This document shows, one piece after another, positions 1 to 64,000 of a stretch of 64,000 bases of DNA. Both the position numbers and the translations under genes were made by a program. A model generated the notes under the pieces. The model was not told the origin of the DNA and ran no database searches. It worked only from the letters and a program-made list of their open reading frames with translations. This DNA comes from Eledone cirrhosa (Eukaryota): the NCBI GenBank assembly GCA_964016885.1, contig OZ024749.1:29264001-29328000 (forward strand). The letters run 5' to 3'. How positions within the stretch are numbered: position 1 is the first letter of the stretch; each line of letters starts with the position of its first letter.

Positions 1-648
1 ACAGCCTATGCTAGACCTATCTATTTCGCTACAAAATACTCTATCTAGATATGATCTGGATAACCCTATGCGATTTGTCCAAGTCCACATTGGCACATTC
101 GGGAAATCCAATCGGTACCTATCGGACAGTTCAAAACGCCTGAGCTGGTTGATGAGGCTCTTGTACCCTCCTCTCCTATCCGCTAATCCCACACAGTCCC
201 AGCGTGCATCTAACATCCCGTTCCAGTCGCCCGCTAACACTAAAGAGCGGGACGTTCCAAGAAAGGTCTCCAGACGCCGGAAGAAATCAGGCCGCCCTGC
301 TCCTATCGGGGCATAGACGGCCACTAGTTTGAAAGCTTGCCCGTCTCCGCTGGTCACGTCCAGCACCACCAACTTACCTTCTGGGTCCAGGAAGATGGGC
401 CGTATGGCGAGATCCAAACCTCTCCGAAACAGCACAGCAACTCCTCCCCCCGATCCAGGACGGCTGGGAGATGCGTACACATCGTAGCCGCCGAAGATCG
501 GTGCGAAGGCCCGTGCTTCGGAGATTCTGGTCTCGCTGATGGCCACTACATCTATGTTTAGTGACCTGAGGTCGTTGAGCAGGTGACCCTGCTTCCATGA
601 CGACCCCAAGCCACGCGCATTTATGCTGCCTATTCTGAGTGAGGTCAT
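1..648 (-). CDS. LINE ORF2 N-terminal APE endonuclease domain (truncated by window edge)
   Basis: Manual translation from ATG 648: MTSLRIGSINARGL...DVVAISETR...GGGVAVLF...LVAVYAP...LVLAGDWN...WTWTN...SYLDRVF. These are APE motifs, and the frame is open to base 1. Confidence 0.9.
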   Translation of the reverse strand, partial: MTSLRIGSINARGLGSSWKQGHLLNDLRSLNIDVVAISETRISEARAFAPIFGGYDVYASPSRPGSGGGVAVLFRRGLDLAIRPIFLDPEGKLVVLDVTSGDGQAFKLVAVYAPIGAGRPDFFRRLETFLGTSRSLVLAGDWNGMLDARWDCVGLADRRGGYKSLINQLRRFELSDRYRLDFPNVPMWTWTNRIGLSRSYLDRVFCSEIDRSSIGC

Positions 649-1055
649 GTTTAAAATAGAGTGGAAAAGATGGGAAAGACCACTTACCGTACTTTTCGTA
701 GAGAAATGATGGTTTTTCCATCCCTTTTCACTTGATCGTCTGGTGAAGGGACCGTTGAATCGTCCCTTCGGCTGGTCGTCGGCTCTTCTATGAGTATGTC
801 CGAGTATACTCTTCGGTTGAGAGTCCCTCCTAGGTCTCTGAAATCACCAACTGCGTTGGGGAATTTCGTTTTAATGTTTGTGTATTGTTTCTGTGCTATT
901 TTTAGCAGTCTTATGTTAGTTGGTGTTTTGATTGGTGCTGGTATTATGTAGTCGTGCTGTGAAATGTCTGTGTGTTCAATTATGTAAGTCATTAGTTTCT
1001 TGTTGTGTGTATTTATTGCCGTGCATTTGTTTTTCTGGGGTGGGGTGGGGTTCTG

Positions 1056-2854
1056 CTATTTTCTTGTCGTTGTTGCTGGGTGTGTGTGTTTTGTTGTTGT
1101 GTTTGCGATGTTGGTGCTTGTGGTGGTGTTGAAGGTGTTGTTGTTGTTGGCGGTGGGGTTGTCGCCGGTGGTGATGGTGGTACTAGTGTGGGTGGTGATG
1201 GTGTTGGTGGTGTTGCTGCTGTGAGTCTCTTTGCAGTAACCTTTATCCTTTTTTTCATTTCTTTCCTCCCTTTTCGAAGGCGACGATGCGCTGCTTCTGC
1301 GTTTGTGCCTTCTTACGACCTTTTGCCATCCCTCTCCCACCTCACACTCCATGTCTGATTCTGTGAGGTCGGGGAGGGGTACCAGCACCACTCTTTCACT
1401 TGTTGTTGTTGGTGATGTTTCCTCTGGAGTCTCTGTTGCAACTGCATTTGGTATTACTGTTGTTGTTGTTAATACTTCCACTGCTGCTGCTGTTTTTGAT
1501 TTCCGTGGCGTGGGTATGGGTGCCACGGACCTATCGTTCCTGGTTGCCGCTTGTCCCGTTGCTGATAGCTGTGGAGCCGGTTTCGGAAGGAGGGGGCTTT
1601 TCTCCTTTCTCAGGGTCTTCTCGTTGCAGAAGGCCCTGAGGTGAGTCTTCGATCCACAGCGAAAGCATTTCGGGCGTTTGCCCTCAACACTTATGGGCAG
1701 TTGAGTGCCGGGATAGCTTCGATGCACTCCTGGTTGGTTTGGATTAACATCTCAATGGAGGTGCCGACCCAATCTTCTCTTACTTTTTTCTGTACTTGCA
1801 GTACAGTTGTTTTGTCCTCGATTCCGACGAGGACAGACGCAGCCAGCCAAGAAGGGGCCATCCCGGGGGGGAGGGGGACGTGGGTCAGTTTGACCCTCAC
1901 AATTTTTTGCCCGCAGTAGGAGGGCACCAACACCATTTCCTCGCTCCTTAGGGTCACTAAGGATTGAGCCTTTGCCTCCTGGGGTGTGGCAAAAAGCACG
2001 TCTACGGTGGCACATTTCTTGCCTCGGGTGATGTGCGTTTTCCGCTGCCACACAGACCCTAAGGCTTTTTGTATTTGAGCCTCTGTGGCTCTTTCAACCC
2101 TATGGGATTTTGTGCTTACTGTACGGTACGTGACCGTACAGTGCTGTTGGGTTTCGAAAAAATTTTCGGCTGCCTTGCAGATTGCTCGGTATCCGGTTTT
2201 TGTAACCATCTTCTTCGCTTCCTCTAATTCCTCATTTGTTATGAGGATGGTTTCCAGGTTCTTTGCGATACCTGCAAACGAGATTGGTTTTTCTTTGCTG
2301 GTGTTGTTGTTGTTGTTGTTGTTGTCGTCAGAGCTGCTGTTACTTTTGTTGTTGCTGCAGGTACTACGACTACTGCCGCCGCCGCTGTTGCTGTGGTTGT
2401 TGTTGTTGCTGTTGCTGCTGCTGCTGCTGCTGCTGCTGTTGTTATTGCTGCTAATGCTGTTGTTGTTTATGCTGCTGCTGATGCTGTTGCGGCTGCTACT
2501 GTTGTTTTCTTTGTCACTGTTGCTGCTGCTGCTGTTATTACGGCTGCTACTGCTATTATTCCTGACGTCAGACGAATGAAATGGGTTTTCGTATTTCCCG
2601 CACACCTTTTTTGTCGTTGTTGTCGTCGTCGTGGAGAAATCTTGCACGCTTTGCACGTGATTTTTCTTTTCTGGCGTCGCTTGCGAAAGAGAAGGGAGGG
2701 AGAGAGACACATTTAGAGAAGGAAGGGAGAGAGACAATCTTCTCTCTGCTGTAGTGACGATTGAGGAAGAAGAAGACGGAATGAGTTGGAGTGACCTATG
2801 AAAATTCTTTTTCGTAGCCATGTTTTTTTTTTGTTTAAAATAAATATTGGGCAC
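1056..2854 (-). pseudogene. LINE ORF1 (gag-like, zinc knuckle), split by a frameshift near 1690-1730, with Ser/Asn/Thr low-complexity tracts
   Basis: ORFs 1691-2854 and 1056-1727 overlap in different frames; the CX2CX4HX4C knuckle follows the shift. Confidence 0.8.
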
Positions 2855-3137
2855 AAAACCCCAATAAGCGGTTATTTAACCCCGAAGGGCCAAATAACGG
2901 GCAGAAAGACCCCTCTCACAAGGAGGAGGGTGTTTTTGTCTACAAGTTGGTTAAAGTTTTAAACAATTTACAATTGTTATAGCGGTCAAAATTTACAATA
3001 CCTTACAGAGCTGAGCCTCCGTCAACCATAGCATTCAATAATAATAATGATGAGAATGCTAATAATATTAATTTCTTTATTGGCCACGAGAGCCGAAAAC
3101 ATTGAAGACAAGGAACAGTTATATATGTATATATATA

Positions 3138-3310
3138 TACCGTATTTCCCGGCGCCGAAGACGCTTCGTCCTCGGGGACGCACCCTAATTTTGACAACCA
3201 AAAATTTGAAAAAAAAATAATAAACAACCTTCGGCCTCCAGGATGCATGGTAGATTTTTGAGACTTATTTGGGGGAAAAAGTAGCATCTTCGACGCCGGG
3301 AAATACAGCT
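3138..3310. mobile_element. pogo/Tigger-like MITE; second copy at about 11115-11285
   Basis: Terminal inverted repeats TACCGTATTTCCCGGCG...CGCCGGGAAATAC; near-identical copy at 11115-11285. Confidence 0.7.
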
Positions 3311-3329
3311 TATATATATATACAAATAA

Positions 3330-3510
3330 TTGTTTCTACTTTTGGTACAAGGCCAGCAAATACTCAGTAAATTACTGGTACTTTATTTTATCGACCCCGT
3401 AAGGATGAAAGGCAAAGTTAACCTCGGTCGGATTTGAACTCAGATCGTAAAGGGACGTAACTAAACTGGAAAGCATGTCCGACCTTCTACCGATACTACC
3501 AATTCACCGT
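3330..3510 (-). mobile_element. tRNA-derived SINE family 1 (Deu/Nin-like domain). Other copies at about 4850-4990, 9950-10140, 11905-12062, 18188-18370, 22262-22482, 37055-37490, 38567-38762, 41197-41387, 43383-43596, 55403-55618, 59830-60340
   Basis: Recurrent A/B-box head (TGGCAGTATCGG...GAGTTCAAATC) and a shared core GCCTTTCATCCTTACGGGGTCGATAAAATAAAGTACCAG. The domain name is from recall. Confidence 0.8.
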
Positions 3511-3945
3511 ACAAATAATGAATCAAAACATCAAATATATTTAGAATTTTGTGTTTCTCAATAAGCAAGCTCAATAACCTTTACCTAGAGCCATAATAAC
3601 CAAATGAAAAAGATATATGTATATATATAGAGAGAGAGAGAAAGAATGGTGAGACTAAACCTCAAAAGAGTAACTGAGTCTCGTGTGGTTTAATCATAAT
3701 CGATAGTTTGTCTTCGGTGATCGATTATATTAATTGATTTTTTTTTTCGACGATCGATTACATTGATTGATTTTGAACTACACTTTCAAGGTATGAAATA
3801 ACACTAGAAGGTTTCACTTATGATTCCACCTGTGTACATATTCTTATATAGAATATGTATTTGGTATATATACAATATAGCGTGTTTCTTTTACGATATA
3901 TGGCTCTTTCTTTCTATCTATATACATATATCTCTTTCATTTGGT

Positions 3946-4064
<119 letters not shown>

Positions 4065-5274
4065 GTGTGCTTTCTTTGGAAGCCTGTCGGCGGGATTTTA
4101 CCTGTAAATCAAAGGTCCAACCCTGTCATATATTATGTCATGTTGAATTGGCCTTGGCAATTGCATTAAGAGTACACGTGTCTGTGTGAAATATTCACCC
4201 ACTTACACTACACTAATCTTGTCATATATTGTTTCACAGTGAATCTCACTGACTGGTTGTTCAATTGTTTCAAGTATCTGAATGCTCATCGCTGAAACTG
4301 ACGGAGAACACCCCCCCCCCCCCATTATTACTAAACTCTCAGTGAATTCTTCGTCGCCATTGAGTGCCTTATCAAAGAAAAATGGGTACATTTTATGAAA
4401 TGTTCGATAATTAATAAGACTAGCAGAAAAACCACCTTTCGGGTGGTTTTCTGCTAGCATGTGTAGTGTGTATATTGATATTATACGCAAGTATATATAC
4501 ATGTAGATATGATCAAATAAAATCGTAATTGACAATATACACAGAAATTGAAAGAAGACTGTGTTACACTGTCTTATGTAATCAGTAACGTAATCCATGA
4601 TACATTAAAAAAAGACGATATTATATATAAACTGCATTAGGAGAAAATTAGTATGTTTATTTAAGCGATCGCCACCGGAAGTGTTGACATCACACACTGT
4701 CTCTTTCTATATATATAAGGTAGTTGAAGTGGTGGTGGTGGCAACGATATACCGGAAGTGCAGCTTTGAAAAGAAGTCAATTTTAAATTATTTATTTTTA
4801 CGAAATTTTTGTTTACGAAATTTAGTAGATAAATTATGTAATATTCACTAGCATAGTTACGTCCCTTTACGGTCTGAGTTCAAGTCTTGCCGAGGTTAAC
4901 TTTGCCTTTCATCCTTACGGGGTCGATAAAATAAAGTACCAGTAATGCACTGGGTAATTTGCTGGCCTTGTGCCTAAAGTAGAAACAATTATTTATTCAA
5001 AGTAATCCAACTTATTTTACAAACGGGATAAAAAATAAATAAACCGTACGCAATCCCGCAGATCTTCCTTTATTATAGTTTAGATTAATTAAACAATTTG
5101 ATTAATTGCATCACCTCTTATTTAATTATGTACACTACACTTAACTGTCGTCGCTTGTTGTATTGTATCATGAGTAGAGAGAGAGATATGTATTGATGAT
5201 AGTGTACCTGTGTCGTCAAAAATGTAATTTGTGAATTTGTGAATTTGTGAATATGCAGAACTTATTGGTTAAAG

Positions 5275-5400
5275 AACTTAATGGTTAAAGTGTTAGGCTG
5301 ACAAATGTAAGGTCATGGGTTCGAGTCCCCGGACCTGGTGATGTGTTGTGTCCTTCATCAAGGCACTTCATTCCGTGTTACTCCAGTTCATTCAGCAGAA
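5275..5400 (+). mobile_element. tRNA-derived SINE family 2 (CORE-like domain). Other copies at about 22730-22970, 44920-45055 (-), 48390-48510, 49880-49995, 53325-53430 (-)
   Basis: tRNA-like head (TGGTTAAAG...GGTTCGAGTCCC) followed by GTTGTGTCCTTGAGCAAGACACTT-like core. Confidence 0.7.
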
Positions 5401-5444
5401 ATAGATACACAGAGAGAAATCGGTGTAGTTAGATAGATAACTTT

Positions 5445-7940
5445 CTATTTATTTGCCACCAGGGCATCAAAGATTGGGACAAATACAAGAGGGGGAGTTT
5501 ACATACATTTCAAGGGACGTGTAAAAACATATAACAAATCAAATTCAACAATCAAAGTCCTCAACGTGGGTCGCACACATCCCCGAAAAAAATGTGCAAC
5601 ACTCCTCCACAGGAGCACAAAGAGCGGGTGCTCCATTCCTCTCCTCCTTCCTCTCCTCTCTCACCTACAGGCTGATATAGAGAGAAGGCCCATTCACTCG
5701 GGCCATTCTCGCCACTTTCACCCACCTTTCAAAAAACTTGCTGGGGTAGAGCACCTCTCTCTCCATTCTGATCCTTCTTCTAAAATGGTACTTGAAAAAA
5801 GAACCAGTTGTTGGCCTGAGAGAAAAGTGTCTGGCCTCAGCCCTTTCAACCTCGTCCACCATACAACCTCTTTCGCCATAGCTATCACACAGAGGAAAAC
5901 CGCCTCTCCTTCGTTTTTGAAGTGGGGAGGCGGTTTGATCGTGACAATGTACTCGGTGGTCAACCGGATTGGTCCCACCCGCGACAGTAATCGTTCCACA
6001 TAGTCCCACAGGTCAGCAACGCCCGGGCAGTGTACGAATGCGTGCGCGACGGTTTCCTCGTCACGCACGCATCTCGGACAGATCTTCTTCGAGGGGTCCC
6101 TACCCGGGCGCCCGTGTCTGTAGAGCTTGTCCCGAACGGGTAGAGCTCCTCGGTAGCACTGTCAAGCGAGGGACTTTTGGAAGTTGTCCATCGGTCCCGG
6201 GCCAAACATCCTACCGAACAGACTGGCTAGCTCGTCTTCCTCCATGCTCAGAGCCTCTCCGAGAGCGTCGTCGCACTTGCTGCGCACCAACCCTCTATAG
6301 AATGTTGAGGTTGAGTCTCCACTGATTGCCAGATCCGCTTGCCAGAGGGCCGTGAGCGCCTGGGCACATTCAATGTGCCAGTCGCCCACTTTTCTCGGTC
6401 TTTGCTCGGTGAGTGAGACGAGTCTCGGAAAGGCTCGTCTCACAAAAGGGGCCCACACCAGCTGACCGGTGAGGAATACCTGGAGGTGCTGTAGCCTTAA
6501 TGCGTGTCTACGCATCGTCAGCCACGGCACTCCCAGTCCTCCGTTCGAAGGGTGTTGACAGCAGATGGATCTTCTCATCAAAGGGGCCCGCTTCTTCCAA
6601 AGGAATCGGAAGAGCACGCGCTCCATTTTGGCGAGCGTTTTCGCTGGGCAAGGCACGACGGCCAAGCGGTAGTAGATGACGGACGCTATATAAGTGTTCA
6701 CCACCTCCGCTCGACCTTTCAGGGATAGTTTGCACTCGGCCCACTTCTGGGCGAGTGCAAACACCCTGCCCGTTACCTCGTCCCAGTTTTTCTCCACCTG
6801 GAGGTCCAGTCCGAAACAGACCCCGAGCAGCTTCACCGGTCCCTCCGTCCAGCGTCCAACGACGCCGTCGGAGGGCATCGGTTTGCCTCTCCACGTCCCG
6901 AGTTGCAAACCGACGGACTTGTCCCGGTTCAGCTTGGCTCCTGTAAACCTTTCGTATTCCTCCCAGAAGGTGCCGATCTGCCCGATTTCCGAGGCGCACG
7001 ACACCATTACTGTCACGTCGTCGGCGTAGGCCGACACTGCTTTCCGCAATATCGGTTCCAAGGGGATTCCCTGCAACAGCTCCAACTTCTGCAGTAGTGG
7101 CTCGAGAGCCAGCACATACAGAAGGGAGGAGAGAGGGCATCCCTGTCGGATGGATCGCGCGATTTGGAACGGCTCCGAGAGGTAGCCGTTCACCTTGACC
7201 CTCGAGCAGGTGTTGCTGTTGTGCATTGCAGCAATCCAGCCCCTGAAAACGGGTCCGAAGCCTGCCGCCGCGAGCACCGCATCCAGGTACCGATGGTCGA
7301 CCCTATCGAACGCCTTAGATTGATCCAAGTTGATCAGGGCCCCACCAAAGCCGGGTTCGTTCCCTACCCTCTCTACGATGTATCGCATGAGGTGGAGGTT
7401 GTCGTGTATGGACCTGGACGGGATTGCGCATGTCTGCGCTTCTCCCACCAGGTTCCCGACGACAAGCGCCAACCTCTTCGCTAACATCTTGGCTAAAATC
7501 TTTAACTCTGTGTTTAGCAGATGTATGGGCCTGAAGTTATCTATGTCATCCCCCTTGTTCTCGTCCTTCCTCACCAGCGTGACTACGCCCTTGGTCACAG
7601 AACTGGGAATTCTCCCGTTCTGTTGCCAGTTGCAGTAGACCACCTCGAGGAGATCGGAGAACAAGTCCGGCATCGCTACATAAAGTTCGTATGGTAGACC
7701 ATCGAGACCGGGAGATTTGCGTTTGCCGGATTGGTTCAGCGCTTCCCCTATTTCAGCGGCTGAAATCGGCCTTTCGCAGGACTTCGCCTCCCCGTCCGAG
7801 AGCCGCGGCAGACCGTCGAGGTATGGACCAAAATCCATGGCCTCACCCGGCCCGCCGCCCTTCCCGAACAGTCGTGCAAAGCGCTGTTGAAAGGCCGCGC
7901 ACATCCGCTCAGGTTCAAGGATCACGCGTCCATCGTGGTC
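5445..7940 (-). mobile_element. 5'-truncated L1/Tx1-clade LINE: RT, C-terminal Cys-rich domain and 3' UTR
   Basis: ORF 6162-7925 carries RT motifs (KSPGLDGLP, NFRPIHLLN, LDQSKAFDRVDH, IRQGCPLS, YADD). After a premature TGA a CxxC...HAFVHC zinc-finger region follows. GATA repeats flank both ends. Confidence 0.93.
6162..7925 (-). pseudogene. LINE ORF2 reverse transcriptase fragment (587 aa open stretch)
   Basis: Canonical non-LTR RT motifs; lacks the endonuclease; premature stop at 6162. Confidence 0.9.
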
Positions 7941-8590
7941 CTAATAGATAGATAGATAGATAGATAGAAAGTGAGTGAGTGGAGAGAAAAAGACAGATAG
8001 ACCGAGAGAGAGACAGGGGGGGGGGGGGAGACTGAATGAGTTGCGGAGAGACAGAGAGTGTGGCTAAGAGAGACAGAGTGGGATGGACAGAGAGAGAGAG
8101 AGACAGGTAGAAAAAGAGTTGGAGAGAGACAGAGACAGAGTTAGAGCGAGTGAGAGTGAGAGAGAGAGAGAGACAGGGACAGAGTTAGAGAGAGCAAGTG
8201 AAAGAGAGCGAGAAAGCGACACAGAGAGAGGGAGTAAGAGAGAGTTAGAGTAAAGAAGAGCAGGTGTACACCCTCCCCCTCCTCCTCCCCTCCCCTATCG
8301 ACATGTCCCGCTACATGAGAACAAAAATGTATTTAATAATGTGTGTAGTTGGTTCTTGTCAGCAGTTTACCACATGTGTGTGTATATATAATGAGGTGTG
8401 TGTGTATATAAGGGTGTGTCTGTGTAATGGTGTGTGTATAAGGGTGTATGTGTATAATGGTGGTCTGTGTGTATATATATATATATAATGGCGTGTCTGT
8501 GTATATATATATATATATACATGTATATATATATATATATATATACATGTATATATATATACATGTATATATATACATGTATATATATAT

Positions 8591-8628
<38 letters not shown>

Positions 8629-9689
8629 ATATGTGTGTGTGTGTGTGTATATATATATATAACGGTGCGTGTGTGATGGTATGTGTGTGAATATGATTTT
8701 GTGTGAATGATGGTATGTGTGTGTATATGTATGATTTTGTGTGACTGGTGGTGTGTGTGTGTATGTGAATGTGTGTGCATGTATGTCTGTGTGTCAGTTT
8801 GTTAGTGTGTGTGTCTGCTTATCTGTGTATGTGTCAATGTGTATGAGTGTCATTGTGTGTGTGGGTGTCAGTGTATGTGTGTGTCTCTTTATCTATATGA
8901 GTTTTAGTGTGTGTATGTGTGTGTGTGTGTGTGCGTGTGCGCGTGCGTGCGTGCATCAACGTGTATCAGTGTGTGTGTATGTGTGTGAGAGTTATGTCGT
9001 CTGTTTCAATGTAAAGTTTTCTTTTCTACGGTCAGAATTCTATTTCAGTAAAGTAGTTGCAGGCATTTATTGACGCAGCGAGTGTGTTTACTGGATGTTA
9101 TAAAATTAATATTTATAATACATGCAGAATGTTTTCCATTATCATTATTTTTTTTTAAATGACATTTTATTATAAATTATCTATTGAAAGAAGTCGTTTT
9201 GTTTAACTTTCTCTTAGCGATATGTCGCTCAAAACACTAGAGAAGTTAATATGTTGTTAGTTTGGCTTCGACAAATGTTTCCTTCACAATATTAAGTATA
9301 AAGGCAGGTGTTCGTTGGCAAGGGAGGTTTAAAAGAGCAACCTGAAAACACAGGTGGAAATTAGAAACATCTTTTGGGGTAAATTTGCATTTTAGAAAAT
9401 TATGCAAACACGAAATTATATAAAATGTTATAAACACAAAATTATAAAGGCCGAGCGAGTAAGTTTAGCAGAAACAAACAGTAAAGTAGCGAGCTAAATG
9501 CCTCGTGATGTTTTGTTGTCGTGAGTTCAACTCCTGGTCAAGTCTATCATCCCTCTCCCCCACCTCTGTGAATGATAGTTGGTAGTAAATGTAACATGTT
9601 GAATTAAATACCTAGTGTTCTCTAATCCTTTCGTTATCACAGTTTTAATGAAAGAAATACACAACTTATTTCGTGTTTCAATTATCCAT

Positions 9690-9900
9690 TACGGAGCTCG
9701 ATAAAATAAAGAACCAGTAAACCACTGGGGGTAGATAAAATAAAGTACCAGTAACGCACTGGGTCGATAAAATAAAGTACCAGTAACACATTGGAGTCGA
9801 TAAAATAAAATACTAGTTATGCACTGGGGTAGATAAAATAAAGTACCAGCAATGCACTGGGGTCGATAAAATAAAGTACCAGCAATGCACTGGTGTCGAT
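9690..9900 (+). repeat. Tandem ~33-bp repeat (about 6 copies) of the SINE family 1 core
   Basis: GATAAAATAAAGTACCAGTAATGCACTGGGGTC-like unit repeated. Confidence 0.8.
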
Positions 9901-11469
9901 TCCCCTCTCCCAAGAATTGTTGGCTCAGTACCTAAATCAGAAACCATTATGTGGTGGATTGGCAGTATCGGTAGAGGGTCGGACACTATGCTTTGACGTA
10001 TAGAGTTACGCCCCTTGCCATTCTGAGTTCAAATCGCGCCGAGGTTAATTTTGCCTTTCATCCTTACGGGGTCGATAAAATAAAGTACCAGTAATGTACT
10101 GGGTAATTGCTGGCCTTGTGCCAAAAGTAGAAACAATTATGTGTTTCAATTAATTATCAAAATATTCAATAATTTGGAAGAGTTTATTGGTAAAATAACT
10201 TTGGAAGTGTTTGAAACGCGGCGAGCGAAGTTCAGTGGGTTTATACGTCCCACTATTAAACAATATTATAATAAAAAATATAAGCTCCTTTTTTTTTAAA
10301 TTCATTATTTAGCATTCTTTTTTAAACTGGTTATAATTTTTTTTTAATACATATTTCTTTATTAAAATAATAAATGAGTAACAACATGAACGGAAAAGGA
10401 AGGGAAAGGCAAGGGCTCTAGGGTCACAGAAGAATGGGAGGGAGGGTGGGCTCTGGGCCCAGGGCGCGGCGGTGTTGCTATTTCTTTTTCAATTCTAAAA
10501 CAACTTCGTTTTTGATTAATCTGGTATTTTGAACATAACTATATGGAGAATATATGAAAATGGTCTTTAGATAAAATTATGACAAGGTTTTAATATATAA
10601 TTATAAGCACTTTCACTTTTAAAGGGAGAATTTCGTGTTTTCGTATAACAGAATTAGGGGCGGAAGGGTCAATATCATGGAGAAGGGTGTAGCAAGGGTT
10701 AATTCTTCCTTTTTTTAATGTTTTGGGTAGGGCCTTATACATAAGGCTGACTACGCTGAATCATTGAATCATACAAGCCCCGTCAGGGATTAGAGAAACA
10801 CAAAAAGACTTGAGAGCCTTGCTGAAATTAGAGACACCTGCGAGGGTTAGGGTTCTCGACAATCACTGGGGGGGGGGGGGGGGCAAGAATTATGGGGCCT
10901 GCAAGGACTAGAGAAACCCGCAATATTATATATATATAATTCAAAATTCAATAAGACCAAGGATTGGCATTATTATTATTTATTTATACATCGCTACGGG
11001 CATCTCAATGCGGCTAAAGCATCCCATCCAGTTGTGGAGAAGAAAAAAAACAGATATCAGTAAAGTTACTCCATTATGGGTGTTCTTCCCAAAACCGTAT
11101 CTCTTCAGGAAATATACCGAATTTTTCGGCGCCGAAGACGCTTCGTCCTCGAGAACGCACCCTAATTTTGACACCAAAAATTTGAAAAAAATTAATAAAC
11201 AACCTTCGGCCTCCAGGACGCATGGTAGATTTTTGAGACTTATTTTAGGAAAAAAGTAGAGTCTTCGACGCCGGGAAATACGGTAATAGAAAATAACAAT
11301 AAATTGATTAATATCATAAGACAAATTATTAAGAATAATACAGGGTTCAAAGCAATGTGCATTCAAAAAGTATGGAATTATAAATTTATAAGTGCAAAGT
11401 ATAATAATAGGGTATATTTTTTGACATGCAAAAAATAAAGAGTCAACAGTGTTTTTCGACAAATATGTT

Positions 11470-11900
11470 AAAATATGTTAAATCTGTTTATATATTATTA
11501 ACCATCATGCCAACAACAACACTGAGCACCTTTTTGAATTCCATGTGCCTAACACCCGTGAACATGCCTACAAAGTCAGAAAACAGCACAGCTCCCATGA
11601 TTTTCGGAAACATTTTTTCACGCTCAGAGTTGCTGAAGCATGGAACAAACTACTTGCATCAGTTGTTAGCTGTCGGGACACTGCATCCTTTAAAACTTCC
11701 ATGCTTCCTGAAATTCGCTAACACTGCACCTGTTATTCCCCCTCCATACACACGGACACATGTGTCTATGTATATAATCATGAGTCAAACACTATTCACT
11801 TTCCTGACATTTGTACATTATTCTATGTACTATACATGCACCGTTGATGAGTTGTAGTGCACCTGAGCACTGTGCACAATCATTTTAATTATTATTATAT
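11470..11900 (+). mobile_element. CR1-clade LINE 3' end. Other tails at 20500-20850 (+), 20085-20368 (-), 38375-38840 (+, interrupted by a SINE)
   Basis: Translates to ...NTREHAYKVRKQHSSHDFRKHFFTLRVAEAWNKL...SFK, typical of the CR1 ORF2 C-terminus, then a 3' stem-loop and (ATT)n tail. Confidence 0.82.
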
Positions 11901-12360
11901 AGCAGTGGATTGGAAGTATCGGTAGAGGGTCGGACGCCATGTTTTGCAGGTTAGAGTTATGGCCCTTTGCGCTCTGAGTTAGCCTTACGGTGGTCGATAA
12001 AATAAAGCACTAGTAGTGCACTGGGATAATTGCTGGCCTTGTGCCAAAAGTAGAAACAATTATATGGCAGTGATTTTCGTTATTTATCATAGAAATATTT
12101 GCAAATGTTTAGAAGATTTTCGTTAGTCAAAGATCTCATAAGTGCAAAATAAGACTGAATTAATGCAGTAAAATTATTTTTCAAAGAGATATATATTCAA
12201 GGCGGCGAATTGGCAGAGTCGTTAGAACATCGGATAGAATGCTTTGCAGTATTCGTTTCAAACCCGCCGAGGTAAACTTTACCTTTCATCCATTCAAGGT
12301 CGATAAAAAAAAGTAGCAGTCTAGTACTGAGGGTCGATTCTTCCTCTATATCTCTTTCTC

Positions 12361-12435
<75 letters not shown>

Positions 12436-12569
12436 ATATATATATATATGGCACCCCAATGACCCCCTCGAGAGTTACGGGGCGATACCATGCCATGCCA
12501 TATATTCTTCAAATCATATGTACACATTTACCTATTATTTTTCTAATCAGGATCTAAACAAAACTTTAT

Positions 12570-12657
<88 letters not shown>

Positions 12658-12752
12658 GTAGAACACTGGAAGGTAATATCCGTAGTGGTAGAGCACCCAG
12701 TCCATGGGACGAGTTAGGTAGAAGTGGTAACACAACAGTTAGTTCACCATAC

Positions 12753-12790
12753 CGAGAACAATTGCTTCACCTTAGCGGATCCTCAGCTCG
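12753..12790 (-). ncRNA. Minimal hammerhead ribozyme in PLE pseudo-LTR (core variant GAAG)
   Basis: cgag-CUGAGGA-uccgcuaaggu-GAAG-caauug-UU-cucg; stem I cgag/cucg; palindromic stem III. Confidence 0.6.
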
Positions 12791-13844
12791 TAATGGTCAT
12801 GGTTATACGGAACAGGAAGGACAACCATATGAACGCGCATGCGCAGAAACGGTCACTTCACCCAAGCAATACAAAACTGCGGGCGAGAGGTGTAAGGGAG
12901 ATAACTGCGAAAGGCCGAAAGGTTCTAGTTGATAAGAAAATTAGGATGTTGTTGTTATTCAATCCGGAGCTTTGTAGTTATGTAAGAGGTGTCTCCAGAC
13001 ATGTGGACAACGTGTGAAGATTTCATATCTTGAGTTTAGGCAATCACTATTGCGTAATCTCTTTAGAATATTTATCCATTCATCAATAGATAGTCCACAA
13101 GACGGATTGCCCCTTGCGTATGGCTTGGACTTAGTGATGGCTTTCCATTGAATGCAGTTGTCTATACTTGAGTCCTTGGGGGACCATGCGTGACTCGCGA
13201 GTTTCGTGGATGAACGTCTGTCTGGGTACCTAAAGGTCGACTGATGGTTCAGAAAGCGTTCCTTAAATCAGCCCTCCGCCATGCCCACATAGGATTTGGT
13301 CGGTTGGAAGTGACCACAGCTTCATAAACTACAGCGGGTGTGTTGCATTGCTGTTGAAGGGGACAAGCTTCAGTCTTTCGGCAAGAACACTCTGGTGGGG
13401 TGTTGCTCTTAGGGCTGTTAGTGATGTGAGCCTTCATATTCTTAGCGCAGGAGTACCCTAGTTTTACTTTGTGTCTGTTAAAGATGGAGCGGTATTTGTG
13501 ACCTATGGGAAAGTGTCTATCTAAGAGGGCTAAAAATGTTTTTCCTACATTAGTTTTAACGTTGAGTGAGAAGGGAGGAGAGAACCAGATAGTTTGTCTA
13601 TTGATACGCTTTCTTTTCTTATTGCTGTTGTTGTTAGTGGGAGAGTAAGTGATAGGTTGCGAGAAGCCGCTGTTAGCTAACGCCGTGTTATAGTAGGGTG
13701 TCGCTCTGTCAAAGATAGCCTTATTAGAGGAGAGGTTAGAGATTCTAGTACTGATATTATTTACGAAGTTTCTAAAAACAGTGGGATGGTGGCATGAGTC
13801 CTTGCTTATGGAAGGGTCTGTGTTCCGTATAACCATGACCATTA

Positions 13845-13882
13845 CGAGGTGAGGATCCGCTAAGGTGAAACAATTGTTCTCG
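13845..13882 (+). ncRNA. Minimal hammerhead ribozyme in inverted PLE pseudo-LTR (core variant GUGAGGA)
   Basis: cgag-GUGAGGA-uccgcuaaggu-GAAA-caauug-UU-cucg. Confidence 0.6.
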
Positions 13883-13911
13883 GTATGGTGAACTAACTGT
13901 TGTGTTACCAC

Positions 13912-13971
<60 letters not shown>

Positions 13972-14050
13972 TATCCGGGAACTTCCAACAGTAATGGTTG
14001 CATTCTTTAAGGGTATGTCAATATTTATTTATAAAACTGCTCTATATTAT

Positions 14051-14113
14051 ATTTTATCTGATGAAAGCACACCATAATTTAACTTGGTGTCCTTGAAATA
14101 TGTATAATGAAAT
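14051..14113 (+). ncRNA. Minimal type I hammerhead ribozyme
   Basis: auuuuau-CUGAUGA-(aagcacacca...ugguguccuu stem II)-GAAA-uaugua-UA-augaaau; 7-bp stem I, overlapped by AATAAA. Confidence 0.75.
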
Positions 14114-14153
14114 AAATATGGTTATATAAATATAGTTTCCATTTGTTAATATC

Positions 14154-14190
<37 letters not shown>

Positions 14191-14373
14191 AAAGTTTTAT
14201 TTAAAATTGTTGGGTTACAACAAGTAAATATTTTATAACTGATATAAAGCACTCGACGAGTTTTTGGAGTAGATATACGATATTAACACTTCACTACCAA
14301 ACCAGCTTCCTACATAATGGTCGCTCATATTTATGGTACGTCAAAATTATTTATAAAACTGTTTATATATTGT

Positions 14374-14437
14374 ATTTTATCTGACGAAGGCATGCCATAT
14401 TTTTAATATGGTATCCCCGAAATATGTATAATGAAAT
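14374..14437 (+). ncRNA. Minimal hammerhead ribozyme, second copy of the same repeat
   Basis: auuuuau-CUGACGA-(augccauau/auaugguau stem II)-GAAA-uaugua-UA-augaaau; the first stem II pair is mismatched. Confidence 0.68.
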
Positions 14438-14478
14438 AAATATGGTTTTATAAATATAGTTTCCATTTGTTTAATATC

Positions 14479-14528
<50 letters not shown>

Positions 14529-15132
14529 TGGCTGCCAACTCGTTTTCGAGTACGGCCACTACTTTATATCCATGTAGGAGAACTCCTACCGATGCGCTGA
14601 ACGAATGTGACTTTAGTCCAGCCAGCGACTTGAAAACTCTGGTACAAACACTACACTTATGACAATTATTGACACATAATGCTGGGCCCATGGTACCATG
14701 TGACGACAAGTGCAGAGAGATATCCAGATATAAAGCAATGCCTGTACCATGAAGCTTTTATAGTGAGCAAAGGCACTGCACAAAGCCAGTCCCACTCTCT
14801 TAACCAAGATGATATTTACCAAAAAGAAGAACAAGTCATCATCATTGGATACCATCAGAGTTGCAGGTGTTATATCAGAGTTTTCCTTCTCCTAGAATTC
14901 TGCCTTGACAAAGGCTAAGGGGTCATCTCTCCTGGTGATTTTGGATGGCCATTGACTCTTAAGAGCTCCTTTTCCCTTTGACAGGTTTTGTTTTTAGTCC
15001 TGCAGGATGTCCAAAGTCACCCTCCTCACCAAGAAACCTTGGTGGGGTTGCCAGTTTAGTCGCCAACGACCCGACCATGGGACAGGTTGTACTGGGATAC
15101 ATGTTACCAGTAGCACCAAGTGGTGACCTGAC

Positions 15133-15207
<75 letters not shown>

Positions 15208-15301
15208 GGGTCGGCTGAAAAGTTTCACAGGTCCAGCGTCACTCCTTCATAGTCAGCCTATGAACTTTTCAGCCTACTCTCATATATCAATATATCTATA
15301 T

Positions 15302-15400
<99 letters not shown>

Positions 15401-15494
15401 CAACTACAATAGTGGCAGGTAACTAATTATACTTAACTCGTCCTAGGGACTGAGTGCTCTAGCCCTTGGATATTTATACGAAAGTTGTACTGCA

Positions 15495-15551
<57 letters not shown>

Positions 15552-15679
15552 AAAGTTTTATTTTAAATTGTTGGGTTACAACAAGTAAATATTTTATAAC
15601 TAATATAAAGCACTCAACAAGTTTTGGAGTAGATATACGATATTAAACAAATGGAAACTATATTTATAAAACCATATTT

Positions 15680-15743
15680 ATTTCATTATACATATTTCGG
15701 GGATACCATATTAAAAATATGGCATGCCTTCTTCAGATAAAAT
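15680..15743 (-). ncRNA. Minimal hammerhead ribozyme, inverted third copy
   Basis: Reverse complement of the 14374-14437 motif, with CUGAAGA. Confidence 0.68.
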
Positions 15744-16440
15744 ACAATATATAAACAGTTTTATAAATAATTTTGACGTACCATAAATATTGATCAACTT
15801 TTATGTAAGAAGTTGGTTTGGTAATGAGATGTTTATAAATATTTAGTGTTAAGCACAGTTAAAAAGAAAGACGGAGAAAAAGAAGAGATGTATGTAAAGA
15901 AAAACAGAGAGAAATAGAGAGAGATAGGGGAGAGAGAAATAGTGAGGAGGTGAAAAAAGAGAGGCAGCTGAGGCAACAGATGAGTATAATGAAATAAATA
16001 TGGTTTTATAAATATAGTTTCCATTTGTTTAATATCGTATATATATATATAGTTATGTATATATGTGTGTGTGCGTGTGTGTATATAGAGAGAAGAGGGG
16101 GAAAGAGAGAGATATAGATATAGAGAGATTGGGAGTCACCAGTTTAGATTAGTAAGACTGTGTTCAATTAGTACTCAATATTTGGGAAAGTAGAGTGCAT
16201 ATATATATATATATATTACAAGGTTAGTGCCAGACGGCTGAGATCACGCCGTTTCAACGTTAAAACTGCGTGAGCTCAGCCGTTGGTCACTAACCTGTTA
16301 ATATGTATGTATGTACGTATGTATGTATGCATGCATATGTATATATATGTGTGTGTGTGTGTGTGTATGAGTGTGTATGTATATATATATATGTAAATAC
16401 ACACACACACACACATTTTACTACACACACACACACACGT

Positions 16441-16557
<117 letters not shown>

Positions 16558-17148
16558 AAGGAGCTTCTACAGGACTAGTACTGTTTCATTCAGATGAAAT
16601 CTTCAATAAAATAAAAAATAAAATAAAATAAAAAATTTTACTCTGCCATGTATTGAGTACCTTACTTACTGTGGTTATCCCCGACTCAACCCGGGACCTA
16701 CGTATATATATATATAGTAAGAGGTGCACTAAGAGCCGAAGTGTATGATAAACTTATATCTATATACATACAGAGTATGTATATGCCAGAAAATACGGGT
16801 CCATATCATCCAAACTACATATATACACACATACATACATGATGGCTGCGCCCTCGTTATCGAGTATGGCCATTGCACGATATACCATTATTAATAATAA
16901 TTAATTAATTCTATCGTGCAATGCCTGTGCGTGATGATATTTTTTAAAGTGACGAAAGACTGTGCACTGAGCCAATCCCACTCTCTGAGCGACAGTAGCT
17001 ATAACCCGAAAAGAAGAAAAGATCAACATCATCGGTAACTACTGAGCCGCAGGTTTTATATCGGAGTTATCCCTCCTCCTAGAAGAATATCCTGAGAAAT
17101 ACATACATACATACATACATACATACATACATACATACATACATACAT

Positions 17149-17203
<55 letters not shown>

Positions 17204-17437
17204 AGCTTTTTACATTCATATGATTTATTGATTTATTGATTTATTTATCTGAGTGATCCGAATCTTCCAGATCGTAATTTTTCGGTCGTATGGTTGATTT
17301 TAGACATAATCTATGTGTGTTGGTATTTTAACGATAGTTATAGCTCTGATTTATCTGAATTATTGAGCCCTCTGCCACTCATATTGAATTTTGTTTATCG
17401 TGAACTCGTGCGCCGATTTTTCGATACTCGATTTTTC

Positions 17438-17502
<65 letters not shown>

Positions 17503-17549
17503 CATATACATACATACAATCTAGCTACCTTCTGCAAACAACAAACGTA

Positions 17550-18099
17550 GCTTCATACATACACACGCACACGCACACACAGATACCACGTACACACAGG
17601 TACACGCACACGCACACACAGATATACACAAGTATAGACACACACCGACACACACGCAAACATTGGACTACTGGGGAACACACACATACAGAGGCACACT
17701 CACACCCACATACCCACCCACCCCCGTACACACACACACAAACATTGGCAATACTGGAGAACACACACACCCATAAGCACACACGCAAATACACTCAAAC
17801 ACACACATACACACACACAGCGGCACAAACACGCAGATACACACGCACACACACATACACACACACACACACACACAGAGGCACAAACACGCAGATACAC
17901 ACATACACACACGGAGGCGCAAACAAGCAGATACACACACACACACACACAGGTACAAACACGCAGATACACGCACACACACAGATACACTCACACACAC
18001 GCAGATACACTCACACACACACAGAGGTACACACAGGCAGATACACTCACTCACACACACAGAGGCACAAATACGCATATACACACACGCAGACACAAG

Positions 18100-18142
<43 letters not shown>

Positions 18143-18150
18143 TGGCAGTA
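17550..18150. repeat. Degenerate (CA)n-rich microsatellite/minisatellite field
   Basis: CA-rich tandem variants; source of His/Thr and Val/Cys pseudo-ORFs. Confidence 0.9.
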
Positions 18151-18424
18151 CTGGAGAAGATCTAAGTTTAATAATTGAGAAAATGAAATAATTGTTTCTA
18201 CTTTAGGCACAAGGCCAGCAAATTACCCAGTACATTACTGGTACTTTATTTTATCGACCCCGTAAGGATGAAAGGCAAAGGTAACCCCGGTGGGATTTGA
18301 ACTCAGACCGTAAAGGGCCGTAATTCTATGCTGTAAAACAAAGCGTCCGACCCTCTACCGATTCTGCCAAATAATATCAGAGACATAGAAGATGTTATGG
18401 ATAGTTTTACTGTTGAAATATATT

Positions 18425-18572
<148 letters not shown>

Positions 18573-18937
18573 AGAACAAAAGATGGTTAAAAGAGTTCCA
18601 TGTATTTTATTATGCGCATTTCAAAAACAAACATCATCATGCAATAATATTTGTGTTTTCATCAGATAAAACAGGAAGACATGATATGAAGGTTAAAAAA
18701 CACTTGTGGATAGTGCAGATATATATATGTATTGTTATACTTGGGGAGGGTCATATTTGTGTAATATTGCCAGAATTAATAACAGAACACACTCACTGTT
18801 TGGTTGGTTTTCGCTTCTCGCTTCTGTGTCTTTTATATCGGCAATCTAACTTACTCGGTCCTCAATGTTGCCATTGACTGACCGACGGTCAAAAATAATA
18901 CAGATACAATATAGACACAAACACATATATATAGTTT

Positions 18938-18979
18938 ATCATAAATCTTTCGTTGCACATCTGCAACATCGTCAGTGGT
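18938..18979 (-). ncRNA. Minimal hammerhead ribozyme-like motif (slightly degenerate)
   Basis: acca-CUGACGA-u-guugca/gaug/ugcaac-GAAA-gauu-UA-ugau; perfect 6-bp stem II, one stem I mismatch. Confidence 0.55.
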
Positions 18980-21287
18980 GCTATCTTTTCCTCCTGTTGT
19001 ATTGTATGACTACGCCATATATATATATATAATAGAATAATCGAGTATCGGAAAATCAGCTCACGAATTAACGATAAACAAATCCGATATGAGTGGCAGA
19101 GGGCTCAATAATTTGGATAAATCAGAGCTATAACTATCGTTAAATTACCAACACATAAAGATTATGCCTAAAATCACCCGCGCAGCCGAAAAGGAACGAC
19201 CAGGAGGATTCGGGTCACTCAAATAAAATATCAATAAATCAATAATTTAAATGAATGTAAAAAACTTACCCGGACCCGCTAGAAGGGTGTTAAATCTAGC
19301 TTCTTGGGTTTCTGCAATTCCTTAATCCGTTCACTATCAGCCCACATAAAAATATATAAGACTTCTAGGGAAGGACGGGACCGGAAGAGCTTTATCAACG
19401 GGTCATGTCCGAAAATAAAGAAGTGACCTTTAGCCAGACACGCACATGGTGCCCAGCAAGGGAGATAACCTCTATATTAGCGAAAAATTTTCGGTAATGT
19501 GGAAATCATGTGGGGGTACAAAATATCACATATCGAATCAGAGTGCTCAATAGACATGTTAAAATAAACAGGAGCTATTCATCATTCAATAGAATCGACA
19601 AAAAAAATGTATATATATATATATTTAAGTATGTATACGTACATACATATATGTATACAGACGTACAGTAGTATGTATACATATATACATACATGCACGC
19701 ATATATACATGTACGTATGGATTCACCGAACATTTATTATAATGCTCGGTTTGTTTGTAAACAAACATCCCGAATTAAGCCGTACAGTGTTTAGCAACCA
19801 TCGTTGCCCTTTTGTTCAACACCGACAAAGGAACGATGTACTAGTTTCAAGCTTATTTTTTTTCCTAAGTGTTTTCGTGTGTTGTTTTTTTTTAAAAGTA
19901 ATATAACCTCTGGCATGCTAGCAATCGACTTTATTTCTGAAAACGCTCGACCACCTAATCCGTTTTCAGAAATAAAGTCGATTGAGAGCATGTTGGAGGT
20001 CAGATTAGCTGGAAACACTAAAAAAAACAAAAATTCTTAGCGAACCCCAGCGGCTGCTTTCCTATAAATTTACCCAAGATATATATAATGAAATTATTGT
20101 GTACAGTGCTCAGGTGCACTACAACTCATCAAAGGTGCATGTATAGTACATAGAATAATGTACAAATGTCAGGAAAATGAACAGTGTATGAGACATGATA
20201 TAATAACAATAACAATAATGAAATATTGTGTACAGTGCCCAGGTGCACCACAACTCATCAAAAAAGTGCATGTACAGTACATAGGGCAATGCACAAACAT
20301 CAGTAAAATGAACAGTGCACGAGTCATGATACACACGTGTGCATGTGTATGGAAGGGGTACATCAGGTAAACTAAGATACTTTGGTAAATAAAAGTGATA
20401 AACTATCTCCGACTATTAGAGGTGGTATTTATTGTTTCGTCCTCTTCTAATTCCAGTCATATCTAAATAGGAGTGGCAGAATCGGTAGAGAGTCGGACGA
20501 GACACTGCATCCTTTAAGACACTCATGCTTCCCGAAATACGCCAAAACTACACCTGATGTACCCCTTCCATACACATACACACATGTGTGTATCATGACT
20601 CGTGCACTGTTCATTTTACTGATGTTTGTGCATTGCCCTATGTACTGTACATGCACTTTTTTGATGAGTTGTGGTGCACCTGGACACTGTACACAATATT
20701 TCATTATTGTTATTGTTATTATATCATGACTCATACACTGTTCATTTTCCTGACATTTGTACATTATTCTATGTACTATACATGCACCTTTGATGAGTTG
20801 TAGTGCACCTGAGCACTGTACACAATAATTTCATTATTATTATTATTATTAAAATGCTTTGAAGTATTTGTATTTAGCTCTTTATGTTCTGAGTTCAAAC
20901 CTCACCGAGTTTAACTTTGCCTTTCATTCTTCTGGGGTAGATAAAATATATAGTACCAGTACCAGTCAAGTACTGGAGTTGATACAGTCGACTACCTGCC
21001 CTCCACAAATCACTAGTCTTGTGTTTAAGTTATAGCCCTTGTTGCCAACCTGGGGTACATTAAAAGACAGGGGTTTAAATTTTGTCTACTCGTGCGGTAA
21101 ATTAATTGATTTTAGCTTCCTACACACACACATGTGTGTACACATAGTTTAATGGATTGTAACCTTGCATTATTATTGTTTAACCAATTTCAGCACTCGA
21201 CGCATAGGTGAGTTCGTTTAAGTACAATACGTTCCTACTTATTACTATATATATATATATATTACTATATCATATATATATATATAT

Positions 21288-21357
<70 letters not shown>

Positions 21358-24166
21358 CATTACGCTCGTAAGTCCAACATACTTACTACTAGGCAAGAAC
21401 ACAACACACAACCCAATCCAAGGATCGAGCCCACGACATTATGATCGTAAGTCCAACACCCTTACCACTAGGACTTAACGATATATATTTTATATTTGTT
21501 GATCACTGTGTTGTTAATGTAATACCAATATCTATTCATCATTAGTTGTTATATATAAGTAAAATAACATTGTCCTGTAATATTATCGTTATTTAAATTT
21601 ATTCTAATATGTTTTAAAACAATATTTAAAATTTTCCTCCTTTGTCAGTTGTTTAAGATGGAATGCCGTTATAAAATCTATAGTTAAAGGGAAATAACTC
21701 AATTACTTTATAAATAAATGACAATCAGATGACTTCCATAGGACATCACGTGTCAGAGTCTTTTTTTATTTACAAATCTAAAAAGTGTTTTATCATATAT
21801 CAAATATATAAAATTACATAGAAATACTCTCGGGTCTCGAATAATCGCCTCCCCCACCCCGCTTACTAAATTTCACTATTTTATCTTTGGCGAAATGTTA
21901 TTTTAAGTCGTAGCATTCCTGCGACAATTAATTTTCCTTATACATTAAAAAACATACATGACAAAAAAAATAGGATAAAATAAATATGTAAACTAAACGA
22001 CTAATTCTGTTTGTTTGTTTTTTAAATCAATGGAGACAACCTAGAAAAATTATCGATTATCCAAGGGCTAAAATTGTAAGATCATCTGGTCTCCTCTTCC
22101 CATCAACCCAGGATAATAATCCAGCTGGCTCCAGAATTGAATTGACATTGACTCAAATTAGGACCAGCTTGATATATTATTAATACACTAAATGGCTTGT
22201 CCCACCCACCCCTTCCAGCCCCAAAACACCAGCATTCCCTATCGTAGCGTTTGAACTACAATAATGGTTTCTGAGTAAGGCACAAGGTCAACAATTTTGA
22301 GGGAGGGAAAAGTCGATTAAATGACCCCAGTGTGTTAGTGATAATTTATTTTATCGACCCCGTAAGGATAAAAGGCAAAGCTAGCCTTGGCAGGATTTGA
22401 ACACAGAATGTAAAAGGACCGTAACTATATGCTGCAAAGTATGTTGTCCGACGCTCTACCGATTACTGCTAATCCACCGCCCTTTAACAGTAATAAATAA
22501 TAGCCTAGTGTCTATTTATTTTTATAAACACAAATGGATTGAAGGATGAAAGGCAAAGTTGACTTCGGTGAAATGTTAATCCAGAACGTAAAGAGCCGAA
22601 ACAAAAGTCGCAAGAGATTTTGTCAGGCGCTCTACTGATTCTGTGAATCAAAAAATAGTGATTTCAATTATTAAACACAAGGCTAGCAATTTGGGAGAGA
22701 GGAAAGTCAATTAAATCGACCCAGTGGAGGCATATGACCTAATGGTAAGGGTGTTGGACGTACGATCATAATGTTGTGGGTTCGATTCCTTGACTAGGAT
22801 GTCCGTTGTGTTCTTAAGCAAAACACTTCATTTCACGTTGCAGTAACTGAGGGCTTAACCCAGCAATCTACTGGTGTCCTGTCTCAGGGAATGAGGGGTC
22901 ATCTAGTCACTGTCGCTTCACGCTACAGAAACTGGGGTATCACCGGCCCGATGTGCCTCCGGTCTCGAGACAGATTTTAGACTTATTTTAATATTTGACT
23001 GGTACTTTATTTTATCGACTCCGAAAGAATGAAAGATAAAGTTGACTTCGGCGGGATTTGAACTCAAAACGTAAAGAACTGGAATAAAATATTGCTATAC
23101 CTTTGTCCGATGGTTTAACGATTCTGCCAATTCACCGCATTCCTAAGGAATGACATGCCTTACTCGATTAACTCCCATTGGAACTAATTCTCGCCAGTTA
23201 CAAAACATGTCTTCGTAAATTTTGTAAGTATTTCATAACAGTTCTTTGTCTTTATGTAATTATTTAATAATTTAGAGATGTTTCGCTTTAAGTATATAAA
23301 ATACATGGGAATAAAATTAAAGGGAAAAAAAACCTAACCATTAAATCAAACTGACATACATTTGCAAATCTTATCGCAAACTCAGGCAAGATGTTTTCTT
23401 TTGTGGAATTTCTATCCAACTGCCCTACCTTGTTCTGATAATTTATTGGTGGGGGGCAATGACTACAAACAAACAGTCTGTTGTGAGGGAGCGAGTTGGT
23501 ATGGAAAACAAATTTTCCAGTTTATCGCTTAATTAAAATTTAAAAGACGAAGATTTACAACGGAAAAACAGGAACTTTTCATTCTTATTTGTTTTCAGTT
23601 CCGTTTATTTTCGTTTTCTTTTCTGTTATATACCTAAAGCGAAACATCAACAATAATATTATCTAAATTCTTATTTGATACACACAAAACAAAAAATAAA
23701 ATAAAATTCTGGTTTACACGAATCTCTCTACAAGTTTCTGTCCTGATTTGGTGTCATTGTATTATCTAACAATAATTTATATATATATAGAGAGAGAGAG
23801 AGGGGGGGGGGGGTGTTAAAATTAATTAAATATTTATACAAGTTTTTCTTTTCCTGAAGTGTATATACATCTTTTTAGTGGATTTTATATATATAGTCTT
23901 CGATACAATGAAAGACTATATATATAGTCTTGGGCCATAGAATCGAATGTGGATCTCTCTCTCCAGGTTTCTGTATCTTGACCTCTCAAACTACTGGTCA
24001 GTGGTGAATACAGTACAGTTATTTGGCCTCTCATACCACTGGCCAGTTGTACAGTGCATTATCTTGATCAATGTGATGTTAGCAATCTGTCTCAGGTCCC
24101 TCATCATGAATATATGCAGTATATCAATCTCAGTGTATCTTCCATGTATATAATAGACCTGTATAC

Positions 24167-24311
24167 CAGGGTTTCCCAGACTTTTTCAAACGTGGAACCC
24201 TTTTTGGTTCAGAAACTTTTGGGGGAACTCTAAAGTCTAATACTATTATATGGTTGTAATATAAAGATATTCCTCTACCTTTTTTCACAGAACCCACTTT
24301 GGGAACCACTT
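24167..24311. mobile_element. hAT-type MITE
   Basis: Termini CAGGGTTTCCCA...TGGGAACCACTT, flanked by an exact 8-bp duplication CTGTATAC (24159-24166, 24312-24319). Confidence 0.75.
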
Positions 24312-24581
24312 CTGTATACAATAGTCTGGATAATATTTGGTATAACTTTGGACCATAATATCTTCCATTATGCCTTTGTCACTCTCTCAATCTTCTGAAT
24401 GCCCAGCTGGTCTTTCCTCAATTAAATTCAATTTCTGCTGAGGTCAGCTTTGTCTTTTATCCTTCCTGGGTCGATAAAATAAAGTACCAGTCAAGTAGTG
24501 GGGTCGATGAAATAAAGTACTAGTCAAGTACTGGGGCAGGGGATCAATTTAATTAACCTTCCATAACCCTCTCCTTCTCAC

Positions 24582-24907
24582 ATACTCTCAGGTCTCAACC
24601 CCCACATAACTTCCACTTATTAATTTTTCAGATTTTTTCCACCCACCCCCTCCCCCAGCTTATTGAATTTTGTTAATCTATCTCTGGTAAAATTTTAAGT
24701 GGTAGCATTCCTGCAACAATTAATTTTCTTTATACATGTCAAAAAAGAGAACTTTACTAGAAATCCCGTACATTATAAAATTTATAGGATGGGTTGGGGC
24801 TCAATATGTAAACTAAACGACTAATTCTGGTTTTTAAAAAAAATGAAGGGACACAACTAGAAAGATGATCGATTCCCCCACCCCTGCTTATTTGGGACCC
24901 TCGAGTA
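24582..24907. mobile_element. TA-flanked MITE; related partial copy at about 21824-22065
   Basis: Termini TACTCTCAGGTC...GACCCTCGAGTA; internal blocks shared with 21824-22065. Confidence 0.55.
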
Positions 24908-25017
24908 CATATATTAAAAAACATTCTTTCCCTTGTGCCTAAATTAGAAAAACCTTATTATTTAGTTTCTTCTGATGAAAATTCAATAATGTTTATATTT
25001 TCCAGAGTAAAGTGTGA

Positions 25018-26346
25018 ATGTCTGCCAAGATGTCATCTGTATGGAGTATAGTGTTATCAAGTATGTATATCAGTTTGCTCTTCTTAGCTCAACATTCTTT
25101 TATTGCTAATTCTGCTGACACTACTATGCCACCAGATTACAAGATGTCACCAGATTACGACAAGATGTCACCAGACTACGACAAGATGTCACCAGATTAT
25201 GATAAGATGCAACAATACAAACATCAGCTTTCTTTTCCAATTAATGACTTCACTTTAAAAATATTTCAACAACTTGTTGAGTCAAAGACAGGAAACATAT
25301 TATGGTCACCATTCCTAGTTAGTATGAGTCTCGCATTTATTCAGATGACTGATAGAAAAGCCTCTGCAGAGAAATTCCAATCTCTGATCTATCCTTCCGT
25401 ATCTTGGGAATTATTCCATCAAAGTTATACAGAATACCTAAAAACTCTCCAAGATGTACCAAAGTTCCAACTTTCTAATAAATTATATATCGACCCAGTT
25501 TTACTTCCTCAAATCAACACTAACCTTAGCAGATATTATTTCTTGGAAATAGATGAAATTCATCCTAGAACTATTGGTAAACTAAGTGAGAAGCTACATA
25601 AAAACAAAATCACCAACTTCATGGCATTTGGCAAGACAAATCAAGAAATGTTAGCTGTGTTGGTGAACAGCCTGCATTTCCAAGGATCTTGGAAACATCA
25701 GTTTAACAGGAAGTTTACAATGAAAGAAAACTTCTATGTGACAGAGACACAAGTGGAACCTATAGAAATGATGTATACCGAAGATTATTTCAGTATGAAA
25801 TCAGATGAACGTCTTAGCTTTAGGAGTTTAGAGATACCCCTGGTTGGAGACAGATTTAGTTTCTATATAATTCTTCCTGATGATCTTGAAGGAATTACAA
25901 CAATAGAAAACAAACTAACGTCACGATTGTTATGGCAAATTATTGCCAATAAATCTCCTCCTAGGAACGTTGCTTTGATTTTACCAAAGCTCCAGACGAA
26001 ATCTAATTTTACTTTTCAAGACATTTTATTCAAAGAAAAGATTAGCAGTGTGTTTGATCTGGAAAGTAACAATCAAACAAACCCAGACACACATTTAATT
26101 CATGAGCTACACCAAGGTTTTATCAATATCAATGAATTTGGAATAACAAGTAACCCTGCCTCTATGAGTAAATCAAGTCATTTGAGGGAAAAAAAGGCCA
26201 AATTTGATACATCTTTCACTGTTAATCATCCATTTTTATACTTTGTTGTTGATAAAACTTCTTTTATGATTCTACATGTGGGCAAATATACCAAGCCTGA
26301 AAGTGGTATGGTACAACAACCACAACATAACCATGATGAGCTTTGA
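25018..26346 (+). CDS. Serpin-family protein, 442 aa, with signal peptide and C-terminal HDEL ER-retention signal; CDS in one exon
   Basis: Serpin motifs NILWSPF, LVNSLHFQGSWKHQF, T...FYV, MM, LEIP, FYIILP, LPK, ININEFG, FTVNHPFLYFVVDK...ILHVGK. Hydrophobic N-terminus. A splice acceptor (ttttccag, ending 25005) just before the ATG implies an upstream non-coding exon. Confidence 0.95.
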   Translation: MSAKMSSVWSIVLSSMYISLLFLAQHSFIANSADTTMPPDYKMSPDYDKMSPDYDKMSPDYDKMQQYKHQLSFPINDFTLKIFQQLVESKTGNILWSPFLVSMSLAFIQMTDRKASAEKFQSLIYPSVSWELFHQSYTEYLKTLQDVPKFQLSNKLYIDPVLLPQINTNLSRYYFLEIDEIHPRTIGKLSEKLHKNKITNFMAFGKTNQEMLAVLVNSLHFQGSWKHQFNRKFTMKENFYVTETQVEPIEMMYTEDYFSMKSDERLSFRSLEIPLVGDRFSFYIILPDDLEGITTIENKLTSRLLWQIIANKSPPRNVALILPKLQTKSNFTFQDILFKEKISSVFDLESNNQTNPDTHLIHELHQGFININEFGITSNPASMSKSSHLREKKAKFDTSFTVNHPFLYFVVDKTSFMILHVGKYTKPESGMVQQPQHNHDEL

Positions 26347-26695
26347 TAATTTCTTTTAAAGCTTCTCTAATGATGGTGATATCTATAAATCTTGAAAAAT
26401 TAAATAACATTTTTACAGCTGATACCTATGTATGAAGATCAGCTGAAAAGTTCATAGGCTGATCAACATACTCTCATGGAATGACCAAATAAGGTTTATT
26501 TTTCAACATATTAGGGTCGGCTGACCAAATGAGATTTGTTTTTCAACATAATCCCTGGAAAGAAACAATGCAGTTATCAATAAGAGTTGAAATTACTGCA
26601 TGCAAAATTACACAGCTCTAACATCACCCCTTCATAATAAACCTATGCACTTTGTAGTTTTAGCTGACCTTCTACAAGGCTGTTTCTCAGGTGTT

Positions 26696-26888
26696 TTAAC
26701 CCTTTAATGTTCAAACCGGACAGAACTCTACTTCTTTCTGTTGAAACTGGTCGCTCAAACTGATGTTAAGGTATTGTTCTCAAAATAAATACTTTCAAAA
26801 TCTCATAGATTCGATATTATGTGAGGTTAAGCCTTTACTATGAAAATTTAATAGTATATATAGAGTAATGTGAATGCTAAAGGGTTAA
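26696..26888. mobile_element. piggyBac-like (TTAA) MITE. Copies at about 34960-35177, 45885-46088, 48139-48340, 48970-49188; a second TTAA family at about 30357-30597, 32226-32465, 40220-40463
   Basis: Termini TTAACCCTTT...AAAGGGTTAA with a shared interior across copies. Confidence 0.72.
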
Positions 26889-28404
26889 TGATAGAGGTCT
26901 CACATGAAAATCAATGCAAAATAGAGTAACTTGCTCACGATCACAATATGCTGTCCAATCCAGGAATTGAACCAAAGCCTTTATGATCACGTCTTCAGTA
27001 CCCTAAACCTTCACTCCAGAATCTCCAGTGCTATCTGTAAATCTTGGCTGTAACTAATATCAGTGGAATGAGAATGATTCCATATTTTATAACCTGAGAC
27101 TGTGTAATTCCTGACATTGTATCTTCTTTGTCCATTTATTCCTGAGAGGATCATGGGGGCAGAGTCCTCAAACACACCTTCTAGCGGGCCCTGTCAGAAG
27201 CAACCATCTCCAACTAACCTGGCGAGACCAGTCAAATTCATGATGTTATCCAACCATCTTGCTCTGGGTCTCCTGCCGGTTGGTTTTGCCTGTAAAATCT
27301 ATCCAGCAATTCTTTCCTGAGACATTCTAAACACACAGATTCAAACATATTTCCCTCATCATCACGACCGTGACTTCTGGCGTCACGCAGTAATACAGGG
27401 TACCCGACCTCCCATGGGTACATGCTGAAGCATATAAACAATATGCCCCCACTTTCCAGGTGCAACCACATGGTTGAAGGGTGCTCTCCTCTCCCATGGA
27501 TGGATTCTAGTCAATATGTATGTATTGTTTCATTGAATCTTCAACAACTATTTCAACAATGCTGATTATAAAATTATTTTTGAATCAATGTGCTTGTCAT
27601 TTTTCCATGTTCTAGTCTACCAAATACATTGATGTTTTGTTTTTATTTTTTATTATACAATAAATTATTTTTATCTTTTATATATATGTATATACAAACT
27701 CTCATTATTTTTATACATACATTTGCATGAATTTCTATATATATATACACATACACTCTTCCTATTATTATTTTTATATATACACCTGCATGAATCTCTA
27801 GTTCCTATAATAATAATAATTTTTTCTATGCTGTCATGGGCAATATAGTGTTACACCAGACAATGTATTGTTCACAATTGTTAAGTCCCCAAACCTCTAA
27901 GATAATAACTTAGTGGTTCTTGTATAAAATGATAGATTTTAAAAGGAACACTATTAAAATTAAATGTTTTTTTTTTATAGAACTAGAGCTGGTTTTGGTC
28001 AGGTTGGTATAGGAACCCTTTAAAATGAGTTTTGTTTCATAGAACCAGAACTGGTTTGGGGGCAGGTTGGTGTTAAAAGGGTGGCTTTGTTTCATAGAAC
28101 CAGAGGTGGTTTGGTATCAGAAGGTTTTAAAAACCTCTTCTAACCTATACCAGCATGGAGAAAAAACAACTAAACAGACATAAAAACGATGATGATGATG
28201 CATAGGAAGAAGACCAACAAAGATAGAAAGACAAAACAAAAAGTTTCTACAATCAAAGTAGATTTGTTTGGTTTATTTATTAAAGTTGATTTGTTGTTGT
28301 AAACAACAACAACAACAAGAGATTGAGACCTTTGGAATTATTCCAGTGAGAATCATTGTTACCATTTCTACAGAACAACTCTCTCAACAGGAAAATATTC
28401 TGGG

Positions 28405-28467
28405 TTATTCCAATTTCAAGTCATTGATTGCTTTCATAATTTCATTGTACTTGGATACTTTCTCTAT
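28405..28467 (-). CDS. EIF2A: eIF2A last coding exon ([20 protein letters not shown])
   Basis: Acceptor tttcag; TAA at 28405-28407; AATAAA on - near 28272-28281. Confidence 0.9.
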   Translation of the reverse strand: MEKVSKYNEIMKAINDLKLE

Positions 28468-31400
28468 CTGAAATGGAAATAAACAAATATATCATCAATA
28501 ATCAATCAATCAATAATTTATTTTATTTATTTAACTCTTAACGTCCTGTACCACATGAAACCACATTAGCAAAACATTCTTGAAAACTATATACAAAACA
28601 CTGAGTCCACCCTGTAAGGTCGTTGTGTTGGTGACACCACAAAAAGTACCCAGTTCAGTCAGTTCGTTGTTTTGGTGCCACGACAAAAAGTACCTGGTCC
28701 ACCTTGTAAAATGGTCATCTTGGTGCCAAGATAAAAAGCACTCAGTCCGCCTTGTAAAGTAGTCATGTAGGTGACATGATAAAAAGCACCCAGTTCACCT
28801 TGTAAAGTTGTCATCTTGGTACCACAATAAAAAGCACCCAGTTGACCCTATAAAGTGAGCATGTTAGTGTCACAATAAAAAACACCCAGTCCATGCTGGT
28901 TGGTGTTAGGAAGGTCATCCAGCTGTAGAAACCAAGCCAGAAACAGTTCTGTATAAGCAAGACACAGTCACCTGATCTGACTTGTCTCACATCAGGACAA
29001 CTCATCTAACCCATGCTAGCGTGGAAAATGGACGTTAAACGGTGATGATGGCTGTCATCTCCCACTATCTCTCTCTCTCCAATCCAATGTCCAAACTATC
29101 CTTACCTGGCATTTATCCAGAGTTTTCCCAGATTTCTGTTCTTCCTTCAGTTTATTGATCTGAGTAAGTTTCTGGGAAGAAATAAAAAACACAGAAATTT
29201 CCATAAATATAACAACAGCATCCTAATATACAGTTTAACATAGTGCAGCAATAATACAGATTGTACAATCACAAACACACACATACAATCCTATCACATG
29301 CATACCCTCACACCTCATATATAATCCTATCATACACATACAATCTTATCACATATATACACACAGACATATAAATATATATATAGCCTCATAACATGGC
29401 AGGCCATCTAACCCATGCAAGTATAGAAAATAGACATTAAACAGTGGTGGTGAAAGTGGTGATGATGGAGATGTTGGTAATAATGATGAAGTTGTTGGTG
29501 AGGTTGTTAATGATGATGAAGATGTTGATGATGGTGATAATAGTTCTAGTTATGTAATTTTACCTTCTTTAAGTTCTTTATTTTCTTACTTTTATCACCA
29601 TCTCCTGCTTCAGAATTGGTTTTCTTCTCAACAGTGACTGGTGCTGGGTCAGAGTTGTTGGCTTGTTGATTCTTAAGTAAAAGACAAAAAAAAAAAAAGA
29701 CTTCAATGGCTATTCCACAACCCCTCTGGTATTGTTGCCATGAAAATACACCCAGTACACTCTCTAAGATAGTGCTTGTGCTATGATAAAATACACCAAG
29801 TACACTCTGTAGAGTGGTAGTGTTGGAGCTATGAGGAAATACACCTAGTACGCTCTGTAAAGTGGTAGTGCTGGTGCCATGAAAATATACCTGTAAGGCA
29901 GTAAGTATTGATGCTATGATAAAAAAGCAACCAGTACACTTTGTATGGTGGTAGTGCTGGTGCTGCAAAAAATGTTCCCAGTAAATCCTGTAGGGGGTAG
30001 TGCTGGTGTTATGATAAAATGCAACCAATACACTCTGAAGTGGTTGGTGTTAGGAAGAGCATCCAGCCATGAAACCATATAGAAAACAGAATTCATGAGA
30101 GCTAGACATGGTCACCTGACCTGTCTAGCCCCATAACCCATGCAAGTATAGAAAATAGACGTTAAAAAATGGTGATGTTGATGATCATGATTCCAGTTAT
30201 ATAATTTTACCTTCTTTGAATTCTTTGTTTTCTTATTTTTCTCACTATCTCCAGTTTCAGAATTGGTTTTCTTCTCAACAGTGACTGGTGGTGCTGGGCC
30301 AGAATTGTTGGTTTGTTGATTCTAAAGTAAAAGGAAAAAACACAAGAAAAATAACTTTAACTCTTTAGTTACTAATCCAGCCAAAACCAGCGCTGGTTCT
30401 ATGAAATAAAGCCACCCATTTTTAAAGTTTCCAATTTAAATTAAAATCTTTCAACATAATTTTATATAAGAACCTTATATTAAGTTACTATCTTAGTAAT
30501 GAAATAATTAATACTTTTAGTAAATCCCTCAAAATTCTTCATTAATTAATTAAAATACGAGTGTATTTCATTAGAAATGTGGTCATGAAAGAGTTAATGA
30601 TCATTTCAATGGTGTTTGTCACCATTTCTCATAGATACAGACATGGCTGTGTGGTTAAAGAGTTCACTTTGGAACTATGTGGTTTTGGGTTCAGTGTCTT
30701 TTACTATAGCCTCCACTTGACCAATGCCTTGTGAATGGAATTTAGCAGTTAGAAACCCTGCTTCTATTATCCCCTACCATCTTGTCTTGGAGTAGATAGA
30801 TCAGAACAGTGGAGCAATAATAGTCACTGTTATTAAACTCAACTGATGAATGGATTATTTAGTGAACTAATATAAACTGAGGTGAAACTCAACTAGTGGT
30901 GATGGTGTAGATGGTGGTTGTGTTGGTAGTGGTGGTGGTGGTGATACTGGTTGTGCTGATGGTTTAGATAGTGATGGTGGTTGTGCTGATGGTTTAGATA
31001 GAGATGGTGGTGGTGATAGTGTTGGCGGTGCTGGTAACATGGAAAAATGGACATTAAACAGTGAAGATGATGGTGGTGCTCCTAGATATATAATTACCTT
31101 CTTTGAATTCTTTGATTTCTTATTTTTCTCACCATCTGCTGGTTCAGGATTAGTTTTCTTCTCAGCAGTGACTGGTGCTGGGTCAGAGTTGTTGGTTTGT
31201 TGATTCTAAAGAAACAGAAAAAGACAAACATAAGAAAAAAATCCAACAATTGTTCCACTGCACACCCCCAACACTAACCATGCCACCTCCACTATCACAC
31301 GCTAGTAGCTATCTCTCCACACCTGTGTACACCCCCTCACCCATCCCTCTCTGCTATCACATCTTAACTATTCTCATCATCACTACACTATCAGAGGTTA

Positions 31401-32914
31401 CTGCATCACCTCCCACCACACTTGCCATACAGCCATGACATCAGACTTACACTGTAAAGTGGTTGGTAATTGGAAGGGCATCCTGCTGAAGAAAGCTTGT
31501 CAAACAAAGAGTAGGGAGGACCTTTGAGTTGTGCCAAAAACTCGACAGTCTCTCTAGTGCTGGTGATCTACAAAATAAATGCACCCAATACACTCTGTAA
31601 AGTGGTTGGTGATAAGAAGTGTATCCAGCCATAGAAAGATTGCCAAACAAAGGGTTGGGAGGACCCTTCAGTTGTGTCAAAGAGATGACAACCTCCCTAG
31701 TGTTGGTACCAAGATAAGATGTACTCAGTAGAACATGGGACCCTATGTAAAGGAGATGCAGGCTCCTGACCTGTCTGGGAGGTCAGTGGCTCCACTTCAG
31801 TAGTGTGAAGACCCGTGCAACCCTTGCTAGCAGGAAAAAATGAACCTAAATGATTATGATGGAATACATATATAATCTGACCAATCCAAGCATAGAAAAT
31901 AGATGTTAAACAGTGTTGATAATAATGATGATAGTGGTGGTGGTGGGGGTGATGATGCTAGGAATAATGGTTGTAGCGATGGTGGTGGTGGTGGTGATAG
32001 CTGTGATGGTGATGATGTTCCCAGATATATAATTACCTTCTTTGGTTTCTTATTTTTCTCACCATCTTGTTCAGGATTAGTTTTCTTCTCAACAGTGACT
32101 GGTGCTGAGCCAGAGTTGTTGGTTTGTTGATTCTAAAGAAACAGAAGACAAAAACATAAGAAAAATAACTTTAAAAATTGTTCCACTGCTGTTTGTCACC
32201 ATTGACTACCCTACAGATAGGGGTGTTAACCCTTTCATGATCACATTTCTAATGAAATACTCTCTATTTAAATTAATTAATGAAGAATTTCAAGGGATTT
32301 ACTAAAATTATTCATAATTTCATTACTCAGATAGTAACTTAATGTAGGATTCTTATATAAAATTATGATGGAAAATTTTAATTTAAATTGGAAAACTTAA
32401 AAATAGGTGATTTTATTTCATAGAACCAGCCCTGGTTTTGGCCAGGTTGGTAATTAATGGGTTAAAGGTGGTGAGTTAGAGGGGTGACCTCCAGTAGTAT
32501 GGAAAGCTACTGTGATAATGATTGCAATGATGATAAATGTAGTGATGGTGATGTTGGAAGCAATCGTAAAGGTAATGGTGGTAGTGGTGGTTGTGTTGGT
32601 TATGATGATAATGGTGATGATGATGATGATGATGTTCCCAGATATATAATTACCTTCTTTGAATTCTTTGATTTCTTATTTTTCTCACCATCTCCTGTTT
32701 CAGGATTAGTTTTCTTCTCAACAGTGACTGGTGGTGCTGGGCCAGAGTTGTTGGGTTGTTGATTCTAAAGAAAAGGAAAAAAACTTTAAAGACCATTCCA
32801 CTGATATTTGTCACCATTTCACAGAATGTTATTAATGTATTGAGAATGTAATCGATAGCAGTTACGCAGCTCCTAGTCTCGACAAAATACATCCATTCTG
32901 CCATGCATGCTCAG

Positions 32915-32947
<33 letters not shown>

Positions 32948-35900
32948 ATGTATGTTTATATATGTGTTTATATATATATATCTAACCCATGCTAGCGTGC
33001 AAGATGGACGTTAAACGATGACGATGATGATGATGATGATGTATGTATATGTATATATATATATATAGATATACACATACATATATATATATATCATCAC
33101 CATTTTACGTCCATTCTTCCACACTAGCATGGGTTAGACGGGTTATCCTGTTGTAGGCAGTGCCTGGTCTTGCTGTGTGTGTATATATGTATATGTATAC
33201 ACATATATACATATATACACACATATAATCTAACCCATGCATGGAAAATAAACACAAAACAGTGACGATGGTAGTGATGATGATGATGATGATGATGATG
33301 GTGGTGAATCCAGATATATATAATTATATAATTACCTTCTTTGAATTCTTTGATTTCTTATTTTTCTCACCATCTCCTTGTTCAGGATTAGTTTTCTTCT
33401 CAACAGTGACTGGTGGTGCTGGGCCAGAGTTGTTGGGTTGTTGATTCTAAAGAAACAGAAGACAAAAACATAAGAATAATAACTTTAACACCATTGACCA
33501 CCTTACAGATGGGAGTATATTAAGGGTGGCCGCCAGTAGGATGGTGGATGCCTCTTCCACGGGTCCCAGCAACCAATATGTCATGGGAGAGTGAGGGTGG
33601 AACATCATTAGTGCAGAAAGCTACTGAGATAATAGCTAATCGCGATATGACTGGTGTGTCAGGGTTATAGTGAGGGATTTATCAAGAGTAGGAAGTTGGA
33701 TGCCTCTTCCACAGGTCCCAGCTACTGATGTTTCTCTGCACTTTAATCAGCTGTCATCTTTCATTCACATCACATGTCCATACCAGTGCAGTCTTCTCTC
33801 TTGCTCACTACATCCAATTCCTCTTATGTTCACTTATACAAAGTCATTCATGCACACTAACATTACACATCCATCGGAGCATACTCACTTCATTTTTTTC
33901 TAGCCGTCCCAGGTCTTCTTCAATCAAGGCCCATGTTTCACTGCCATGTAACACTGCAGTTCACACGTGTCATACAGTTTATCCTTCACTTGAAGAGAGA
34001 CCCCCCTTTGTTGTCAGCAGAGGTCCCATCACCCTAAACTTCTAGCCTGTTTTTACACTGGCTATCACATTTTCAGAGCATACTCTTCTACCTAGGTAAC
34101 AAAAGCTGTCATCAACTTCTAAGGAATCTGCCAGGCCACTGAGGGTATTAATTTCATGTCAGCTTTTAGTGCTTACTTCTTCTGCACATCTGCCACTTAT
34201 AAAATCGATGTTCTCCATTAACTTGCTAATAATCCCACACCTCTTGTGTCCAGGAATGTACAAGCTAGATTTGGTCACCTGATTGATCTAGTCCCAGAAT
34301 GTGACAGCCCATCTAACCCATACAAGCTTGGAAAATAGACAATAAATAGTGATGGTGGTGATGATGATGATAGATATTGGTTGTGATTATGATGATGATG
34401 ATTCTGGCTGTGTCATTTTACCTTCTTTGGATTCTTTGTCTTCTTATTTTTATCAACATCCGTTTCAGAACTGGATTTCTTCTCAACATTGACTGGTGCT
34501 AAGCCAGGGATGTTAGGTTGTTGATTCTAAAGGAAAAGGAAAAAACAAAATAACTTTAATGATCGTTCCTCTGTTGTTTATCATCTCTTAGATACAGGCA
34601 TGGCTGTGGTGCGGTATATATCTAGTTATTGTGAGTGGTGTGTGTGTGTCTTTCTGTTTGTTTATGTCCCTTAAAATAATTAGGCTTGAAAACATAAGTA
34701 CATGGGGGTTGATATAATCAGCTAAACCTTCTTAATGTGGTGCCCCAGCATGAAACCAGTTAAATAATAACAGAATCAAGTTACCTGTTTCTGAGCTTTT
34801 GACTTCTTATTACTCTTCTTTCCAGTGTCGGCAGAATAATCTGTTTAAAAGATTTCAAACTTTTGTAAATTTGATCTCATCAGAAAATTTCAATTTATAC
34901 TTCTGAAACAATTTAACCCTTTTGAAACCAACCTATCGGACATTGCTTCTTCCAATTCTTTAATCCTTTAGCATTTAAACCGGCCGTATCTGGCCAGAAT
35001 TCTCTTACCTCTTTCTCTTCAAACCAGCTGTAACCAGCCACTCGTACTGACATTAGGGTATGGTTCTCAAAGTAAATAATATCAAAAAAATCTTGTAGAT
35101 TCGATATTATTTGAGATAAAGCCTTTACCATGAAAATATAATAGTATATATAAAGTAATGTAAATGCTAAAGGGTTAATACAATTAACCTCAATTTTAAT
35201 TTAGAACCTGCCCTCATAATCTTATGTATAAACATTCTAATATGTTCCAAACACACATTTAATTCTTTTGAGACCATCCCACCAGACACAGTTTCTGATC
35301 TTTGATACAAATAACCTCAGGTTTAAACTGTTTAAATTTAATTTAAAAAACCTTCTTCTTCTTCGCTCACTTATTCCTGGGAGAGTTGTGGTGGCAGTCT
35401 TCAAGAACTTCTTCCAGTAGGTCTTGTCAGAAGCTACTGTCTCTATTTCATCCGGCTGGATCCCCAAGATGTTATCCAACCATCTTGGGTCTCCTGCCAG
35501 TTGGTTTTGCCCATAAAATCTGTCCAGTGATTCTTTTGTGAGTCATTCTAGCCAATTTAAAGCCCTCCATCATAATTTTATATAAGAGCATTTTGTTATG
35601 TTTCAAACACAAACTTAAACCTTTTGATACTTCATACCAACCCACCAGAAACCATCCATGTTCTATGAAATAAAATTTGCCCATTTTAAAGTGTTCATAC
35701 TTATATTAAAACCTTTCATCATAATTTTATGGAAGAACCTTTGTTAAGTTATGTTCCAAAAATCTTACTAATAGAAAAGTTTTGATTATTTTCAAAATTA
35801 TCTGAAACACATTGGTAGCGTCTTTCAGTTGAAATATGGCCAGGAAAAGGTTGAAGAAAAAAACTGAGAAATGTTAATACTTACTAAGACCTGGGATTTT

Positions 35901-38900
35901 CTTATTCGAAGGGGGTTCAAATTCATGTAACTTGAATTCTGAAGCAGGCTGATCCCGAGCATGTGGGGGGCGATACGCTGCAACTGGTTTCACTATAAAA
36001 ATATACAATTTTTTAAAGATATTTTAGACTGTATTGACAATGACTAAGATTATTCCATGTAATGATTTGATATTTTAAAAAATATAAATGCAACTGCAAG
36101 TACAGTTACAAACAGTATTTATGGAAAGCAACACATGACTTACATACGAGCTAACATTTTAGACATATTTGATATTTCTTAATATAAATGCAACCGCAAG
36201 CAAAGTTACAAACAGTATTTATGGAAAGCAACATCTGATTTACGTGACAGTCAAAGGATGAAATAAAAATATTATAAACCCCAAAAGTGACTTATCTACA
36301 AATATATATATATACAGTAGTTATAAAATGTAGTTTAGTTTAAACACCTGTCTGGGCTGGTAGTGAAGACCCTACTTTCTTATAGGCGATAGGTTTCACA
36401 GGAAATTTTCCTTCCATATCTGGCATCCACAATGATTCCCATAATTCTTTGCCAGATGCTATATCCAGCTCGGCCAAAATAGTGCCAGTATAATGCCATA
36501 TTTTATACCTGAAATGGAATTAAGTAAAAATTAAAAATAAAATATTGAAAGTTTTGTAGAAAGATTCAACTTTTAGAAATTACAATATTTTGAAAGAATA
36601 ATTGAGGAATATTTTATCTTTTTAATAAACAACAACAATAACAACAAACATTTTAAGGTGGGGGTGATAGACTTCATACTTATGATGGGGTCTTAGTTGA
36701 AGATATGGAATATTTCATACATACAAAAAGGAGAATAGTGACACACAGGGATATAGTGTATCTATTGTAAACTAGATACACATAAGATACAGTGTACCTA
36801 TTGTAAACCTGATACACACAGGGATATGGTGTACCTATTGTAAACCTGATACACACAGGGATATGGTGTACCTATTGTAAACCTGATACACACAGGAATA
36901 TGGTGTACCTATTGTAAACCTGATACACACAGGGATATGGTGTACCTATTGTAAACCAGATACACACAAAGATAGTGTACCTATTTTAAACTAAACACTC
37001 AGGGATATTGTGTGCTTATTGTAAACCAATCTACTACCTTTAATAATAATAATAATGGTTTCTGATTTAGGCACAAGGCCAGCAATTTGGGGAGAAGAGA
37101 AAGTCGATTAAATCGATCCCAATGCAATGCTGGTGCTTTATTTATCGACCCCATAAGGATGAAAGGCAAAACTAACCTCGGCAGTATTTGAACCTAGAAC
37201 ATAAAGGGCCACGTAACTCTATGCCACGAAGCATTTGGTCTGATGCTCTACTGATTCTGCCAATCCATATTAATAACAATGGTTTCTTATATAGGCACAA
37301 GGCCAGCAATTTGGGGGGAGAGGACAAAGTCGATTATATTGTCCCCAGTGCATTACTGGTGCTTTATTTTATCGATCCTGTAAGGATGAAAGGCGAAGTT
37401 AACCTTGGCGGGATTTGAACTCAGAAAATAAAGGGACGTAACTCTAGGTTGCAAAGCATGGCATCCGATCCTCTACTGATACTGCCAAATAACGATGATA
37501 ATAGTAATAACAATAATGTATTTACCCATTGCCAACACGAAGTCTAGGAGCCATTGTTGCTGTAATAAAGTGTACCCCATCAGGACACCAACAGAAATAA
37601 GTTGTATCCATGGCTTTAGTAGAACTGATTATTTTCTGCTGTTGAACATCCCAGAATTCCAGGTCACCTTGGAGATTACCAAATCCAGCCAGGCACAAAA
37701 GTTAAACAGTTAAGTACAAATAATTAGGGATTCTATTGTCACAGGTACCCATATGATCCCTGATGAAGTCATATGGGTACCCTCATGTTAATGTCAGCAT
37801 GGACATGTTGGATGTAAGAATGATGAGTGTGATGGTGATAGGGGAGGGAGGTGATGCTAATTATGATAATGGTGATGGGTGTGGTAGTGATGATAAAGAT
37901 GACGGTGGTATGATGTTGATTATGATGATGGTGAAAATGATAGAGGTAAAGATGATGATGGCGGTGAAGGTGATGGTGGTGGTATGGGGGATGTGATGAT
38001 GATGATGGTAGTGGTGGTATGGGGGGAATGATTATTATGATGATACTCCTAAGGCAAGCCATTACTCTGACCCCCCCCCCCCTTTATGTAAAATATAATT
38101 GAAAGAGCAAAGGATATTGTTTCCCTGAGGATTATAAAAAGCTGAGTTCCTGGCTGCTGTTCCATAGTCAAAGACTGGATCACATTTCAGGTTATAGACT
38201 GTAGCTTTGGCTGGCATAACTGGTGGTCACTGGTTAAGGAAGAAATACTACTGGCAGAACAGCAGATTATTGGAATAGATGAAAGCAGAATGTAGGAATA
38301 AATCATTGAAATATTTCAAAAGCATGTCATGAGGTTTATTAATGAGAAAGACCTAAATAATACAGTTAATACACCTACAAACTACCTGCATCAGTTGTTA
38401 GCTGTCGGGACATTGCATCCTTCAAATCATCCATGCTTCCTGAAATTTGCCAACACTACACCTGATATTCCCCCTCCATAAACACGCACACATGTATCTG
38501 TGTGTATATCATGACTCATACACAGTTCACTTTCCTAATATGTGTACATTATTCTATGTACTATTGTGAGGGTGGTGAATTGGCAGTATTGGTAGAGGGT
38601 CGGATGCCATGCTTTCTAGCATAGTTACGTCCCTTTACGATCTGAGTTCAAATCCCATTGAGGTTAACTTAGCCTTTCATCCTTATGGGGGGTCAATAAA
38701 ATAAAGTACCAGTAATGTACCGGGTATTTGTTGGCCTTCAGCCAAAAGTAGAAACAATTATTCTCTGTACTATTCATGCACCTTTGATGATTTGTAGTGC
38801 ACCTGAGCACTGTACACAATAATCTCCATTATTATTATAAGAAATGACAACAAATTTATGAGCATGTGGTTAGAATGTCTCAGGAAACAATCGCTGGACA

Positions 38901-41078
38901 GATTTTACAAGCAAAACCAACCAACAAGAGATCCAGGAGTAGACCCCAAGCAAGATGGTTGGATAACATCCATGAGCTTGGCTGGTCTCGTTTGGGGATC
39001 CAGCCAGATCAGTTGGAGACGGTTGCTTCTGACAGGACCTGCTGGGAGGGTTTGAGGACTCTGCCCCCAACAACCCTCTCAGGAATAAGTGGGAGAAGAA
39101 GAAGAACCTCAAACTGTTTGGCCACATCATACACTCAAATTGTGGTCTTTCTCTCTCTAAAATCTGTTTTTTGGGGGAGCAGGTATGATTCTAGGACAAA
39201 TAAACTAAGGACATCCCCAATGGTAGAGAGAGAGACCAGATCCTAAGATGGTCTCAATGGAAGAAATATGTTAATGATGTTTTATATAAAGTTCTTTTGT
39301 CACAACCTGTGACATTATCAATGGCTTTGTGGTTCTCATGCACATCCCCATCACCAGCAATTACACTCCATCTTCATTGTCTGTTTCTCAGAGCCAAAAC
39401 CAAAGTGAAATACAACCAGAATGTGTGTGTGTGTGTTTATTAGCTGTGTGTGTGCTTATTGGCAGTGTAACTAAAATACCACAATATCTGTTTCAACACC
39501 ATATCTTTCAAATTAAAGAAAGAACCTTACAAAACAAATACAAAAACATTATTTAGAAGAATGCAGAGAAAGGATACAGCCATAAACCACACAGAACTGG
39601 GTAGAATTGGGATGCCATTCTACACAATATACAGGACCATCTTTGGCTGAAAGTAAAATAATTTATATAAGTTTACTCAAATATCAGAAACAATAAAATA
39701 TCAAAGATCTATACTTTAATGGTTTGTTCCCACTCAGGAAAGAATAGCTGGACAGATTTTACAGCCAAAACTAACTGGCAGGAGACCCAGGGCTAGAAAC
39801 CCAAGCAAGATAGTTGGATAATATCCATGGGCTCATCTGGTCTCGCTTAGGGATACAGTTGGATTAGTTGGAGATAGTTGCTTCTGACAGGACCCACACT
39901 GAAAAGAGTGTTTAAGGACTCTGCCCCTCAAGAATAAGTGGGTGAAGAAGAAAAAGATTTATGCTTCATTCATCACCATTACTCCAGCTCCCATTATTAT
40001 AATTGTCAAATTTTAAACCTTTTCATGTTGGCAGTTATATCATCATCATCATTTTATGTCCCCCTTTTCCATGCTAGCATGGGTTAGACAGGTATTTTCC
40101 AGCACAACATTCCCCTGTTTGTTGTGTTCCTTTATCATCTCTGTTCGCTTCAGCAAGCAAAGATCATTTCTCATCACCTTTGCCCAAGTCTTCCTCTACT
40201 ACAACTACCTTCCACTAGGATTTCTTGGAAGGTTAACCATTTCAATTACCACCTTTCTAATAAAATACACTGTATTTTAATTAATTAATGAAGAATTTTG
40301 AGGGATTTACTAAAATTATTAATTATTTCTTTACTAAGATATTAATTTAATGTAAAGTTATTATATAAAATTATGTTGGAAAATCTTAATTTGAATTGGA
40401 AATTTTTAAAATGGGTGGTTTTATTTCATAGAACTAGAGCCGGTTTAGTAACTAAAGGGTTAAATAAACAAGATAAAGACATTAAATGATGATGATAGAC
40501 ATTCAAAAGAATTTAGGAAGAAATTCTAGAAAAAATAGTTTTGTATCATAAAGCCAGGGATGGTGTCAAGTAATTTTGTATCTTAAGTGTTAGTTAACCT
40601 TTGAAAAAGATTATATAATCAATGCAAATATTTACCTCTGGGCACAAGGCAACCTTCACCTTTTATGCTAAGGTAATGAAGCCCTGTCTCACCATAGTAA
40701 GACTTATCTGATGTTTCAGTCGATGTAATTACAAGCAAACCAGTACCTGTGGGCAAAAGTAGAAGAGAAAGAAATGAATAGATTATTGGAGTTTTCCTAC
40801 TATATCTAGCATTAAACTAATATATTTTTTCATTATACTGAATTGTTTGCTTTGTTGTTTGTTTTTTTTGCATATATGAGGGTTGGCTGAATAGTTCATA
40901 GGTTGACTATGAAGGAGTGATACTAGAGCAGTGAAATCTTGCATGCATTAATTTCAACTCTTATTAATAATTGCATTATTTATTTCTGGTGACTATGTTG
41001 AAAAATAAACTTCATTAAGTCATTCCATGAGAGTATCTTCGTCAGCCTATAAACTTTTCAGCTGACTCTTGTATGTAT

Positions 41079-41123
<45 letters not shown>

Positions 41124-44100
41124 AGAGTCAGCTGAAAAGTATATATATAGTGTTGGTATCTTTAAGAAGCAGAATGTTAATAATATGAACAATAATAATT
41201 GTTTCTACTTTAGGCACAAGGCCAGCAATTACCCAGTGCATTACTGGTACTTTATTCTATCGACCCCGGAAGGATGAAAGGCAAAGTTAACCTCGGTGAG
41301 ATTTGAACTCAGATCATACAGGGAGGTAACTCTATGCTTCAAAGCATGGCATCCGACCCTCTACCGATACTGCCAATCCACCGCCTTGACAATAATAATG
41401 ATATATATGTATGTATTATGTGTGTGTATATTATATATATATATGTATACTTACCAGCTTTATTCCAATACATTGTTGTTTTATCAGCTTTAAAAAAGCT
41501 TTTATTTGCCAGGGGGCATCCATTAAAGTTGGGATATTTGAAAATTCGAACATTTGATGGTTGGCCCTGGAAATATAAGAATGTTTGAGGAATTTGTACT
41601 TTACAAACAACAAACCTTTTAACTACCTAAATACACTACCACCACTACTACTACTACTACTAACACTACTACTGCAACAACTATCATCATCACAAGTAAT
41701 ACAACCACCAACACTACCACTACCACCCTCACTTCTACTACAACCACCAACACCTACCATAGCCACCACTACCATAACTTCTACTACAACCAAAACTACA
41801 ACTACTACTAAAGAACTATTTCAAAATAAAATCTCACCTGTCCACCCCCAGTCACCACCACCCACAATATCAAACATAACATAACATAAGAAGATCCTAA
41901 AACTTACCTTACTGCCAGGAATATAAATAGCAACATGGTCACTCTTAGAAAAGCCATATTCAGAGATTTTGGCAGCATGAAGACGTGTCTTTGGTGAATC
42001 TGGAAGAAATTCAATATATATAAAATTATTCCTATACTTTTTCAATATTTAAATATTATTTTGTTTTTGTTTTTGTTTGAAATTGAAAAAAAAAAAAAAA
42101 AAAAAAAGAAAACCCCTGGAATTTGGGGCTCATATCTCTACAGGTTTAGATTGGCCTGCTACGAGACTTCTTTCATGGCTTCCAACCACTTTACAGCATG
42201 TACTGGGAGCTTTTTTCATGGCACCAGCACTACCACTATACAGCATGTACTGGAAGCTTTTTTTGTGGCACCAGAACTACCACAATACAGCATGTACTGG
42301 GAGCTTTTTTTTGTGGTACCAGCACTACCATCTAAGAGAGTGGATTGAGTGCTTTATGTCATGGCACCAGCACTACCACTTTACAGCACGTACTGGGAGC
42401 TTTTTTCATGACTGCAGCGCTACCACTATACACCATGTACAGGGAGCTTTTTGACATAACACCAGCACTACCACTATACACAGTGAACAAGGTTCTTTTT
42501 TCGTGGCACCAGCACTATCACTATACAAAGTGAATTGAGTGCTTTTTGTCCTGGCACCAGGACTACCACCTTACAGGGTTACTTAGCTGATTTTTCTCAA
42601 CTATTATTATACTCATTTGCATTAGGACACACACATTTCGAATTTCAATAACAACAACAATAATAATAATTGTAAACAAACCAAAGTTTCCATTTTCATA
42701 AAATTCCACATCGTTGTTATGGAGACGAACCATTAGTTTGTCATCTGGGGTCCAACTAGGTTTCCTTGAAAGAGAAAATAAGATAAGGTTTTCAATAGAT
42801 TTTCTTTACAATCAATTGACAAGATCCCAGACCTCATTTGCTTACTGAGTGTGGTGGACCTCGTCAAATTGGACCAAGGGAACAATGTTTCCATTGGTCT
42901 TTCTATTGTTAATACTATCTAGAGTGGACCTTGTCAAATTGGATCAAGGAAACAATATTTCTATTGGTCTTTCTATTGCTAATACTATCTACTGGTCACA
43001 ACATAAAATAAAATATCTTGCTCAAGGACATAATGCACCCCCCCCCCCCCCCCACCCCACACACACACTTTACAGAGTATATTAGATGCATTACTTCTTG
43101 ATAGAAATTTTTATGGAAAATTTTTAATTTAAATATGTATATTTTAAAAGTGGCTTTTTTATATCATATTTGAAAAGTGGGAGGGGGGGAGGGACGTAGT
43201 TAGAAAAGGGTTTTGTATCATAGAAAGAGAGAGGAAATATTTAGAAAAGGGTTAAAACTTACCAATCAGACATCCTTTTGTGGAAGAATCCTTTCAATAG
43301 TTTACCTGTAGCGGTTTCCCAAATGCAGAGGTTAGGAACATCTTTCTTTTGACCTAGGAAAGAAAATTAGTTCTATATATAACAATTATTTCTGATTTAG
43401 GCATAAGGCCAACAAATTAGGGAGATGGGAAGGTCGATTAAATCAATACTAGTGCATTACTGGCACTTTATTTCATCAATCCCGTAAGGATGGAAGGAAA
43501 AGGTAATCTTGGCAGGATTTGAACTCAGAATGTTAAGGAACGTAACTATATGCTACAAAGCATTTTTTCTGACACTCTATCGATACTGCCAATTCCTCAA
43601 TAAGAATCTTTATTGTACATAAATATCGTCATCATCATCATCATTTAACATCTATTTTCCACGCTAGCATGGGTTAGACGGGAATTGTCCCACTTGAGGC
43701 AAGATTGGTCGGGTGACCATATATATATATATATATTTTGAGTTTATGTTGGTTGTATACCAACACCTCAGTATGCAGGCTGGAGCACTCGACGAAGTGC
43801 GCAGGTTGGTTTGGTTACTCCGGAGTAGTGTAAAATAAAGTTAAATAAAAGTCAAATGATTAAAATTTAGCTTCGTTTATTACTGCTATATATATTTCAG
43901 TGACAGCCATCTTTGGCTGTGACCTCTTCAGGCAGTTTGAATTAGTATGGTATAGACAAGTACATATGTTGTTTAGGTGTATAATATTGTCAATACTCTG
44001 ATATGACCAGTTCCTTGTTGGGTTGTTAATTCACTGAGGAACTGGAGTCATATCCATATGACTCCAGTTCCCCAGTGAATTAACAACCCAATAAGGAACT

Positions 44101-44600
44101 GGGCATATCAGAGTATTGACAATATTATACACCTAAACAACATATGTACTTGTCTATACCATACTAATTCAAACTGCCTGAAGAGGTCACAGCCAAAGAT
44201 GGCTGTCACTGAAATATATATAGCAGTAATAAACGAAGCTAAATTTTAATCATTTGACTTTTATTTAACTTTATTTTATATATATATATATATACATATA
44301 TATGTGTATGTATACATATTTATATGTACATACAAGGGTATGCTGAAAAATTCATAGGCTGATTATGAATGAGTGATGCTAGAGCTGTGAAATCTTGCAT
44401 GCATTATTTCAACTCTTATTAATAACTGTATTACTTCTTTCCAGAGACTATGTTAAAAACGTAACCTCATTTGGTCATCCCACGAGAGTATCTTGGTCAG
44501 CTTATGAACATTTCAGCCGAACCTCGTATATATACAGGGTCCCAAAAAATGTATACACACTTCAGCATTCTAATATATGTATATATTTCTGTGGGACACC

Positions 44601-44644
<44 letters not shown>

Positions 44645-47600
44645 AACATCATCATCATCGTTTAATGTACATCTTCCACACTAGCATGGGTTGGACAGTA
44701 TATATATACATATATATACATCATCATTTCATTTTACGTCCACTTTTCCCTGCTTGCAAGGGTGGGACGGGAACTGATTCTGGCTTGATTTCTACAGCTG
44801 GATGCCCTTCCTAACACCAACCTCATTTACAGTGAGTGCTGGGTGCTTTTTTTCCGTGGTACCTCCACGACCACTTTGCAGTGGAATGATAGGGACCCCA
44901 GTCCCTATCATCTCATTTCTACAGCTGAGTAAACTGGAGCAATGTGAAATAAAGTGTCTTGCTCAAGGAAACAACACATCACCCGGTCTGAGAATTGAAC
45001 TCACAACCTTTCGATTGCAAGCCCAATGCTCTAACCACTAAGCCATGTGCCTCCATACATGTGCATACATACATGTATATATAAATGTAGCTGTATAGAG
45101 CAATGTGTACTTACTGGATATATCGGCAGATATAAGATATGTTCCAAGTGGTGAAAATGAAAGGCCAGATATTTTAGATTTCTCAATTGTGATGACCTTC
45201 TTATAACCACTGGTCTTCATGACAGTGATGCTGAAATAGTAAAATACCATTATTAGAATTACAACTACATAACCAATGGTGAGATAGAGACATCGTTGAT
45301 AGAGAATTCCTGCTTCTGGTATGAATGAAAGTATTTTAGAAACCCCATCATGGATTGTGGAGAGACTTTGTCAGGAATGTTTGACCATGGTCACAATGAT
45401 GTGAACACTTTAAAACAAAGTTTCTCTTCATAACACCAGGGGTAGCTTCAGACAGTTTGATAACAAAAAAGGTTAAGATTTAACTGTTTTAATGCGATGA
45501 CATTAATACTTTCATAAAAGTCATAGAAATCACTAAAATAAAGTGAAATAAACGAAATTCCTGGCAGGAAACTTCTATAAACAATGTCTGTCAACTGTCT
45601 CATGTGATTCACAACATTAATGATTTGTGAGGAAGTCACTCGACTTTCAAGAAGACAGCTAGATTTAAAACCCTGATATATCATCTCTGTAATGTTTTTG
45701 GTTACATGATCATGGCTGATATATACTGGAGACACATACTAAATGAATCATCATCATCATCATTGTTTAACGTCCATTTTCCACATTAACATGGATTAGA
45801 CGTTCTGTCTCGTTGTAAGACAAGCCAGGTCAGAGGACCATGTTTTGTTCACCCAGAACTGATTTTGGCTTGGTTTCTATGCCCTTAACCCTTTAACATT
45901 TAAACCGGCCGTATCTGGCCAGAATTCTCTCACTTCTTTCTGTTCAAACTGGCTGCTTGTACTTATGTTAAGGTATTGTTCTCAAAATAAATAATATCAA
46001 AATCTCATAGATTCGATATTGTGAGGTAAAGCCTTTTCAGTGAAAATGTAATAGTATATAGAGAGTAATGTAAATACTAAAGGGTTAATATCTATATTGG
46101 CTAAAACTATCAAGGTGGTCAATAGGCTGTCTAATACAATAAGATGACAGGAATTCATCTAAAGCAAAGTAACATCTGAATTCTTACCCTTCTTCATCGC
46201 ACGAGGCAAAATACTGGCCATTCAAAGAGAAGGCCATGGCACGACATTCCGAGTTTCCATCCCTTGAAGAAAGAAAATAAGAATATATTGATGAAGGTAA
46301 AACTTAACTGTTTCCTTACCAAATATCTTTCAGCACATTCTTGTATGAACACTAATGATTTTGAATTAATTTTGAAAATAACCAAGAATGAAGGTATTTA
46401 GTAATATAACTAACTTTCTCAATATTAAGTTGGTGTTTGGAACATAACTTAATGAAAGTGTTTATATAAAAATTATGTTGGAAGGTTTTTAGATAAATAT
46501 ATATACTTTAAAACAAAGAGTTTTGTATCATAGTACCAGAGTTATTTGGAACATAAAGGTTCTTTCATAAAATTATGATTGAAGCTCTTTAGATTAATAT
46601 AAATACATTAAAACAAATGGTTTTGTATTGAAGAACAAAGAGTAGTTTGGTATCAAAAGGTTTTAACTCTTTCATTACCAACTGAGCCAAAACCAGCCTT
46701 GGTCATATGAAACAAAATTATCCATTTGAAAAGAGTCGTATGTTAAATATAATTTTCCAACATAATTTTATATAAGAACCATAAGTTAAATTAGTAATGA
46801 AATAATTAATAATTTTAATATATATCCTTAAAATTCTTCACTAATTAATTAAAATAGAGTGCATTTCATTAGAAAACAAATTTTCTAACAATGGCAAAAT
46901 TATTTGAACAGTGGAGGAGATGCCTTGCAATATTTATTCCAGTCTTGATGATCTGAGGATATTGTTCCCTCTCCTCCTCCCCTTCCTAGTCTTGGAGACC
47001 CAAGAAAAGGGCCATCAGTATTGCTCTTTCTTCACTGACTAAAGAGTAAAACAAAAAATATCTTCAGCAAGCCAAACCCTTAACCCTTTTGGTTCTATGA
47101 AAGAAAACCACCCATTTCAAACAATTCCCATATAAATTTATATCTTCCAACATGATATTATACAAGAACCATATTTTAAGTTAATATATTAGGAATGAAA
47201 TAATTAATCATTTGAGTAAACCTTTCAAAATTCTGCATTAACTAATTGAAACGGAGTATACCTCATTATAATTACAGTAACGGAAGGATTTATCTCACAT
47301 ATATTAGGATCCTTGTAAAATATTTTACATACAAAGATTACTTGTACACTATAATTAGCATATAATAATGGTTTCTGCTTTAGGCAAATGCCACAAATGT
47401 TTTGGGGGGAGGGGAAAGTCGATTAAATCGACCCCAGTGCATGACTGGTACTTTATTTTATTGATCCTGAAAGGATGAAAAGCAAAGCCGACTTCGGTTA
47501 CATTTCACCTTAGAATGTAAAGAGCTGGAAACAAATACTACCTAACATTTTATCCAACACTTTAATGATTCTAGCAACCCACTGCTCTAAATGTGCAATA

Positions 47601-50600
47601 AAAATAGTATGGCATGGTCCTGTAAGTTCTGATGGAGTCGTAGGCACACCATAGTGGCATACAGCATTTCTTGGGCACTTAAGCCTGACAGAAGAACCAA
47701 TCCCTCTCCAGGTCAATAAAAAATGAGAACAGTTAAATGAAAAGGAAAAGTAAATATAATAAATATAAACTTGCCCTCGAAATACTTCTTTAGATTTGTT
47801 TGGAGCACCTTGAAGGACCCAAACTCCATCTGTACCACGCACTGGAAACATAAAAAATTCATTTATGAAGTAAAAGGTCAATAATTTTTTTTTTAAAGCC
47901 AGTACAATGCGGTAGGAAAATACAAAGGGCAAATGACAAATGAAACAAAACAATTTGAAGTAATTTTTTTTTTACACAGTATATTTCAGGGTTATTATCT
48001 TTTCAAACGTGGGACTGAAACAGTTCAAGACAAAACCATTAGAAAACTCTGAAAATGAAGTAGTGTAGTATTAACTACACTACTCTATTTTCATTTATGA
48101 AGTCTTTCTAAATTTATTGTTGTTTAAAGACACTAGATTAACCCTTTAGCATTTAAACTGGCTGTATTTGGCCATAATTCTCTCACCTCATTCTGTTCAA
48201 ACCAGCCACAACTGGCTGCTCATAACGATGTTAAGGTATTATTCTCAAAATCAATAACATCATCAAAATCTCGTAGCTTTGATATTATGTGAGATAATAC
48301 AATAGTAAATATAGACTAATGAAAATGCTAATAGGTTAAAGACATTAGATTAACTTATAAAGATGAAAACTGAAGGAAGGATGATTCCAAGTGGTTAATG
48401 GGCTGGTTTCATGATGATAAGGTTGTGGGTTTGATCCCTAGATAAGGCGGGATGTTGTGTCCTTGAAAAAGGTTCTTCATTTCATACTTCCACAGTTCAC
48501 TCAGGTGAGAGAGAAAGAAATGAATACCAACAACAATCTTTCCAAGTGAAAGTATTTACTATCAGCAAATCCAGGGCCTTCTCACTCCCGTTGAAGGAAC
48601 CTCTTCCTGGTTGACCTTGACTGCTGTTTCCTATCTCTGGCTATACAGGGCCATGTAAGGCAAAGATATCAGGTCAGATCATCGCGCCATCTGGTTCTTC
48701 TTCACTGTTTTGGTGTCCACACTGTTGCTCTAACAGTCTACCTATTGTCCCTGAAACAAGAGATCTAGCCAACCCATTTATGTTTGCCCTTCTTGGTGGT
48801 CTTGATTATGTCCTTTACTCCAGTCAGCTGTCAAATCCAGGTGTTGCTCTTGTTGTCACGTAAGGTGATGCCGAGCATGATTTGCTCCATTTTACATTGG
48901 GCCACTGCAGTGATCTTCTTTAGTGTCTATGTCTCACTTCCATAAGTCATTACCAGCAGAACATATTTATTAACCCTTTAGCATTTACATTACTCTATAT
49001 ATATTATTGTATTTTTGTGGTAAAGGCTTTATCTCACATAATTATCTCGCACAATATCGAATCTATGACATTTTGATATTATTTATTTTGAGAACAATAC
49101 CTTAATGTCAGTATGAGCAGCTGGTTATGACCAATTTGAACAGAAAGAGGTAAGAGAATTCTGGCCGGTTTAAATGCTAAAGGGTTAAACAATTATATCC
49201 CATATATCCTTCCATACTTGTCTGTCAATCCACGGGGACTCAGTATTTGTCAGTTGCTCCAAATATGATCCATGTTAATGCTAGGACACTGGTCTTTATC
49301 TGTGAGTATCATAGTTTTAGAATAGACTCACTGTGTATCACCACATGTTGTTGGAGGTGACTAAAATGAGGGGGTAGGGTGGGTGTGAAAGGAAGGACAA
49401 CTGGCTGTAAAACATTGCCTTAAAAACACCTGTCCAATACATAACAGTTTGGAAAAGTGGGGCATAGTCAACAATAGATCTCAAATGAAGAAAATGAAAA
49501 TACCCAGTCAAATCCACAGAGATTCATCGAGTATCATCATCATCATCGTTTAACATCCATCTTCCATGCTAGCATGGGTTAGACGGTTTTGTTCCATTTG
49601 ATGCAGGAATGGTCGGGAGACCATGTCTCGCTCATACGGAAATGTCTCTGGCAGGTTATTTTACAGCTGGATGCCCTTCCTAACACCAACCACATTTACA
49701 GTGTGGACTAGGAGCCTTTTACCATGTCTCCTACACAACACCTTACAGTGTGGACTGTTGTGTCATCGACACAGTGGACAGAACGGAAAAGAGAGAATGG
49801 GGTGTGGGTGGGGTGTACATTGGGTATATATACTTGATGAATATGTGGATCTGACTGGATATTTTCATTTTGTGAAGGCGCATGGCTGAGTGGTTAGAGA
49901 ATTGGATTCACAATCGTGAGGTTGTGAGTTCGATTCCTAGACCAGGCGATGCGTTGTAACTTTGAGCATGACACTTTATTTCACGTTGCTCCTTCTACTT
50001 GGAGTTGCAACTGATAGATAGTATTAGCAATTGGAAAGACCAATGGAAATATAGTTTCCTCGGTCCGATTTGAAGAAAGTCAATCGACTGTCGATATACA
50101 TATATATATATACAGGGTGTCCCCAAAAATGTATGCACACTTTGATTACCTGTACAGGCAATATTTATTAGAATGCTGAAGTATGTATACATTTTTTGGG
50201 GGACACCCTGTAATTATATATATGTATTAAAAACAACACGAGGTTTCTCATTAAGGCTTTTATTGATTCTACACAGTTACGGCCGTTTCATAGATGGGTG
50301 GTTCAGGGTCCATGTTATTATAGACCAGACTCCAACCCAATCTGTTCATCAGACTTGTTAATCAAGAAAAACCAAAACCTCATATATATATATACACACG
50401 TTGGGGTTAGGATGAGAGCAAAGGTTACGGTTAGAGTCGGTTCATGTGTGTTTATGTATGAATATGGTCGGAAAATGTGCAATAAATCCAGTGAATTGGA
50501 CGAGATATTTTCGTTTTCTTCAAACCAGATCTATTGTCCGTGATACTCGAGAAATGGACGTAAAAACAAAGCTTTAGCCATTACATAATTAAATACACAT

Positions 50601-51421
50601 CATTTGTTTGATGGATACAATGGAAAAGGTTGTAACATATGGAAATATTATTAGGTAGAATAACCAATTCTACCTTTGTCACTGTGACTATGTGTCTACG
50701 TATGTATCTGTGTATGTCTACATATATTCATATATATGTTTGTGTGCGTGTGAATATATGCACCTGTGTCTAAGTATGTGTATGTGTGTTTAAATACGTC
50801 CATATATGTGTGTATGAGTGCGTGCATGTGCAGTGCGTGCGATTTCTATGTGCCTGTGTATGTTTTTTGTATGTGTGTTTACATATGTCCATGTATGTAT
50901 ATGTGTGTGTGTGTGTGTGTGAGTGTGAGTGAGTGAATGCACTTGCCAGTGCGCGTGAGTGAGTGCGTGCATTTGCCAATGCGTGTGAGTCTATGAATGT
51001 ATGTGTACGTGGGCGTCTATATATGTGTTAGCTACATATGTATGTATTAGTTACATATGTGTATGTGTCTACGTATGTATGTATATATTTCAATGCGTGT
51101 CTATATGTCAGTACATATACGGCAATCGAGCCGGCGAGATAATCCCCGTGCTTAACCCTGATTTTCAGCTGTCGACATTTAACTTAGACTGATATCACCG
51201 AGAAAATGATGAACGTCACATAATCACACTTATTTTCTTGTATTAGAGTCCGATCTATGCTTATTACTATTTTATTTACACACCTGGTCGAACGATTTTA
51301 CAACTTTTGCAGAAACAATTTGATATTATATATATGATTCCTAATTTTTTTTTTCTCTTTACGCTCCCCAACCTCTCTCTCTCTCTATATATATATATAC
51401 ACGCGTGCGCGCCGCACACAT

Positions 51422-51469
<48 letters not shown>

Positions 51470-51794
51470 AGTAAGGAGAGAAATACGCATAAATGTGTTC
51501 AAATTATAAGTGATGTAAATAGAGAGAGAGAAAGTGGTGAGTGTAAAGAGAAACAGAAATTAAGGAATCACATTTTTGATGCAAAAAAAATGATCGTAGA
51601 GGCATTTGTAAATGTTATATATATATATAATGTATATATATATATATATATACATAAATTTTAACGTTATAATAAATATAATAATTGATAGAATTGTTAA
51701 GAGTAAATATAATTGAACTGGCGCAGAAGTCATCAATAAGGTTCGATTGATTAACGAAATATAAACGGTTACTCGAAAGCATGTTAACACAGAA

Positions 51795-51848
<54 letters not shown>

Positions 51849-52046
51849 GTGTCTGTATATATATATATGTATAGATATACACACGTGTACGTATGCATAC
51901 ATAAATATACACACAAACGCATATATATATACATTAGTATATATATATATAGATAGATAGATAGATACATGAATATATAGATATATATTAAAAGGAAAGC
52001 TAAAATACTAAAACTCACATGCCAATGCGAGTGTGGGCATCGCCAT
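28405..52046 (-). CDS. EIF2A: Eukaryotic translation initiation factor 2A; 24 coding exons, 774 aa if all repeat exons are included
   Basis: Hand-spliced exons are phase-consistent throughout (2325 nt including stop). They give eIF2A hallmarks: [84 protein letters not shown]. Confidence 0.96.
28600..29055 (+). mobile_element. SINE family 3 with RTE-derived tail and amplified ~42-bp internal repeats. Related copies at about 29735-30190, 42190-42575 (-), 44720-44860 (-), 49533-49770 (-), 56930-57170, 59035-59240 (-)
   Basis: Shared GGTTGGTGTTAGGAAGGGCATCCAGCTGTAGAAA core and tail AACCCATGCTAGC.TGGAAAATGGACGTTAAACG(ATG)n. Confidence 0.72.
29106..29171 (-). CDS. EIF2A: eIF2A exon 23 ([22 protein letters not shown])
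   Basis: AG/GTAAG boundaries; 66 nt. Confidence 0.92.
29564..29671 (-). CDS. EIF2A: eIF2A repeat exon copy 7, ancestral-type ([36 protein letters not shown])
   Basis: Retains the conserved KKIKNLKK; 108 nt. Confidence 0.9.
30211..30321 (-). CDS. EIF2A: eIF2A repeat exon copy 6 ([37 protein letters not shown])
   Basis: Intact splice sites; 111 nt. Confidence 0.8.
31098..31205 (-). CDS. EIF2A: eIF2A repeat exon copy 5 ([36 protein letters not shown])
   Basis: Intact splice sites; 108 nt. Confidence 0.8.
32037..32132 (-). CDS. EIF2A: eIF2A repeat exon copy 4 ([32 protein letters not shown])
   Basis: Intact splice sites; 96 nt. Confidence 0.8.
32654..32764 (-). CDS. EIF2A: eIF2A repeat exon copy 3 ([37 protein letters not shown])
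   Basis: Intact splice sites; 111 nt. Confidence 0.8.
33336..33446 (-). CDS. EIF2A: eIF2A repeat exon copy 2 ([37 protein letters not shown])
   Basis: Intact splice sites; 111 nt. Confidence 0.8.
33720..34250 (-). mobile_element. Decayed RTE-clade LINE fragment (same family as 57860-58640)
   Basis: Minus strand gives VDDSFCYLG..., ..ETWAL..., [11 protein letters not shown]-like remnants. Confidence 0.7.
34422..34526 (-). CDS. EIF2A: eIF2A repeat exon copy 1 ([35 protein letters not shown])
   Basis: tttag|AATCAA...AAGAAG|GTAA; 105 nt. Confidence 0.8.
34785..34840 (-). CDS. EIF2A: eIF2A exon 15 ([18 protein letters not shown])
   Basis: AG/GTAAC boundaries; 56 nt; converts phase 1 to phase 0. 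Confidence 0.82.
35885..35992 (-). CDS. EIF2A: eIF2A exon 14 ([12 protein letters not shown]...[11 protein letters not shown])
   Basis: AG/GTAAG boundaries; 108 nt. Confidence 0.93.
36348..36508 (-). CDS. EIF2A: eIF2A exon 13 (YKIWHYTG...ELWESLW...FPVKPI)
   Basis: AG/GTGTTT boundaries; 161 nt. Confidence 0.93.
36740..37030 (+). repeat. 37-bp minisatellite, about 8 units, in eIF2A intron 12
   Basis: Unit GATACACACAGGGATATGGTGTACCTATTGTAAACCT. Confidence 0.9.
37526..37700 (-). CDS. EIF2A: eIF2A exon 12 ([17 protein letters not shown]...APRLRVGN)
   Basis: AC acceptor; GTAAAT donor; 175 nt. Confidence 0.95.
37701..38117 (-). other. U12-type AT-AC intron (eIF2A intron 11)
   Basis: 5' site ATATCCTTT; branch TACTTAAC (37709-37716); terminal AC. 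Splicing restores [12 protein letters not shown]. Confidence 0.92.
38118..38219 (-). CDS. EIF2A: eIF2A exon 11 ([33 protein letters not shown])
   Basis: Preceded by U12 branch site TTCCTTAAC; ends at donor ATATCCTTT; 102 nt. Confidence 0.95.
38220..39577 (-). other. U12-type GT-AG intron (eIF2A intron 10)
   Basis: 5' site GTATCCTTT; branch TTCCTTAAC (38233-38241) 13 nt from the AG; no polypyrimidine tract between them. Confidence 0.93.
38860..39105 (+). mobile_element. RTE-clade LINE 3' end with (GAA)n tail. Copies at about 27120-27330 (-), 35372-35555 (-), 39735-39955 (+); another RTE remnant at about 48560-48965 (-)
   Basis: Translates to ...[19 protein letters not shown]...VASDRTCW, a typical RTE C-terminus. 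Confidence 0.75.
39578..39646 (-). CDS. EIF2A: eIF2A exon 10 ([22 protein letters not shown])
   Basis: Ends at the U12-type donor GTATCCTTT; 69 nt. Confidence 0.95.
40636..40746 (-). CDS. EIF2A: eIF2A exon 9 ([24 protein letters not shown]...VPR)
   Basis: AG/GTAAAT boundaries; 111 nt. Confidence 0.95.
40876..41073. mobile_element. mariner-like MITE; copies at about 15206-15280, 26430-26672, 44332-44528
   Basis: TA-flanked inverted termini GAGGGT.GGCTGAAAAGTTCATAGGCTGAC. Confidence 0.72.
41455..41566 (-). CDS. EIF2A: eIF2A exon 8 ([14 protein letters not shown]...[18 protein letters not shown])
   Basis: AG/GTAAG boundaries; 112 nt. Confidence 0.95.
41908..41999 (-). CDS. EIF2A: eIF2A exon 7 (SPKTRLH...VAIYIPGSK)
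   Basis: AG/GTAAG boundaries; 92 nt. Confidence 0.92.
42682..42764 (-). CDS. EIF2A: eIF2A exon 6 ([27 protein letters not shown])
   Basis: AG/GTTTGT boundaries; 83 nt. Confidence 0.92.
43263..43353 (-). CDS. EIF2A: eIF2A exon 5 ([29 protein letters not shown])
   Basis: AG/GTAAG boundaries; 91 nt. Confidence 0.92.
43882..43936 (-). ncRNA. Minimal hammerhead ribozyme (sense to eIF2A pre-mRNA)
   Basis: acugc-CUGAAGA-ggucacagcca/aaga/uggcugucacu-GAAA-uauaua-UA-gcagu, then AAUAAA. Confidence 0.8.
44173..44227 (+). ncRNA. Minimal hammerhead ribozyme (mirror copy)
   Basis: Identical motif in the other palindrome arm. Confidence 0.8.
45115..45230 (-). CDS. EIF2A: eIF2A exon 4 (ITVMKTSG...[16 protein letters not shown])
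   Basis: AG/GTAAG boundaries; 116 nt. Confidence 0.9.
46188..46262 (-). CDS. EIF2A: eIF2A exon 3 ([24 protein letters not shown])
   Basis: AG/GTAAG boundaries; 75 nt. Confidence 0.88.
47775..47841 (-). CDS. EIF2A: eIF2A exon 2 ([22 protein letters not shown]), GC donor
   Basis: Acceptor tttccag; donor GG|GCAAGT is required for phase 2. Confidence 0.88.
50113..50210. mobile_element. Tc1/mariner-like tiny MITE; related copy at about 44535-44603
   Basis: TA|CAGGGTGTCCCCAAAAA...TTTTTGGGGGACACCCTG|TA. Confidence 0.75.
50272..50357 (-). ncRNA. Hammerhead ribozyme with long stem II, in eIF2A intron 1 (sense)
   Basis: agu-CUGAUGA-(long imperfect stem II)-GAAA-cggccg-UA-acu; palindromic stem III; AAUAAA about 15 nt downstream. 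Confidence 0.7.
52019..52046 (-). CDS. EIF2A: eIF2A exon 1 (MAMPTLALA)
   Basis: ATG at 52046; donor GTGAGT; 28 nt; phase fits exon 2. Confidence 0.85.
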
Positions 52047-52049
52047 CTT

Positions 52050-52115
52050 GTTCTCACGTAACCTTAAAAAGAGACGAGAATCCACGTGACTTCAATCCCT
52101 ACACAATCACGTGTA
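52050..52115 (-). promoter_or_regulatory. Putative eIF2A proximal promoter with ACGT-core E-box motifs
   Basis: TCACGTAA, CCACGTGAC and TCACGTGT lie within 70 bp upstream of the ATG. Confidence 0.45.
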
Positions 52116-52187
52116 TTTTTTTTATTAAATTTCTTTAAAGATCCTATTAATTTTTACTATAACACCCACCTCTCTTTGGAGCTGAAA

Positions 52188-52785
52188 TATATATATTTTA
52201 CCGATAGTTTTGATGTATTTAACTGTCCTCATTTCCCAGTTAAATAAAACAGGGATAATTTTCAATATATTTGTAGGCTAAATTCGTGTAAAACATCAAA
52301 AAACAACTAGGAAATTTTATCTCCAGCATGAGACGAGTGTAATTGTAAAAATTAAACAATTGTGTCAGTACCGGCTTATTTTTATTTATTTATATATTTA
52401 TTTTGTTTTTGTTTGTTTTAATATTAAAGTATATTGTTGGTATAGCCATCGATCGGAGGTCGATAACAACACACATCGCTCTTGGGACGCGATATATATA
52501 TATATATAACCGATAATTTTTATGTATTTAACTGCCCCCCATTTCCAAGTTAATTAAAAAACGATGAATTTCCAGTGGTTTTAAAGGCTATATTCGTACA
52601 AAACACAAAAACAAACTACTGGGAAAATATAAATTTCATCTTCAGCAAGAGATGGGTGTAATAGTGAAAATTAACGAAATGTTGTGTCAGTGCCGGCTTA
52701 TTTATTTGTATATTTATATATTCATTTTCTTTTTGTTTGTTTTAATATTAAAGAGACTATCGGTACATGGACCCGAGGTTGATAG
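52188..52785. repeat. Diverged ~310-bp direct tandem duplication upstream of eIF2A
   Basis: Blocks CCGATA...TGTATTTAACTG...TGTGTCAGT.CCGGCTTAT...GTTTGTTTTAATATTAAA occur twice. Confidence 0.75.
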
Positions 52786-54034
52786 AATATGTACAAAGCT
52801 CGATTAAATTGACTTAATATAGATTCTTAATCCCCAAAAATACAATTATGTAGTTTTATGGCGACCTTTCCAAGTCTTTACGTTGTGAGTTCAAATTCTG
52901 CCGAGGTACACTTTGCTATTCATCCGGCCTTCCGGGGTTAATAAAATGAGGTACTAGTTAAGTACTGGAGACCAGTTTAACCGAATAACCATCTCATACA
53001 TACATACAAGTCGAATAACCAAGTAGAGATTCGGTGTCGATGTGTCTAAAAAAAAAAAAATGTCTAAAGTTTGTGTCTGAAGCCCAGAGGCTCATCGGGT
53101 GCTTATGTGGTTTCAGTGGCGTGAAATGACGGAGAGTACAAGATTTTCCCTAGACAAGACACCCGTCCATCATAGAGTTAAAATCTGTGTCGAGCCGCGA
53201 GGCGTATCAGGACTGTACTTATCCTCGGTTCTCGTGGCGTGAAGCAACTGAGATTAAGGATACCCCCAGGACAGGACGCCAGTCAATCGCTGGGTTATAC
53301 GTCCAACTATTGCTGGTTCTCATTTTCAGCTGAGCATACTGGAGCAACGTAAAATGAAGTGTTTTGCTCAAGATCACGACACACAACCCAGTCCAAGAAT
53401 CGAACCCAGAACATTATGATCGTAAGTCGAACCCTCTGTCGCAACTTTAAAATTCGAATATTAAAGGGAAAGAATTCATGGATGACTTCGTGACTTGATC
53501 TATGTTCCAAGATTTATTTCCCTTTGACTGTTAAATTGATCGAACTAATTTTTTTTATTCGCGAGATTTCCTCTTCATCGGTTCTAGAATTCTGTGACGA
53601 ATTTCACAATATTCTTGGACCTACATCGCTTCCAACGTTGAGTGTTTGAGATATTCGATCAATGTAACAACAGACTGCTCGTGAAATTAAAGGCTAAGTG
53701 GCTGAGCATTCCACAGACACGCAAACACATAACATAGTTCTCAGAGAGATTCAGTGTGATACAGTTTGTGACAAGGCTGTCTCTTTTAAATTACAGCTGG
53801 GTGGACTGAAGCAACATGAAATAAAGAGTCTTGCTCAAAGATACAAAGCACCATTGGGAATCGAACACAGGACTTAAACATCGTATGTTGAATACCCTAA
53901 TCGCGAAGTCATGCACCTCACGCACCCATATCATTATCCGGCGGTCTCAGCCGAAATCGACTCGACAATTGATCTCCATGTGGGTTCATTGCCGCTGCCA
54001 AATCCTGGATTTCTATACCAGAATCTCTGGAGAT

Positions 54035-54700
54035 GACACTACATACACTACACTACATCGCACTACACTACACTACACTACACTAAACTACATTACACTG
54101 CACTACACCACATAAGACTACACTACACTAAACTATACTACATTACACTGCACTACACCATATTACACTACACTACACCACACTACACTACATCACACCA
54201 CACTACACTACACAACACTATACCACACTACACTACACTAAACTATACTACATTACACCACACTAAACTATACTATATTATACTACACTACACCACACTA
54301 CACTACACAACACTACACTACATCACACCACACTAAACTATACTACATTACACTGCACTACACCATATTACACTACACTACACTACATCACACCACACTA
54401 CACTACACAACACTCCACTATACCACACTACACTAAACTATACTACATTACACTGCACTACACCACATAACGCTACACTGCACCACACTACACTAAACTA
54501 TACTACATTACACCACACTAAACTATACTATATTATACTACACTACACCACACTACACAACACTACACTACACTACACCACACTTCACTACACTACATCA
54601 CACCACACTACACAACACTGCACTAAACTACACTACACCACACTATACTACAACACTCGACAATACAACAACACCAAACTACACCTCCACCTACCACTAC
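54035..54700. repeat. (CACTA)n pentanucleotide satellite
   Basis: About 130 degenerate 5-bp units. Confidence 0.95.
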
Positions 54701-55205
54701 TGCAACTATATCACCACCATACCCCTCTACGATATCCCCCTCCCCTTACACTACCATTACCACCACCACTACACACTACAAGATAATCCTTCCACCCCCA
54801 CATCACCACTACCACAACTATCACCAAACCACTAAACGATAACCCTTCCACCACCGCCACCACATCATACCACTACAAGATATCTCCACTACAGCCTCCA
54901 TCACCAGCGGAGATCAATTTTCTGTCTTTCTCAACCAAAACCCTTTAGTTACTTGTCTGACGTCACACTTCTCCATCAATCACGTGAACAATGGAGGAAG
55001 AGGGAGGAGGAGGTAAGAAATCATATTCACCACCGATGACGTCATGTCTTCGCTGTTTCCAAACTGAATTCTTTAATCATGTCTTCATTCATTCGCTCTC
55101 TCCCTCCTCTCTCTTTCTCTCTCCCTCTTTTCCCTTCTTTCTTTCTTTCATTCTCTCTTTCTTTCGTTCTTTCTTCCTTTCTTCCCATCCACATTTTTCT
55201 TAATC

Positions 55206-55262
<57 letters not shown>

Positions 55263-55618
55263 ATTCACTTCTCTTTCTCTCTCTGTCTCTATCTTTCTCT
55301 CTCATTCACTTCTCTCTCTCTCTATCTTTCTCTCTCCTTCACTTGTCCCTCGCCCTCTCTCTCCTTCACATTGGGCTATTATTATCATCATTATAGTGAT
55401 TCCGCCGAGGTTAACTTTGCCTTTCATCCTTACGGGGTCGATGAAATAAAGTACCAGTAATGCACTGGGTTATTGCTGGCCTCGTGCCAAAAGTAGCAAC
55501 AACTATTATTAGTATCGATGTTGTTCAAGGCGGTGGATTCACAGAATCGGCAGAGCATCGAACTGAATTCTTTGCGGCATAGAGTTACAGTTACAATTAT
55601 GTTCTGAGTTCAAATCTC

Positions 55619-55636
55619 GTAGAAGTAGTGGTGGTC

Positions 55637-55701
<65 letters not shown>

Positions 55702-55752
55702 GTTGGTAAGTGGTAGTAGTAGTAGTAGTAGTAGTGGTGGTGTTGGTAAGTG

Positions 55753-55793
<41 letters not shown>

Positions 55794-55810
55794 GGTGGTG
55801 GTGGTAAGTG

Positions 55811-55848
<38 letters not shown>

Positions 55849-55907
55849 GGTGGTGGTGGTGGTGGTAAGTGGTAGTAGTAGTAGTAATAGTAGTGGTGGT
55901 GGTGGTC

Positions 55908-55957
<50 letters not shown>

Positions 55958-56016
55958 GGTGGTGGTGGTGTTGGTAAGTGGTAGAAGTAGTAGTAATAGT
56001 AGTGGTCGTGGTGGTC

Positions 56017-56047
<31 letters not shown>

Positions 56048-56113
56048 CAGTAGTAGTCGTGGTGGTGGTGGTGGTGGTGTTGGTAAGTGGTAGTAGTAGT
56101 AGTAATAGTAGTG

Positions 56114-56166
<53 letters not shown>

Positions 56167-56268
56167 GGTGGTGTTGGTAAGTGGTAGTAGTAGTAGTAAT
56201 AGTAGTGGTGGTGGTGGTGGTGGTGGTGTTGGTAAGTGGTAGTAGTAGTAGTAATAGTAGTGGTGGTG

Positions 56269-56310
<42 letters not shown>

Positions 56311-56338
56311 TTGGTAAGTGGTAGTAGTAATAGTAGTG

Positions 56339-56373
<35 letters not shown>

Positions 56374-56568
56374 GGCGGTGATAGTAGTAGTAGTAGTGGT
56401 GGTGGTGGTGGTGGTAGTAATAGTAGTGGTGGTGATAGTAGTAGTAGTGGTGGTGGTGGTGGCGGTAGTAGTGGTGGTGGTGATAGTAGCAGTAGTGATG
56501 GTGGTGGTGGTGGTATTATTATTAGTAGTAGTAATAGTAGTAGTAGTAGTAGTAGTAGTACTAGTAGC
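55619..56568. repeat. Compound (GTA)n/(GTG)n triplet satellite with higher-order GTTGGTAAGT junctions
   Basis: Direct reading of the sequence. Confidence 0.95.
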
Positions 56569-57859
56569 TATCAATATGTCAGATGACCACTTCAGAAATA
56601 AAAGAACACGGAAGTAATTACAGTTAATTATTATATTCCTTTAACTAACGTAAAAGAATGACGACAGTCACACATCTCTGTGGTGTGTGTATGTGTGCTT
56701 GTGTGTGTGTGCTTGTGTGTGTGTGCTTGTGTGTGTGTGCTTGTGTGTGTATCTTCTAAGTATCTATGTATAATGACATAAACACATTGAGCTTGAAAAA
56801 TTATTACTTAGCAGTATTGACTCTCTATGGTTAACTCATATATATATACACATATGCATATACATATATATATTAACCCAATATACACTCCACCCCACAC
56901 ACCTTACCCCATCCTCCCACTTCCGTCCACTGTGTTGGTGACACAACAAAAAGCACCCAGTCCACACTGTCTGTAAAGTGGTTGTGTTGGAGACATGGTA
57001 AAAAGGCTCCCAGTCCACATTGCAAAGGTGGTTGGTGTTAGGAAGGGCATCCGGTCGAGGAAAACCTGCCAGAGACACAATCTCCCAACCAATCCCACAC
57101 CAAATGGAAGAAAACCGTCTACCCCCATGCTAGTGTAAAAGATGGACATTAAACGATGATGATGATGATATATATATGCAGAAATTTTGAATGATCTCAG
57201 CTCAAAGTGAACAGCTTCAATGCAGGTTTTTGAGTGTGAGAAATAATATAACAAGTTGGTCATATAAGTCTCTGGACATCGAAAAAAAGGAGTTGTTGAG
57301 TTCTGAAAGTGAGAATGTTTGTTAGGTTGGTGGTATTTTGTTAGGAAAAAAGGTCAAGCTGGCATAGTATAGTTTGTTTCCAGTTATTATATTTCGATAG
57401 TAAGTATATGGTTTGAGTTTGTTTATTGGTGGTTGTCTTGTTTCTGGGTAAATGCAGTACAATTACATAAAGGAGTGGTGGTTGCTGCAGATGTATAGAA
57501 ACTACATAATATGACAACTACAGCCTGATAATGTTTGTTGTTTCCATACCAGTAATTAGTATTAGATGAGGTTTTGTTATGCATTAGTTATGTTAGATCA
57601 GGCTCAGATGTATGGACAGTATTTCATGGATAGCATTTTTTGTGTTTAAATGGAATTTATAAGTTATGGTTTTATATATATATATCATCATCATCATCAT
57701 CGTTTAACATCCATCTTCCAGGTTACCATGGGTCAGACAGTTTTGTTCCATTTAATGGAACAAAACCATCTAACCCATGCTAGCAAATATATATATATAT
57801 ATATTTATTCGCTGCTTTAATCCTTTAAATATTTGCTCTATTGGTTTTTTATATATAAA

Positions 57860-58640
57860 ATGTACGCAATGCAGATCTTGGGTACACAAGAGATGTAGTG
57901 GGACAGTAGGCAGTTTAACAGGTAGGAAAAACTACGTATGCAGTAGATGTACAGGGAAAGTTGGCAGTAATAATCGCAGTGATATGCAGGTGGGTTATAT
58001 ACAAGCGGTTGATAGCTTCCAGTACCTAGGTGATCAGATTAGCATGGGAGGGGGTGTTCTGAGGCCATAGTATCTAGAATAAGGACGGGTTGGAAGAAGT
58101 GTAGGCTACTGCTTCCTCTGTTGACAAAGAAGGGTTTCTCCCTGCATACGAAAAGACGGGTATATGATGCCTGTGTGAGATGCACGATGTTGCATGGTAG
58201 TAAGACATGGGCAGCAACTGCAGAAGATATGCGACGGCTGGAGAGAAATGAAGCAAATATGCTCCGTTGGATGTGCAATGTCAATGTGCGTGAACGACCA
58301 AGCATAGACGAGTTGAGAAAGAAACTAGGTATAAGAGGGATAAGTTGTGGTGTACAGGAGAAAAGGCTGAGATGATATGGACATGTGATGCGCATGGAGG
58401 ATGACCGCTAGGTAAAGAAGTGCCAAGAAATCCCAGTAGAAGGAAGATGTAGTAGAAGTAGACCATGAAAAACAAGGGCAGAGGTGGTGAGAGCAGACCT
58501 CAGATTGCTGAAACTCACCGAGGAGATGTCGAAGGACCGTGATAAGTGGAGAGATGCTGTGCTGAATAGGACCCGTCCAACCCTTGCAAGCAGGGAAAAG
58601 TGGACGTAAAATGATGATGATGATGATGATGATGATGATA
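57860..58640 (+). mobile_element. RTE-clade LINE 3' portion, degraded
   Basis: CTQCRSWVHKRC...CSRC, VDSFQYLG, MLHGSKTW, MLRWMC, LR*YGHV; tail GGACGTAAA(ATG)n. Confidence 0.88.
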
Positions 58641-59240
58641 TTTTATATATATATGCAATCCTTATCAAGCCCTCTTCGGATTTTAGTCTTTACACTTATT
58701 ATTACTATAAATGCTACTAATTTTAGTGGCAGTATCAACACGTTTATAATAAACAGCTATTATCTGCGACCTGATTTTGCGTGTGTGTCATTTTAACGGC
58801 TTGACCGCATGCGTTGGGCAGGAAGCGAAATATTTACTTTCTGTAAGGCTGGCAACCTTATAGTATGGAAATAAGCTGTCTGAAGATCCATTTCTTTCCA
58901 TTGAAAATTCTCTGGATTTCCAATATTTGGAATGGTGAAACCGTCGGTAACAGCAATAGAACAGGTGATTATTTAAATCGTTTTTTAATTTATTTAGAAA
59001 ATTGTTTGATAACCGCTTGCTCTGCTCTTTTTATATCATCATCATCATCATCATCAACGTTTAACATCCGTGTTCCACGCTTGCATGGGTTTGGACGGGG
59101 GTTTTCCCACTTGAGGCAAGAGTGATTGTCTTGCTCGCATAGGACTGTCTGGCAGGGTTTCTACAGTTGGATGCCCTTCCTAACACCAACCACATTTACA
59201 GTGTGGGTCTGGGAGGTTTTTACCGTGTTGCCTACACGGC

Positions 59241-59317
<77 letters not shown>

Positions 59318-59384
59318 AAATGTATATATATATCTATCAAATAATGGTGGTTAAGACGGGATTAAATCACCATAATTGTTTATT

Positions 59385-59425
59385 GCATTATATATATTTC
59401 TGTTACATGGTTATTCGTCAGATGC
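59385..59425 (-). ncRNA. Degenerate minimal hammerhead motif
   Basis: gcau-CUGACGA-(14 nt, poorly paired)-GAAA-uauaua-UA-augc, then AAUAAA. Confidence 0.45.
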
Positions 59426-60494
59426 TTATGCAAAACAGATGTAAAATAATGATGTTGATGATGATGATGATGATGATGATATATATATATATATAAAATA
59501 ACAAAAATAACAATATTCTTGTCATATTTTTTCTCACATTTCTTGTTTATTTTTTTCAATAATTTTTATATTTTTATTTTTTAAAATTTGGTAAACTTTA
59601 TTGGAAGAAAGAAACAAAAACAAAAAAAAAATAAATGACAACAACAACAACAAGAAAAAGAAATGTGCCCCCAAAAAATAAAAAATAAAGACACAATCTT
59701 GATTTATTATAGAGATTTCAACAGTATGTTAGTTTTGGTATTGCGAACCATTTGTAAAATAATAATAATAATAATGTTAATGATAATAATAATGATAATA
59801 ATAATATTAATATTAATATTGAAGATAATGATAATTGTTTCTACTTTTTGGCACAAGGCCAGAAATTACCCAGTGCATTACTGGTACTTTATTTTATTGA
59901 CCCTGTAAGGATGAAAAATAATAATGGTTTCTGATTTAGGCACAAGGCCAGCAATTTGAATGGAGAGGGAAAAGTCGATTAAATCGACCCCAGTGTATTA
60001 CTGGTGCTTTATTTATCAACCCCGTAAGGATGAAAGGCAAAGCTAACCTCAACGGGATTTGAAATCAGGAGGTAAAGAGCCATAACTCTGTGCCCCAAAG
60101 CATGTTGTCTGACGCTCTACCGATACTGCAAATCCAATAATAATAACAATAATTGTTTCTACTTTTGGCACAAGGCCAGCAATTACCCAGTGCATTACTG
60201 GTACTTTATTCTATCGACCCCGTAAGGATGAAAGGCAAAGTTAACCTCGGCAGGATTTGAACTCAGATCATACAGGGAGGTAACTGTGCTGCAAAGCATG
60301 GCGTCTGACCCTCTACCGATACTGCCAATCCACCGCCTTAATAATAATAACAATAATAATAATCATAATAATGGTTTCTAAATTAGGCACAAGGCCAACA
60401 ATTTTTTGGTGGAGGGTGTGGGGGGTGGGGGGCGGTCAATTAAATCAACCCCAGGGTATTACTAGTGTTAATAATAAATAATGATAATAATAAT

Positions 60495-61240
60495 AATAAT
60501 TTCTTTATTAACCACAAGGGTTTTGAAAATGATGAAGGGTGGTAGAAGACAATACTGTGTGGGTTTGACATGGAAACAAGTAAATATTAGGAATAACAAA
60601 AACAAAAACAATAGTAATAACAATAAAGTTTAAAACAAAGAATATTCCCCAATGGTAGCGGTGGGGGGGGGGACACTTGAGGGTGACTCATGGAAAAACC
60701 CACCAAAAACCATGATCACCCTGGCCACCAAGGCAAGTGCCCTCTTTCAGCTGTCCTCCTTCTCCAATTTACAGGTACTAACTCCACAGCAGACTTGTTC
60801 AGACTTCTAAGGAAAGTGCTCTGTCTCTCAGCTGACCTCCTTCTCCAATTTACAGGTACTAACTCCACAGCAGACCTGTTCAGACTTCTAAGGAAAGTGC
60901 TCTGTCTCTCAGCTGACCTCCTTCTCCAATTTACAGGTACTAACTCCACAGCAGACCTGTTCAGACTTCTAAGGAAAGTGCTCTGTCTCTCAGCTGACCT
61001 CCTTCTCCAATTTACAGGTACTAACTCCACAGCAGACCTGTTCAGACTTCTAAGGAAAGTGCTCTGTCTCTCAGCTGACCTCCTTCTCCAATTTACAGGT
61101 GCTAACTCCACAGCAGACCTGTTCATTCAGACCATGCTCTTCACTCACGTCCACTTTTCAACAAATTTTCAGGAAGGCAACACACTTCCTTTTCCAATCT
61201 CAATTTCATTTAAAGTAAAACTTGAAAAGAAAAAGTTGAA
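60495..61240 (-). mobile_element. Degraded Tx1-like LINE 3' end containing an 81-bp tandem repeat
   Basis: Minus-strand VLPS*KFVEKWT resembles VLYPSKFFERWV at the end of the 5445-7940 element; ends in AATAAAGAA and (ATT)n. Confidence 0.5.
60747..61126. repeat. 81-bp tandem repeat, about 4.7 near-identical units
   Basis: ACAGGTACT recurs at 60771, 60852 and onward (period 81). Confidence 0.95.
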
Positions 61241-61639
61241 CAACAATAATAATGATAATCAGCCAGGTGTTTCTTTTAAATAAAATGAATAAAAATGATG
61301 ATAAATTGCAAAGGAAACCAGTCTGATGTGGTGGCCTGGTTGAATTATTGACTTGGGAAATTTTTTTTAGGATTGAAACAACTTCTTAGAAATATTGCAG
61401 AAAAAGAGGAGAAAAAAACAACAAAAAAAACAGTGGAAATAGAAAGTTTGGTAAGGAAAGGTTTTGTAAAAAAAAACACAAACATGAATGACAAAAACAA
61501 CAACAGCAACAACACAAATTCCTAACCTGGTCTTACAATAGTGAGATAACTTGTAAAACAATCATTCATTCTGTACAATTTAAACAATTATATTATTGCC
61601 CTACCACCCATCTTACAGTCAAACAACAAACTCTTCTAT

Positions 61640-62300
61640 CTGGATGTTTATTCAGTTTAGTATAGGTACACTGTATCCCTGTTTGATTCTGGTTTACAAT
61701 AGATACACTGTATCCCTGTGTATATCTGGTTTACAATAGGTACACTGTATCCCTGTGTATATCTGGTTTACAATAGGTATACCATATTCCTGTGCGTATC
61801 AGGTTTAGAATAGGTACACTGCACCCCTGTGTGAATCTAGTTTAAAATAGGTACTCTGTATCCATGGATGTTTATTCAGTTTCCAATAGATACACTGTAT
61901 CCCTGTGTATATCTGGTTTACAATAGGTACACTATATCCCTGTATGTATCTGGTTTACAAAAGGTACACTATCCTTGTATGTATATAGTTTACAATAGGG
62001 ACACTGTATCCATGTGATTCTGGTTTACAATAGTGCCACCATATTCCTGTGCGTATCTGGTTTAGAATAGGTACACTGTATCCCTGTGTATATCTGGTTT
62101 ACAATAGGTACACCATATTCCTGGATATATCTGGTTTACAATAGGTACACTGTGTCCCTGTGTGTATCTGGTTTACAATAGGTACACTTTATCCCTGTAT
62201 GTAGCTGGTTTACAATAGGTACACTTTATCCCTGTATGTATCTGGTTTACAATAGGTATGCAATATTTCTGTGCGTATCTGGTTTACACTGTATCTCTGG
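61640..62300 (-). repeat. 37-bp minisatellite, about 17 units; reverse complement of the 36740-37030 array
   Basis: Unit GGTTTACAATAGGTACACTGTATCCCTGTGTATATCT. Confidence 0.9.
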
Positions 62301-62613
62301 ACATTGTAAGAGGTGACTAAAAGGTTTGGCATCAGGAAGGACATTGTCATTTTACATTGCTTCAGAAAGGACCCCCAGAATGAATAAGAATGTTGCCTTG
62401 GGGCCTAAAAGGCACCCCCACCCCTCTACTTTAGCAAGGGAATTGGCCTTAAAATACTTATTGGTGGAGTTAAAGAAAGCAAACTCCACCTAAGGGCCAG
62501 GTGGTGGTGTTAAACAGAGTGGACTGTACTAAAGTAGTGCTGGTGGTGGTGGTGGTGATGATGGGGTGGTCATTGTGGTTGTAGTGGTAGTGATGATAAT
62601 GATGGTAGTGGTG

Positions 62614-62645
<32 letters not shown>

Positions 62646-63533
62646 AGTGGTGATGATAGCAATGAAGGTGATGATAATGATAGCAGTGATGATGGTGATG
62701 AGGATGGTGGTGGTGGTGGTGGTGAGATACATTAGGTAATCATAAACAACTTTCTATATGTTTTTCTTTACACAATATTCTATGTTGGTTTAACTATTGT
62801 TTCACACGTCATTACTTTCTCATCAGAAACCACTTAACTTTCTCTCAATAGATCATTGTCAAACAAAATCTGACGTCAGCCTTATTGAGTACTTTATTAA
62901 ACCAACTATGGTAATTTAAATATTTGTGCATTCTTCGTAGTTAGATCAATCAGATGTCCAATGTATCTAATTAATTTTAATTAGTTTATAGTTTTATTTA
63001 ATAAAGTATTATAACATCAAACACTAACACTTTTAATGTATCATTAATTTATTTAAATCTTTTGATACCAACCAGTTCCCAAAACCACCACTGGTTCTAT
63101 AGAACAAAACCATCCATTTTAAAGGGTTCTTGTTAAAATATTTTGATACCAACCAAGCTAAAACTGCCTCTGGTTCTATAGAACCAAACTATCAATTTTA
63201 AAGGGTTCTTATTAACAAATGTTGATAACAACCCACGTAAACCTGTCTCTGGAGGGTTGTTATTTAAAAATTTTCATACCAACCTCCCCGCCAACCAGCT
63301 CTGGTTCTATGAAACAAAACTACCCATTTTAAAGGGTTCCTATTTAGCCCTTTTGATACCAACTTGGCCAACATGCTTTACGGCATTAAGTTATGGCTCT
63401 TTATGTTCTGAGTTCAAATCCCGTCGAGGTTAGCTTTTCCTTTTATCCCTATTGGTTCAATTTAATTGACTTTCTCCTTCCCTTCATGTGCATACCAAAT
63501 GTAGAAACAGTTATTATTATCATTGCTGTTGTT

Positions 63534-63578
<45 letters not shown>

Positions 63579-64000
63579 CAGTAGTAGTAGCAGCAGCAGT
63601 AGTAGTAGCAGCAGCAGTAATCTCAGTCATATTGATAACTTCAACAAAATTTGTGGTTAAAAGAGGCAAAATAAAAATATCATGAATATTTGAATGGTTT
63701 CACTTCATTAAGGGTTTTTTGGCAAGATATTGCATAAGATTGGTAGATATGTATCTAGTTTTTTGTTGGATCACCAGTCTGAAGAGCAGATCGATAATGG
63801 AGTTGGGTCCATAACTTCTATAGGTAACTCTGAGCCAATCCTCTGTGAAATGCATGTAACAGGTTGATACTAGCTTAGACTAGGATTTTTCATATTTCCT
63901 TATTAGTTCTTTATGCTTAGTTTGGATCAATAGTATTTGTAAATCCATGTGTGTTTTAAGGTTTCAAGGCTTTCACAGCCCCATTATCAGAATCAGAATG

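Follow-up and report, generated by a model that had tools for sequence, protein, structure and literature searches.

The stretch of DNA analysed in this study, a window of 64,000 nucleotides from Eledone cirrhosa, carries a gene for a serpin (P0001) which is a real and conserved octopod protein, predicted to reside in the endoplasmic reticulum (ER), likely disarmed as an inhibitor and with its inhibitor ancestry still traceable. The sequence evidence presented below indicates that the protein probably no longer traps proteases covalently. As to what it does instead, a reversible binder of proprotein convertases is the most likely reading, which we hold tentatively.

The elements of the locus, with coordinates referring to the window, are as follows.

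24991..25005, forward strand: pyrimidine tract with AG, a predicted splice acceptor (sequence).
25018..26346, forward strand: serpin open reading frame P0001, 442 aa (open frame, Pfam, orthologues, read contigs).
25030..25116, forward strand: predicted signal peptide, residues 5 to about 33 (hydropathy; same position in orthologues).
25126..25209, forward strand: 21-bp tandem repeat encoding SPDYDKM, about 3.5-4 copies (repeat and alignment).
26332..26346, forward strand: HDEL and stop codon (sequence, orthologues).
26399..26404, forward strand: first candidate poly(A) signal, ATTAAA (motif alone).

All 442 codons lie in one open frame closed by HDEL and the stop codon. The predicted splice acceptor is located 12 nt upstream of the first ATG; because its tract and AG end at 25005, the entire coding sequence is probably contained in a single exon. 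Translation probably starts at Met5 (25030), since this position matches the starts of the orthologues and has the better initiation context. The N-terminus contains a 12-residue hydrophobic stretch (mean hydropathy 2.1), and four N-glycosylation motifs are present in the protein. The SPDYDKM repeat follows the predicted signal peptide directly and in frame, lengthening the N-terminal end of helix A; in the three orthologues described below the unit is not repeated and one unit-like stretch is found instead. Residues 76-427 match the Pfam Serpin family PF00079 with 192.9 bits (cut-off 27), and tblastn detected a single serpin within the window. An earlier note on this DNA had described a serpin with a signal peptide and a terminal HDEL here; the frame and the Pfam match bear out the serpin and its HDEL, and the hydrophobic stretch fits a signal peptide. 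Structure prediction, which the note had proposed as a check, returned a serpin fold (pLDDT 84.5) with an exposed loop of low confidence, the best structural match being antithrombin (Z 40.2, rmsd 2.9 over 363 residues).

Contigs of four sequencing runs (2 samples, 1 study) cover positions 25167-26489 with 0-1 differences each, none of which falls on the hinge, loop or HDEL codons. At position 25276 the contig of one run has A for G, which would change Val87 to Ile, a possible allele or error. The contigs break within the 21-bp repeat and none of those listed spans it whole, so the copy number given above is that of this assembly. A sequencing artefact or a pseudogene was ruled out by the conservation of the orthologues together with the contigs of the four runs.

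The 3' neighbour of the serpin is convergent:

28405..47850, reverse strand: eIF2A gene (four segments match PF08662).

Its stop codon lies about 2.06 kb from that of the serpin. Nesting of the serpin in an eIF2A intron was ruled out, as the last eIF2A exon ends at 28405. Deuterostome neuroserpin orthologues are linked head to head with PDCD10. Within eIF2A, one exon is present seven times in tandem at positions 29564-34526 of the reverse strand. The copies measure 96-111 nt, in every case a multiple of three, are bounded by AG and GT, have an open frame and encode the linker and the beginning of the C-terminal helix; they may serve as cassette exons or have arisen by recent expansion. A further eIF2A exon lies at about 35.9 kb. 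Elsewhere in the window we noticed a reverse-transcriptase frame at 5700-7940 (reverse strand; RVT_1, E 5e-26), probably of a LINE-type element, and long low-complexity frames at 1059-2875 (reverse strand), which have no Pfam match above the cut-off and may be a related first open reading frame. An 81-bp tandem repeat at 60743-61125 (4.7 copies, 98% identity) has frames open on both strands and matches no Pfam family.

When 5.8 billion proteins were searched, 2,002 candidates yielded 6 matches, three of them close: Octopus sinensis XP_029648140.1, O. bimaculoides XP_014785748.1 and Argonauta hians GAB1599160.1. These proteins are 64-72% identical to P0001 over the alignment and are probable orthologues, having the same HDEL, the same proline at P10, the same gap at helix F and the same loop, and differing from P0001 by threonine at P14 and by the absence of both the arginine before EKKAK and the SPDYDKM expansion. 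Their automatic names (ovalbumin-related protein X-like, leukocyte elastase inhibitor) reflect the best match and not function. The combination of HDEL and P10 Pro is not a matter of chance, since it recurs in 3/3 named orthologues and P10 Pro was found in 0/106 other serpins aligned. HDEL is exactly terminal in all four octopods, while the tail just before it drifts.

The earlier note had read the hinge as E373-F-G-I-T-S-N-P-A, with Ile at P14, Asn at P11 and Pro at P10, and had placed REKKAK late in the loop (residues 390-395); both readings agree with the sequence. Judging by the four octopod proteins, two of these residues are lineage-specific traits. Ile at P14 is present only in P0001, the orthologues having Thr there (3/3), which rules it out as the key lesion, so the loss of inhibition cannot be attributed to it as a shared cause. 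The arginine of REKKAK occurs in 0/3 orthologues, with Ile, Phe or Leu in its place, and a furin site of the R-x-K-K type was ruled out on this ground.

No paper was found to name the orthologue accessions, and the gene is undescribed in the literature searched on the serpins of octopuses, on invertebrate serpins with an ER tail and on ER serpins that do not inhibit (mostly the main texts of open-access papers). The portions available of PMC4199593 and PMC5736919 contain no description of a gene of the P0001 type; the O. vulgaris 'Serpinb10' of the latter source was set aside, as its primer lies on a canonical hinge and it appears to be another gene. A search of the Atlas returned generic serpin clusters only.

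The loss of protease trapping was assessed on an alignment of the four octopod proteins, a sister pair (P0010 and P0165, introduced below) and 106 single-domain serpins picked from 281 by similarity, hence biased towards the consensus. Three features of P0001 are needed here.

25315..25317, forward strand: Leu100, replacing the conserved shutter Ser (alignment).
25543..25611, forward strand: region from s1A to helix F, 7 residues short and with consensus residues lost (alignment, models).
26134..26163, forward strand: hinge P17-P8, with Glu and Gly kept (alignment).

The alignment has 87 consensus columns, defined by conservation of 75% or more. The octopods retain 44-50 of these residues, compared with 72 and 74 in the sister pair and at least 61 (median 80) in the background serpins. 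Of the 87, 36 are lost in all four octopods; P0010 and P0165 both retain 28 of these. The losses are concentrated in the parts that move: of the 46 positions belonging to the hinge, the hI-s5A loop, sheet A and helices B and F, 26 are lost from every octopod protein, compared with 5 of the 29 that belong to the B/C barrel and helices G and H (Fisher p=0.0008, the region borders having been drawn after seeing the data), so that the conservation of shutter, breach and helix F typical of inhibitory serpins was not found. The sister pair has no such skew (8/46 vs 3/29, p=0.5). Among the residues lost are the shutter Ser, the Gly-Ala of helices B-C, the helix F motif, the hI-s5A loop and P12-P10. 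The shutter position is Ser in 88% of the 106 serpins and Leu in 4/4 octopods. The stretch from s1A to helix F has 24 residues, where the pair has 31 and 105 of the 106 others have 30-32, a gap of similar kind being present in one unrelated protein; in the models helix F is 12 residues long, vs 15 in P0010. Model confidence is lower at helix F and at the hI-s5A loop, which may merely reflect poor alignment support.

At the hinge, all four octopods have Ser at P12, Asn or Ser at P11 and Pro at P10. They depart at P12-P10 from the inhibitory consensus E-x-G-T-E-A-A-A-A, as given in the available text of PMC8233489, and have the P14 Thr in three of four. According to the parts available of PMC7782431, hinge mutants and deletion of helix F convert PAI-1 into a substrate. 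In the portion seen of 10.1101/452375, antitrypsin with Gly-to-Arg at P10 is cleaved and not trapped, and antichymotrypsin with Arg at P10 keeps some inhibition. Our literature search found no report of a proline at P10 in serpins. A P10 proline and added loop length would be expected to give substrate behaviour as well. On the other side stand Glu at P17, Gly at P15, His365, Asn217 and Ser97-Pro98, all kept, and the P14 Thr of the orthologues. Taken together, these data make it likely that the octopod serpin would no longer form covalent traps. The non-inhibitory character proposed in the earlier note is supported by sequence on broader grounds than the hinge, namely the 36 consensus losses, helix F and a shifted bait.

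To place the octopod serpins, a profile of the four proteins was run against 1.84 billion representatives, and the best 150 of 19,722 matches were rescored per domain. In this set P0010 stands out with 262 bits, vs 178 for the next single domain. Kinship with the top profile matches of 740-1,180 aa was ruled out, their rank being the sum of two domains (in P0009, 132 and 123 bits per domain). These long proteins (P0009, P0011-P0016 and others) contain two or three tandem serpin domains, and several resemble fused gene models. P0010 and P0165 are 74% identical to each other; no named Octopus protein close to P0010 was present among the best 120 of 442 matches. Each is hydrophobic at its N-terminus and carries a canonical hinge, an ER tail (HDEL or HEEL) and a bait that ends in KRR-S or EKR-S and has its Arg at a distance of 17 residues from the hinge Glu. 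As canonical, KR/RR-bait, ER-tailed serpins they are predicted to be of inhibitory type.

The four octopod proteins group with this pair both in a quick tree, built on 49 of the 281 proteins (SH-aLRT 97), and in a tree of 26 rows (SH-aLRT 99.3, UFBoot 100); the deeper placement in the quick tree is weak (SH-aLRT 89-90), and both trees were built without HSP47, neuroserpin and Spn4A sequences. As a check against a long-branch artefact, shared rare residues were counted. The octopods have 99 invariant residues that other serpins seldom carry; 24 of these recur in P0165 and 20 in P0010, compared with at most 12 (median 3) for the 106 others. The octopod stem measures 1.18 vs 0.38 for the pair in the 26-row tree and 1.65 vs 0.45 in the 49-row tree, the octopod tips are near 0.2, and relative-rate tests gave p<=0.003 in 15/15 outgroup combinations. 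By these estimates the octopod stem evolved about three times faster and the protein then stabilised.

The segment in which the two types of loop can be compared is the following.

26170..26202, forward strand: distal loop K385-K395, including K392-K393-A394 (loop alignment with the sister pair).

The bait of the pair fits the octopod loop best at an offset of +4 in 8/8 pairings, and because of this the octopod K392-K393-A394 is taken, on the alignment, as the descendant of the KR/RR-S bait. Its Lys393 stands 21 residues from Glu373 (17 in the pair), that is, with 4 extra residues before the bait. The suggestion of the earlier note that REKKAK is a relic of a convertase bait holds for KK-A and fails for the Arg, which lies outside the relic. 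Since the sister pair has an ER tail and a KR/RR-S bait together with a canonical hinge, and since KK-A falls on that bait in the alignment, descent of the octopod serpin from an ancestor of the convertase-inhibitor type is supported. Several other serpins were seen to combine an ER tail with a bait of basic residues (P0042, P0052, P0057, P0066, P0067, P0092 and P0143; named sources are one crinoid and two bivalves, for 3 of these proteins), and the inhibitory ER type appears to be widespread in invertebrates.

The mechanism which we propose begins with import into the ER and retrieval by HDEL, as the motifs would imply, of a protein with a predicted serpin fold and an exposed loop. Insertion of the loop into sheet A would be blocked or too slow, because of P10 Pro, the shutter Leu, the short helix F, the lost hI-s5A motif and the move of the bait from 17 to 21 residues from Glu. 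Change of Arg to Lys at the ancestral P1 may then slow cleavage, so that the loop could serve, without being consumed, as a competitive decoy or zymogen escort; this is the weakest step. The outcome would be a binding protein of the ER and early Golgi whose conformation is fixed and which holds a basic-site convertase reversibly through the Lys-Lys loop. A Lys-Lys pair slows cleavage by convertases and can serve as a reversible inhibitor, as in 7B2. This parallel was not found in the portion available of the review PMC7481362.

A convertase is favoured as the partner because the distal loop is still 9/15 invariant in octopods, E-K-K-A-K included, while two other loops drift (6/16 and 9/22), and because Lys at the old P1 would slow the cleavage of an unsprung loop. 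The distal loop is as conserved as the octopod proteins overall (231 invariant columns over 385 residues) and not more so. The region hG-hH-s2C, the densest besides s1C-s5B, exceeds it with 26/34 invariant, which fits a new partner equally well and counts against a convertase. An ER chaperone or escort, equally non-inhibitory, for a new octopod client that is neither protease nor collagen, bound through the barrel or the helix G/H face, with Lys-Lys merely inherited, is accordingly a serious possibility, and a new client elsewhere on the serpin is nearly as likely as a convertase partner. Such a protein shares all the evidence for lost trapping and would explain the fast stem followed by stasis, the many octopod-invariant residues missing from the sister pair and the conserved hG-hH-s2C region; what it accounts for less well is the loop, E-K-K-A-K included, which is kept across Octopus, Argonauta and P0001 to a greater extent than would be expected if it had no function. 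A covalent suicide inhibitor with an atypical hinge, directed at convertases through Lys393 or at a chymotrypsin-like enzyme through Leu389 (residue 17 from the hinge Glu), is unlikely. It could call on the P14 Thr of the orthologues, on small residues at P12, P9 and P8, on several retained shutter residues and on the fact that substitution at P10 is not always fatal, but would have to operate with the P10 Pro, the shutter Leu, a helix F region 7 short, no hI-s5A motif and a 4-residue insertion. The tolerance of Ile at P14 in the species of P0001 also argues against it, as does, for Leu389, the residue following it, which varies between Arg, Ile, Phe and Leu. Least probable of all is that HDEL is not used, the protein being secreted or stored (e.g. 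in relation to gland or egg) or the main transcript ending differently. The four N-glycosylation motifs fit either fate, yet the exactly terminal HDEL of 4/4 octopods, the ER tails of the sister pair and a coding sequence apparently in one exon speak for retention.

The other partner to be considered is collagen, as the earlier note had suggested an analogue of HSP47, presented in the parts available of PMC5583329 and PMC10119292 as a non-inhibitory serpin that is confined to vertebrates and ends in [RKH]DEL. According to the available part of PMC8301893, HSP47 grips collagen on sheet C, where Asp385 is essential and Leu381, Phe382 and Tyr383 are adjacent. The corresponding strand of P0001 is:

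26212..26226, forward strand: strand s1C, S399-F-T-V-N403, at the collagen-contact positions of HSP47 (length match, alignment).

Residues 399-435 were mapped on chain positions 347-383 of the HSP47(36-418) construct, which are of equal length. On this equal-length mapping Leu381, Tyr383 and Asp385 become Ser399, Thr401 and Asn403 in 4/4 octopods and an invariant Phe400 falls on Phe382; Thr and Asn at these positions are common to the inhibitory-type sister pair too. The C-terminal half of P0001 gives HSP47 41.8-43.7 bits, antithrombin 41.5 and the best match 68.5. The structural match to HSP47 has TM 0.70-0.74, vs 0.74-0.84 for the other serpins listed, and HSP47 is absent among the 60 matches listed for P0001, the 60 listed for the profile and the 50 listed by VIA. 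On sequence and models, therefore, the octopod serpin does not appear to be a member of HSP47, and the likeness is one of architecture alone; this much of the note's proposal stands, while the mapped collagen contacts are absent and unrelated serpins are at least as close as HSP47, both in sequence and in fold. A convergent octopod chaperone of the procollagen triple helix, derived from an ER convertase inhibitor and using a surface other than that of HSP47, is very improbable. It would have the same architecture as HSP47 (PMC5583329, part available) and would fill a role left vacant by the reported absence of HSP47 from invertebrates (PMC5583329, PMC10119292, parts available). Against it are the replaced contacts, although other residues could serve a convergent binder, the bits and TM values, and the direct binding of collagen IV by fly TANGO1, from which, in the portion seen of PMC10119292, invertebrates may need no such protein. 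Nothing positive points to collagen as the partner. If such a chaperone does exist in octopods, serpins would have given rise to a collagen chaperone twice, the second time by convergence and in a lineage from which HSP47 is reported to be missing.

In the literature searched, as far as the texts were available, HSP47 is the sole non-inhibitory ER-retained serpin described. A second one would reveal either that convertases are controlled reversibly in the secretory cells of octopuses or that there is a new ER client. The canonical ER-tailed serpin and its fast-evolved octopod derivative, in which address and fold are kept and the trigger is changed, offer a before/after pair for the conversion of a suicide inhibitor into a binding protein.

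Among known systems, the C-terminal peptide of 7B2 and proSAAS resemble the proposed reversible convertase binder as secretory-pathway proteins which inhibit prohormone convertases reversibly through a basic pair, and are unrelated to it in sequence and fold. HSP47/SERPINH1 has in common with the octopod serpin a signal peptide, a loop of non-inhibitory type and the [RKH]DEL tail; it differs by 4 coding exons and 3 introns (PMC5583329, in the part available), where P0001 apparently has one coding exon, by the mapped collagen contacts, which the octopods do not have, and by the apparent descent of the latter from a convertase-bait serpin. The closest parallel is provided by the ER-tailed serpins with a KR bait, which inhibit convertases in lancelet and fly (PMC2556349, PMC3252376, available portions). 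Lancelet Spn-1, sea-urchin Spu-Spn-1 and Drosophila Spn4A (neuroserpin lineage) have the signal peptide, ER tail and dibasic loop motif found here, and the serpin core of the sea-urchin and anemone genes is intron-free (PMC2556349, part seen), as in P0001. The sister pair P0010/P0165 has every sequence hallmark of these ER-retained convertase inhibitors. The octopods retain the predicted signal peptide and a terminal ER-retrieval tetrapeptide (4/4), but where a convertase inhibitor of this type has a dibasic bait whose P1 Arg is 17 residues away from the hinge Glu, they have Lys393 at a distance of 21 residues; KK-A replaces KR/RR-S 4 residues further out, the hinge has S-S/N-P instead of A-A-A, and the shutter and helix F are altered.

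Follow-up and report, generated by a model that had tools for sequence, protein, structure and literature searches.

Why does the eIF2A gene of Eledone cirrhosa carry seven copies of an exon that its relatives have once, and how would the copies be used? We examined the question in a window of 64,000 nucleotides (contig OZ024749.1, positions 29,264,001 to 29,328,000); all coordinates below are positions in this window. The mechanism of eIF2A is still under debate. As a general mechanism, the tandem duplication of exons that are symmetric and disordered is well known. We argue with moderate confidence, from the sequence, that tandem exon copies have expanded a disordered basic linker in a near-neutral way, and we predict that the copies are mostly spliced in together.

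Identity of the gene

The gene model has 24 exons on the minus strand (28405..52046), with its ATG at 52046 and its TAA ending at 28405, and it is an open frame. A genome-wide search for eIF2A gave 13 matches, all at this locus, so a single eIF2A locus was found. The window exons match the eIF2A of Octopus vulgaris/sinensis exon by exon. The model protein is 86% identical to it over 556 columns, and 90% in the propeller part (residues 1-420). In a tree it groups with Octopus and Argonauta eIF2A with support of 98/98. The O. vulgaris/sinensis protein has the N-terminal WD beta-propeller of the family, at 245 bits on PF08662 (cut-off 20.5); the Pfam scan was done on that protein and the spliced window protein was placed by alignment to it. 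The model protein contains the AYxPP motif, and C-terminal helices follow a disordered linker. Other cephalopod eIF2A proteins (PF08662) share the AYRPP motif and the terminal helices, and the final 42 residues are 61-67% identical to the cephalopod homologues. The human protein is described as binding tRNAi, eIF5B, mRNA and the 40S subunit (PMC6208778). The original prediction that this gene is eIF2A, with a single such segment in other animals, holds.

Seven copies of one exon

The array lies between exon 15 (34785..34840, minus strand), which directly precedes it and ends in phase 0, and exon 23 (29106..29171, minus strand), which encodes the remainder of helix 1. Exon 24 (28405..28467, minus strand) is the final coding exon and carries the stop. 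All copies are on the minus strand. Copy 1 is exon 16 (34526-34422, 105 nt, 35 aa). It is the sole copy that keeps the ancestral IPGL, and it has lost the I and L of the helix. Copy 2 (33446-33336) and copy 3 (32764-32654) have 111 nt and 37 aa each and are 98% identical. Copy 4 (32132-32037, 96 nt, 32 aa) is the shortest, with gaps of 3, 3 and 9 nt relative to copy 3. It is followed by copy 5 (31205-31098, 108 nt, 36 aa) and copy 6 (30321-30211, 111 nt, 37 aa). Copy 7 is exon 22 (29671-29564, 108 nt, 36 aa). No other copy has the conserved helix 1 start (GD...KKIKNLKK), and this one has lost IPGL. IPGL and the helix start occur together in no single copy.

The original prediction described seven homologous, stop-free exons of these lengths with AG/GT ends in phase 0-0, and both the sequence and the gene model agree; every length is divisible by 3. 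It was also right that only copy 7 ends in KKIKNLKK. The leucine position of this helix is hydrophobic in 123/123 homologues, and the isoleucine position is I, M or V in 117/123. The predicted lengths, 774 aa with all seven copies and 560 aa with copy 7 only, are reproduced when the exon 14 acceptor is set at 35992, in agreement with the O. vulgaris/sinensis protein. The two forms would have masses of 85.6 and 62.4 kDa. The copies had been said to differ only by whole-codon indels. Their indels are in frame, but there are substitutions too: 28/111 alignment columns are variable, with at least 32 changes and pairwise identities of 81-98%. The hydrophobic I and L are indeed lost in copies 1-6, but through one shared T>C at the second codon position in each of columns 95 and 104, and not through six independent replacements. 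The L codon of copy 4 was deleted later, after the shared change. Net charge is +3 or +4 in 7/7 copies.

These are adjacent homologous exons with intact splice sites, one phase and flanking intron included, which is a tandem exon duplication array. There is no eighth copy in the window (nhmmer gives 7 hits at E <= 5.4e-27, and the next best has an E of 7.1) or in the genome, where a search gives 7 matches, all in this array. Each of the remaining 17 exons of the gene lacks a second copy in the window.

A single segment in the relatives

The segment is present once in every related protein examined, including (from protein sequences) those of O. vulgaris/sinensis, O. bimaculoides, Argonauta and Sepia. 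Where this gene has seven copies, the Octopus, Argonauta and Sepia proteins, of 557-575 aa, have one segment. In Octopus and Sepia IPGL and the helix start are in one segment, whereas in the window they are in different copies; the Argonauta segment lacks this IPGL. Copy 7 alone is identical to the O. vulgaris segment at 26/36 positions. The segment spans 482-517 in the O. vulgaris/sinensis protein. A structure model of that protein has low confidence in it to residue 504 and then shows the first half of a helix at 506-530, with further helices at 537-544 and 546-558. The array is an internal linker before the terminal helices and not a tail.

The linker of the window protein has 294 aa with all copies; in 123 homologues its length is 75-115 aa. 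Among the best 120 of 2102 homologues, 118 have lengths of 534-629 aa. One of 785 aa has its extension after the last helix, and one of 844 aa carries a reverse-transcriptase family. None of the 12 candidates from a protein search with exon 13 alone reached E <= 0.001. The seven copies as a profile, run against 1.84 billion representatives, had 2 hits, both unrelated repeat proteins; this profile also missed Octopus eIF2A, so the blank is weak. Among the papers listed from a mainly open-access literature on eIF2A, octopus or tandem exon duplication, and judged by title and abstract opening, none describes this array.

In a primate eIF2A of 586 aa, the repeated exon has its aligned counterpart at residues 503-543, where the C domain starts, and this stretch takes in half of helix 1. 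The mammalian C domain (human residues 502-585, mRNA-binding; PMC6208778) has this segment once, compared with seven times here. The part of it that matches the repeated exon includes a PEST-like, phosphorylated stretch, according to PMC7139343. Both the human Lys567 that mRNA binding requires and the M domain (462-501) that binds eIF5B are outside the repeated part. The array therefore spaces modules apart and does not multiply them. Known duplications of symmetric disordered exons, with ameloblastin as an example in PMC3632108, likewise have a phase-symmetric exon, a disordered product and adjacent homologous exons that give a protein tandem repeat. Unlike the cases described there, this one is in a single-copy translation factor, in an otherwise tight linker, and it includes a decayed half-helix.

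History of the duplications

The array introns have 521-975 nt, and all are GT-AG and of one phase. The original prediction had them diverged with different insertions. This is true of the middles of the six inner introns, which are unrelated, but the ends retain homology to introns 15 and 22. The duplicated unit was therefore the exon plus its flanks. The upstream flanks of copies 2 and 4 are 97.6% identical over 42 nt, and 7/15 informative site pairs are incompatible among the copies. By this pattern of sites, the copies are recombinant mosaics. The inner exons are 0.91-0.98 identical, compared with about 0.78-0.83 for the shared intron remnants. Copies 2-7 have 31-mers in common. The exon of copy 1 has an identity of 0.81-0.85 to the other copies. 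This is close to the 0.78-0.86 of a shared intron remnant, so copy 1 drifts at a near-neutral rate. A match first taken as an upstream marker of copy 2 is spurious, and the pooled value of 0.73 that came from it was set aside.

In the history that we infer, the duplications took in the exon along with portions of the introns beside it. The inner copies would then have been produced and homogenised by unequal crossing-over or gene conversion. As an exon array whose edges are conserved and whose middle is homogenised, the case is a clean one.

Selection on the copies

It was claimed that frame preservation points to selection. From the sequence comparisons, the evidence for selection on the copies appears moderate and no stronger. 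By a count made by eye, 4/4 indel events in the exons are in frame, compared with 2/8 in the flanking sequence (Fisher p 0.06). The CCA and 9-nt indels lie within short internal repeats, where slippage yields in-frame lengths anyway. The chance of zero stops without selection is P 0.19-0.31. The comparison among copies that had been proposed gives a pN/pS of 0.93, and 7/32 changes are synonymous, compared with 6.9-8.9 expected under neutrality. No exon is interrupted, despite the unrelated middles of the six inner introns.

Two further patterns count for the reading that we favour. Lysine codon columns change residue in 0/8 cases and others in 17/29 (p 0.004), and a control restricted to A gives 0/16 and 6/22 (p 0.03); both tests are post hoc. 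The other pattern is in the edges. Relative to the O. vulgaris/sinensis segment, the changes specific to copy 1 are at codons 4, 14, 19, 20, 24, 32 and 35, and those specific to copy 7 are at codons 6, 7, 8 and 9. These positions differ with a Fisher p of 0.015 (cut at codon 9 or 12) or 0.06 (codon 18). The changed codons are 10/36 in the inner-facing parts and 1/36 in the outer-facing parts (p 0.006), or 9 and 2 with a mid-point cut (p 0.046), the cuts having been picked after the data were seen.

Use of the copies

Under the reading that we favour, a transcript would include all seven copies and give the 774-aa protein. The lysine-rich linker, predicted to be disordered, would precede the mRNA-binding helices at the end of the protein and exceed three times its usual length. 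Since the exon is neutral for the frame and for the most part disordered, the extra copies would be tolerated. Selection would have preserved the frame, the splice sites, the lysines and the two outer edges, which are IPGL in copy 1 and the start of the helix in copy 7; most other residues would have drifted. The propeller/eIF5B-binding part would then probably be joined to the helical end by a longer basic tether, and core function would be little changed. IPGL is only in copy 1 and the helix I and L are only in copy 7. This split speaks for joint inclusion, with copy 7 in last place every time, and against a mutually exclusive choice. The constitutive basic stretch of the original prediction therefore gains from these complementary motifs, but as a linker. 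Some skipping of inner copies is possible, since every combination stays in frame. Counting against our reading, the tight linker of the homologues suggests a cost of lengthening, and copy 7 alone could be functional since Argonauta does without this IPGL. Gene conversion, too, could transfer sequence of the inner copies to copy 7 and preserve intact copies that are silent. If the array is translated, this animal provides a natural test of the idea that the eIF5B-binding region can lie more than three times as far from the mRNA-binding helices as usual. The division of IPGL and helix start between first and last copies hints at which short motifs matter.

The other option of the original prediction was a combinatorial cassette, in which copies 2-6 would vary in number around a constant copy 7, and perhaps a constant copy 1, giving a ladder of isoforms from 560 or 595 to 774 aa. 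We consider this possible in a tentative way, with co-inclusion favoured over it. Every subset of copies keeps the frame, near-identical splice sites might compete, and duplicated tandem exons are frequently alternatively spliced in the account of PMC9013439. There is also an inverted repeat that brackets copies 4 and 5. One arm is an interspersed repeat in intron 18 (32226..32467), and the other, of the same family in opposite orientation, is in intron 20 (30355..30597) and stops about 33 nt short of the acceptor of copy 6. The arms are 87.7% identical over 243 nt, and their duplex has -267 kcal/mol compared with a mean of -51 for 20 shuffles. Such a pair could loop out copies 4 and 5 and leave 706 aa. 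However, the family is a common one, and the gene has further copies of it at 40233-40464, 46662-46875, 47090-47271 and 35660-35751, so the pairing may be chance. Energies of whole-intron duplexes were dropped as evidence, as their values scale with length. The inner copies are near-identical in charge and composition, so cassette isoforms would differ mainly in length. Nor are the splice sites weakened. The signals of copies 1-6 are equal to or stronger than those of copy 7: their donors match the U1 consensus at 6-7/9 positions (copy 7 at 6). The pyrimidine fraction before the AG is 0.80-0.95, whereas 14 other acceptors in this gene average 0.70. The acceptor ends in AAG in copy 7 and TAG in the other copies. 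A stricter version, in which copies 1 and 7 are fixed and tissue or stress sets how many of the lysine-rich inner copies are included, with pairing of the inverted repeat as part of the mechanism, would be a regulated splicing rheostat. We think this improbable on present sequence; if true, the reach and RNA avidity of the mRNA-binding end would be tuned between 595 and 774 aa. For the tuning of RNA/ribosome binding or of condensate behaviour that the original prediction suggested, the analysis turned up support in neither direction.

A rather doubtful reading is that copy 7 alone is used, giving a normal 560 aa, and copies 1-6 are skipped pseudo-exons that are intact by chance and gene conversion. 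That length fits the 557-568 aa of other cephalopod proteins, the pN/pS value is near neutral, the inner exons resemble one another more closely than the shared intron remnants do, as expected from conversion, and Argonauta does without a second IPGL. Against this, the skipping of six exons with splice sites as strong as those of copy 7 must be explained. The rough joint chance of intact copies is ~0.005 (no stop ~0.25, four invariant splice columns ~0.3, in-frame indels 0.06), although these terms are not independent of conversion. The lysine codons are unchanged, and 4/4 changes specific to copy 7 hit the motif that copy 1 keeps. If the copies are silent, the array is a minor genomic curiosity.

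Mutually exclusive use, with exactly one of seven copies per transcript, would be very unlikely here. Dscam1 and the other mutually exclusive clusters described in PMC9013439 likewise have tandem homologous exons of similar length in one phase, and these are the usual screen criteria. Unlike in those clusters, the copies here do not look interchangeable, since the invariant hydrophobic helix residue is in the last only. By this sequence argument copies 1-6 would not be able to replace copy 7 in a functional protein, and 6/7 choices would lose both the helix leucine and isoleucine. The introns are too long for steric exclusion, and the array has no very short intron, U2/U12 mix or incompatibility, or frame clash. 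No one-to-many docking pattern was seen in scans for inverted repeats and whole-intron duplexes, which are a crude test. Nothing that we see in the introns forces a one-of-seven choice.

That mis-assembly of a single exon created the array is extremely improbable: the runs with this DNA are from one sample, perhaps the assembled one, and among their longest contigs none spans the whole array, but the copies differ by 2-19%, the intron middles are unrelated, and run contigs fit the unique edges of copies 1, 2, 5 and 7 with zero mismatches. The assembly artefact named beforehand as a possible refutation is thus an unlikely source of the array. The contigs come from three public runs and match the whole of copy 1 and the exon-intron edges of copies 2, 5 and 7. 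The runs behave as genomic DNA, with joints dominated by repeats. Among the public runs listed with this DNA none is of RNA, which says nothing about expression. The contig in copy 7 stops at 29643, which is the end of a 31-mer common to another copy.

The array and its gene

The eIF2A gene model has 24 exons on the minus strand (52046-28405). Seven of them, from 34526 to 29564, are homologous to each other. We number these copies 1 to 7 in transcript order; they are 105, 111, 111, 96, 108, 111 and 108 nt long, and every one is AG/GT-bounded, stop-free and in phase 0-0. The exons are real: positions, lengths, splice ends, phase and open frame all agree with the original prediction. Both predicted protein lengths were recovered too: all copies together give 774 aa, copy 7 by itself 560 aa. 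The frame is also open with copies 1 and 7 (595 aa). Searched at DNA level, the 3.0-Gb genome gave seven matches to the array exon, 7/7 at the eIF2A locus. The eIF2A protein gave 13 matches, and because all 13 fall in this locus it is the sole eIF2A gene found in the genome. Within the window no second copy was found for any of the other 17 eIF2A exons.

One can imagine an assembly artefact, a doubt raised with the prediction itself, but this is scarcely credible. The copies are 81-98% identical pairwise, and the middles of the six introns between them (521-975 nt) are mutually unrelated. The longest contig pieces from three public runs of one sample match without mismatch across the whole of copy 1 and, for copies 2, 5 and 7, at exon-intron edges, although none of the pieces listed spans the array and they may come from the very sample that was assembled. 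The run contig in copy 7 ends at 29643, the end of a 31-mer common to another copy.

Homologues and novelty

The E. cirrhosa model is 86% identical to the O. vulgaris/sinensis protein and clusters with Octopus and Argonauta in a tree of nine proteins (support 98/98). A single segment is found in O. bimaculoides (557 aa), O. vulgaris/sinensis (559), Argonauta (559) and Sepia (568, 575), in a comparison at protein level; the genomes of these cephalopods may hold unannotated skipped copies. Among the best 120 of 2102 eIF2A homologues, 118 are 534-629 aa long. Measured from the AYRPP motif to the helix 1 isoleucine, the linker is 75-115 aa (median 88) in 123 of 131 proteins; the other 8 were set aside as unrelated (2) or as partial or redundant (6). 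In E. cirrhosa it would be 294 aa if all seven copies are included and 80 aa if only copy 7 is. The seven-copy array is apparently lineage-restricted.

Tandem exon duplication occurs in about 10% of animal genes (cited in PMC9013439), and symmetric disordered exons are reported to produce tandem repeats (PMC3632108). The array belongs to this known process. O. vulgaris eIF2A is a stable reference gene in PMC10230085, the accessible part of which does not mention repeats in it. The original prediction knew of no description of such an array for eIF2A, and none turned up among the papers listed in literature searches on eIF2A, octopus and tandem exon duplication. A known gene and a known process have given an architecture absent from the homologues examined.

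What the repeated exon encodes

The repeated segment corresponds to residues 482-517 of O. vulgaris/sinensis eIF2A. In the AlphaFold model of that protein residues 458-504 have pLDDT below 50 and 506-530 form a helix; by this model, therefore, the exon encodes a predicted disordered stretch and then the opening half of helix 1. In a primate eIF2A the aligned residues are 503-543. Human residues 462-501 are described as eIF5B-binding and 502-585 as mRNA-binding, with Lys567 essential (PMC6208778). Residues 505-520 are given as a PEST-like, phosphorylated stretch and 533-585 as a helix bundle (PMC7139343). The C-terminal region is reportedly required for RNA binding and cell migration (PMC12315956), and no interactors specific to the C-terminus were found in bioRxiv 2025.05.22.655611. 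The predicted array product (residues 483-732, 250 aa) has 55 lysines, a net charge of +25, 18 hydrophobic residues and no aromatic ones. As read from the sequence, the array would put distance between known modules and leave Lys567 and the M domain unmultiplied.

Duplication history

The introns between copies were said to have diverged. This holds for their middles, but their ends are still homologous to intron 15 at its 3' end and to intron 22 at its 5' end, and because of this we infer that the duplicated unit was the exon plus its flanks. The copies are mosaics, with incompatibility at 7/15 pairs of informative sites. Derived residues at codons 6, 7 and 9 are common to copies 2-7; the T>C changes by which the helix I and L were lost are common to copies 1-6, the L codon being deleted in copy 4. 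In copy 2 the exon resembles that of copy 3 and the upstream flank that of copy 4. This pattern agrees with unequal crossing-over and conversion. Mean identity is 0.90 in exons versus 0.78-0.79 in adjacent flanks, and the copy 1 exon has diverged about as much as a shared intron remnant.

Selection and splicing

Only copy 1 keeps IPGL, the ancestral motif, which in this region occurs in the 5 cephalopod rows of the 123 homologues and in no others (two occurrences each in Octopus and Sepia, one in Argonauta). Only copy 7 keeps the helix 1 start, KKIKNLKK, whose leucine position is hydrophobic in 123/123 homologues and whose isoleucine position is I, M or V in 117/123. The four private changes of copy 7 all lie within codons 6-9, and six of the seven in copy 1 lie beyond codon 13. 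Inner-facing parts changed in 10/36 codons versus 1/36 in outer-facing parts (p 0.006; mid-point cut p 0.046). This would be expected if copies 1 and 7 share one protein and the ancestral job is done at the outer edges only. A possible alternative, given that the Argonauta segment lacks this IPGL, is that a functional copy 7 received inner-copy sequence by conversion.

Frame preservation had been taken as a sign of selection. Pooled pN is 0.100 and pS 0.108, with 7/32 changes synonymous versus 6.9-8.9 expected, so the amino-acid sequence of the copies looks neutral overall. Absence of stops has a chance probability of 0.19-0.31, which weakens the argument. In-frame indels support it (exons 4/4 versus flanks 2/8, p 0.06, counted by eye; two of the four lie in repeats prone to slippage). 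None of the 14 splice sites is disrupted. Acceptor pyrimidine content averages 0.87 versus 0.70 in 14 other acceptors, and lysine codon columns never change residue (0/8 versus 17/29 others, p 0.004; base-matched control p 0.03), though these tests, like the indel test, were picked post hoc. Protein charge or purine-rich enhancers of splicing could each explain the unchanged lysines. Either would imply that the copies are handled as exons.

We consider it an even bet that the copies are included together as a near-neutral long basic linker. A variable cassette is a more tentative reading. An inverted repeat pair (32226-32467 / 30355-30597; 87.7% over 243 nt; duplex -267 versus -51 kcal/mol for shuffles) flanks copies 4 and 5 and could promote skipping, but the pair may be chance because its repeat family is common in the gene. 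Silent copies are unlikely. Mutually exclusive copies are very improbable, as helix 1 would be broken in 6/7 products and no exclusion mechanism is evident in the array. The analysis lent no support to the functional ideas put forward with the prediction, tuning of RNA/ribosome binding or of condensate behaviour.

Other features of the locus

In intron 19 (31206-32036) a CAC/CAT-rich 5' part pairs with a GTG/GAT-rich 3' part in a fold predicted without shuffle control; it would place the copy 4 donor close to the copy 5 acceptor. At exon 14 a pair of in-frame AG acceptors lies on the minus strand at 35992 and 35983, separated by 9 nt, and the upstream one (35992) matches the O. vulgaris/sinensis protein. 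Intron 2 (47774-46263, minus strand) is GC-AG in the model. Introns 10 (39577-38220) and 11 (38117-37701), both on the minus strand, end in GTATCCTT...AG and ATATCCTT...AC, which we take to be minor-spliceosome (U12-type) signatures. One O. bimaculoides database model stops at this point. Intron 4 holds a near-perfect palindrome (43831-44278; 223-nt arms, 99% complementary, 2-nt spacer), which could be either a genuine fold-back or an artefact of long-read assembly. Three introns (28672-28893, 29742-30044, 42185-42576) carry a 47-48-nt tandem repeat family in both orientations, and one 37-nt minisatellite occurs at 36741-37027 and 61655-62288 in opposite orientations. Retrotransposon remains (6162-7940 and 1056-2875, minus strand) include a reverse-transcriptase frame (PF00078, E 5.4e-26) and separate ORF1-like frames. 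An intronless 442-aa serpin ORF (25018-26346, plus strand; PF00079, E 1.3e-56) is convergent with eIF2A about 2 kb beyond its stop, and close to its N-terminus carries a short repeat of 7 residues (a 21-nt tandem repeat).

Follow-up and report, generated by a model that had tools for sequence, protein, structure and literature searches.

Two consecutive introns with U12-type signals, GT-AG followed by AT-AC, around exon 11 of the eIF2A gene of the octopod Eledone cirrhosa

The analysed window, a stretch of 64,000 nt of Eledone cirrhosa contig OZ024749.1, harbors the eIF2A gene on its minus strand. A gene model that starts with the ATG at 52046 confirms the numbering of exon 11 and of introns 10 and 11 given in an earlier note on this DNA. 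The region around exon 11 comprises the following features (window coordinates):

28405..52046, minus strand: entire coding span of eIF2A, composed of 17 single-copy exons and seven tandem copies of one exon
39578..39646, minus strand: exon 10, 69 nt (PF08662 positions 58-79; equals the 69-nt gap of the spliced contig)
39569..39577, minus strand: intron 10 donor GTATCCTTT, 0 mismatches to RTATCCTTT
38220..39577, minus strand: intron 10, 1358 nt, phase 1, GT-AG, U12-type signals (in the spliced contig, acceptor directly visible, donor deduced from the length of exon 10)
38233..38241, minus strand: predicted branch site of intron 10, TTCCTTAAC, perfect TTCCTTRAC, 13 nt between motif and intron end
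38118..38219, minus strand: exon 11, 102 nt, phase 1-1 (PF08662 positions 81-113; both ends exact in the spliced contig)
38109..38117, minus strand: intron 11 donor ATATCCTTT, 0 mismatches to RTATCCTTT
37701..38117, minus strand: intron 11, 417 nt, phase 1, AT-AC, U12-type signals (junction exact in the spliced contig)
37709..37716, minus strand: predicted branch site of intron 11, TACTTAAC, 2 mismatches to TTCCTTRAC, followed by 8 nt to the intron end
37526..37700, minus strand: exon 12, 175 nt (PF08662, E 2.8e-19; human eIF2A structure 8DYS, E 6.5e-21)

Exons 1-12 of eIF2A encode 373 amino acids that are free of stops and align without a gap to the Octopus bimaculoides protein (91.4% identity); the conserved protein is restored at the junctions, as the earlier note had claimed. 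Taken singly, exons 10, 11 and 12 pass the cut-off of PF08662, and their profile positions are consecutive, which assigns them to eIF2A; the last base of exon 10 is the first of the codon that follows the conserved YG. A homologue search using exon 12 alone returned five proteins. Exon 11 is positioned between two introns of minor type; the remaining 21 introns of the gene have an ordinary U2-type appearance, including one with GC-AG termini.

The U12-type donor consensus is RTATCCTTT (human examples: GTATCCTTC); it is matched in full by the donors of introns 10 and 11, the other 21 eIF2A introns being off the donor motif at 3-6 of 8 positions. The branch motif which the earlier note had placed 13 nt from the AG of intron 10 is indeed perfect (38241-38233) and offers candidate branch A residues at -16 and -15, those of intron 11 being located at -11 and -10; both branch-to-3' distances are short and fall at the limits of the 11-13 nt given as optimal for U12 introns (PMC3584512). 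A distinct polypyrimidine tract, which U12-type introns lack, is not clearly missing: pyrimidines account for 13 of 20 positions in either intron (10-19 in the other 21 introns, median 17, with 6/21 at 13 or fewer). According to repeat depth, the middle of intron 10 contains high-copy repeats. In their donor consensus, branch motif near the 3' end, matched termini and phase 1, the two introns correspond to the U12-type introns described by Turunen et al. (PMC3584512), phase 1 being the commonest minor-intron phase (PMC10639083). In contrast to the canonical type, the branch site of octopod intron 11 is two mismatches off the motif, a weak score that is equalled by 4/21 of the other introns of the gene.

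The splicing of this region is documented by a contig of public run X4 (record 24; 1462 nt; the four pieces listed are free of differing letters and of gaps), in which 38219-38118 corresponds to record positions 734-835 and the sequence from 37700 onward to record position 836 onward. This alignment directly shows the acceptor of intron 10 and the AT-AC junction of intron 11; the intron 10 donor was deduced from the gap between record positions 664 and 734, whose 69 nt equal the length of exon 10 (exon 10 is not among the pieces listed). Introns 10 and 11 are removed at the junctions listed above; the earlier note would have been refuted by a cDNA with different, canonical junctions, whereas record 24 joins exon 11 to exon 12 at the AT-AC ends and has the expected acceptor of intron 10. 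The kind of run X4 is unrecorded, its transcript-like nature follows from the spliced contig only, and the evidence comprises one contig of one study; none of the runs found to contain the locus was recorded as RNA. Depth in X4 was 327 on the spliced contig and 3.87 on one piece within intron 11, which is not a measure of retention, and the joints tabulated were repeat joints, with the splice junctions not among them.

The view that the motifs reflect chance or an assembly artefact, and that the mRNA uses canonical junctions, could draw on the donor motif count in the window, which is by itself at chance level (2 occurrences of RTATCCTTT versus 2.29 expected; 72 of 100 shuffles reached 2). However, both matches in 128 kb of strand begin at the first base of the two introns required by homology (approximately 3e-10 for two pre-specified sites), and the exact junction in the spliced contig refutes this view unless the contig is misassembled. 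In the genomic-type contigs of runs X1-X3, which may derive from the source sample, the four signals are all covered, and the longest covering piece contains no more than one differing letter. Among the in-frame junction candidates within 60 nt (75 for intron 10 and 29 for intron 11, the model included), those listed above scored highest; for intron 11, the best stop-free GT/GC-AG alternative reached 2640 compared with 3006 for AT-AC, and there is no canonical alternative that restores the protein. An origin of these signals by chance or misassembly is therefore hardly conceivable.

One or both introns might instead be degenerate or hybrid, with the major spliceosome doing all or part of the splicing; intron 11 would then be a U2-type AT-AC intron, or intron 10 a GT-AG intron in the course of becoming U2. 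In an AT-AC intron of U2 type, the donor is U2-like and does not show the U12 consensus; such introns were reportedly described by Wu and Krainer in 1997. The weak branch site of intron 11 would be compatible with this possibility, as would the easy conversion of GT-AG U12 introns (PMC3584512) and the gene model of the snail Nucella, whose C-G-E at the intron 10 site is not U12-like and suggests a non-U12 donor. Against it stand both donors, which agree with RTATCCTTT at every position (a full U12 match that does not conform to the U2-type AT-AC identity of intron 11), the perfect branch site of intron 10 at 13 nt from its end, and the same donor translation kept in five other species (see below); a hybrid nature is judged very unlikely. 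Going by their sequence signals, introns 10 and 11 are likely removed by the minor (U11/U12) spliceosome. The genome of O. bimaculoides possesses U11, U12, U4atac and U6atac genes and 401 minor introns out of 114,266 (PMC11347168 Tables S4 and S7).

As deduced from established U12 biology, U11/U12 would recognize donor and branch site together, with the 3' end being set by the distance from the branch A; this would explain why the closer AG in intron 10, 3 nt past the branch motif, is passed over in the spliced contig. Retention of intron 10 or intron 11 leads to a stop after 9 or 18 codons, respectively, and unspliced RNA would therefore yield no full beta-propeller. Skipping of exon 11 would be in frame but joins a GT donor with an AC acceptor; as GT-AC terminal combinations are disfavored (PMC3584512), inclusion of exon 11 is the predicted outcome of the mixed pair.

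The two intron sites were followed in other animals by a read-through tally of 315 proteins, 284 of which passed the anchor score (31 were dropped). Both sites were normal in 257 proteins; five contained x-I-L, ten were without exon 11 (seven Trichinella entries forming one cluster, Daphnia, Sanderia and Nucella), and the 12 others were mostly divergent sequences, in addition to an Elysia marginata deletion and one partial fish model. The tripeptide x-I-L, i.e. the translated U12 donor, was present in five of the six read-through cases of public gene models: at the intron 10 site as C-I-L after YG in the limpet Patella caerulea and the spider Araneus ventricosus, and at the intron 11 site as Y-I-L or N-I-L after GN/GT in the scale insect Parthenolecanium corni, the sea spider Nymphon striatum and the snail Candidula unifasciata. 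As a background, I-L was read after 0.5-0.8% of all GT or AT dinucleotides of the window and after 0/21 of the other donors of the gene. According to these protein models, each species being informative at one site only, orthologous introns would be present, and introns 10 and 11 are likely old and common to snails, spiders and insects. The deletions in Daphnia, Sanderia, Trichinella, Spodoptera and Elysia marginata are hints that predictors avoid the region and are silent on the intron type. Since the read-through N-I-L-C resembles the real protein, the intron 11 donor might have arisen from duplicated coding sequence; the resemblance was judged a likely coincidence, because any phase 1 AT donor reads x-I-L and the first residue is Y in two arthropods. 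The mis-modelling by standard gene predictors anticipated in the earlier note was found in other invertebrates, with eIF2A models broken or missing sequence here in Patella, Araneus, Parthenolecanium, Nymphon, Candidula, Nucella, Daphnia, Sanderia, Elysia marginata and Trichinella, but three cephalopod models were correct.

Among vertebrates, three Logan ORFs with 87-95% identity to the eIF2A of a lizard, a shark and a frog matched unbroken over 183-194 aa across both sites, and their flanks were non-homologous as expected for single exons; both introns appear to be absent from vertebrates. The site comparison across metazoans proposed in the earlier note thus yielded U12-like read-through in molluscs and arthropods, whereas the vertebrate ORFs were uninterrupted, as far as protein models and ORFs indicate. 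The same protein motifs flank each junction in vertebrate EIF2A, but the gene is missing from two human minor-intron lists, the human/mouse tables in question including EIF3K, AOX1 or DERL2 (for PMC6800510, in the supplementary files searched). Jawed vertebrates would apparently possess one long exon over octopus exons 10-14, which likely arose after several neighboring intron losses. In metagenomes, none of the best 80 of 416 related stretches by coverage was interrupted at either site; these stretches resemble transcripts or intron-poor fungal genes and are uninformative on intron age.

A consecutive arrangement of minor introns is uncommon but already known in kind, and the statements of the earlier note that such introns are rare and usually single per gene went too far. 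Approximately 50 human genes contain two U12 introns (PMC3584512), minor-intron clustering is significant in 21/21 genomes (PMC7367187), and human DERL2, DERL3 (94-nt exon) and CCDC43 (59-nt exon) likewise comprise a short exon between consecutive U12 introns (PMC6800510 Table S3). For DERL2 and CCDC43, an intron spanning both is also tabulated there, i.e. annotated exon skipping, whereas the octopod skip needs a GT-AC join. As to the subtypes of the human pairs, the one DERL2 donor looked at was GT. The chance expectation was computed as approximately 1.1-1.4 adjacent minor pairs per genome like that of O. bimaculoides. In honeybee, Janice et al. 2012 (PMC3291851 Table S1, row 56) catalogue a U12 intron of the GT-AG subtype in gene 552764, the orthologue of Drosophila CG7414 (eIF2A); it is the single U12 intron listed for this gene, its position is not given, and neither an AT-AC intron nor a pair is mentioned there. 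A report of the eIF2A minor-intron pair was not found in the literature (no matches to EIF2A in the PMC10639083 text and supplement, the PMC11347168 supplement and the PMC6865273 text; none to 'eIF2' in the PMC2831892 text), and intronIC/figshare, MIDB, U12DB and IAOD may well already list both introns.

In summary, introns 10 and 11 are probably constitutive introns that are spliced at the above junctions, likely by the minor spliceosome, and that likely date back at least to the mollusc-arthropod ancestor. The pair would persist most likely as a result of low intron-loss rates in molluscs and not of a dedicated regulatory role; the survival of both introns across protostomes is also expected under selection. 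As proposed in the earlier note, the pair might represent a regulatory choke, here a selected one, in which slow or stress-sensitive minor splicing of successive introns limits the eIF2A output: splicing of U12 introns was reported to be slower by a factor of two to five, and there is a rate-limiting model (PMC3584512), the protein is truncated if either intron is retained, both positions are apparently conserved in molluscs and arthropods, and eIF2A is essential in Drosophila (bioRxiv 10.1101/2021.03.28.437419). However, the slow-splicing model is disputed, with Moyer et al. citing work that considers the rate difference too small to matter (PMC7367187), and Larue and Roy favor a neutral model of minor introns (PMC10639083). 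Whether eIF2A acts in stress initiation is likewise contested, no such role having been detected in HeLa cells (PMC12221301), and vertebrates apparently do without both introns. A selected choke is unlikely, and the pair alone is no demonstration of new regulation. Unlikely as well is the further-reaching scenario of a GT-AG/AT-AC pair ancestral in animals that has been kept as a lock on exon 11 together with a double sensitivity to the minor spliceosome, vertebrates having lost the whole intron block at once. Such a pair would be older than the cnidarian-bilaterian split, as the broken jellyfish model hints. Under such an ancestral lock, the mismatched subtypes would fix an in-frame, otherwise skippable 102-nt exon in the mRNA.

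With the probably constitutive and inherited pair of Eledone cirrhosa, a conserved gene is shown to carry a transcript-supported, mixed-subtype example of neighboring minor introns, which human-centred minor-intron lists have missed because vertebrates appear to lack both introns. The pair accounts for a recurring annotation error, the truncated or internally deleted eIF2A of several molluscs and arthropods, a jellyfish and Trichinella, and it offers a natural substrate for two questions: how an exon is defined with minor sites on both sides, and whether a mismatch of subtypes blocks exon skipping.

The window is animal DNA rich in repeats, and its minus strand bears a gene whose exons match consecutive positions of the Pfam eIF2A profile (PF08662) and which also matches human eIF2A in the PDB. 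The gene model was built by tblastn with junctions fixed by hand; its exons 1-12 encode 373 aa with 91.4%, 81.3% and 72.1% identity to the nearest proteins, those of Octopus bimaculoides, Argonauta hians and Acanthosepion pharaonis, respectively. The source is probably an octopod cephalopod.

eIF2A gene model around exon 11 (window positions)
39646-39578, minus strand: exon 10
39577-38220, minus strand: intron 10, phase 1, donor GTATCCTTT, 3' end AG
38219-38118, minus strand: exon 11
38117-37701, minus strand: intron 11, phase 1, donor ATATCCTTT, 3' end AC
37700-37526, minus strand: exon 12

Intron 10 carries TTCCTTAAC 13 nt and intron 11 TACTTAAC 8 nt from the 3' end. The U12-type donor motif RTATCCTTT occurred twice in the window against 2.29 expected matches and the branch motif TTCCTTRAC three times against 1.40, neither being in excess; the case for U12 donors rests on the position of the matches. 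Both donor matches coincide with the first base of the introns required by homology (10 and 11), and the other 21 eIF2A introns each show at least three mismatches. Of the in-frame donor/acceptor combinations lying within 60 nt (75 for intron 10, 29 for intron 11), the modelled junctions gave the top score when compared with five reference proteins. With its AT-AC ends intron 11 scores 3006; its best canonical pair free of stops drops 24 nt and reaches 2640. The weak branch site of intron 11, branch distances at the edge of the optimum and a pyrimidine tract that is not clearly lost count against inherited, constitutive minor introns; handling of introns 10 and 11 by the major spliceosome is judged very improbable.

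Elsewhere in the gene, a second perfect TTCCTTAAC (43532-43540, minus; within intron 4, some 180 nt short of the 3' end, no matching donor) was taken as chance. Intron 2 (46263-47774, minus) is GC-AG with donor GCAAGT, so that the gene has three non-standard introns. The intron 11 donor (38109-38117), if read through, gives N-I-L-C and thereby mimics the true I-L-C of exon 12 (37700 onward), for which reason tblastn runs exon 11 about four codons into intron 11; the resemblance is probably coincidental, though misleading to aligners.

Contigs matching the window were found in four public sequencing runs (all from one study, kind unrecorded). Those of X1-X3 behave as genomic DNA, cover all four signals and may represent the source sample of the window; in these runs, interspersed repeats of very high copy in introns 8-10 (38264-39127, 39704-41431) reach summed contig depths of up to 1e5-8e6. 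The fourth run, X4, is a different sample with a 1462-nt contig, the listed pieces of which are all exonic and without a differing letter.

Pieces of the X4 contig
window 40747-40636: contig 553-664
window 38219-38118: contig 734-835, exon 11
window 37700-37523: contig 836-1013, exon 12 onward

Since the exon 11 piece directly adjoins that of exon 12, the junction lies exactly at the AT-AC ends, instead of the canonical cDNA junctions named in the earlier note as its refutation; the start at 38219 shows the distal AG to be the intron 10 acceptor in use. The intron 10 donor was placed by length, because exon 10 is absent from the listed pieces: the 69 bases between contig positions 664 and 734 equal its length. 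This one contig shows that the spliced form occurs, not how large a share it makes up. The eIF2A minor-intron pair is real and transcript-supported: signals, frame and spliced product of the two consecutive U12-type introns proposed around exon 11 were all seen, and their removal would depend on the minor spliceosome.

Further downstream, one phase 0-0 exon is present in seven tandem copies (29564-34526, minus; 96-111 nt; 81-98% identical), all with AG/GT ends and open frames kept.

Tandem eIF2A exon copies (minus strand)
34526-34422, 33446-33336, 32764-32654, 32132-32037: copies 1-4
31205-31098, 30321-30211, 29671-29564: copies 5-7

Only one copy occurs in each of the three other cephalopod proteins; with one copy in use the protein would measure 556-561 aa, resembling its relatives, and with all seven 774 aa. 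By arithmetic, the X4 contig extends 22 nt beyond the first copy before it ends (position 1462), at a point where assembly would branch. Convergent with the eIF2A 3' end lies an uninterrupted 442-aa serpin ORF (25018-26346, plus; PF00079, E 1.3e-56) with a short motif repeated close to the N terminus and a C-terminal HDEL resembling an ER-retention signal. ORFs at 1056-7940 (minus), apparently split into several frames, are presumably from a non-LTR retrotransposon (reverse-transcriptase-like, 6162-7940; gag-like, 1056-2875), and 37-bp and 47/48-bp minisatellites occur at 36741-37027, 42185-42576, 28672-28893 and 29742-30044.

As the 80 of 416 metagenome stretches kept were uninformative on intron conservation, this was read at the protein level from errors in public gene models, not from orthologous DNA. 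At the intron 10 site, where conserved sequence ends, the Patella caerulea and Araneus ventricosus models continue with C-I-L (GT donor), the former terminating shortly afterwards, and that of Nucella lapillus with C-G-E, which is not U12-like; the intron 11 site is read as a terminal Y-I-L in Parthenolecanium corni and Nymphon striatum and as N-I-L-F-F, with the model continuing, in Candidula unifasciata (AT donor in each). The x-I-L signature, which results when a phase-1 U12 donor is translated, was thus present in five of six read-through cases (background 0.5-0.8%; 0/21 for the other donors of the window gene). Judged from these models, each intron appears to have left signs in both molluscs and arthropods, the pair being shown in no single species beyond the window. 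Daphnia, Sanderia (jellyfish) and Trichinella models lack the entire exon 11 region, a weaker hint than x-I-L; the expected mis-modelling by predictors was encountered, as read-through or deletion, in several other invertebrates. The Nucella model terminates in C-G-E-S-C at the intron 10 junction, which would fit a nearby U2-like GTGAG donor and a possible U12-to-U2 conversion. All seven scored Trichinella entries lack a stretch starting exactly at the intron 10 site, a gap that may mark an overlooked non-canonical intron; in several entries, eIF2A is joined to an elongin A-like gene.

Three ORFs from public Logan contigs (95% frog, 87% gecko and 90% shark eIF2A identity; 183-194 aa) show no break at either intron site and have non-homologous flanks; we read them as a single long vertebrate exon covering octopus exons 10-14. 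Neither the human U12 list of PMC6800510 nor the tables of PMC6717393 include EIF2A, as far as the available portions extend, with positive controls present. The honeybee orthologue of CG7414, the Drosophila eIF2A (bioRxiv 10.1101/2021.03.28.437419), is catalogued with one GT-AG U12 intron (Janice et al. 2012, PMC3291851, available part), so that eIF2A is already in print as an invertebrate minor-intron gene; the paper searches yielded no mention of the AT-AC intron, of the pair or of the apparent loss in vertebrates, though intron databases may list them. The statement that U12 introns are usually single per gene has to be qualified: about 50 human genes carry two (PMC3584512), which in DERL2, DERL3 and CCDC43 are consecutive, like the octopod pair (PMC6800510).

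According to the accessible text of PMC3584512, minor introns are recognised by U11/U12, branch-point distance sets the 3' end and GT-AC joins are disfavoured; introns 10 and 11 would likewise be recognised by U11/U12, and the 3' end of each would be chosen by how far it lies from the branch point. A relative, O. bimaculoides, possesses the machinery, with all four minor snRNAs and a total of 401 minor introns (PMC11347168). Computed retention leads to a stop after 9 (intron 10) or 18 codons (intron 11), and skipping of exon 11 keeps the frame but requires a GT-AC intron; because that join is disfavoured, the mixed pair is predicted to make exon 11 constitutive. A selected rate-limiting switch appears unlikely (rate-limiting control was envisaged in the earlier note). 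Selection could also account for the deep conservation of the introns, a point against simple inheritance. About 1.1-1.4 adjacent minor pairs per genome are expected without selection at O. bimaculoides density (assuming 90,000-110,000 adjacent pairs). In HeLa cells under stress, no role of eIF2A in initiation was found in the part of PMC12221301 available. As reported in the available portions of the respective papers, U12 introns cluster within genes generally (PMC7367187), minor introns often have major introns as neighbours (PMC8034651), and molluscs and arachnids are enriched in minor introns, the evolution of which is argued to be largely neutral (PMC10639083). Introns 10 and 11 are probably inherited, constitutive minor introns, a reading that we favor over both a selected switch and the major spliceosome.
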